From: Tubiluchus corallicola
Lineage: Eukaryota > Animalia > Priapulida
Direction: 5' to 3'
DNA: 64,000 nucleotides
Assembly: GCA_030141605.1 (NCBI GenBank)
Contig: JAQGDQ010000108.1
Location: 62,001-126,000 of the forward strand
In this document: positions 1-64,000 of the stretch, piece by piece
How positions within the stretch are numbered: position 1 is the first letter of the stretch
Layout of the letters: each line of letters starts with the position of its first letter
Notes under the pieces: generated by a model
Told to the model about the DNA's origin: nothing
Databases searched by the model: none
Seen by the model: the letters and a program-made list of their open reading frames with translations, nothing else
Program-made: the position numbers and the translations under genes

Positions 1-934
1 TCTACTAGGATAATAAACGTGCATGCGAGCAAAATGTGCGGGATATCGGGATTGTTTTTCCCGCGCTTCCTGTTTAACGGTAAAGAGTTAATCCGCCCTG
101 GATTAAAAGTTAAATCTCTTACCCACCGCATTGCTATAATACAGCCACTGTGCCTGCACGTTTTACTTGATTTATCTTACGCAATAAAACTTTTTGTGAT
201 GACGAAAATTTTTATAGTTTAAAGCTATGTTAGTAATCTGGCTGCTTTACCCGAATTTGTATTCTGGTTTTTTAACCTTTTATGATGATGAAAAATTTTA
301 TAGTGTAATTTAAAACTATGTTAGTAATATGATTACTTTACCCGACTTATATTTTGGTGTTTTTATGTTATGCACACGTTTAATCTCTATTTTAATTTAA
401 TTACGAAAGGCTCTAATTTTAAACCAGAAAGTCGCCTACCACGTTAGTCAAGATTACGCCTGACACTAGTCTTTGTTTGTGAAGGCGCTAACCCTTTCCA
501 TTCGTTTGAGTCTATACTGGGTTCAAGTCATCCACAGTGTTTAATTTTTTTGACCTGCAATTTTTATGTTGGTTACTAAGACTCGTAGACCAGTTTCCCT
601 CAAGCCGCTGAGGTTTGTTAACGAATGAGCATTCGTATAACAGTAGTGTCACTTCACACAGGACGCCTGGAAAGTTTATTTAACGAAAGTTAATTCATGG
701 TGGCACAGATGAAATTGTAGTTGATTAATTAGATAATCACATGCCTGCACCTTGCCATTAATTCATGTTAACCCCTAATATTTTTTACGTAGGAAACGTA
801 ATGTTATTTGTCTAAGGATGTTTTTACTCTGAGGCACAGTTTTCGACTTAAGATTTACTTAGTGCAGGCGTTTTTAGGGCAATCTGAATTTTACTGGGCT
901 TGTTTTACTATTTCAATGTTTTTTTTTATTTCAG

Positions 935-3900
935 GGTCACGTTGTATCAGCATTTGAACAGAGCTTATCCAATATGACCACACGATTACAACAACTGACA
1001 ATGACTGCAGAGATAAAGGTAATGTTACTATTTTTCCTTTGTGAAATTGTCATATCTTCTAACTACTTTTGTTTTTCTGCCTTCTGGCATAATTGTTTGC
1101 AATTACCAATAGCAACGCCAATCCTGTGTATCTCTGCCTGAATAATAGATTTTATATTACATTTAGTACTTTCCGTGTGTATGTGTGATAGTTGGGATTT
1201 ACGTTTTTCTCACCTTTTACCATTAAAAACATATATTCTGCAGCTACATGCGTCTCTTACTGTCAGCAAATTGTTTTCTGTCGTGTAGAAACACGATTTT
1301 ACAGTAATCACAAAAAGTGCGTGCATCCAAATCTATTTTAAGATGGTTTCAAAACTTTGATTTTGTGCTATTGCCTCAATGTAATCTGGGAGCTTCTTTA
1401 GATTTTCCTTAGGAGTTTTTAGAAAAACATATAAGTATATTTTGCTTATTTGTATGGGCTAATATGTTTGATGAGTTCCTGTGGGCTTGCATGGTTTGTA
1501 TAATCTTGTGTTCTGTCCTGCATAAAGCAGAGTTCTAACCCCCAGGCTATTTGGGGAGGAGGGGTGTGGAATGTTTGAGCATCCCTTCTCTTCACATGTT
1601 TCATTAGTGTGGTTGAATCCTGAGCTTATTTTGAAAATGTTTTGAAAACATTTGTGGCATTTTGATGCCAAGAGAACAGAAACATTCAAACTGTGACTTT
1701 CTTGTTCCCGGCTAAGCTGCCTAAATGATATGCAAATAATAGAAGCTCTGCGTGCTCAGCAAAATTGGTCAGCTAAGAAAAAAGTCAAATAATAATTTGC
1801 AAGGTTAGAAAATGCCTCTGCACTTACAAAGTTTCTTGCAATAAGTTGCACAACAAAAAGAAATGTGTCTTTTTTTACTGCCTTTTTTAACTGTTTTTTA
1901 ACTTTTTATTACTGTCTTTTTAGTACAAATTGTACACTTGGTCTTTCATGCTTTGTATTTGTATCATTTTTGTAACCAGAGGTCAGTTTCATAGCAGTGT
2001 AGAATGTCCAAAGGTTGTAAAATAAATATGTTTAAACTAACAAAAAGAAATATAATTTTTTTTTTTAGATTTTGGGGTTTTGCTTGTGAAATGTCGGAAT
2101 CATACTTACAGAAATTAATTTTCTTTTTATTACATAGGACTGTGAATTGAACAAACTACGGCGCACTATCGAAGAGCTGAAGCGCAATTCCAACTCGTCA
2201 GGAGGTGAAGATTTTTCTCGAAGAAGTACTAATCCTGACTGTAAGTATACACGTTTGCACTTCTTGTATTGATCCCCTTCCATGCACCAAAACTGTTCGA
2301 GATTTGTAATTTTGTTTTAATTCTGAAAATATTTCCATTCTGTTTGCTGTTTTGCTTCACAAAATGTGATTTATATTTCGCATTTTTGCTGACAGGTTTT
2401 ATTTGACTGCTACTGAATTAATCTCATAAGCTTTGTTGCAATGTAATTTATTTATGTTGTGTAGGCATGTCAGAAGGGAGGATGAGCAGGCAACGGTCAG
2501 TGGACAGTGTTCACAGTATTTCTAGTGCTTGTAGTAACAGCAGCCATCAGTCAGAATCAGATAGTAATAAGTCGAAAAAGAAGAAGAACTGGGTGAGTTT
2601 TTCATTAGCAGCACTAGGGATTTTTAATAAACAGCTAAAAATTTTAACTTTATGTAGTATCGCAAATTTGGGAATTAAATTTTATTTCTTAAAGTTTTAG
2701 TCTTTTCAGTACGGTCCTTATGAATCTTGATGAATTCTGCAAACAATTTGCATCAAAATTAGCTTTCGTTTGAAGGTAATCTTACAATGCACTAATTTAA
2801 TTTCAGTTACGGAGTTCATTTAACAAAGTCGTCAGCAGAAGTAGAAGTAAAAGCAAGACACGAAATGGTTCTTCTTCCGACGTTGAAGGCGACACCCACA
2901 GCATTTCTAGTAACCGCTCCGTTCCAAATTCTCCATTGCTCAGCAGTGACAAAACACTTAAGCTGTCTCAGTCATCTTCTGCGTAAGTTTTGTTTTGTTA
3001 ATATTTATTTAATAAACATTTGTACATTCTTGTATTATCTATCTTAATTTTGTATTTAACTACTATGTTGTATTTTCTTCGTTCAGTTTGTTTGATCCAA
3101 ATGATGGTGAAGATGTTCGAGATCTGAAGAAGCAGTTACGGGATAAAGAAATGAAGTTGACAGACATCCGTCTAGAAGCACTTTCATCGGCCCACCAGTT
3201 AGAGCAGCTCCGCGAGCAAGTTCACAAGATGAGAGTAAGTTATCAGTTAGATTGTACATTTACACTTGGATTGAAATATATTGCCAAAAACAAGATTACA
3301 AATTTACTGCAAGATAGCTTGCTGTCACGAATTAGTTCCATACTGTGAACCATCGAACGCACTTGTTTGCACTTGCATTTCTGGTGATACCTACTTTTCA
3401 GAAACAACAGAGTAACCAATTCCAAGAAAATCGTATATTCTGGGCTAAACAAACTACTAAATTTACAAACAAATAAAATAATTAATATTACTGTGAAGGC
3501 ATTTGAGCTGGTTCAAAAGACTGATACTTGTTCAATGTTTCTCGCACTTTCGTTAAAATAATTACAGCCAAGCCTTCATGTATTTTGTGTATTTCATGTA
3601 TTTTATATGAATATGCATTTTTTCTACTGCTGCTTTTCAAATAAATGAGATTTTATTTAATTTCGCAATTCCAGTTTATTTTATTAAAATGCAAGTTGAG
3701 GAAAAAAAATTTTTTATTTAGGAGGAGATGAAATCTTTACGGTCTCAGAACGAAGAGCTAGTAAAAACATCTAGTAGACCTAGTTCCATGTCCGGCTCAC
3801 AGGTGTCTCTTGGCAAACGCAGCAGTGCTGATTCGACTGATCATCCGCTTAGTTTGTCTGATGTTGGGTCAAACCATGGTGGTAGTTTAGGTAACTATTG

Positions 3901-6900
3901 TTAACTCTTTAAAAGTGGAATATTATCAAGTTAAATGTAATTATTGCATTGATGTATTGGTATAAATAATTATTTAAGTGAACAATGTTTCGCTTAACAG
4001 AATTAATGTGTTTCTTTTTTATTGTAGATATGTTATTGTGTGATGGTGGCAGCACTGAGCAAAAGGAGGGAAGGAGAATAACCGTTTCCGTCTGTCTTTT
4101 TCCACAAGGCAATTTTGCTGAGTGGCAAAAGAGCGGGTCTAAATCAGAGTCATTGATTGGTGCTATATTTGTGAGTGGCAAAACAAAATGGGACATTTTA
4201 GATGTTGCTGTTAGAAAACTGTTTAAGGTACACTAATTTTTTTGTCTATATATTTTACATTTTGTATATATAAAGTTATTGTTTTGCTGTATTTACCTAT
4301 CTTGTTGTATATTTAAAAAAAGCTAAGCTTAACTGTGTTGTAAGAAAAGTAAAAACCTTCTCAAATTCATGATTATTCTATTTAAAAAACATTTTATTAA
4401 GGTGACCACTTCATTTTGAAATTTGTGCCAGTTCCTCTGATTGTTTGCACTAGTGTTGACGAATATGCTCATCTGTTTGCTTGCATGTGAAAACAACGTG
4501 AAAACAAGTTCTATTAATGTTTGTCCAATCGCCAATCAAATGCCACTAAGGCGACTGAGCCTATGAAATTTCGATGTGTACATCATTTTTGTGGTTTTTC
4601 ATGTCGTACAACCATTCGAAATTACCACTGGATTTGGTTTTTGATTTAATACGGGTATAAATTAAAATAGGGAACATTGCAAGACTTGTTTCAAGAATGG
4701 CTGTATTTTGTTGTAAATGGAGTTACTGTTGTCGTGAACGTATGTTTGTTTATCATTAGGAATATGTGCTGAGGGTCGATCCTGTTGCTAATCTTGGCCT
4801 CACCACCGATAGCATACATTGCTACAATATAGGTGAAGTGAGTCGTTGTCGAGATACAGATATGCCTGAGCTGTTGCCCTGTGGATATCTCGTAGGAGAA
4901 AATATGCAAATACAAATAACACTCAAAGGTCAGTCACCAACTCAAGTTTTTCTGGTTGTCTATTATGGCTTGTTCTATGTTTATTGAGAATGCAACAAAA
5001 TTCTAAAAAGTAAGCTAACTAGCGATTTTATTAAGAACATGCTTTCTTTTTCAGGAACAGAGCAACAGTGTGTAGATGCTTTGGCATGCGAAACACTCAT
5101 ACCTAAGTCTATCGTACAGCGTTACATATCGCTCTTAATGGAGCACAGACGGATCATCTTATGTGGACCCAGCGGAACCGGCAAAAGCTATCTTGCTCAG
5201 AAACTTGCAGAGTTTCTTGTGTTAAAGTATGTTTAGGACATTGACAGATTTTGGACTAACCAAAACAGTATTTTGTCTAGTTTAGATTGCCAAATTATTT
5301 TTGTTTCCAAGTTGCTTAATTGACTCTGTTATCATATTGTTTTGGTCTCGCTTACTTAAGACAGACTTACCATTCAAGACTGCCTTGCTTACTTTGAATT
5401 GCTGTTGATAAACATCAGGCAATATTTGATCGATCCTGCTTTACTTTGGTTGCTCATATTACACAGGCAATATGCAGCTGAATGGATATTATGGCGGCTA
5501 TTTGTGAGTTGAGACTCATTCAGTCTTAAGTTTGGTGATTAAAACAGCTTATTCCTGCAATGTTTGTCTTCTTTTCTGCAGATGGTGCCAATTTTAAAGT
5601 TGAACATAAATTAGCCTTTAACTATAATATCTACATTACAGGTCTGGCCGAGTTCTAAAGCAAGGCGTCATAGCAACATTTAGCGTGGACAATAAATCCA
5701 GTAAAGAATTACGCCAGTACTTGTCCAGTATTGCTGACCAGTGTGAGGAAGCTGAGAATGCCGGCCTGCCAAGTGTGATTATTTTGGACAATCTGCACCA
5801 CGTTGGCTCTTTGGGCGAGGTAGGCCTCGATCACTTCTATAACGTGCACTTGGCTATGTTTAAACTTTAGTCTGCTTGCTTTCATTTGTTTACATTATGC
5901 TTTTCAATTGATAGTACCTTTATATTGCTTTCATTTTCTATTTATAGGTGTTCAATGGCTTTCTCAACTGCAAATATCAAAATTGCCCGTACATTATTGG
6001 TACAATGAACCAGGCAACATGTTCAACAACTAATCTGCAGCTTCATCATAATTTTAGGTGAGGTCCAAGTTTTATATGCAGTTTTTTATGGTCACCAGAA
6101 GTTTATATGTGCCTGAAATATGTAAGTGAATTGAACAAGCAAATAAAGTTAATCATTTGATGAATGTTTTTGTGTAAACTGCCTAGACATGCCAGTTATA
6201 CATTACAAGACAGATAGTACTGTTTTTCAAAACTGTAGTACAAAATTATGCTGTTATAGTATAACAGACAAATTTGGAAACTTCTTATTTTACTTTTTCA
6301 TGTATTTTTATTTAAGGTAATTAATCACTGTAATTTTACACTCTCAAAATTGTTTGTTTTGTTGATGAGAACAATTTGTTATTTTTGTTGTCGCTTTCAA
6401 TAATTATTATTAATAGAGTTATTGCTTATTACTGTTTAGCCACATGCGTTAAAGCTTGTAGTTGGAAACACTAAAACCTTCTCATGTAACTATGTCACAT
6501 TATTACACGTGGCATTAATGCTTGTGAAAGGTAGTGAAAAGGGTTTTATAACTCATATCCATTTGTGTGAAACTTGACACGAATCCTATATTTTAAATTA
6601 CATAGTTTTACGACATGGAATATGCAAAACCTGTTTCACAAAACGCACAGAGCGCATACTGTAATAAGCATTTTCATTTCATTTACCGTATCGGGCTGTT
6701 TGCTGTTGCAGATGGGTGTTGTGCGCCAATCACATGGAGCCTGTAAAGGGTTTTCTTGGTCGCTACTTGCAGCGACGTCTGGTGGAAGTAGAGATAAGCT
6801 CAAACTCTGTAAATGAAGGAATGGTGAAGATTGCTGCCTGGCTTCCTAAAGTTTGGATACATCTTAACAAGTTTCTAGAAACACATAGTTCATCAGATGT

Positions 6901-8310
6901 TACCATCGGTGAGAAAAATTTCAACTACACATACAGTTAGTTTCATCTGTACCTATAAAAATACAGAACTTGATGTTACACATTGTCATTATTTGAAAAT
7001 GATGAATTATTGACTAAATGAACTTGCAGTTAATAATAATTATTTAACAAACCCGCAGTTACTAACAGCTGTTGCAGTTATAGTTTTAGTAATTGTGATT
7101 TCCTGTATTAATAGAAAATATCGTCCATGTCAGCTAATGTTACCTAGCTTTTTAAATGCATGATTTTTTTAATAGGACCTCGATTGTTTCTTTCGTGTCC
7201 AATGGATGTCGCTGGCTCACAAGTTTGGTTTACTGATTTATGGAATTACTCTATAGTGCCCTATTTGCTTGAAGCAGTGAAAGAAGGACTGCAGGTAGGC
7301 ACCTCGTTAACAGGGGTCACTGTTTGTTTCCATATAAAAATGTTTATTCAAATTTTGCAGGAATTTCACTTTACTTCAATCACTATAGTGCGAAATTTGT
7401 GTACAATGATTTTTGCGTGGTATTGCATTTATAATCATTGTTACTCTAATACGTAAATTTTTTTGTTTCAAGTTGTATGGACGACGTGCACCATGGGAAG
7501 ATCCTACTGAATGGGTTCGGAAATCGTATCCATGGGTGAACATCAACAACGACCCAGATTGGCCAAGTTTGCTTAGACTCCGGCCTGAGGATGTAGGATT
7601 TGATGGAACCAATCAAGGAGTTGGGACCAGCAAGACTGCACCGGGGACCATGAGTGACGTTGAAGCTGACCCTCTGGTATTCATGCTTTAACTTCTTTTG
7701 CTTCCCGTTTTGCATGCGTGTTTTGCTAATGAATATGTAGCTTAATGTTCAACAGATGGAAGGAGGTCTTTATCATGTGAGTCAGAATGTTAGTCCAATG
7801 TTAGTTTAGTCAATTTTCTCAAAGAACTTCAATGTTGATGGATTTTAACCACAAACTGAATGGTACACTGCACCAACATGGCATGGACTGTATGGGAATA
7901 TCAATTGTATGTCATTATTTCATTTGTAGAATATTATTTACATAATTTATAATTAAAGAATCGGTATCAAAGTCAAAATTGAAAGGTTGAGCTTTGAATC
8001 TGGCACTTCTTCACTTTTGTCCTCTTGTTAAGTCTTTCAGAAATTTAGCCATGATTGTACATGAACCTCAGGCAATAATTTGCACACCACACAGTTGAAA
8101 TCACTGTGACAATTTTCACTTTTGCGTATTTTTATATATATGAGCTTACTGCTTTCGCGTTTTTTTTATATATTTCCGATTTTGTTATAGTTGAACATGT
8201 TGATGAGACTCCAAGAAGCGGCCAGCTACTCCAGTCCGCAAAGTCAAGACAGTGATTCTGTTAGCCTGGACAGCCACAGTAGTGGCATCCACGATAGCGA
8301 GCATGCTTAA
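935..8310 (+). CDS. NAV2: Neuron navigator / UNC-53 family protein (C-terminal half: coiled coils and AAA+ ATPase); 5' exons lie upstream of the window
   Basis: Phase-consistent GT-AG exons: 935-1018, 2138-2240, 2465-2592, 2807-2982, 3087-3234, 3722-3890, 4028-4227, 4760-4928, 5055-5226, 5642-5819, 5948-6057, 6712-6908, 7176-7294, 7473-7676, 8191-8310 (TAA). Translation gives navigator signatures: VSAFEQSLSNMTTRLQQLTMTAE, KKKKNWLRSSF, LRDKEMKLTDIRLEALSSAHQLEQLRE, Walker A ILCGPSGTGKS, IILDNLHH, LQLHHNFRWVLCANHMEPVKGFLGRYL, WFTDLWNYSIVPYLLEAV, DPLLNMLMRLQEAA. Symbol means closest family member; invertebrates usually have a single navigator gene. Confidence 0.95.
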
Positions 8311-9850
8311 AGCTCCTCGATGAGCTAGCCAAATCGAAATTTCTGAGATGTTGGGATCATCTTCTGGTCTTCTCAAATATATCGAATGGGCATTTGAGAA
8401 TGTATCAGAGCAGGTAGTTTCAAGGTGATCGGGAGCAAAATGTCACTCGTTCTTGTATGTCGAACTGAGGTGGTTCCACAGTTGGTCTTTTGTGCGGATT
8501 TCACCTATTTAAACATTTACCATCTACATTTGCTGCAATGTAACAGTGGAGTGAGTTACCAACAATTACTGATCAAATCATTTGCTAAACAATGCAATGT
8601 ATTGAAGCACAAAAGTGCTATTTGATAATTATTTTAAGTAGTGATTTCATTGAATGATTTGACAATGCAACATTATACACTGCCGCCTATTGTTTGCTTG
8701 TATTGTATGTGCTTAAGTAGCTTTGAATCTATCGCATATGTTTGTAATTTTGCCATTGACTTACTGCCCACAATGTGTTTAGCTGATAGTGTTTTTTGTA
8801 TACTGATTGGCTACTTGTTTTGTTAGTTATTTATATTGATGTGCTGCAAGGTACGTTTTTGGCACCAGTATTTGCATTAATTATTAATGCTTTTTTAATA
8901 ATGTACAAAGTTATTTAATACTGTGCGTGACGATTCTTGTGAAGTAGGTAGATTAAGTTTTGTACAAAATTTGCATTTTCTAGTTTTTGTTATATCGTAT
9001 AATTTATTAATTACAAAGCGCTGGGCCGGCTATTTTTGCCCGTAAGTATTTATCATATTGTGTTAATTACGGTGATTTTACATGTTTTAAGTTTGACACA
9101 TTTTTTCTGTTTAGTTGTATAGAAGGTTGCATTATGTGTTTTGTTACATAGCTGATGTTATGTTTCTGCACACCTGTCGGTTAATGTTAACTAATCGGAG
9201 CAAGTGTTAAGCTGGAGTTCAGAGCAATAACGATATGTTCATAGAAAAGCTTCCACTGAAACAGCTAGTGGTTTGTCATAGAGCTAGGATTGACAAAACT
9301 AAGCAAAGTAATATTAAAAATAAAAGTTATTATATTTTACTAACTTTCTAGTCCAGAGACTGTCTATGATGACTATTTTGTTATGTAAACAATTACATAG
9401 TATTCCTGGTTAATTTAATGTTGTGTTCCTATAGAGCAGCTAATATTGTAGTGTAGGTAGAATAATTGTGCCTTGCCTAAAATAGGATTGTTATAGTTGT
9501 GTATTACTGTAATGTGCTTGGCGTGCATACCTAATTTGTTACATAATTATTACTCATGTTTTACCTGTGAAGAATTTTAATGAAAACTGTTTAGTGGCAA
9601 ATAACTTTGCCAGTTTTGTGTTCAAGAGTACAGGAATAAGTGTGAAGTGTGTTGTTTGCGTACATAATTATTATAATCATGTTTTCACACATAGAAACTG
9701 AATGTATGCAGTAGATAGTGTTGTGACGCTGTGCCCATATAATTTTGAAATTTTTATCTACTTTTATATTGTAAATAAGTATATGTTATGTACATGTACC
9801 GTCAAAACACTTCTACTCGATTCATTTGTAAATAAATTTTCAATGTAAAA
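8311..9850 (+). other. Probable 3' UTR of navigator gene with polyadenylation signal
   Basis: T-rich, repeat-free stretch after the stop codon; TGTA followed by AATAAA at about 9831-9836 and T/GT-rich sequence downstream. Confidence 0.5.
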
Positions 9851-10002
9851 TGTCACATTTTATGCATCTTGTGTTTTATGTGAACCGTAGTGAAGCTAGT
9901 TAACAGCATTTATAATTAAATTTAGATGATAATGACGATGATTACGATTAAGATGATGACTTTAAATTAAGAGAATAAAAATATGTAAAAAACACTACAT
10001 TG

Positions 10003-10296
10003 CAAAATATATATGCACAATGTTCAATATAATTTTAATATTATCATCTTGCCTATTAGTGTCATTGTTGTGGTACTAGTAATTTCAGTCAATGAAACAA
10101 TGATATCATTTAGATAATGAATTCCTAATCCCCAATATATTCCTAATCCCCAATATTCCGAATTCCCAATATATCAAAATATATATGCACAATGTTTAAT
10201 ATAATTTTAATATTATCATCTTGCCTATTGGTGTCATTGTTATGGTACTAGTAATTTCAGTCAATGAAACAATGATATCATTTAGGTAATGAATTC
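10003..10296. repeat. ~122-bp direct duplication separated by micro-duplicated spacer
   Basis: 10003-10124 is near-identical to 10175-10296; the spacer is made of three copies or variants of ttcctaatccccaatat. Confidence 0.85.
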
Positions 10297-12219
10297 AAAT
10301 GTGCAAAACATGGATTGTAAACTAACACTAATACTAAAATTTATAATCAATTAGTAAGAAATCCAGAGCAAACCAGTAAGAAATGCCCGAATACCAAATG
10401 ATTTTGATGTACTTTAACTGCAAAATTATTGCACGTCAACAGTGACATGCGTTCTGTTCATGTTAACAGTGGTTTATACCCAGATTTTGTTCTTTTTGTG
10501 CAAATTTTTGAAGTAATTTTTTATTATACGAAACCATGTCATCTTTACTTAGTTTATTAAGTTTTTATATTTTACTGGCCTTAATATTGGTTTAGTCGTC
10601 ATTTGAAAATTGATAAACTAGTAAGTGAGGCTTTTAGTTATTTGCAAGTTGCTATAGTATGTGAAATGGATACAAAACACCAGTTTAACATGTTTACCAA
10701 AAGTTTCTTTGTTCTGAAAGACAATTATTAATATTTAGCTTAACTTACATTGAATAGCAGAAAATTAGTTGCATGATTAAATGTATTGCTATAACTAAGT
10801 ACTGATATAAATATTATGTAAACTATATTGAAATTAATTAACAATAACTTACGTTGTTAGAGCCTTTAACAGTTACAAAGACAGGAATGAGAACTGCAAG
10901 TAGCCTTAAGAACAACATTGTCACAACAATAAATTCGTAAAAAATTTACAGTCATTATGCTCATCACAGACAGAAAAATAGAGCAATGGCGGGGAGAACC
11001 AAAACACGGGTAAAATGTCATACAACTACTACAGCTATAGCTCACGAAAGGCCAAAATGCTAATGTATTCAAGGATATTAGGTGCTTCTATTTTAAAAGA
11101 GTGACTACTGTAAAAGGTAAAAAGCCCACTAAATGAACAAACAGGTGGCAGTAATTGAAAACTAAATTAAACCAAAAAAGGGCCTATGCACCCGCTACAG
11201 TATGTGTTGCTATAGTTTCAGTAATATGTGACCTGGCGGAAAAATAATACGAACGCCCACTATATTGGTACCCATCTGTTATGTTAATAAGATTTTTGCG
11301 TGACACTAATTAACGTCATACGCAGACATAATTATATATTTATAACGCTGACCTAATAATCGATACACGTAACTGATAAATGTTGTCATGAGTATGTACG
11401 TAAGTGACCAGGAGATTCACGTCACAAAAGTGATTCGGCTGAGCTACCGGATTTATTCACATTGCGATGAGCAGGCGCAGCCAATGACCAATTCATGCGT
11501 AATTTTCCACATGTGGCTCTCGCCTTCGGGCTTTATAATGCGAATGTTTGTGTGTGACCATCAGTAGTTACAACAAACTTGTATAAAACACCAGCAGAAT
11601 AGCAAATTTAGCGTAATATTAACAGTACACTTGTACTTTATCCATTACTGCATTCTATTATTTTAACTAAGTAATATATAAACAATTATTGCAGTTTCTA
11701 CATGATTTGTAATACAAAGTATATTTTAAGTGTCTAGTGATGAAAAGAAAATTAATTGATTTGGTGTCCATATGTTGTATAGAGCTATGCCTAATGTCAG
11801 TCGTGAATTCCACATCGTACGGTAAGTTGATTATTTTCTCACTAAATTATATTATTAGATAAGTATTCCTTATTACATATCCTCTCATAAGACCATAATT
11901 ACATACCACGTGATATATCAAGTAAGTTAAAACGGAAATTTTTCATTAAAGCAACAAAAAATGTATACTGATGATCATTACAAACAATAATAGTGGAAGT
12001 TTCAGTAATATGTCTACACAAAACGGATCTGCTCCGAAACCGATATGGACCGAATCTTGAGTCCGATTTATCATTGAATTCGTAATTATAGGGTAAATCC
12101 GTAAAAACTAACTTACCCCAAAAAAAACTTTCGAAGTTGGTAACATTTTTTAAAAGATTCTCTAGTCGTTTGGATACTGCAAAACGATTTAGAAACACAA
12201 GTGTTGGCAAGATCATTGA

Positions 12220-12298
12220 ACCTTATGGTCGAGTGGTTAATGCAACGGCCTTGGGCGCATAGTCTGCTTACAACTCGAGTTCGAATCTTACGACTACG
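12220..12298 (+). pseudogene. tRNA(Ser)-derived pseudogene or SINE head
   Basis: A-box TGGTCGAGTGGTTAA, B-box GAGTTCGAATC and 3' end CGACTACG resemble eukaryotic tRNA-Ser, but the 5' acceptor strand and anticodon arm are degenerate. Confidence 0.55.
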
Positions 12299-12354
12299 TG
12301 TAACGGCACAAACTTCATACACTTAAAAATTACTTATTACTTATTAGTTATTAG

Positions 12355-13725
12355 TTAATAAAATAATATGCTGAATGCAAGTGAAAGCCACATTAAGGCA
12401 GCAAGAGTCATATTGGTTGCCAGAAACCGTGTGGCTCCTCTATTCAGCATTGCAAACACTCTCACAGGAGCACCAGAACCATCTCTGATATTCATTGGTA
12501 TGGCAAATATTGTGCTTCCTACTGGCGGCATCTGGTCCAAGTTTGTCAGAAGGTCAATAATGCCAATGCTGTGCTCTGCCTGGATCAGCTGATGAACCCT
12601 AAATGTGGGATCAGTGCCAGGATCCAATCCAACGTCAGATCCGAACAACTTGATTCGTCTATTTTCAATCAGCCATCTGACTGCTCCAACGTCAATTCCC
12701 GGAACGTGCCATATTCCTTTGTCATCCAGGCCAAAGACGACCTTCCAATCATCACCACCTCTGTGCCTACCTGCAATAAATGCTCATTGTATTATTAAGT
12801 ACTCAAACATTTAAGATAGATATGTTGAAACAAAGCGCTGAAAATTCGGTTGAGTCATTAATGGACAAAAACCATGCAATGATGGTAGAGATGTTTTTAA
12901 ACTTAAGGTCTTGCAGGCCATAGATCCACCCATCCACCATTCCACTTGCACAAGACGTTCCAATGCTTTTCGCAGGCGCTATGCGAACGTTTGTTTATAC
13001 TTTGTGTTCGAACATTATTAGAAAAACGATTGGTTGAGTTCTGTAACACGCTGATATCGCGGGAGAAGGGGCTCCTACGAAATCTAAATAGACCTGTTAC
13101 ACCTAAGACCCTTCCACGCACCTATGCACTTTCGAGCTGATATTTTAAACATACAAACTTGTCTCAAGCCACGCCAACAGATAGTGAGAAACCACACTAA
13201 AAGCTGCAGTTTTGTTGCGTTTTTTTCTCAACACATTGTTACATTTCTGAACTAACAAAACGTAAACCATTAAACCGTACCTGTATTTAAGAAAAATATG
13301 CTTCCGTCTGGTATTCTTCCGTATTCTTCTTCCCACTTATTGATGTCGTTCATTGTTGCAATATAGTCAGGATCTTCTTCCCCTTTGGCCGTTATGTCCA
13401 ACATCACCCCATTTCCAATCAGCTCGGTAAGAGGCATATCGCCAATTGTTCTCTCGCCTTCTTTGAAATGCATTGGAGCATCCAGGTGAGTTCCCGTGTG
13501 GTCAACTAGACACATCTTGTTCGTCTGATAATAAACTCCATGCTCACTTGTTTCTTTATAATGCACGCTCATGTTGAATGGTGGGTGTGAAGGAAGTGGT
13601 ATGGTTATCATGTTGTTGTGATATAGGCGTGTCAAGTCAATTATTTTTCGATGTTCATCTGCACATACTTGAACGAAAAAAAAGATTGTAATAGTTAGCA
13701 CAACGAAACAAAACCTAGCCTCCAT
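12355..13725 (-). CDS. Cyclase-family metal-dependent hydrolase (kynurenine formamidase KynB / isatin hydrolase-like), secreted and probably GPI-anchored
   Basis: Two exons, 13725-13281 and 12770-12355, joined by a phase-1 GT-AG intron (NTG|RHRG). N-terminal signal peptide MEARFCFVVLTITIFFFVQVCA; signature HTGTHLDAPMHF (HxGTHxDxPxH); WEEEYGRIPDGSIFFLNTG, HVPGI, DGSGAPVRVFA; hydrophobic C-terminal tail LAALMWLSLAFSILFY. Confidence 0.9.
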
Positions 13726-14271
13726 GGTAGGGTAGCAGAAACCAACTGCCTTTTCTTAGTAGAAAATTCTCCGAATAGTTTTAGTTTTATCCAGCGTAGC
13801 CGTCATTTACCACTAGGCCAAGGTTTGTTATTGTAAGATATGTTGCTTATACAACCGGCTTCCTAATGCAGAGCCAGTTTACACAACGTAACTCATTGTG
13901 ACACTAGTATGTTGGCGAGTTATGTGTCTTGAAGAAAACTTTCGCGAATAGCAGTAAATCACAAAATTAGAATCTGCACAAGTAATCACGATGTTTAATT
14001 TACTGAAATCTGCAGTAATTTCAAAATCAAAAAATATAAAATATCATGACCGGTCTAAACATCTAAGTCGCACTTATTCTATTGAACACTTTTTTCTTCA
14101 CTTCGGTAGCCAGTCAACAGGTTGGACTGTCAATTAGTCAGTTAGTTACTCGGTCGATCAATACTATGTGCAGTTGGGCCTTACTACAGTCAAGCGTTAT
14201 TTTAACAACCCTACCTGGCGCCACAGGGGATGTGTGCGGTAGAAGGTGTGATCATGGCGTGTGCTTAGTGA

Positions 14272-14330
14272 CCGAAATTAAGCACACTGAGTCTAGTTAG
14301 TACGTGAATGGATGGGTCCCTGCTTAGAAA
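14272..14330 (+). mobile_element. 5S rRNA-derived fragment (SINE3-like head or 5S pseudogene piece)
   Basis: ccgaaattaagcacactgagtctagttagtacgtgaatggatggg aligns by eye with the 5S internal promoter region CGGAAGCTAAGCAGGGTCGGGCCTGGTTAGTACTTGGATGGG; the 5' third of 5S is absent. Confidence 0.45.
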
Positions 14331-15336
14331 GTTGCCTTTGCGATTTTTTCTACGGTAATGCCCCGGCTATTTACCTTATGGGGGATGATGTATGTATACT
14401 ATCCCAACGTCTCCTCCACAACCCTGTCGGTTCTCATGAGAGAATTGTCCTTAATAATTACATTCGTTCCTGTCTTGCCTGAAACATGGACATTAGATAG
14501 ACATTGATGCCGGTTAACGAATATCAGAGGTTAACTAACGATTTCCCATATTGAGTAACAATTTTAATACCGGCTAATATATTTCTCTGGTTATAATTTT
14601 AGACAGTAAAAAGAGGCAGCTACAGTCGTCTATATTACGATGATGTTGCAGTGGTTGCACACAATGCTATGAGCACATTTACAAGATGTAATAGACAGAC
14701 TTGTCATAAAAAGATTCTTGGATAACCAATTAATGCATGAGAGTTGCGCGGGTGTTATTATTTTATTGCGTCAATTCCACAATGACGTCATCAGCTAAAT
14801 TACCTTGCACGCATGCAACTTCTATCTTTCGTGATTAGTGCTTTAAAATGCCGTTAACCTGGTTTTTTAATCAACAACGAGAAAATATTATTAACTATCT
14901 TAGCGTGCATTATTAACAACAATTCTTTACGTCTTTACATTACTGCCTTCTCTTTATTACTTCCGTTACATACATTCGTTAGGATGAATAATTTTCGATA
15001 GATTATGCGTTAAGTTAATCACACGTCAGCGTTAAATATTTAATGCCACAGACAGCTCGACGGATTATGAGATTATTATAGACTAAGAGAATGTATTAAG
15101 ACTCTAAAATGAAGTGTGATTTGTATCACGGAGTGTTGTGTTTAAAATATTATGGCATTTGTACCAGAAATTACTTTCTAGTATTTTCATTTTCGCAGAT
15201 AATAACTTCAGTGAGCAATAGAGCAGTCCTTAATTATATTAAAAACCGTTTCTGCATTTAAAAAAGATGTTTTCACTGTAAGCAATTTACAACAATGATT
15301 ATCTAAGCCATCTTCTTCAAAATTCCTCTGACGTTA

Positions 15337-15397
15337 ATGCATATGCTTATTATTATATTACTTGTTATCCAAAATTTCAATTATTGCCCAAAAACAC
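15337..15397 (+). CDS. Candidate signal-peptide first exon of the neurotrophin gene
   Basis: ATG-initiated MHMLIIILLVIQNFNYCPKT ending in phase 1 at C|GTAAAC, compatible with the phase-1 acceptor at 17594. The donor is weak, so this is tentative. Confidence 0.3.
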
Positions 15398-15873
15398 GTA
15401 AACATTTTGATTGCTTGCTAAAGGTCAGCCATTAATATTAAGTATTAATAAGCTCACGTTATTACGCTAAACCTCTAAATGAGAGATTACTATACTGTAA
15501 TAGTTCTATAGAATACAGGTGTTGCAGCCTTTCATGTCATAATGCGTGTAACGCAAAAGTTTTGTATGGAATGTCGCCAAAAGTGAATACCTATATGACG
15601 GTCTTCGTTGTGGAAGCCAATGTTATGGCTCCCGAGGTCGTTTGCGGCTGCTTTTTTACAACATACAATTAGCCAAACATTAGAAAAGTTATTTATACCC
15701 AAATAAAATAAAAATGAGGGGAGAAGGCAAGCCCTTATATTCTACTTTCATGTGAGCCAATATAAAATACATGTAGATGTCATTGAAAAAAAGAAAAAAA
15801 TAGTAGCGAACATATTTTTTAAACGTTATTATACGTTTCACAAAAAGGGAAGATGCAACTAATTTTTGCCCCT

Positions 15874-16140
15874 TTCTCACACAAACGTTATCTTTTTAAG
15901 CATTTTTAGTTTGTTAAAATTTTGATTATTTGTCCCTTAGATATCTCACACAAACGTTATCTTTTTAAGCATTTTCAGTTTGTTAAAATTTTGATTATTT
16001 GTCCCTTAACATCTCACACAAACGTTATTTTTTTAAGCATTTTTTAGATTGTTAAAATTTTGTTTACTTGCCCCTTAGATATCTCACACAAACGTTATCT
16101 TTTTAAGCATTTTTTAGTTTGTTAAAATTTTGATTATTTT
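15874..16140. repeat. Minisatellite, four copies of a ~69-bp unit
   Basis: Unit tctcacacaaacgttatctttttaagcatttttagtttgttaaaattttgattatttgtcccttagata repeated head to tail with few substitutions. Confidence 0.9.
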
Positions 16141-17593
16141 TTTCATTTAACACTTAAAAAAGTATTCCACAATCTAGCTCATAACAAAATATAATAGATT
16201 AAACATAATTTTTAGATTAGTTTAGCCCGCGCACAAGGCGTTAAAAAAATCTCTCCCTTGTCTATACTGTTTATTAAAGCATAATCAACTTAGAAAAAAT
16301 TCTGAACATTAGGCAGAAGAGTTTACTATTTTTGGGTACACCTGTCCTCTTGTTTATCTTCAATCTAACTAAAATTTGAGCCGTTCTGAACATTTGATTA
16401 TCACACGAAACTCTCTTTGTTGCTTTTTCATTATAATTCGACTAATTTTATTCACCACTCGGATAAAAATTAGCAAGACGAATGTAAAAGCAATTTGTCA
16501 TAAGCAACCTGTTTTCTAAATAAGCCGGGCCAAACCAAATGCTGACAGTTAGGCGTTTGTTAAGGTTCATTATGAAACAAAAAGAGAGACAACCCAGACA
16601 TTTAATAGATTGGCCTGGGACAAGCAAGACATGAGGCAGACCAACCACTGACAAGTCCAGACTGAGCTGGAGCCAGACTCGCATTTATAACAGAAAAAAG
16701 CAAATCCTAGATGTGAAAAGACCCATGCACAGATCATGACCAAACCTGCGCTAGTTTGATACATAATGCATCATTTTTCTTGCATAACGGTTGCTACATA
16801 ATTACGTAAAATTTATTACAAAATGCCAAATTTTCTGGTTTGTTGCATAATGCTGCGTTGTTGCATAATGACCATGTTTGCTACGTTATTATGAAACCAT
16901 TATTATTATTATTATGTTTATTTACGTAATGTATTATTAACATGACAACGTTTTTAATAATTTTTAAAACAGCAATAATGCCCAACGCATTTTTGTATTC
17001 AGTAACAACAGTTGCTGGTTTATTTTCTGCTATTTGTGTTGTTCGTATTTTTGTAAAATATGTATTGTTGGTGTAGCTTGGTGTTGCTGGTGTGTAAGAA
17101 ATAGCTGAAAATATTGATTTACAAAGATTGGCTCAACGTCTACTATTTAGTGTCATTTCATTACGCTCTCGGATGTATAATGACTAAATACCTGTTACGT
17201 TGCTCGTATAATAAGATCTATTTATGTAATTTCATAACAATAAGTGAAAGTTGATTGTTTCCTACATAAGCCCATCAACTCTAGGCACCTATATCATATT
17301 TCGTTTCCCTTCACGGGTTATTTGTTAATGCTTTATTAATAGCACGGTTTGTTTTAGCATTACATGTTAAGTGAATTATTATATCAAATTAGCCGTGTTC
17401 ACATTAACGGATTTCTTTTTGTATTCAACGGAAAGTAGGAAGTTTTTGTCTAATACAAAGTAGTGCAAAATATTATATTATATATTATATATATTATATA
17501 TAAAATATTATACTAACGTAGTATGAATTAAAAATAATTTTTTTGTTTTAGTATTTTAGTACATAATATATTAATTGTTATTTTGTTTTTTAG

Positions 17594-17969
17594 CCGTAAC
17601 AGTCTTGGAAAAGGCGATGAGACATTTTCCGGCTCAAGAAAACGCAATTAAGTTCAACGATATTCAAGAGCAACTATTTTACCCATACAATGGCCGCATG
17701 GTGACGAAGTCAGAGCAAGTAACCAATGTTTTGAAGCCATTGCAAGCAGAATTTGCATATGTTCGCTGTCCGCAATGTTCTAAAGTAGCCGAAAAACTAA
17801 CAAAGACGAACGAGGATGACAAAAGCGTCTTAAAGCGCTTGTGGCAAGTAAGTAGCCATTTTCATGATAACACTTAAGTGATAAAATAATAAAATAAGTG
17901 ATAAAATAAGTGATAATAGCGATGATGATGTGATGTGGTGCTGATGATGATGATAATGATGATGACGAC

Positions 17970-18017
<48 letters not shown>

Positions 18018-18729
18018 ATGATGACGATGATGAACGATGACGACGACTACAATGACAATATATAACATGTTAAACTGCGTTACGCCGAAAGTAATGGTTT
18101 CTAGATAACACAGATTTATTAGCAAGAATAATCGTCTCATTTACTTGAGAAATTATATATTTTATTTAATGCTGTTCACTTCTGCAGGCATTCAATGTAG
18201 ATGTAGACGCAGAACCTGTCTTTTCGAACAAACACTGGCAAATACTTTCCAAGTTCTCAACTCGCTTAAACAGCAAATTTCGGCAGACAGCTGATACGGA
18301 GAAACTTATTAGACGTACGGATGATAATAAGTCAGTAGATGACAAAAGGACTTCAAACACTGATCACATAAATTTTGGTAAGCGAGCATGGTTGCCTGAA
18401 GACGTGTGTGAGACTAGAAGTGGTTGGTTACATGTGACTAATTCAACTGACATCAAGGGTCATGTGGTTACGGTGGTTCAGCCACCAGATAGTCGCCAAC
18501 AGTGGTTCTACGCCACCTGGTGTTCTGATGCGAGTGAAGGAATGCCCTGCTTGGGGATAGACCAAACAAGGTAAGTGATGCTGAACCAAAAAAAAGATCA
18601 AAATTGCGTTTCTTATCTTCGTTAAACTTTTTTATCACAACAATCATGCCAAAATTTTGTATCCGTCGGTCTTGTATTTATTCAATAAATATTTTCCCAA
18701 CTAAAACAGCAGGTCTTAGAGCAAAGGGA

Positions 18730-18800
<71 letters not shown>

Positions 18801-19159
18801 GTAGAGTTGTGCTAAAATTTCAAAAGTTAGGATAAACCAAAATGCAAGAAAGTGTAGTGCGTACATGAACCACTGGAGCATTCTTTGGGCAAGGGCAGCT
18901 ATTATAATTACATTGAGGCAAATGAGTTTAATCAAAGTGGTCAGACTGACTAAATAAATTTCTTAATTTTTGAAGGTATATGTCTCGATGCGAAACACAG
19001 ACTGGTTACGTGATGGCTTATGTGACACGTACCGAAGATGCACAATCAACAGCCGAGTGGAAATACATAGAAATTCCTACAAGTTGTAGTTGTGGCATAG
19101 CTTTGGTGCCAAGTGAAACAAGAAAGCGACAATTTTACGGTCATTTTTCCAATGACTGA
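17594..19159 (+). CDS. Neurotrophin (NGF-family cystine-knot) precursor; first exon uncertain
   Basis: Exons 17594-17847, 18188-18570, 18976-19159 (TGA), phase-consistent. Mature domain after GKR: EDVCETRSGWLHVTNSTDIKGHVVTV..QQWFYATWC..PCLGIDQTRYMSRCETQTGYVMA..WKYIEIPTSCSC matches the NGF pattern VCDSVSVWV..TDIKGKEVMV..QYFFETKC..CRGID..SYCTTTHTFVKA..WRFIRIDTACVC, with all six knot cysteines. Confidence 0.9.
17919..18050. repeat. (GAT)n imperfect microsatellite in neurotrophin intron
   Basis: Directly visible. Confidence 0.9.
18732..18799. repeat. (GA)n microsatellite
   Basis: Directly visible. Confidence 0.95.
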
Positions 19160-22100
19160 TTCAATTTTATTCACCCTTTAAACGAATGGTAATGATAATT
19201 AGTTCATTCGTGAGAAAGAATAACCGTCACAAGTGGTGACCTCCTGTTTTTTGGCGTATATACCTCTATTAATGTGCATTCAATAGCCTATACTTATAGG
19301 GCTGCTGAAAAGTCACTATACAATTTGAAAGCTTTTTTTCTCTTTGCTTTTTTAGCAAACTCTGGCATGAGTCAAAATCAGTCTTTTGGAATAAGCTTTC
19401 TCACAGTTTCGTTGTGCGCATACGCAGTTCTTGCAGGCCAACGGTTAAGTGTACCACAGCAACGCGTCTTAACTGAAATCATCACGTAAAATGTGGGTAA
19501 AGTAAAGCCATCTGCCGCACCTGTTCAGTGACGTCAGTTGTTTTACGTGGACTTTACTTAAATATGCATTAGTCTGTGCGTAGAGTGATTTACTAGCAGG
19601 ATCTTGCTTGGGAACAAGAAAAATGAACCAGGTAAGGTTCTAGCTAGCCGTTAAAACGTGTTAAAACTGTTTAATTACAATAGCTTGGGCTCGAGGCGTT
19701 GTCTGGTACATTTACCTTTGACCTTTGACGTTTTTACGATCATTATCAATCGCTGTAACTATTGTGGTGTGCAAGTTGCAACTGAGTCACAATTATTATG
19801 AGGATCTATAATTTTGTGAGTCTCTCAACGCAAACTTTCCCCGTCAAGTGGAATGACCACTGGCCAGTGTGGCCCTCTGGAATGGCACTCTGAGATTTGA
19901 TGTGTCTCGCTCTGCAATTTGTTAAGCAGAATTAGAAAAGCTTATTCAACCAAACCAAGACCTTCATGAAATTTACTCAACATTAAAAATTGACATAACT
20001 TGAAATGCTGATGTTAGAAATGCATGTGTTAATCATTAGTTGAAGTGCTTTGAAAAAAGTACCACATGTAGACTGTAGAGTCTACCAGCGCTGTAGTATT
20101 TCTCAGCAGTTTTGTTTAATTTGATGAGGTTTCCCAAAAGTTAGTATCTGTTTTCAATCATTTTGCTGTATTTGTTAAAATGTAAAAAACTGCAAAGTGG
20201 ATGGGTGACTTCTGAGGAGCATTCTATGCTATTATTGCATTTGACGTCATGTGGATAAAGTAAACCGTGCTTAAGCAGAGACGGTTATCCCGTTTCTCGA
20301 TTTGAACTCGTCATATCCCAAAATTACATGACATACTGTAGATCAGCAACTAGTTCTCTGTAGTTGCTGCAACGGTTCTGAAATAAAAGCCAAGAGCTTA
20401 GCTGATCAGATTAAAGGAGGCTGAACGTGTCCAATGACGTAAAACTATAACGTAAAACTATACATTTCCAAGAATATTCATATAGCCGTCAGTTCTTTAT
20501 CAATGCATCTCGGCAAAAGTTATAAAAAGCGCCACTTACTTCGACTCTATAATGGGTTACTATATGAGGAGAGAATTCCTGGAAATGCGTATAAATTATG
20601 AAGTGAATTAATTCTTAGTTCAGGTTTAATCCATTTATAGCAAAGAGTTGTGCTACAGGTTCCGAGATGTGAGACTCACGGAAAAATTCGGAAATCGATA
20701 GCGCACTGACGTAAGAAACACTGAGAAAATTATAAAGACATTCGAAGTAACTTTGTTTCTGTATGCGTGATGATAATACAGGGACACTGCCTTTAAGCAA
20801 TCCAGCTCTTATGAAAATCAATCCAGCTGTTAGGGAAATATTCGGCCTCTTGGCACTCAAAGCTCCATACTGCAAGTGTTTTGAATTTTAGACTCGCACA
20901 CTATTTTTAAACTAAGTTAAAATAAGCCCGTAGTAAATTTCGCATTCTTGTAGATTGACATGACTGCCATCTCGTAATATCTGTTAGACAAATGAAGTGG
21001 GTGCCAACGCTGCTGCCAGATGGCAGCAGTTACCTACCAGAAAAAGAACAACTAACTCTAAGCTGGTACTTTTTTATTAATACAGTATTATACACTGTAT
21101 ACACTGTAAGTTTGTAATTCAAATTTAACATTTTAACTAACATTTTAATAGAGTTGTTTATTTATGTGAGCTAAATTAAAATATGACATTGTTTTATTAT
21201 ATTTCACAGCATCTATTTAGACACTCATTCAAAAACTTTGAACATTAAGCAATAAATCATTTTGCTTTCAAATTCATTTTATACATTAACAAGATATTGA
21301 CGCGTTGACAGGTGCCCAGCACAGTGCGAATTCTTAAAGTTTAGAAAAAAATTAAAAAGTGTAACAATAACAATGAGCCTAAATATGTGAAAATTTATGA
21401 CATTATTGGTTTATTATAAAGTACGAAGGAACAAACTGTAATAATAATGACGATTGTTAGATTTTCAATTTCACGGCATGACTAGTGTTGCAAATCAAAA
21501 CAATTTCTATATAAAGCAGATGCTTGGAAGCATTCTGCCTTCCTACATCTGCGAAAGAACAAACAAATAAATAAACAAGTAAACTATTTCCAAATAGTTT
21601 ATAAATTATTTACTATTCATAAATAATTAGTAAATGATGACGAAACTAAACAGATTATTTTTTGTTTTTATTTTTATTATTTATTAAATAAACCCATTGC
21701 GATTATTACAGCATAGCATATAAAAAAATAATCTATTGGTAATAACTTAAAATTGTTTATTATGTACCCAAAGTGTCAAGCTGCAAATGGCTTACGGTTG
21801 TGGCAGAAGCGGCAGAAAAAAGTACTTGTTGAGAGCACCCTTTCAACCATGATAATGGTTAGGAAAAGGGAAAAAGGAGCAGTAAAGGAATGGAGAAGAA
21901 ACGTTATAGAAGAGAAGGAAAGAAATGTGTCATGGTAACTGTATGAAGTGACGCGAAGTATACAGATTGACGTAGCCAGCGACAGGATAGATCTCGAAAC
22001 GGGCAATGGAATTAATAAAACGAAAAAGTCAAAACTTATTGGGATAAGGAAAATGTCCGTATTTCGTTTCTGTAATTGTATACCAGGCTCAGCTATCGAC

Positions 22101-22512
22101 ACCTTGCTCTTCTCGTGTGCAAAAAAAACTGACTGAAAGGTAGTTTAGGAAGCTGCTGCTGGTGAAAGTGATCAAAGACGGACACTCAATACACACGAAT
22201 TGTCGCGGATATAATAGGATAAGTACTACAGTCACGGGTAGTGAAACGTACAAGCTTAGCTAATTTCCGTTTGGCAATAATTAAACTAGGTTAATGTGGT
22301 CTGACTGCTAATGAAATGAATCCGTACATGCAGTCTATTAAGCACAGGCGCTAACACGAAATTAGTTTACATAAATATGCAGCAGGTTTTTTTTATCTGG
22401 GGCAATAATCACGGGCTCAATGTGCTGTCAGTCGAACGGTCGTTCAACATGTGGGACAACCGCTAGTCGGTTGGTTGGTCAACTTAGTTAGCAGGACAAT
22501 CACCAGCTAACC

Positions 22513-22593
22513 AGTCAGTCAGTCAGTCAGTCAGTCAGTCAGTCAGTCAGTCAGTCAGTCAGTCAGTCAGTCAGTCAGTCAGTCAGTCAGTCA
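22513..22593. repeat. (CAGT)n tetranucleotide microsatellite
   Basis: About 20 perfect copies. Confidence 0.95.
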
Positions 22594-22980
22594 CATGTTC
22601 AGTTTGTTAATCGGTTAGTTGACCAGGTATTGAATTAATAGTTCAGTAAGTTGCGAATCGTTGTCAGCATCAATTTTCCCAAATCTTTAATTTTGATAAT
22701 GATAGATCTTACGCATAAATCAAGCAAGTGCACAGTGATTAGATAAACATAAAATACTATATATAAATAATGAAAAAAATATGCACAAAATTTACAGACA
22801 TGCTTATATATATGTCACGGCCATGTGATGCATGACCGCTAGCTAACTGGCCGATATACAGGGCCATTCATCACTATAAGATTTTGAACAGTATAGAAGC
22901 CATTGGATACTATGCATTATATACAAGGTCATTCTATCTAGGCTAATGTTTTACCCACTTCATTCAGGTACCGAGTTTTG

Positions 22981-23657
22981 TGTTGAACGGATGTCTATCC
23001 AGGCCGTTTTTACCTGGTCGACATAGTTAGTACTTTTCTTCTGTTCATCATATGTTTGAGACACGTTTTGTCTATGAGTTTTATTTTGGTCTTAATGGCA
23101 AAATTTAGTTGTTCTGTGAGAGACGATAGTTAAATGCACAATGACGTATCGACAACCTTTACGTAGCACCAGCACGACTCAGGAGTGAAGTAATTGCCCC
23201 GTCATACTTATTCACTTAGAGGAGCTCTCAGACAACCCACTCTGTGAGTGATTCTGAAACCTTCGGAGCATTGGTGGAGTATTCACATAGTGGTGGAGTC
23301 CGCAGTATTCTGGTTACGCTATTCGGCGGTAGTGGAGGCGCAGAGACCGACTACGATTCCAGATTAAACTGCTTGTAGTGTGTCAGAACTCGTGGATCGG
23401 CTACATGGTGGAGCATCCTCCTTATTCCAGTACGGGATCGTGGATTTGGGACTGTGAACCGTCCTTAGTGCATCCTGGAAGAGCCGGCCATCGGGAACTA
23501 CGTATAAACATGAGTATACTCCTTGCTACTTGTTAAATCTGGGCCCAGTAGGTATTATTTTCTCCTGTATGTACAATTGTTCTTTGCTTTGTTCTTATTC
23601 AATAATATACTGTATGATTTGCACAACATCCAGGTGTTTAATAGTTCTATTTCAATG
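22981..23657 (+). mobile_element. Probable solo LTR (Gypsy/BEL-like)
   Basis: GC-richer island starting TGTTGAA and ending TTCAA(TG), an imperfect terminal inverted repeat; flanked by tttg/tttg as a 4-bp duplication; internal TATAAA at about 23504 and an AATAATATAC polyA-like motif at about 23601; no ORF. Confidence 0.45.
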
Positions 23658-23983
23658 TTTGTGAAAACACTTTTACGATTAACTACTCAATGATTATATT
23701 TAGTAAAATGATCGAGTCCTATAGGAGAATTGCCCCAACATGAACCCAAACGCTTGGTGATGAATTTAGTAGAAATAATTACCCTGACATGTAAGTAAAT
23801 TTGGATTTGAGACTTTGATACTAAATTACCCTAGTCCAGTTATAATATATTAGTTTTAATACCACAAACCACCACAATATATATATTTACAACCTAAACA
23901 TAATACAAATACACTGGCCAATTTTGAAACACAATAAGCAAAATTATGTTAGCAACACATGTTTCACATTCTCATCAGTAATT

Positions 23984-26900
23984 CTAAATGCCAGACGTAC
24001 TAGGGTAGTACAGATGCTGCTGCTTGTAAAGTGTTTCAAGAAGCTTCCAACCTAGAGAAATAAAGTTATGCTTTAGGCCTTTAGAACTAACGTCAATATC
24101 ATATCGGGTCTTTTTCATTGTCTTAAATCGCAAAAATTATTAAGAAACTATTAAATGGTAAAACATCATTTTAGCATGTTACGATGCTAGATAAACCAAA
24201 CAATTGAGGGATTTGACAATGTCGACTTTTTCGGGAAACCGCGATTTTAAAATTTTGTGGTTAGCTAAGAAAAGATCTATCATGCGAATAACACAGGTGA
24301 TTGGCAGGCAAAAATGGGCGATTGATGAAAATTCTACTTAACAGTTGACCCAGCACCTTACACTGATGACTTCTAGTATTTTTGCAGCTGTGATCACATG
24401 TCCTACACTTACCATTACCAAAAAGTAAACCTCTCCACAGAGACAAGAAAACTGACATTTTAAAAAGATTTTTACAAGTAAGCTAGCTAAAGTGCCGAAG
24501 CAGTGAAAGTTGTGATTGGTATTATTTTAGTGTTGCATAATCTGCTGCAGCTGCTCTGTTGTCGCTGTCGTTTATCTTCAGAAAAGTCCCATCCCATTTT
24601 CTCAGTAAACATGTATAATAAGATTCTGCTTACAGCAGAATTTTCTTGATTTACCACCGGTTTTTATTATTTCTTTATTTATCATTTATTTACTTGTGCA
24701 TTTCGTTTTTTAGTAATTCGCACACGCACTGAGCTAGGTCTCTAAAGCACACTTCCCCGGTAGTGGGATTTATGTTTTTGTGTAATCCGTCAGCCTCGAG
24801 TCGAAAGCCACGGAGCAGACAAGAAAAAAGCCCTTAAGAGCCTTGCGTTTCGGACCATTGGTGAAAAAGTGACAAGTTCTGATTTCATTGAAGCTTCTAA
24901 TGTCAAGCACAACAGTACCTACACACGATGTTAGCTATTTTGAAAAACATTTTTTATTTGAAAAGCTCTGACATAAAGCATCTCCTGTCACAGAACCTTA
25001 CCGCTGGTTTTTTTGACGCAACCAAAAACGCCCACTAGTTCACTATGCCTACTAGTTCATTTACATTGCACGATTATTGTTAAATTTTTAAAGCCAGTAT
25101 AGCTAGTAAAGTCAGTATTTCTCAGGCTAGTATAGGAAGAATGTCGAAATTGGGCATATGTTTGTAGCCCCGAATTCAGTATTGCAGGAGTGGTACCGTG
25201 GCCGCTAAACCGTGAATAAGATTAATTGAATCCAAGTAACTCGCCAACTAAGACAGACTTTCCAAGTGTCAACCGAAAAACTATGTATGCAAATTTATAA
25301 ACATAGCCAACAATTTTTTAATTTCAGTGTTATTCTCGTGAACTTTAATATTATCATTTTACCTTCTTTTGGGTCACTGTGGTATTTCCTAGTCCAGGCG
25401 TCAAGTAACAAATTGCTGTAACGTTTTTTCTCAAAATATTTTAAATATTTATGAGATGTTGGACTAGGAAAGATGCGCTGGAAATTTCCACGTCTCTGAT
25501 TCTCATCTTCTACTTCTATTAGCTCACGTACATCAGCTGGTGTGAGATCATCCAAAATACTCGAACTAATTTCCTTTACAAAACAGTAGCAGATTAGAAA
25601 ATTGGATATCTGACATTCTGTCAGAAGTAAGTAGATCCACAAGACGATTATAAATATCATTTAGTGTTGTGTTTTGATTACTCAAAAATAAAATGCAGTG
25701 ACAGAAAAGCAAACAAAAATTTGTGGCATCTCGTATGTTGTTGATTAATAAACGTCTTCATATAAGTTTACCATATTATCAAAGTTGTATCACACGATAT
25801 ACGTTCACGTGAAAGACAATAGAAGTGTTTTAATGCGATTATACAAACAGACGCTTATTAATTAGATCAGTTTCGTTAAATCTTAGGCAATTGTTATTAA
25901 TGTCGGACAGTTCAGGTTTTCTGGAGTGCTGTAGCAACATTTACCTGCTAAGAAGTACTCCTATTCTTATAAAGCTGTTCTTGCAATACGCAGGAATATT
26001 AAGCATGACATTTAAAAAATGCATCGCAAATATGTTGTAATCTGAATTAACCCTATTGTATATTGTTTGTTACCGCAGACGATCGATTCGACAGCAACTG
26101 TCATCTTCTATGTTGTAAATCAAGACAAAACAAATAATCATTACAATTATGAGCTTTTAGTAGTGTCAAAATTGTACTGATTAATTGTTTTGGCTTGATT
26201 TATAGCATTGAAAATGACAGTTGCTGTCAAAACGATCGTCTGCGCTAATAAACAACATACAACAGAGGCAGGCTCTTTCATTGTAATTAGCTCTATTGTG
26301 TCCTTTGCAATTTCCACTCTACCCGTAAATAAATAATTGGTTAACATTCTTTTAGTGATCAACTGCTCATTTCATTAACGATTTAAATAGCTAAAAGTAG
26401 TTCGAATTGTTTTATTGTTTTCCATTATATAAACACTCAGAAAAGTACACTTACATGAAAAGCTATAACGTTAAGTGCCGCAGTTCAGTAACTCAAAATG
26501 TGAAATTGAATTATACAGTTTTGTGTAATAAGCATGTGCATACTGAATGTAATTTAAAATATTTTAATTTATTAGCTATTTCTTTAGTTCACAGCCACAC
26601 GGCAAAGGTTTAGCATAATCTCGAGCAATAACTACAATAATTTTTTTTAGTTAGTTATAGTTAATTATAAAAATCGAGAGCATTTTTTAAATCTGCCCCT
26701 GATTAGTTATAGCTTTCCAACCGCCTTAAAAAATCGCTAACCATTTCACCATATGAAACGAAACGTACATAAAAACGTATTCTTTATTCTACTGCACACT
26801 TGCCTTTTCTGATGCTTTTATACTAAAGTAAGCACGTTTTGTTTTTTCAATATCGGTAAGGCTAGAATCCCTTAGGGAAGCTTGTTGTGCTGGTCGTATT

Positions 26901-29266
26901 GTTTGTTGAGTATCAGACATCACAGAGAAGTTGCTAAATAAGAATTGGTTGTGAAATCAATTGTTATTTGAACAAAATGTTTTTACAATAAGCCTTTTCA
27001 CCGTTTCGTTGCGCGCACGCGCAGTTGCTATAGGTCATATACGTTATATACACACACACATATACATATATACATATATATATATATATACCACCGAAAT
27101 TAATATATAGCACTAGCCAAACCTCGCAAAAGAACTTTGCGCACGAACCAACCTCCACACCCCCAACCCACATCACCCACACCATACCACCCACATTATG
27201 CCACCAACGCCATGCGGCAGCCACCACACCATGCCACGTTCACCACAACAAAAAACCATGCGCCACACACACGACAACAACCACACCATGCAACCCACAC
27301 CAGAATACCCATACTATACCACAAACTACACTACATCACCCACACCGTACGACCCATACGAAATCATGCCACACCCGCCGCCCAAACCACACTACACCAC
27401 AACACACACACACCATATTCATTACACCATACCACCTACACCATGCCAACGGCACCACCACCCACATTATGCTAATAAACATCGTGCCACAGTTACCACA
27501 CCACACCACGTCCACCACAACAGCCACACCATGACACGTTTAAAAATAAGTTTTTGGATCTGGAAGAATTGATTTTTCCAATATTTCTTTAAATATCAAT
27601 ATGACGCTCATGGCCACAGTTTTTCATTTTTTATTTATTTATTGTACAATGACAGAGCCACAGTATTTCAAGATCAAACTATTTCAGTGGCTAGAACAAT
27701 ATCTTCTTCATTCTTCTTTGCTTCTTGTAGTTCGTGTACCAAAGGTTTTTTATAATATCGGCAAACTCCTACAAATCATCTGTCATTAATGACCCGCTGC
27801 ACTAAGTAACTGTTCCATATAAACGCCTGTTGAGTTTGCTCAGATAAAGAGATGTATAAGTTCGGACGAAGCTAATAATCTAAAAGGGGTTTGTTATAAG
27901 ATACTCCTGCATGCTCACTAATTAACGTTAATTGGTGATTCAGTTAACTAACTTGAATACCACTAAATTACCGAATTACTGTTATTAAACAAACAAATCT
28001 TTTCTTCTTTAATGATGTCTATCAAGCAACAACAATATCAGCGAAACGTGCAACATTATTGCAGTCTGGTAAGATCTTAGTATATTGCAGACGCAGTACA
28101 TTTAAAAATATCTCCAAAATCGTAGCTATATATTATTGGTACATACGGCTAAGCTCCACTTACCTGGTTTTGGTGATTTTATGGCCAAATACTCGCATTG
28201 ACGTTGTTGATGAGCCACTTGCCAAATGTTTTGGTACTTTAAAGCCGGCAAGGTTAAATACGGATTGTATCATGTCAGCATTAATACTGTGTTGGCTCAC
28301 ACTGAAATAGAGAACTTTCAGTAGGCCAAAATGACAAACACGTACAAGGCACCAACAATTCGTAATGGCTGTCCATGTATATACATATAGTGAAAGCATA
28401 CATAAGCACGTAGCGATAAATCATTTGCTGAAATTTACACTAGATACACGTAGGCACAGATACTTCTTTAGTGTAAATTACAACTTTTGATTTAATGCTA
28501 CGTGCTAACGTGTGATTTCACTATAAAGCTAAATGCTGAAATAATAATATAACTTTCACACAGTTCGAACTTTCTTAGCGTATACTGATTACTAATAATT
28601 ACTTTTTCGCTAGTTGTTGGTGCTTTCCATCTGCAGAGATGAGGGACATGTAGTATTTTTGGTTTTCGTGAAAACAGGCATTACATAGAATTTACAATAT
28701 TATAATTATTATTATGCTCTTTATCTTCTCCACTAATTCAATGACCGATTGATAGCGAAGCTTTTTTGGTGAAACAAAGTGCTGATATATATTACTAACA
28801 CATTCCACAGATTTTACTTGGTCATTGTTTTATTTTTTCTACTTAAGCCGTAATTCTCCAGAAAAAGATTATACAAAAACCTGTAGATCAAAACGTCCTA
28901 TAAATAAATGAATACCTTGGTGAAGTGTTAACTTCTATCAACCATGGCTTTAGGTTGTGGTCCAACATAATGTCAAATCCGTATAATTCGTGACAACCAG
29001 AAGGACTATTTAGGTATGTACTGGTGAGATCATAAATGTTAGATTCTGCACTGCAAAATAATTTGAGATTTACTTCGGAATTTTGGGACTGATGTGAAAA
29101 CTCAAAGCAACAAACAATTATAAGGAAATAAATTAAAGCATTTAATTATATACTAACTACGTCTAATATTTAAAGACTTATTTATTTTTTATTTTCTTAA
29201 AATTATTTTAACTAAGGCAACATGCATCTAACGTGCAAAAAATTGAAGTTTCTGAAAATAAGAGCG

Positions 29267-29312
<46 letters not shown>

Positions 29313-30426
29313 AAATTAAAATTTAAAATGACTATCCGGAAGTATTTAATTTGCTTCGAATGGTGGTCATAACGTCACCCTGTAGTACTGATGTCACAAA
29401 TATTTCGTAATTACGTCTTTGTAGAATTGAAAAGCCAATGGCTTATCAGTTTCTACTAATTCTCTTGTTTACCCATTAACTGCATGGACAAATGAAGTGA
29501 AATCAGCCCAATTTACACGCAAGTGTAGATGAACGCTCCTTAAGAATTAATTGCAATTAACACACAAGCTTTTCAAAATCTTCTACTAAAGTATGTGCTA
29601 GAGGCTATTTATATAATTTGATCAACTGCAAATCGAACTTGGGAGCCAAAGATTCAGCGAATTTTACACTGGGCAATAGTTCTAAGTGTATAAACACCCC
29701 TGCATAAGAACTCTAAAAATATTTTAATAATTGTTCAATAAGGCTTGGTCATGTACAGGTATATCATGGAAATTTGAAGATCCCGAGGGTAATGAAAAAC
29801 TGGTTTACCTGATAATCTGTTTCATAACAAGATCCTTTATCTTATCCCAGATGACATCCATGGGAATACCTTTGGATTCCAGGTATCGCCACATTGTTTG
29901 AAGATGCCTGAAAGAAAAGAACACATCTCAAAACACATTTAGAGCAGGAAACAGTCTTAATCTTCTTTGAAAAGAATGTATAGAGACCTTGGTTTTTCAA
30001 TTTTTATTCACCGCACAAATCAGAGCACGATTTTTCAGGAAGCAGGTAACGTACACAGACAAAATCGGGAAGAAAAGGTTAAAGAAGACCTTGAAGAAGC
30101 AGGAGAGTCTAGTTATGTTTATTGCAGATATTGGCTGGGCAAAATTCTAAGCGATTCACTTAATTGTATATTGTTGCCAGCCATGCACTGGTTGACATAA
30201 TTTCTTTTCCCGACTCTTAGTATGTCAAAGTTCGCTTAAACTATATATAGAGAAAGATTTCCTCCCACGAATATTCTGTTTGGTATCACACACGCCACAC
30301 ATCCTAATATGCAGAAATTCCAGAAATACTTTCGCCAGTCAAAGCCATTTTGCTTTTAGCATTATAGAGAGAGAGATAGGGGGAGGGAGAGAAGAAACAA
30401 GAAGGGGGGTTAGAGAGACGGAGAGG

Positions 30427-30457
<31 letters not shown>

Positions 30458-33187
30458 CGAGAAAGAAGGAGAGAGAGAAGAGGAAAGAGTGACTGTAAGT
30501 ACTTTTTTGTAGTATTATCGTTTAATCTGCAAATCAAGAACAGCATACATAAAGATTGAGTCTAATAAGTCGAAACAAAATATTGTGTAGCAAAAAATAC
30601 TCAAATGCAAAATACATAGTGAATGCTAATTAAATAGTAAAAATGTAACCTAAAGTATTACAGCACATTTTCTGACGTGTGAATGCAAATTTAGACGTTC
30701 AAAAGAGGAGTGGTGTAATTTTCTTAATTACTTACACCATAGCAGCAAATAGTTGGCTCAAAGATGAAATACATGTAGCACTAAGACAAGAAAAAATACA
30801 AATATTTGGCAAACATAATAGCGCCTTAATTCACATATTAAGCTTTGCGACGTTAGTGACTTCGCTCACACCTTTTACCTGCCTTATACTACTGCCACCT
30901 GGTGCTTGAAATTCAGGAAACATCCTCACAGCGACAGAGAAAGATGGAAAAAAAATTGGAAGTGACAATTTTAATGCAGGTTTAACTTGTGGTGCATGAT
31001 GACCAGGAATTTAGCCAAATGGTTAGGCGGAGAGGGGCAGTGTATGAGCGAACGATAAAATTAATACAACATATTACAGGCCTATGTCAAGTTATTATGG
31101 TTTTCTAATCTCTAATAAGAATTTTACTGTTGTTAGTACCATTTATGCGCAGATTCTTCTCCAATGTTTGCAAATCTCTGTTTATATATGGGACTGCCCT
31201 TATTGATGTCAATATTAGTAAGATGCATAAAGACGTCATGTAGTTTATCAGCGTCGGTGTTATATCTGAAAGCAAAAAGTGAAATTCTATAATATTTATA
31301 ATTATTTTAGTGCGTAATATGTAATTGCAAGAAAAACGCGAAATATCATGTCATTTTTGCTTGCTATATAAAGAAAGTTTTTTTATCGCCTGTTCTACTA
31401 TTGAGTGTGTCAACTATTGGTTGCTGCAGAGGACGAAGCTCTGTTGTGAATGCAAGAAACTCCAAAACACAGTGTTTGCAATAGATCAAGCCATGACATA
31501 TTAAACAAAGTTGGTGAGTATAAATTCACCCAGTGAAATAACAGAAGTAATAGAGAAAATGAGTGGTACAAATTCAACCAACTCCATGTTGAAAAACCGA
31601 TAGGATCTGTTACAAATGACAAACATTTCATTCGAGTTTCCATAACGCAATGCATCACAATAATCTATTCTATACAATGACAAGTACAGAAAGATTTTGA
31701 TCGAACTACCCCATATGACCTATCACTATTATTAAGAAGTACATACATAAAGCTACATTAACAGTGGATACATAATTAGGGGTGGACAGTAACCGAAAAA
31801 TTCCAACATCATACTCGGTTACGAAAAGAAATGTTATAATCTTAATAATAAGAGAGACATAAAGAGAGGCAAGGTACGGTACGGTACAACAAAAAAGCTG
31901 AAAACTACGATACGGAATTAGAGTACGGTATTTTTCAAAAGTACGGTACGATACGGAATACGGCATTTTTCTCGTACTTTTTCCGTACCTTTATCGAACC
32001 TTTTCCGTACCTCAGCAGCACACGCAAACAAAATGGCTAGATTGGTTTGTCTTGGGTGCAAAAGCGACAACAGCTGTTTAGTAGCCCCAGTTGTCGTTTA
32101 CCGTAAACTGCGTTTATTGTTATTCGTAAACCTGGCAGATTATTTCCCATGTTTGCTACCTATTGTTTTGAAAAAAAACAATGTGTCGTTTAGAGCTTTT
32201 CATGCCACAGTATGTAGATCCCAAGTGCACTTGATACGGGATTACGATACCATATTTTACTGTATTAGTACGGTACAGTATTTTTAAAGGTACGAAATAC
32301 GTTATTTTTTCGTACCGTACCGTACTGATAGACTTGAGTGGAGGTGGTGGTCAAACAACAACGCAACAAGACGTCAACCCGGCTGGAAGAGTGATTGTGG
32401 ATGAACGCAGCCACATGGAACGTGTTGGTTGGTTACTTCCCATTGTTCCGCAACACGGCGAATGTTACATCCAACACGCCATAAAATTGCTTACAACTTC
32501 GCCGTAAGCACCATTTATGGAAAAATAAAAATGCAATGGCGTAGGTTAAATCAATACAGATAAAGAAACAAATCAGCAAAGCAAACAAACTGTAAAAGAA
32601 GTTCTTACTTTTTTGTCGCAAACTTCGCTGCACCACCAGTGTGCATATAAATTCGCAGTGGTTCCATTGACGGCACATACACATATATTCGAAAATCAAA
32701 CTTACGCCCTTCGATAAGAAATGGCTTCGATAGGTACCTAAGCAATAAAAGTGCTTTATTTTACTATTTGCCATAACGTAATGATTATAAACAATTATAC
32801 CATAACGTGTGCACGTAATGTAGGGCTTACTCTGCTAATGGGCAAATACGTCTTGTGCAAAATAGGTAAACTACTCGACTTAATGTTAGTGCATAAAAAC
32901 CACATGTATTAAAACAAAAATAGAATAGCATACAATAAATGTACTTGCACGAGCACACCAATTACTAAAACGATAACGGCAATGACAAAGCTGAAACAGC
33001 ACAATTACTGCACTCACGGGTAGACTCATATAATTTTACGCGTCATCAAATAAGCACAAATTAATGACATACAATAATATAAGTAAGAAATACTTTAAAG
33101 CACGTTGAAAAATGTATGATTATATATACGTAAGTATATATGCGCTTATCTGATGTGTAGACTTTTATATGTGAATCTGATTATGTG

Positions 33188-33233
<46 letters not shown>

Positions 33234-36200
33234 CAAAAAAGCACAATAAATCAGACATTAAGAAAAACAGTCGCTTATCGTGTGGTGTGATTTTGGAAGA
33301 GATTTTGGAATTTATCAAACCAAAAAGGTGAACAGGTAATATTAGCGGAAAACATCGAACAACATCAATTGTATTTAATGTCTGTTGTTCTAATAGGTTA
33401 AACCTTTGTGTTTAACTATTTAAAAATTTGTTATCGCATCAATTAGCAATAACTTATATAGGGCTTACATAGATTTAATCGGCAGGATTATACATCAAAA
33501 TGTGAAGTACCATACATAAATTGCTATCTAATTGCAGATATGCATGGAATTCTTCGAGACTGCGGGTATATACCAACTGCCTGGTGGCGTGGTGGGTTAC
33601 TTAACCCGCACAATTCAGTTTTAGATTGTTTAACTAATTATTCTGTTACTTTGTCGGTTTGGAGGTTAGTAGTATTATGGTCGGCGACTGGTTTTCATTA
33701 CAATACTGAGCAAAGAGATGCATCAAAAAGAAAAAAAAATGTATTAATAATCACTCATTTAACGTTTTGGATTTATTCGTAATTTATAAAATTAAATGCA
33801 GCTGCAAAGTAGTTTGCTCAAGCACCTGGCGAGTTACAAGTGTTAATGTTGTAACATTCTAGACAGAGGACGCCATTTTTCGTTCAAAATGAGCAAGCCC
33901 AAACTTGACGTAATCGCGACTTAAAATTGATTTTACAAGTTAATTGCGGCGCTTAACACAATTTTATTGCTGTGATTTTCTAACATTTTTCTCAAATATT
34001 AAAATAAGCACAACTTCTCGAGAGCCTAAGCTTTTGTTGAGTTGATTAACTGATCGTTCCCCGCCTCACAAGTCTATTATGGCCGAGTTCCAAAAAAAGG
34101 AACAGCATTTTTGCGTTAGGCGCGGCAGTGGGAATAATTGCCTTATATGCTTCGCTTGAGGACTGAGCACGAACAGTGGACTGTTCAGTGCAGAGGTAGC
34201 AAGAGTCACTTGGACGGGATGGCCCGAGCGTTAAAAAGCGATTTCGAAAACGCAAATTACTGAAATAATGTGTGTTTAAGCTGCAACGTAAGCCTTGGTA
34301 CTTTAATTTTACAAATACCGGTTTTTCACATCTTCATACTAATACATTGTGTCGCGTTTTGGTGACGATGCGCTGAAGCGCAATGCAGCCACTTAACAAC
34401 TGAAAGAGCAATAAATTGTGATATTAAAATCCCGTTAGGGTAATTTCAATTTTTTGCCCCATTTTAAACAGCTGTAGATCTGCTCGATTGCTAATGCATT
34501 TTTTAATAATTAATATCATAAGTCTATACAAATTTGTAGCGAGAAGGCAAATGTTTAATATTCCTCTGTGTCCTCAACCTCAACACTCACAATCTTACCA
34601 CGAGCAGCGAGGAATTAACGTCTAAGATTCGTATCTTAGCTAGCAGAGTATAGATAACAATATTAAAGCTTTTAAAGATAAAAATATGGAGAAACATAAA
34701 TTCGAACAACGTTTATTTTCCACTTACTCTTGAATAATAGCCGGCGAGTGTGGTAAGCTTACTTGTTCCCTTGTGTTTATCAGTTTAATTCCCTTTCCTT
34801 CAGACAAGTTAGGCTAAATATGAGAAGAAAATAAACAAAAATTATTCTATAATTAGCCCATAGTTCGCTGAAGTTTTTCTGAAAATTCAAAAACATTTTC
34901 AATTATTTTCATCACTCTGAAATGTAAACTATTTCTCAAGGTATCGCAAAATATTTAACTATTAGTACTATTATTACTATTTATTTCGAAATTGCAGTAT
35001 AATATTCAATTTGTTGGTAGCATAAAAAATATAATAAAACACACATTACAACAATAAGTAATACAGTAGTTAGTCAATGGGGAGTACAATAAAAATAATA
35101 CATTACTTAATTTAATTTTGACATATCCAGTCTACTATTAGGTAGTCTGTTCAAAAATTCAAAATATTTACGCTGGACTACATTCACAATATCTTTCACA
35201 AACAATACATGATAACTCCTCTCATTAATCACATTGTAAGCGCACTTAGAGACAATCTGTCTTACATGCGAAATTGCACTTTGAGCACATTTCAATTGTT
35301 GTTAGTTGTGAGTTATAACCGAAAGTAGAGTCTAAAGAATTAATTGCATTTTTCGCGACGAAATTTACGAGACAGTTTTGACTAGCAAGACTAGATGAAT
35401 CTTAAATCTATTAATCTTAAGCTGTTAATCTTAAACAAATTATTATCAGCCGGTTCAAAATGACACAAGCTATTTTCTGGATAATATGCTCTCTAGCTTT
35501 GTCTTTCCAACAATCACATGCCCCACGAGAATCACAAGCGAAACTGCTACATCAATTATAGATAAAATATTTTCAAATTTAATAGACACAAATTATATAG
35601 CTGGAAACTTATTAAATGCTATCTCAAATCACCTTCCGACCTTTATAATAACTGACATACAAACTGATGTTCACAGTCAACGCACTTACAGTAAACGATA
35701 ACAAAAAGACGATGTTAAATGAAGCCCATGTACAGAACCAAACTATGCTCTACTGTAGTTTCAACATCATTTATTATTATTTAACTTTAGACACGTAAAC
35801 TTTGTTAAACTCTCCAAATCGCAGTCTTTTGGTTCACGCTAACATCACAACTTGTAGAATTTTCTGATTGCAAACATACATTCAGTATGAAAATTAACTA
35901 ATAGTATGTTTGCAATCAGAAAATTCTACAAGTTGTCATGATAATGTTAACCTAAAGACTGTGATTTAGAGGGTTTAGCAAAGTCATACAAACCGGTTTT
36001 TGAATCCACAGTGTTTTGTTTCTATGTGATTTAACAAACTGTTGAAAGTTCCACACTTCACTTGGCAAAACGAACGTTAAAGGCATGTAGTTGAACTGGT
36101 TCGATCCAAACTTTAAACGCATCGCCTTGTAGTTTCTCCATAAAAAATCTTTTCGCATGTTGTTGCCGGGAAAATGATCATACTGGTAAATAACACAATT

Positions 36201-36763
36201 TAATTAAATTAGTCATTATTATGTTATGTACAGGTTGCCACAGAAGTCATTATACATTATACATTTACATTTGTTAAAAACGTGAAGCATAATGTTTAAA
36301 AATGGGGACAGAGGTACGACATCTTTACAGAACGAAAATCGAAACTGCAGCATTGGCAGTTTCTACATGCGTACCACTTTTTTCAAAGCATTTCAGCTAA
36401 CGATTGACTAACGCATTTTAAGCATCAGCAATTCAAGTAAAACGCTTGCACAACAACCTCTAATTAATATACCAAACTCTTGAAGAAGTCTTAGTCTTGT
36501 GGCATAAACGTTTTCCTCTCTGAAGCTCATCATAATAATGCCGGCTCGGTTAACTTGGTTTTGATACCAAAATAATTCCGAGAGACTGTTTTTGATTCGT
36601 GCCCTATTTTGCCGAAATTGTAGGAAAATTTGCAAAGATAAAGAAAATTTATCTTTTCGTATAGTTACATTTGAGACACTTACATAACATGTATCATCAT
36701 CGTCGTCGTCGTCGTCGTCATCATCGTCATCATCATCATCAACATCATCATCATCGTCATCAA

Positions 36764-36794
<31 letters not shown>

Positions 36795-39700
36795 TTTATG
36801 GCGTAATGCAATGAGTTGTGTATCATGTACACGACTATCGCACTATGCTTGTTTTTTTAATTAATATGTTAAAATCTTTTCCTGTAATTTATGCGGAGGT
36901 AATTTACTATCTTTGCTAATGGAGAGAACATGGTTAGATATGGTATTACATGTTACGAATCTTACAATTTTTCACATTTTCTTGTTGTTACTCAATCTGC
37001 CATTTTGTTTTGTTAGCATATTTCTGATTATCACATGCAGTATGCCTACAGTGCTCATTACGACTAAGTTTACTCAGGCATAGCTGGAGGACGAAAGACC
37101 ACGAGTCAAAAAACCACTTTCTACAATTTTTAAAGTAGTCAAAGATCAATAGTACACAAAAATATCTCAAATGGTTGTGGGTTGACCAGTGGTTCTTTGG
37201 CCTTTTATCCAATGACTGGCGTCCTTTGAGCTAAACTCACACCTTTACTTGTGCTTAACTACCCATGTAAAATAATGTTTTATCCCGTAACCTGCAATAG
37301 GCACCTACCTTTTGATAAGGTTTCAAAGCTCTGTACGACTTGTTAGATATTCGATAGCACCAACAACCCAACCAGTCATCATGCCATTTAGTTTCTGTAA
37401 AGTATCCGAGTGTAAAACAACTTCCCTTTTCATACACGCATCTGTGTATTTTTGTACCACACTTTTTATAGTCGGGCGTTTATTCGACGGACTGACTTAG
37501 AGCAGTTGGCCCTATTTGTATGCCTGCAAGAGCAGTCTCTCGAGCTCGAGCTATTCTTCTGTACAAGACTGAAACTTTCATGAAAGCAGGTGCTAAGTAT
37601 GTGTTGCCCCAGAATCATTTGATATTGGAGTCCAAAAAAATTAAAAATGCAGTATATCTTAGAAACTCTGCAAGACAGAATGAGGAATATGGCTGGTAAC
37701 GAGTACAATATTATGAACGAAAGAAAATCAACGCTGTTAAAATTTTCGTTCAAAATGCCATCTAAATTGTAAGATTACAAATAAGAATTCATTTACTAAG
37801 ATTTATAAGATTTATTTGCAAATAATCCAGTTTCAAAATCTTGAAAATATGACTTACGCTTAAAGTGAAGTTTAACTAGACGTTGTTTAGACACTCACAG
37901 TTTAGCAGACAGTTACGTAAATAACTGAATATACTATAGACATCAATTTTTGTTTGCAGTATATTCAATTGTTAATGTAATTTAAAATCTATTGTAATCT
38001 TAAAAACTGGTGAAATTTTACATTAAACATTATTTACATTAAACAATTGTAAGTGTCTAAATAAAATTTTATCAATGTTAAAAAACCATTAATTAATGCG
38101 ACGTTGTTAAAAAATTTCATTGAAAGTTTGCATACTGTAGTTACACAATTTCTTTTATATCTAGAAAGTTCTATGATTTATGTCACAGAACTAACTGACA
38201 AAGTGATGACACGTGTTAAGAGCTCGTTTCTAGAAGAAGTTTTTCATTTTTTTATTACAGGCCTCAATCTTTTTGCAATTGAAAGAAAAATCTGTCATAT
38301 TGTGAAACAACTGTACCCACATATTCAGCTACGCATTGTATTAAAATCTAGCAATAATTTAGGTTCTTTCTTCCTATTTAAAGAGAAAATACCACCACTC
38401 TTATAATTTGGTATTTTTTATATATTTCAGTGCAGCAGCAGCAATGCTGCTTACCTGGCAAAACGTTCAGACACTTTAAAGTGAGGATTTGTGAACATTT
38501 GGGTATTTCGTCTAGAACTGGCAAAGAAAATAAAAAAATCTCCTCAACCCAGCATTAATGACCATATTTGTGCCTCTGGCCACAAAGCTGATTTTAATAA
38601 TTTCAGCACTGTGAGCAGAGCTACAAATAACTTATTAATGAAAGAAAGTTTATCTGTGTACCCTAATAAGCCTTCTCTTAATGTACAAAGCAGTTCAATT
38701 CATTTAGCTTTATTTTCAAACATTTAAGAACGCGTCCGCGAGAAGACCATGCAAAATCGAAAAATTCCGGCACAAGGTTAGGTAAACCGATTCAGACCAA
38801 AGTTCGGGTATGAGGTCCACTAGTCACTAGTATTCACTATGTGAATCCGCTTGGCCCAACTCCTCATAGTAGCAGAGGTACGGCATAAGCCGATTTTCAT
38901 GAAAAAATACCTATTTTTCTCTATTTTTTACTCATATTTGAAGGATTAGCCATGCTCATATTGATCATGCTCATATTACTCATATTGAATGGATCTGACT
39001 CTGCACAGTATTGGATCTTGTTATCTTCTCCAAAACGACTTTTCGACTTTTGTCCCAAACCCCCTCTTTCGGCTCTACTGGGGGTCTTTAAGCACGCATT
39101 ACGTACAAGATGCAAATACTCAGTCATTTCAAAGTCTTATATCTCACCCACTGCGGGGGCGGGGACAAAAATATCGATATGTATGTGAATAGAGCATCCC
39201 ATCCCACTATGCTGCAGTGACAATTTCGATGGAGCGAATTTCCACCCTATTGTAAAAGACCCCTGAAAGAGGCATATATCAGGGTGAAAATATAGCTAAC
39301 AACGTTCATCAAAAAGCTTCGTGTAGGTAAACATGAGTTGTCAAATCTTGTCAAAATACTTCAAAACATCATAAATATTCATCTTTGGCAACTAAGGGCC
39401 TGGCCAGCACATTGGTTAAACTACCGACAGGATTGGACTCCAGCATTCAAGATGGCGGCCACTGCTGAACTAAAATGTTCGTTTTCTGGGCTGATTACCA
39501 GCGTTAAATGCGGCATTGTGACTAGTTATCCGCACGAAACGAATATTGTAAATCTATTAGCAACTTGCAAGGACTGGAAAATGTTTTATGTACTGTTTAT
39601 TTTCTATGCTTTGTAAATGTTATGTACAGGTTATTACCTATTTATTACTCATTGTCTTACATAGGCGTACAAGCCAGGACACAAAGAAAATTGCCCTAAA

Positions 39701-42700
39701 TCTGAGCGAAAGCCCAAAAAATATGGGACAGACTTGATATCATTTGTCCGGTGATTTTTAGACTGTAAAACATCGAAAATTTTTGTGCCATTGGCGCAAT
39801 CACACTATTAATATTTTTTGTCAGAAGTATCGATTTTGTGCCACAAATAAATCTTGGGCGAAGAAAAATTTTCTGAGCTAAATATCGCTGCCATCCCCCT
39901 AGAAGCGACCCATACGCTTATATTGTCTGATGTTTAGACTGTAAGATTTTCACTTTATCACTTTCCCCATGATATATTTGTCTATATTTCTGTATCTATC
40001 TTCTAGTGCTAATCTACCTGCATCGATAATTCTTTCTCTATTATTTAGATATTATGGTTTTGATTACTTGTACTACTCTTCAGTGATAGGATTATGCTGC
40101 TACAATAGGAACAGTATTTTGGACTTAGAGAAATTAATTCTGACTGAGTTTTGTAGTTTTTTCATTTTTGTACCGATATTCATAATCTTCTATGTATAGC
40201 CATGAAGCTTATTCATATAAAAAGTATAAAAAATGAACGGATGTATAAAAATGAACGGATTTCTATTTCATATGTATATACCAAGTGTTGTCAGATTCTT
40301 TCGCTAGCAATGACTCTCACTCTTAACAATCGGTACTTCTTTTCTATTAGAGGGCTTATTGTTTAGTCTTTCCTGGTATCCACTAGCGATTCAGTGTGTA
40401 GAGAACGCCCTGAATCAGGGTCGGACTCGGTACTAGGGGCATGCATGATGTCCTGTCCAGAAATCCATCAGAAAAGGCAATTATTCATATTTGTAGTCCT
40501 ATGAAAATTCCGACATAACTAAACCAATTTAAGATGAAATTCGCAAATTTCTAGCAATTTCCATGGCAAAGGAATCTATTGCTACTAGGAATGGAGAGCA
40601 CTAGTCACAGAAAATGCAGGTTAAACGTGGCTAAATATCTATTGTCATATACGACCTGAGCCAAGTATGTCTACTTTTTACACATGGACGGAATTACTAT
40701 GGAAAGTAAAAAAGTGTGTTGGTATGGTAATTTTTTCTAACAGTGCCCCCTCTATATAATGCCATTCATGATATTATCTCAGCTCGTGCGTTTTCATGAA
40801 ATTTAGAATACAAATTTGTCACTTATAATCCAGGATATAGATAGAAAAAATATTGAAAAACTACAAAAAAGGCGAATTTTGCTGATTTTTGTGAAATTTT
40901 AAAGTGCCAGTACTAAGTACTGAAACAGGCTCCAGCGAATTTTCTTTTTTATATTATTAGTGAGGATGATGGTTAACACATACATGAAAACCAGAAGTTC
41001 TGTACCCCCGCAGTGGGCGAGTTATGAGCCTTACAACTTAACCTCTCCCTGGACTCTTAACAAAGAGCCGAATTTGAAAAATCCCGTTCTTTGATACTAT
41101 TAATAGTATGTCAGAAAAAGTTAGGATATCAGAAGACAATGTCTGGGTCTATGTACCAGCCAACTTACATCGACCCATATATAATAGTTTATACAGGAGA
41201 AAAAGTTAAAATAACCCCCCAAAATAGCGATTTTTTGCCTCTTTTGAGGTCAATTTCTTGATGTGGTCATTTCTCTGCTAATAGTAGCTCGATCGATTTG
41301 ATATCTTGGTTACATGGTTTTGGGGGATTGCCCTTCATGTTAGAAAAAAATGATATAAATTCGTCGTCCCTCATGTGCCACCCTCTGCATGGTGCTCTCG
41401 CGGACTCGTTCTATTTGTTACTGTATCAGTTTCTTTTTTTCAGGACTGCTTAATCATTACCGTAAAACGGGGTGAGTTCGCCACTTTTTAGGGGTATTTT
41501 TTACGTTTCCTGCCATAGCAAGAGAATTACCCAACCGATTTTCTTAGTTCAAGCTTTATATTGCCTTTCGAATGAAACACTATCGTGGGGTGAATTCGCC
41601 ACTAACAATTTAACACTGTTTAATGCCATTCTAGGCAGCTGAAGTTAACTGGTTGTGATTGGCTGGTTGGGGGTGAGTTCGCCACCCTATGAAAAAATTA
41701 TGAAAAATGTCTAGTTTTAGCCGAATTATTGAAAATGTTCGATGGTGGGACGTTTTCAATAAGGGGCCCTACGTTGGCAAGGAAGGCTTGAACGTCTTGT
41801 GCACTGATCTTCGCGCGGGCGTCCTTGACGTTGCCAGCCACTCTGAAAACCAGATTGTTCCTTCGTGCGAATGATTTGACAAAGTCTATTCCAGGGGTGT
41901 TTGCCTTGAATCGTCGTTCCTGGATTCCCTTCACGTCGAGAACACTCTTAATCAGTAGTCGGAGATCGATGGCAGTCATTGGGAACCCCCACTCAGCGGC
42001 CACTTGGAGTGTTGGCGATTTCGTGCTCCTCGGCGGCGGAGAACACTGGCTGACCTCCGGTCTTCCGCGGATGACTTCGTGAGAGTTTGTCAGAAAGGGA
42101 CTTTCTTGGAACTCCGAATTGCCTCGCCGCTGCGCTGACTGTCCTGTTGGTATTCTTGACGGCATGTAGGGCAGCTTCCAGAGCTTCTGGGGTATAATTT
42201 TGGTATCTATGACCCGGTACAGGGGTGCAGGTGCGTGGCATGTTAAGTAGCAAGAAATAGTAGACAAATAATATGTAGTGCAGAATGGAATACTTCTAGT
42301 GCGAATTGAAAGAAGATAACTGTCGCAAACTGTTTATAATGACGGTGATCATGATATCTGTTCATTAAACACTGAACAATAGTTACAGCAAACACTACAA
42401 TGGCCATTACGTAGGGGGTGGCGAACTCACCCTCGGGTGGCGAACTCACCCCGTTTTACGGTATCTATTTGGCTTTTGTAAATACATAATTAGTGCATAA
42501 GCTAATGTATCAATTTCTTTAATAGTCTGCTTATTTATTAGCTTTTTGGCTTCTGTTGACTACTTAGTTAGTGCATAATAGGCTCTGCCTATATAAACTG
42601 GTTGTATGTTTGTAAATTTACCACTGATGATGACAGCAGTAGCCTGTCGAAACGTCTGGCATGACTATGACTTCGAAAAGTAAAAGTTTTAATAAAGATG

Positions 42701-44046
42701 TGTTGTTTTTAACTATAGATGTTTTTTTATTTTTTTAAGAAAATTTCCGCTTAGTCTATAATTATTAATAAATAGGTCCTTACCAATAAGACGGAAATTT
42801 GAGCCTCGCATAATAGATTCTATAAGCTCCGATTCATATCTCCCAATCTTCCACTTTAGCCGTTTCTTTATGTAAAGCGGCACCTCATCAACTATAAAAT
42901 TTTGTAATAAACGTTACTACTTAGTACTACAGTTTAGATAACATGACCATCTTTAGTTTTTAATGTTACGTCATATAAATTATTTCATTAACAATGTATT
43001 ATTACGTTCATTGAGGAGTGAGTTCATTAAACTGAACTGTCAGACAATACCTCGACGAAATTTTGTGAGCATTTCCATAATTAATGGATAAAACACAGCA
43101 TGAAAATTTTTCTGTAAAAAGTGGTTTCTTAGATTAGTGTTTTACAGAAAATTTATAATTTGTTTATTTACGTTATGTTATTGTAGCATTATTCAAAGAA
43201 ACTGAATATGATCCTGTGTCAGCGTGCGTTTGGATCACTGGTGACGGTAGCTCTGATTACTAACACTATATTTTTTATATACGAAATAAAACAGTAGATA
43301 GATAGATAGGTTTATTCAAAAAATTAATTGTAATTTACAATGGAATGAAATTGCTTTGTACGAGAACTAAAAAAGAAAATTAAAACACTAAACTAAACTG
43401 AAACTATAAAAATAAATGAAATAAAATTGTAAGTCAATCTAAAATTACGAATTAAAAGCAGTGCTTACTAAACAAACAATAAAACTAAAATAGCGTAAAA
43501 TTTCCAAACTAAGATTGAAACTAAAGCTGTCTTTATGCAACGCAAAAACTATAAAAGTAAAATTAAATTTCAGATTAAAAGGAAAAAGATCAATTTTATA
43601 AAACAATTTCTGTCTGTTAGATGTAGCGTCGAGTCGCTGCCATTAATAAATCATTTCATAATGATAATTACTCCCAGTTTTCCTTTTTGTCAGTTCTAAT
43701 TTGCGTCTTCACAATACTCAAAAATGTTTATTTAGTTTAACGCAATTTTTTGTGTTGTAATGCATATATAGTGTTGTATTGTTATACATAGATACACTGT
43801 CTGTAAATTTAAAATCTGTGTTAGTAAATTAAATTAATACAATTAACTCATACATTTTTTGTTGGAGCTACATAAATATGCCTAAATAATTACCTATCTG
43901 ACCAGGTAAAGCGAAATTGATTACAGGTTCGACGTTAGAGAAAATACTAGGAGTAAATGCTGGTATTCTCCGCTGGCATATATCGCCTGATGAAGAATTG
44001 TTCCTTTTCACACGGCACATGCTTACCGGCGTTACTTCTTCGATGT
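23984..44046 (-). CDS. TTLL4: TTLL4-like tubulin-tyrosine-ligase-like (ATP-grasp) protein with divergent active-site motifs
   Basis: Phase-consistent exons (minus): 44046-43894, 42891-42784, 37394-37309, 36182-35994, 34813-34728, 32737-32609, 31265-31140, 29907-29809, 29050-28916, 28301-28164, 26933-26804 (GC donor), 25573-25363, 24051-23984 (TAG). No internal stops. TTLL4-type motifs: [131 protein letters not shown]. May be a paralog rather than the ortholog. Confidence 0.9.
27143..27535. repeat. CCA/CAC-rich low-complexity satellite in TTLL intron
   Basis: Degenerate (CCACA/CACCA)n tract; explains the His/Thr/Pro-rich ORFs in the track. Confidence 0.8.
29263..29309. repeat. (GA)n microsatellite
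   Basis: Directly visible. Confidence 0.9.
30365..30490. repeat. Purine-rich imperfect (GA)n tract
   Basis: Directly visible. Confidence 0.85.
31778..32337. mobile_element. Non-autonomous DNA transposon (hAT-like MITE) with GTACG subterminal repeats
   Basis: Starts TAGGGGTGGACAG; multiple (G)TACGG / CCGTAC repeats in both orientations (31873-31965 versus 32311-32327); boundaries approximate. Confidence 0.45.
33189..33231. repeat. (TA)n microsatellite
   Basis: Directly visible. Confidence 0.95.
35480..35700 (+). mobile_element. LINE (CR1/L2-like) endonuclease C-terminal fragment
   Basis: [41 protein letters not shown] matches the APE-domain motif PTRIT..ATLIDNIF.N..G....DISDHLPIF. Confidence 0.7.
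35847..35936. repeat. Perfect 33-bp inverted repeat (hairpin, 24-nt loop)
   Basis: acaacttgtagaattttctgattgcaaacatac (35847-35879) pairs with gtatgtttgcaatcagaaaattctacaagttgt (35904-35936). Confidence 0.9.
36694..36794. repeat. (CAT/CGT)n microsatellite
   Basis: Directly visible. Confidence 0.9.
38255..38725 (+). mobile_element. Penelope-like retroelement remnant: degenerate GIY-YIG endonuclease
   Basis: Across stops and frameshifts it reads [82 protein letters not shown]...[17 protein letters not shown], a typical Penelope C-terminus. The 3' UTR continues at 41413-41457 and 42464-42700. Confidence 0.8.
38727..41412. mobile_element. Non-autonomous TIR DNA transposon (~2.7 kb), superfamily unclear
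   Basis: Left agaacgcgtccgcgagaagaccatgca versus reverse complement of the right end agaacgagtccgcgagagcaccatgca; a second internal inverted pair at about 39131-39160 and 41003-41032; possible ATTT target duplication (ambiguous by one base); no transposase ORF recognised. Confidence 0.7.
39660..39922. mobile_element. hAT-like MITE nested in the 2.7-kb element
   Basis: Ends CATAGGCGTA and TACGCTTATA; 8-bp target duplication ttgtctta / ttgtctga. Confidence 0.65.
41460..42461 (-). mobile_element. Internally deleted pogo/Tigger-type (Tc1/mariner superfamily) transposon
   Basis: Perfect TIR CCGTAAAACGGGGTGAGTTCGCCAC at both ends, TA duplication (41458-59, 42462-63), subterminal copies of ggggtgagttcgccac. 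Frameshifted transposase N-terminus: HTH_psq-like [33 protein letters not shown], then CENP-B-type [43 protein letters not shown], cut just before the DDE domain. Confidence 0.9.
42621..42659 (+). ncRNA. Minimal type I hammerhead ribozyme motif (Penelope-associated)
   Basis: cca-CTGATGA-t-gacag(cagtagc)ctgtc-GAAAC-GTC-tgg: conserved core, 5-bp stem II, cca/tgg stem I, vestigial palindromic stem III; AATAAA follows at about 42691. Confidence 0.75.
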
Positions 44047-44917
44047 CTGCAATTAGAGTTATTCTATGCAATTAATAAGTGTAAAATTAAAGCGAACACA
44101 AGAATATTGACAGCATAGGGAAAATGGGCTAATGTCGGGGAGAAAATGGGCTTTTCCATGTTTCTATCTACATTTTTACAATTTTCTTGGAATAATAGCT
44201 GATAAACTAAAACTATATTGCTAAGGAATCTAGAAAACGGAAAACGTGTGGCTGCATGAAATGTAAAATACTGGGATAATTAAACGCTTTGCTACGTCAT
44301 TTCAAAAAATGAGATAATGTCGAACGCTTGCAGTTAATGTCGGAGAAGTTTGGCAGGGTAACGTTGGACATAATAACTTTGTAGTTATGGTACTTAAATT
44401 GTTTTAAATATTTTGCAATGTGCAAGATTGACATGAGAGAATGGTACAGAACCCCTATGTAAGCAAGGAAAATGCCTTTTTGCTCGACGTTGTTATCTGC
44501 TTATAACCGCAGAAAACAAATACAAACTTGAATACGGTTATAACATTATGACGCAAATCTACAAATCTTATACATTCTCTGTTCGATTTAACCTCTGAAA
44601 TCACCTTCTCCCCTTTTTATACCCTCTGTGGTGTCTATTCAGATCAACCAACAAGTTTTTGCTCCGTGGTCAGGTTTTATATGGCAACGCTGATCGCCTT
44701 AATTATACTGCACAAGCATTTTATCTTGTGTTATAGACTTTCAGTTTGTTATGTTTCTTTTAAATTGATAATTTGTTATCTAAATTCTGCATTAAGTTAG
44801 TTGTATTTTTATTTGCCACGTTTTTAAAAGGCATAAAAACTTGCACAATTTGCCGTGTGTAAAACTCTGCTAAAACTGTTAGCGTAGTTTAGTTTAGTTA
44901 GTCCAGTATAGTGTCAC

Positions 44918-44945
44918 CTTTCATTTTACTACAATTTAAAAACAT
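44918..44945 (-). CDS. Candidate first coding exon of the TTLL4-like gene (MFLNCSKMK)
   Basis: ATG at 44945, donor AAG|GTGACA, phase 1 matching the acceptor at 44046; would give a ~561-aa protein. Confidence 0.3.
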
Positions 44946-45189
44946 AAAAATATGCACAGTTACAGTAAAATAAATGCCACTATATCGACAGAGTTATGAG
45001 ACACCTTAAAAACAATAAAAACAATCATTTTGCAGACAAAAATGGATGCCATACTTTAAAGTCAGAATTTATTCGGCATGTATAAATGGTTTTGTTTTCG
45101 TAGATTTGAAAATTTGTGGTAGTAAACTCGCATTACAGTGCGAAATACACACAGTATGACATATCTTCCTTCCAGATACCGGGTTCTAT

Positions 45190-45215
45190 AGATTGGCTGG
45201 ACCCGCCCAAAACCG
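45190..45215 (-). promoter_or_regulatory. Candidate promoter elements of the TTLL4-like gene (GC box and CCAAT box)
   Basis: Minus strand reads ttttGGGCGGgtccagCCAATc, about 250 bp upstream of the candidate first exon. Confidence 0.3.
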
Positions 45216-45869
45216 GCCTTGACCACATAGCTGAATGCTCTATGTAGAGAATCTTTCAACTTCCTTGATCTTAATCTTTGAACTACACTTGTACCTCATA
45301 ATTAACCATTAACCATGTAATGGCCTATTCTTTAGAAGAATGACATTCAAAACAACGACTGTCAAAACACTGAACTCTGTCCACAGTTTTCACTGAGTTA
45401 CTTTGTACATAACTAATTGTTGAAAGAGTATTCTCTTACTTCTGTTCATTTTTGAAATAGCGCCAGAACGGCTTGTATGAAAATGAACTGGGTTTTAGCA
45501 TGTGCTGCAAAGGGCGAGGGAAATCAAATAACTTCAGCAAAGAAATTGAAACAAGAAGTTATTAAGAAACATTTTGGAAATTAAAAACAGAAGCGAAAAC
45601 CATTTTTTAAAGATTTTAGATTTTCGACTTTTATTTTATTATATCTAAGTTTCACCTCAATATACCGTACAAATAAATGCTTTATTAGAAACTATGCATA
45701 AAATAAGCCACTCGTTTAGAGTTATGAGAGACTGTTAAAAACTATACATTCAATGATACTAAAAAATCACAGCAATATACACATAAAGTGTAAAAGAAAA
45801 TCACTACTGATTATAATAAACTAGTTGATTCCTTCGTAACAAAATTTTATTGCAGGCGTTTAAAATTTC

Positions 45870-46300
45870 ATCAACCATCAAATCTGAACCTGACACATTT
45901 TCTCTACATTTTTCATTGTACTAAAATGTTCATTTTTCCTAATTGCACTTGTGTATAGATCACGCCTAATATCTTGATGAAATTCACACTCGGTTAAAAC
46001 ATGCAATTCAGACTCAATACTGTTACTGTTACACAAAGTTGGCACAGTCTTCCAGTTTCCAATCGCCACAAAGCAATACCATATTTAAATTTTGCAAGCG
46101 TTTTCCTGTTATTGTTTGACAGGATACAGTTTACATATTTTTCTACGCTAAAATGCCTTTTAAAGAGTTTGTACGTCCTGAGTTCGTTTCTCCCAGTTCC
46201 GTGACCTTTTTTTGTTAACAGTTTCTAACCAGAGTCTTTCATAGTAGTCAGTGAGCGCATTCGAAATTTGCCTCAAACTTCTGGAAATTATTTGGTTCCT
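45870..46300 (-). mobile_element. LINE 3' fragment (L2/CR1-group C-terminal CCHC region)
   Basis: Degenerate KFKYGIA..IETG..TLCNSNSIESELHVLTECEFHQDIRRDLY matches the C..C....IE.E.HFL..C..Y..IR tail of L2/CR1-group ORF2. Confidence 0.65.
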
Positions 46301-46351
46301 CTTTGTGTTGGTATAGTGTTGTTAGGCCCACACTACACTATCTCCGGGATG

Positions 46352-48179
46352 TTCCTTGGCTAGGATGATCATTGTATAAGGTATGAACGTATAATTATTT
46401 TCTACATCATGGAGCATGTCTCAAAATCGTATTTTTAATTCTCTAGTCATGCAGTCATTATCGTTTACTAATTTAGTAGGCTCTGCAGGCTTGTAAATGC
46501 AGTAAGGCATAGTATGATGTAACACCAATCAGACTAATAAATTTATGCTGTATTGTAAATACCATAAGACGCGATCATTTTTGCTCATATTTTAACTCGG
46601 CGTTGTTGCCATTTTTAACACTTTCACTAAACGTTTTCAATCGTGCAATGTAAGGAATCTCAGTCATCCGGCTCTTCACGTCTGCTATCTCACTTATCCA
46701 AAAACAATAGCTTAATCCCAAATCTCACAAGTACAATCACAAACAGATAGCAAGTATAAACGATATCACCTACCTTCATAACAATTGTTTCGATTGTTTG
46801 CTACTGAATCTACAGTCATAATGAACACGACCTGCATAAAAAAAACAATTTCAACACACGTGGAGTTAAAATTACGATGCTAGACTGTAATATTAGTAGA
46901 CTTACTATATCGTTTTAATCACAAACAGAACGTATCCGCATTATGAACAGAATACCCTTTTTAAAACACGTTTGACGTTTATAAGTTTTAAAAGTTTAGT
47001 AGCTTTACGTCACCAGAACAAGTAATTCTGCCTGTAACATGTTTTCTCAGACTAAAGTCAATAAAATAATGTTGCTTGTATATTGATATACTACAAAATA
47101 ATGTTGATATGTTTAACACAGGCTTTTAAATTACAATAAGGAAGTTTTGTAAATAACAAGAGCGGTCATGGACAGTGCTCAGGAATTTGATAGGTGCTCA
47201 GTGTTATGTACAAACTATGTTAATTAGATTATGTTAGTAAACCAGGTCTGCAACATGTCACGCGTATTTATTTATTATTCATTTTAAATGCAATTCGCAC
47301 ATTTACAAGTACATAGCATTATTTATAAAAATGTTTAAACACTCAGCTCTACTATAAAAATTGTATTAGAAACTACTGAAATATTTGCATATAGTTCTGT
47401 ACGTATATATATATATATATATGAGTTAAAATATGAGCAAAAATGATCACGTCTTATGGTATTTACAATACACCATAAATTTATTAGTCTGAATGGTATT
47501 ACATCATACTAGGCCTTTCTGCATTTACAAGCCTGCAGAGCCTACTAAATTAGCAAACGATAATGATTGCATGACTAGAGAATTAAAAATACGATTTTGA
47601 GATATGCACATGATGTAGAAAATAATTATACGTTCATACCTTATACAAGGATCATCCTAGCCAAAGAATATACATATATACGTCAAACGTGTTTTGAAAA
47701 GGGTATTTTGTTCATAAGTCATAATGCGGATACGTACTGTATGTGCTAAAAATGATATAGTAAGTCTACTAATAGTACAGTCTAGCGTTGTAATTTTTAA
47801 CTCCACCTGTGTGAAAATTGTTTTTTTTCTATGCTGGTCGTGTTCATTATGACTGTAGATTCAGTAACAAACAATTGGTACAATTGTTATGAAACTAGGT
47901 GATATCATTTATACTGGCTGTCTGTTTGTGATTGTACTTGTGAGATTTGGGATTTTTTTGAATAAGTGAGATAGCAGGCATGAAGAGCCGGAAGACTGAG
48001 ATTCCTTAAATTCCCTGGTTCCAGGCAATTTATTTTCACAGTTGCACGACTGAAGACGTTTAGTCTTTAGACAGCAAGTGTTAAAAAACGGCAACGCATT
48101 ATATATAAAAATGTTTAAACACTCAGCTCTACTATAAAAATTGTATTAGAAACTACTGAAATATTTGCATATAGTTCTG

Positions 48180-48210
<31 letters not shown>

Positions 48211-48510
48211 GTACAGAACTATATGCAAATATTTCAGTAGTTTCTAATCATTTTTGTTCGTATACGAACAAAAATGATCACGTCTTATGGTATTTACAAT
48301 ACATTAAATGACCAAAAACTGATTAGTTTGATTGGTATTACATCATACTAGGCCTTACTGCGCTAACAAGTCTGTAGAGCCTACAAGATAAGTAAACGAT
48401 AATGATTACATGACTAGAGAATTAAAAATACGATTTTAAGATATCCTACATGATGTAGAAAATAATAATACGTTCGTACATTATACGAGGATCATCCTAG
48501 ACAAGGAATA
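46352..48510. repeat. Complex inverted/permuted repeat cluster
   Basis: Block A 46352-46598 and block B ~46600-46978 recur as reverse complements at 47423-47670 (A) and 47680-48096 (B), and again at ~48262-48510 (A); block C 47316-47401 is repeated at 48096-48181 and folds back around a (TA)n tract (48146-48248). Confidence 0.85.
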
Positions 48511-48522
48511 TGTGCTAACAGA

Positions 48523-48683
48523 GACACACGCACACGCTCACACACACCCACACACACACACAAACACTCGCACGCACGCATACACGCACGCACTCATGCA
48601 CGCACGCACACACACGAGCGCACGCGCACACACACGCACGCACACACGCACGCACGCACGCACACACACACACACACACACAC
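48523..48683. repeat. (CA)n/(CACG)n microsatellite
   Basis: Directly visible. Confidence 0.9.
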
Positions 48684-49049
48684 GTATGTATAAATAAATA
48701 TATATGCGAGAGGAGACGAGATAGTACACGCGAGGCGTACGCGGGGCCGCGGTACTTGCGAACAGTCGTTTGCGCATGAAATTCCCTTGTAGTGTTTTGA
48801 AAAAAGAGGCGTCAAAACAGATGCCATAATGGAAGCAAAGTGCCACAGAATTTTATTGCTTATATGTGTCTGGCCTGAGGTTTAATCGATCAGGAGCATG
48901 CAATTTCACAAAGTATGGAAAATACCGCTGTTAGTGACAGGGAGAGCGTTACCTGCGATACCTGTATGCATGTTGACAAATTACGTGGCGTCCCTAGAGA
49001 GTATGAGAGATAGATGTTCGATGTAATCCATTATTATAAATATAACTTG

Positions 49050-49195
49050 CGCGGGCCTATAAACTTGCGACTCACTGATGGGTTGATTATATGCAGAGAG
49101 TGTGTGCTGGCTGTTATTAACAATTTCTCCGTGTCGTCGTTACATCCATTAAAAGTGGAACGCATAATTACGGACTATCGGCCACAGTAAAGCAG
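49050..49195 (+). promoter_or_regulatory. Candidate TATA promoter and non-coding first exon of the ankyrin gene
   Basis: gcgggccTATAAA at about 49058, a CpG-richer stretch upstream, donor CAG|GTACGT at 49195/6, and an acceptor ttcag at 50015 ahead of the ATG at 50123. Confidence 0.4.
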
Positions 49196-50122
49196 GTACG
49201 TGAATACGCATCATTGTCGTCGTCGCGTTGTCGTCATTGCCGTCTTCGTCACCACCAGTCATATTTTTGTTAGTGGTTTAAAACTCTAGTGGCGTTTAAT
49301 TTCAATTTCATGAAATTCGCGTTGTGCACTATATCTTACTTTTAAGGATAAATTTTACGCATACTGAATAATTATAATAAAGTTTACAATTTTAAAGACG
49401 GTAAATATGATCTACCGTTATTTAACTATGCATTATGTAACAGAACTTACGACTTTCTGTGCACATTCTGTAGTAGTACTGCAGAACGACAAAAATGAAT
49501 GGAATTTGCACAAGTATCATTTCCCTTGAAATATGTTTTGAAATATTTTTTGAAATATATTCGATGAATAATTTCCGATTTTATCGTTCTTGGTAGAATT
49601 TTGGAAAGGGAATAAAGAATAAATTAAAAAGCAAAGAAGAAAGAAAGAAAGAAGGAACGAAAATAGGAAAAAGAAGTATAATATTATGGGTGTTGCAGAT
49701 TCAAATTCTTAATAGTATAGCAAGGATGACATCAGTTTCTTAAATATTTCTTAAATATTCACAAATATTTCATTATTTCATTGTGACAGCTAGTATGCAT
49801 TAGAAACGTTATTTTGTGATGTAAAAATGAAAAAAATCTTGTCAGCTATTTTTCAAACTAGGTGGTATCATTTATTAAGAAATTAGCTACATATTAACAC
49901 CAATATTGCACAGAGATTTTCATGGGTGAAAATTGGCAAATTCCATTTAATTAAAATACTCGCATTTTATTTATATTCCACGAAACTAAATTAATAACAT
50001 GTGTTTCTATTTCAGCAGTAACGTGATTTCCTCAGATGGTATACTAAGAAGCCTTTATTTCAGTGGAAATGTGATTTATTCTGCTCAGAAGGTGTACAGT
50101 AAAGCCTACGTGAAAAGAAGCC

Positions 50123-61437
<11,315 letters not shown>

Positions 61438-64000
61438 GTAAGCACCTTAGAGATAATCTGAACGAGCAGTCACTCGAAGTGCCAAAGAGAACCTTTGCTT
61501 GCTTAAAAACGTGTTAAGCGACATATTAATTTCTGTAAACCAAGCACTGACATTTTACTCTGCTTTTTTGGTTTGCCAGGTTATAACACTTGCAAGTTGC
61601 AAGATAATGCTTTCACTACATTTTTAGTTTTTTTAATATACTTATGACGTCTTCATCAATAACTTTATACATATATCGCAATATCATTGTATGATTATCA
61701 GCGTAATTACTATCATTATAATAGTGTTAGCAGTTGTTGGTTTATACCAGGTTCATGCAGTTTTTCACTATGTGTTATGCTAACTCGCTTTAAATAACAA
61801 CACAGCTAAGCTGTAAAGTACCCTAGTTTGAACTACAATGGCAATAATTTTTTATAATGTACAAATTCGTACCAGTGCAGTACCTAAAAGTAGTGAAAAG
61901 CTATTAATGACAAAGTAAACTATATTTAAGCAATATAACTGAGCGGGGAAACCCCGAGACCACAATGATAGTGCGCTTGCTCATAAAAATACACTGAACT
62001 ACTAATTGTTGTAATATCGTGATAAGATTTCAACACACTAGTAATATTTTCGAGTATTTTTCGTACAGCCGAACGTGCCCGAGGTACTTGGTTGGCCTGG
62101 TTTCGTGTAGGTTTAGTTTGACCTCGTAAGTTGTTTCTTTGTGTCATAGTTAAGCACAAATTTGTCATTGTCGAATAATGGTGCATGTCGTAGATCAGCA
62201 ATAAAGTGAGATAGTTCGTGAACGCACTTGTAACGCAGGTTTTATTACATACAAGTGTGATCTTGCGTATTTATAAACTGATACGTAATTTGAAATAGAA
62301 ATGATGTTATAAAATGCGTAACTCCCGGCGTGTAGATCATGGTCAATTTTGTCAGGTTTGTTTTTTATGTATTTTAAGTTTTGGCCCTTTTAAGCAAGTG
62401 TTAATTTCATTTTTTATGTGATAGAAGTATTTATTGATGTATTATTTTATGTTGTAATCATGATGTAAAAATATGTAACTTTTGAAGAGCATGGGTGTAA
62501 AGCGTCAATGTACATTTGTACTATAGCGTTACCGTTTTGCTTTCATATCAAAATAACCACAGCGAAAGAACAGTTCAGCGTATAATAAGTGTGGAAATGG
62601 AAATTTAGCAAATATTTCTGATTCCGTAGAATCATTCAGCCTCATCAAAATGTTGTTAGACGCAGCATTGTCGTTAACCGTGAAACATCGGGACGACCAT
62701 AGAACATTTTATTAAGTAAACTGTATTTGGGCAAATTATGTACAACTTTGGATTTCTCGGCCTGTCTCAAAAGTAGTTTGAGACAGCAGTGAAACCGTCT
62801 CAAAGATTTTTTGCTATTCTTGCGAGATTTACAGACCTGCCGTTTTCAGGGATTATCACGTAAACAATTCTACGCCATACTAGTAATTAAAAATTATGAT
62901 AGTTTTGTACTAGTGTTTTTCAGAATATCACAGGTTTCATGGATACCGGTTACATTATTTAAAATCATTTCTTTTTTATTTTTTAATATCTTGATGTTGT
63001 GAAGATATTTTTGTTAATAAATTAAGAGTACGTAATTTACACTCACTTTAAATGAATTATTTTTTCCTTAGATAAAAATCCTTAATTGTAGCATAAAACG
63101 AGCATACAAAAAGGCATCCAAACAGACAAAAAACTGCTGACAGATACAGGCATGCGGCAGTTAAACAAACGACAAGACAACTAGAAAGTTAACTAAATAA
63201 GCAACCGAACGAACACGCAGAGAGACGAACAAACAAAAAAACAAGAACTTACAAGTAATTGATAGCAAATTGATCTTGAACAGATTCTTTAGATGCATTA
63301 AGATGACACAAAATGCCAGCAGTACATAAATCAACTTTAGTAAGTATAAATAAATCCGTAGTTACCCAAATCAGCAATCCAAATAGCAGTAACAGAGGGT
63401 GTCACAAATTTACAATAAGTAAGTACTGAGTGTCACAAGCAGTTTTACACATTTTCTGCGAAAAATAAACTAAAATATTATGTAACCTCACGTTTTTTCA
63501 GCTTAGTAAACTCTGAGTAAACAACTTAGAGCCATGATATTGCCTTACATAATGTCAGACATCATCAGACGATGAGGAATAATTTCAAATAATAATTTAA
63601 AATCATGCTAAAACAATAGTTTTATGGTAGTAATGCTACGAGTATAGGAACAGTCACACAGAAAAAATAAACAAAAATAAAAGATGTAAAACAAAACCCA
63701 TCACAAATAATTTACAATGGAAACAATGTAATTAGGAAAAAAGATGTTCTGTGGAGTAGAACCATTATGATTTAAGCCAAATTTGAAAGCTTTACAATCA
63801 AAGCATATTCAAATATGTACCTTTTGTAACCTTATTAAAAGGATAAAAATGTTTGGTTCTGTTAAAATAAAAAATGGTGTCAGTTACTGTCACATGCTTA
63901 GAAAAAACACATTCAAGTTTTAGTTGCGCGTGCTTCCTTTTGTCCTTTTAATTTGCACATCGAAAACTTAAAGAACATTTGGCAACCTCATGCAATGAAA

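Follow-up and report, generated by a model that had tools for sequence, protein, structure and literature searches.

A TTLL4-derived gene with a remodelled substrate pocket, a candidate ligase for a donor other than glutamate

Enzymes of the TTL family are known to add tyrosine, glutamate or glycine only (10.1101/2020.06.07.139295). K283 and K377 of mouse TTLL6 (PDB 6VZT-6VZW), the structural reference used here, do not vary among glutamylases, whereas glycylases and TTL have other residues at these positions (10.1101/2020.06.07.139295), and the K377 site therefore tracks donor identity; the glycylases TTLL3/8/10 thus set a precedent for a donor switch by replacement of both lysines. TTLL6 mutants carrying Ala at K377 or at R241 are inactive, making R241 essential, and a Tyr-Ser pair contacts the donor via backbone amides (10.1101/2020.06.07.139295). 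TTLL12, which forms an ancient subfamily of its own and carries a SET-like domain, is a TTLL that persists without measurable ligase activity (PMC10889654). The closest described enzyme to the one considered here is animal TTLL4, a monoglutamylase and branch initiase.

Here we analysed a TTLL4-derived gene in the window, a 64,000-nucleotide stretch of DNA from the priapulid Tubiluchus corallicola. From its sequence, we give a probability of roughly 0.45 that its product is catalytically active and ligates a donor other than glutamate. In the literature covered, with most subscription papers outside its scope, a TTLL4-derived subfamily of this kind is undescribed and data on an Arg-to-Lys change at the R241 site are absent.

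Gene structure and descent from TTLL4

The gene extends on the minus strand from 44046 to a stop codon at 23984, with 13 predicted exons encoding 551 aa (Table 1). The spliced frame is open over all 551 codons, with no stop or frameshift, and its 12 introns (11 GT-AG and one GC-AG) are intact, bearing out the open frame of the original prediction, whose quoted motifs were also found at their minus-strand positions when the sequence was re-read. The range that it gave, 28164-36182, is correct as the core of the gene and omits three exons upstream and three downstream. The re-reading gave a slightly different length from its 561 aa: 551 aa, or 567 aa if a candidate Met exon (46831-46774) is included. 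The TTL domain (PF03133) is matched by four exons, three of them above the curated cut-off.

Table 1 Features of the TTLL4-derived gene in the window.
Feature	Position	Strand	Remarks
Candidate upstream exon, in-frame ATG	46774..46831	-	AG/GT ends, phase 1, fits next exon; open further 5'; without homology support
Exon 1, TTLL4-type N-terminal segment	43894..44046	-	aligns to Haliotis and Equus TTLL4
Exon 2, N-domain start	42784..42891	-	conserved Thr-Pro altered
Exon 3, N-domain	37309..37394	-	WGxH loop altered: Gly to Cys, His to Arg
Exon 4, HFPG loop	35994..36182	-	2-aa deletion and Asn replaced by Asp; equivalents of K125 and K174 retained; Pfam TTL E 1e-5
Exon 5, beta5-beta6 loop	34728..34813	-	Glu (34801-34799) at Q180/Arg acceptor site
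Exon 6	32609..32737	-	KFD and R219 kept; Lys at R241 site; Pfam TTL E 3e-14
Exon 7	31140..31265	-	HLTN and K283 kept; Tyr-Ser to Ile-Asp
Exon 8, C-domain helices	29809..29907	-	
Exon 9	28916..29050	-	Mg ligands D346 and E359 (GFD, EVN) kept; Pfam TTL E 1e-12
Exon 10	28164..28301	-	loop shorter by 5 aa; Lys absent at or near K377 site
Exon 11, linker and start of C-terminal extension	26804..26933	-	GC donor
Exon 12, conserved TTLL4 C-terminal extension	25363..25573	-	78% identity to P0218
Exon 13 with stop codon	23984..24051	-	hexamers resembling poly(A) signals at 23860 and 23642
HFPG motif	36176-36165	-	
GAAKFA motif	32634-32617	-	
HLTN motif	31225-31214	-	
Ile-Asp after HLTN	31213-31208	-	
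GFD motif	28980-28972	-	
EVN motif	28935-28927	-	
SQHSINAD motif	28297-28274	-	

The intron before exon 10 holds no 15-nt micro-exon or alternative acceptor that would account for the 5-aa deletion, and exon 10 starts at the same phase-2 position as in the canonical TTLL4 loci L008, L012 and L020. On this evidence, the deletion does not stem from a splice artefact.

Over about 520 aa, the window protein shares 38-41% identity with proteins named TTLL4 in Spea, Haliotis and Equus. It has the same N- and C-terminal extensions as animal TTLL4 and shares its exon boundaries where checked; unlike in TTLL4, a long N-terminal region was not found. A mixture-model tree nests the protein inside animal TTLL4 with support of 98/95, and FastTree places it in a basal position, likely a long-branch effect; its branch measures 1.71 versus a median of 0.45. 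Glycylase sequences (TTLL3/8/10) were left out of the trees. Tree placement, extensions and exon boundaries all agree with descent from TTLL4, and on these sequence comparisons this invertebrate gene is a fast-evolving derivative of TTLL4 that has stayed intact. No second TTLL copy was found within the window by tblastn.

A decaying duplicate, that is, a pseudogene in the making, would account for two in-frame deletions within active-site loops and for retention only modestly higher at invariant sites (0.82 of expectation) than at variable ones (about 0.65). Against it, about 11 stops would be expected at 0.3 neutral changes per residue and the frame contains none; since the frame is still open after so much change, purifying selection is needed. 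The intact introns, the retention of 15/15 conserved sites in the C-terminal extension and an intact sister protein, P0218, on a 1976-base contig likewise make neutral decay very unlikely.

Conserved catalytic core and altered substrate contacts

Residue classes were set in advance from the published TTLL6 structures (10.1101/2020.06.07.139295) and compared with a reference alignment of 159 TTLL4/5-like proteins (of 174; rows with fewer than 250 aligned columns were dropped). All seven side chains of the ATP/Mg/phosphate set (K125, K174, R219, T263, N264, D346 and E359), including the Mg ligands and phosphate side chains of the TTL/TTLL family, are kept in the window protein, compared with 2/8 contacts to the amino-acid substrate (Fisher p 0.007), in line with the earlier claim of an intact ATP-grasp core beside altered substrate contacts. 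For the window protein alone, the 7/7 retention is not significant against its own background (p 0.17). The equivalents of TTLL6 K283 and S363 are also kept, whereas the Q180, R241, Y265, S266, H362 and K377 sites are altered.

As originally proposed, near-invariant motifs are altered together, including 10/56 near-invariant animal TTLL4 sites. The R241 site, an invariant Arg in the TTL/TTLL family, is occupied by Lys, versus Arg in all 158 filled rows of relatives and Lys in none. K377, which is Lys in 158/158 relatives, is replaced by Asn, with neither Lys nor Arg as a substitute in the shortened loop. The His-to-Lys loop has 9 aa versus 11 aa in 154/154 relatives, and the Asn-to-Lys loop has 12 aa versus 17 aa in 158/158; neither deletion is seen in any relative in the alignment. 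Judged against these relatives, the motif changes exceed chance. Also present, and overlooked earlier, are an Asp before HFPG (Asn in 154/154 relatives), the WGxH-loop changes and the retention of K283 (159/159 relatives).

The supposed loss of basic donor contacts holds for K377; at R241 the change to Lys keeps the charge and K283 is kept, and therefore only one such contact is lost. Glutamylases have both gamma-carboxylate lysines, K283 and K377, of which K283 alone is present here. Glycylases have hydrophobic or polar residues at both sites; the window protein is likewise polar at 377 and, unlike them, keeps K283 and has TTLL4 ancestry. Two further arguments for a changed donor carry less than was claimed. 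Loss of Tyr-Ser affects contacts made by backbone amides, so side-chain changes say less there. The Q180 site, where initiases have Arg and elongases Gln, reads the acceptor rather than the donor; it is Glu in the window protein versus Arg in 45/45 animal TTLL4s, and across 157 rows it is Cys in 76, Arg in 71, Glu in 5 and Gln in 5. The five Glu-bearing relatives form one clade with a canonical donor pocket, one member being named as a green alga.

Several of these observations would suit a weak glutamylase, or one retargeted to a non-tubulin acceptor, holding its donor with Lys at 241 and K283: K283 is kept, the R241 replacement is conservative, the Tyr-Ser contacts are backbone contacts, some canonical-looking proteins likewise have Glu at the Q180 site, and many changes fall in acceptor-side loops. 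Such an enzyme is nevertheless less probable, as K377A by itself abolishes TTLL6 activity (10.1101/2020.06.07.139295), the loop offers no substitute for this lysine, and an Asp, found in 0/159 relatives, adjoins the donor carboxylate site.

A sister protein with a different pocket

P0218, an expressed-looking Logan protein of 465 aa lacking the first part of the N-domain, is the only relative of the offshoot found. It groups with the window protein with support of 100/99 in a tree including the C-terminus and 96/92 in a core-only tree, for which the tool flags a meeting of two long branches, of 1.94 and 2.77 changes per column. Nineteen rare residues are common to both proteins, whereas any of 45 canonical animals has at most 6. 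A P0218 model built with an alignment (pLDDT 87.8) has TTLL6 as its best Foldseek match (E 1e-28) and, together with the PF03133 matches of the window gene, points to a TTL/TTLL fold; a single-sequence fold was uninformative (pLDDT 35), and an ESM Atlas search with P0218 returned generic TTLL clusters.

Loss of the late lysine with a shortened loop, as predicted for the window protein, is common to P0218, which has Phe at the K377 site. The loop after EVN looks short, as in TTL (PDB 4I4T, 3TIG): its length is apparently that of TTL in P0218, and the window protein has one residue more. Like TTL, both members are without Lys at the K377 site. The P0218 stretch across the loop corresponds to TTL residues 309-354 as 46 to 46, read from match ranges only, and its matches to TTLL6 and TTLL7 end within the loop. 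Exon 10 alone gave no match to TTL structures. Where TTL has Glu (K283 site) and Tyr (K377 site), the window protein, which does not descend from TTL, has Lys and Asn, and P0218 has Arg and Phe.

Both members retain the full set of seven ATP/Mg/phosphate side chains, versus 0/8 substrate contacts unchanged in both (Fisher p 0.00016); against the 76/119 strongly conserved positions kept in both, 7/7 gives p 0.04. The two thus share R219, where the transferred phosphate is held, and sites 241 and 283 are basic in both. The SEG/AKF/NID signature is absent from P0218, where Arg is kept at sites 183 and 241 and Ser at site 266. The two differ at the 183, 245, 268, 269 and 377 sites, and the HFPG loop of P0218 has a 1-aa insertion versus the 2-aa deletion in the window protein. 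The preset test of whether relatives share the substitutions goes partly against the original proposal: loss of the old pocket appears conserved across both members, with no conserved new pocket.

These differences bear on another reading, a folded, ATP-binding and catalytically silent protein retained for its C-terminal region and serving as a scaffold that binds microtubules or a partner, or competing with the canonical enzyme. Identity between the members is 45% overall, 40% in the catalytic core and 69% in the C-termini, a contrast reversed relative to canonical pairs, among 901 of which the C-terminal excess is at most 6 points. The divergent pocket changes, the altered essential R241, the changed near-invariant sites and the TTLL12 precedent also favour silence, as does, weakly, a core net charge of +10, just under the canonical +11 to +30 with nearly overlapping ranges; TTLL12 differs in that the window gene is a recent TTLL4 derivative. 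On the other hand, both Mg ligands, R219 and both phosphate lysines have been kept along two long branches, and sites 241 and 283 remain basic. An inactive ATP-binding form is possible, and nearly as plausible as a non-glutamate ligase.

Searches for further members covered proteins and metagenomes. Word searches gave no candidate with exon 4, 24 proteins with exon 9, none of them close, and two finds among 85 candidates with exon 12. P0218 was missed by a profile search, of which the best 150 of 20466 matches (cut-off 334 bits) were considered; the window protein, whose 410 bits exceed the cut-off and would rank about 24th, is therefore absent from that database. A metagenome scan with exon 4 found nothing, and one with exon 12 found 24 loci, of which the 12 inspected are canonical-looking or C-terminus only.

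Possible chemistry and significance

If the window protein does ligate a donor other than glutamate, ATP and magnesium are likely still used to activate a protein carboxyl group, the equivalents of D346, E359, K125, K174 and R219 forming the acyl-phosphate as in the TTLL mechanism. Glutamate is likely no longer selected, and a different amino acid or amine would be attached instead. The short loop, apparently close to that of tubulin tyrosine ligase in length, would reshape the donor side-chain pocket; because the acceptor groove is altered too, the substrate may not be the tubulin tail. We infer expression, duplicate status beside a canonical TTLL4, catalytic activity and a changed donor for this protein, and the donor may differ between it and P0218. 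Several points weigh against this reading: pocket differences between members would also be expected under relaxed constraint, the kept K283 fits continued acid binding, the essential R241 is replaced by a residue seen in no relative, the loop Gly of P0218 at the G181 site is Ala, and the comparison has one sister in a long-branch core tree.

More tentatively, the two proteins may represent an animal TTLL4-derived ligase subfamily that left glutamate and converged on a TTL-length loop, each member changing the pocket in its own way, and that carries out a fourth TTL-family modification; its donor could be a neutral or aromatic amino acid in P0218 and possibly a carboxylate-free amine in the window enzyme, which has Lys241 and Asp266.

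If inactive, the window protein would stand beside TTLL12 as a second type of TTLL pseudo-enzyme, a result of more limited interest. If the chemistry is kept and the pocket rebuilt, it is a candidate for adding a letter to the tubulin code or for a novel protein modification, and would offer a natural template for the donor engineering proposed in 10.1101/2020.06.07.139295. The two natural variants, the window protein and P0218, make the donor question directly testable.

Gene structure and surroundings

Six-frame translation and splice-site inspection of the window DNA, which is animal-type and rich in AT, gave a spliced TTLL4-like product (the model), with splice junctions predicted from genomic DNA. 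Of the gene's 12 introns, 11 have GT-AG borders and the remaining one GC-AG. Every motif quoted in the original prediction, which described a TTLL4-like ligase with a changed glutamate pocket, was found at its position. The two intronic inverted repeats are long, one with 88-base and the other with 100-base arms, and complementarity is ~85%; the one near the exon 4 donor could affect splicing. No functional link between the TTLL4-like gene and its neighbours was seen in the window. The hydrophobic N- and C-terminal ends of the Cyclase-domain neighbour suggest a secreted or anchored form.

Features of the TTLL4-like gene and its surroundings (window positions)
Feature	Position	Strand	Remarks
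TTLL4-like gene	44046-23984	-	13 exons; 551-residue open frame
Range of the original prediction	28164-36182		exons 4-10 only
Candidate Met exon	46831-46774	-	phase-compatible; 567 aa if included; without homology support
Intron 11	26803-25574	-	GC donor
DNA transposon remnant	41458-42463		in intron 2; 27-base terminal inverted repeats; broken frame with HTH_psq domain; presumably pogo/Tigger-like
Intronic inverted repeat	35799-35984		begins ~10 bases past exon 4 donor
Intronic inverted repeat	26053-26265		
Neighbour	~2400-8250	+	multi-exon; one exon with AAA-type P-loop; we take it to resemble neuron navigator / unc-53
Neighbour	12358-13755	-	two-frame; Pfam Cyclase (kynurenine-formamidase-like)
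Neighbour	~50100-61500	+	multi-exon, ankyrin repeats; last exon long, low-complexity

Descent from TTLL4 and a sister protein

The model's exons match Pfam TTL and TTLL6 structures. Over ~520 aa, the spliced model shares 38-41% identity with proteins named TTLL4 (Spea, Haliotis, Equus). A profile search listed the best 150 TTLL4/5-like representatives of 20466. FastTree placed the model basally, near long outgroups; a mixture-model tree of 37 rows placed it within animal TTLL4 (98/95), where its end branch measures 1.71 and the median is 0.45. Among 45 rows classed as animal TTLL4 by the FastTree tree, 129 sites are conserved at ≥90%. The model alters 28 of these; the most divergent canonical rows, which include two named as flatworm, alter 12-18 (counts not leave-one-out). 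Exon 10 starts at the same phase-2 position in three canonical TTLL4 loci on metagenome contigs. On its predicted sequence, the window protein is a fast-evolving derivative of TTLL4. A further TTLL4-like locus (L018:1-1149) is intronless and carries several in-frame stops, one within the HLTN motif.

A search with exon 12 recovered P0218, an unnamed 465-aa protein from a 1976-base Logan contig that suggests a transcript. It groups with the model at 100/99, and at 96/92 in a core-only tree, for which the tool warns that long branches meet; the bootstrap is not fully settled in either case. The two share 19 rare residues, against at most 6 for any canonical animal row, which supports real kinship. 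Their identity is 45% overall, with the core at 40% and the C-terminus at 69%; of 901 canonical pairs, those whose C-terminal identity exceeds 60% have cores at 61-90%. P0218 folds confidently as a TTLL when given an alignment, in a prediction that leans on canonical rows.

Active-site residues and constraint

Residue roles were taken from Mahalingan et al. (10.1101/2020.06.07.139295), with sites mapped via TTLL6 chains (mouse TTLL6 numbering). All seven ATP, phosphate and Mg side chains are retained in the model, as opposed to only K283 and S363 of the eight substrate contacts (Fisher p 0.007). In 159 aligned TTLL4/5-like relatives (15 of 174 proteins were left out, their match being too short), the R241 site is Arg in 158/158 and Lys in the model, the K377 site is Lys in 158/158 and Asn or deleted in the model, and the Asn preceding HFPG, kept in 154/154, is Asp. 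Against every other row, two loops of the model fall short, one by 2 residues and the second by 5. The argument of the original prediction is weakened by the charge that Arg to Lys retains at R241 and by K283, which is still present. A weak or retargeted glutamylase appears unlikely.

Two other points weaken it too: the altered Tyr-Ser touches the donor via backbone amides, according to the same paper, and the Q180 site, now Glu, reads the acceptor. Among 157 relatives this site is Cys in 76, Arg in 71, Glu in 5 and Gln in 5, and is variable outside animals; with Cys about as frequent as Arg, the Arg/Gln initiase/elongase rule misses non-animal members. The five Glu rows (P0055, P0060, P0069, P0090, P0106), one named as Cymbomonas, a green alga, form one clade whose pocket, including the donor part, is otherwise canonical.

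P0218 likewise has 7/7 catalytic side chains. K377 is missing from it too, and its loop is shorter by six residues; a Lys in that loop could be a partial stand-in for K377, while the model's loop holds none. By match ranges only, the stretch spanning this loop matches TTL 309-354 at equal length, and the TTLL6 and TTLL7 matches stop within the loop. This register, from ranges only, sets a P0218 Phe at TTL residue 343, which we take to be the Tyr that the structure paper puts at the K377 site. Glu183, Lys245 and Asp269, the proposed signature, are all absent from P0218. With no common new pocket in the two proteins, an essential Arg altered in the model and the precedent of the pseudo-enzyme TTLL12 (PMC10889654), a pseudo-enzyme stays a lesser but real prospect.

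For this coding sequence the frequency of nonsense changes is 6.9% of that of missense changes, so that ~11 stops would be expected at 0.3 neutral changes per residue; none was found within the 551-residue frame, and decay is very improbable. Of the conserved sites, the C-terminal extension retains 15/15, and the three catalytic domains retain 13/19, 22/30 and 51/65. The gain in retention from less to more conserved classes is only modest (ratio from 0.62-0.67 to 0.82), which would allow for some time under relaxed constraint.

A candidate ligase with an altered donor

Passages of PMC13052805 and PMC12340829 bring nothing decisive, and a literature search of incomplete coverage found no account of such a TTLL4-derived subfamily. 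In TTL-family enzymes, ATP phosphorylates the acceptor carboxyl and the donor amine then attacks (PMC3563685). In the model and P0218, the residues that serve the first step are conserved, those that select glutamate are not, and the lost K377 site is the position at which glutamylases, glycylases and TTL differ. On this pattern we tentatively put at roughly 0.45 the probability that the window protein is an active ligase whose donor, and perhaps also whose acceptor, has changed.
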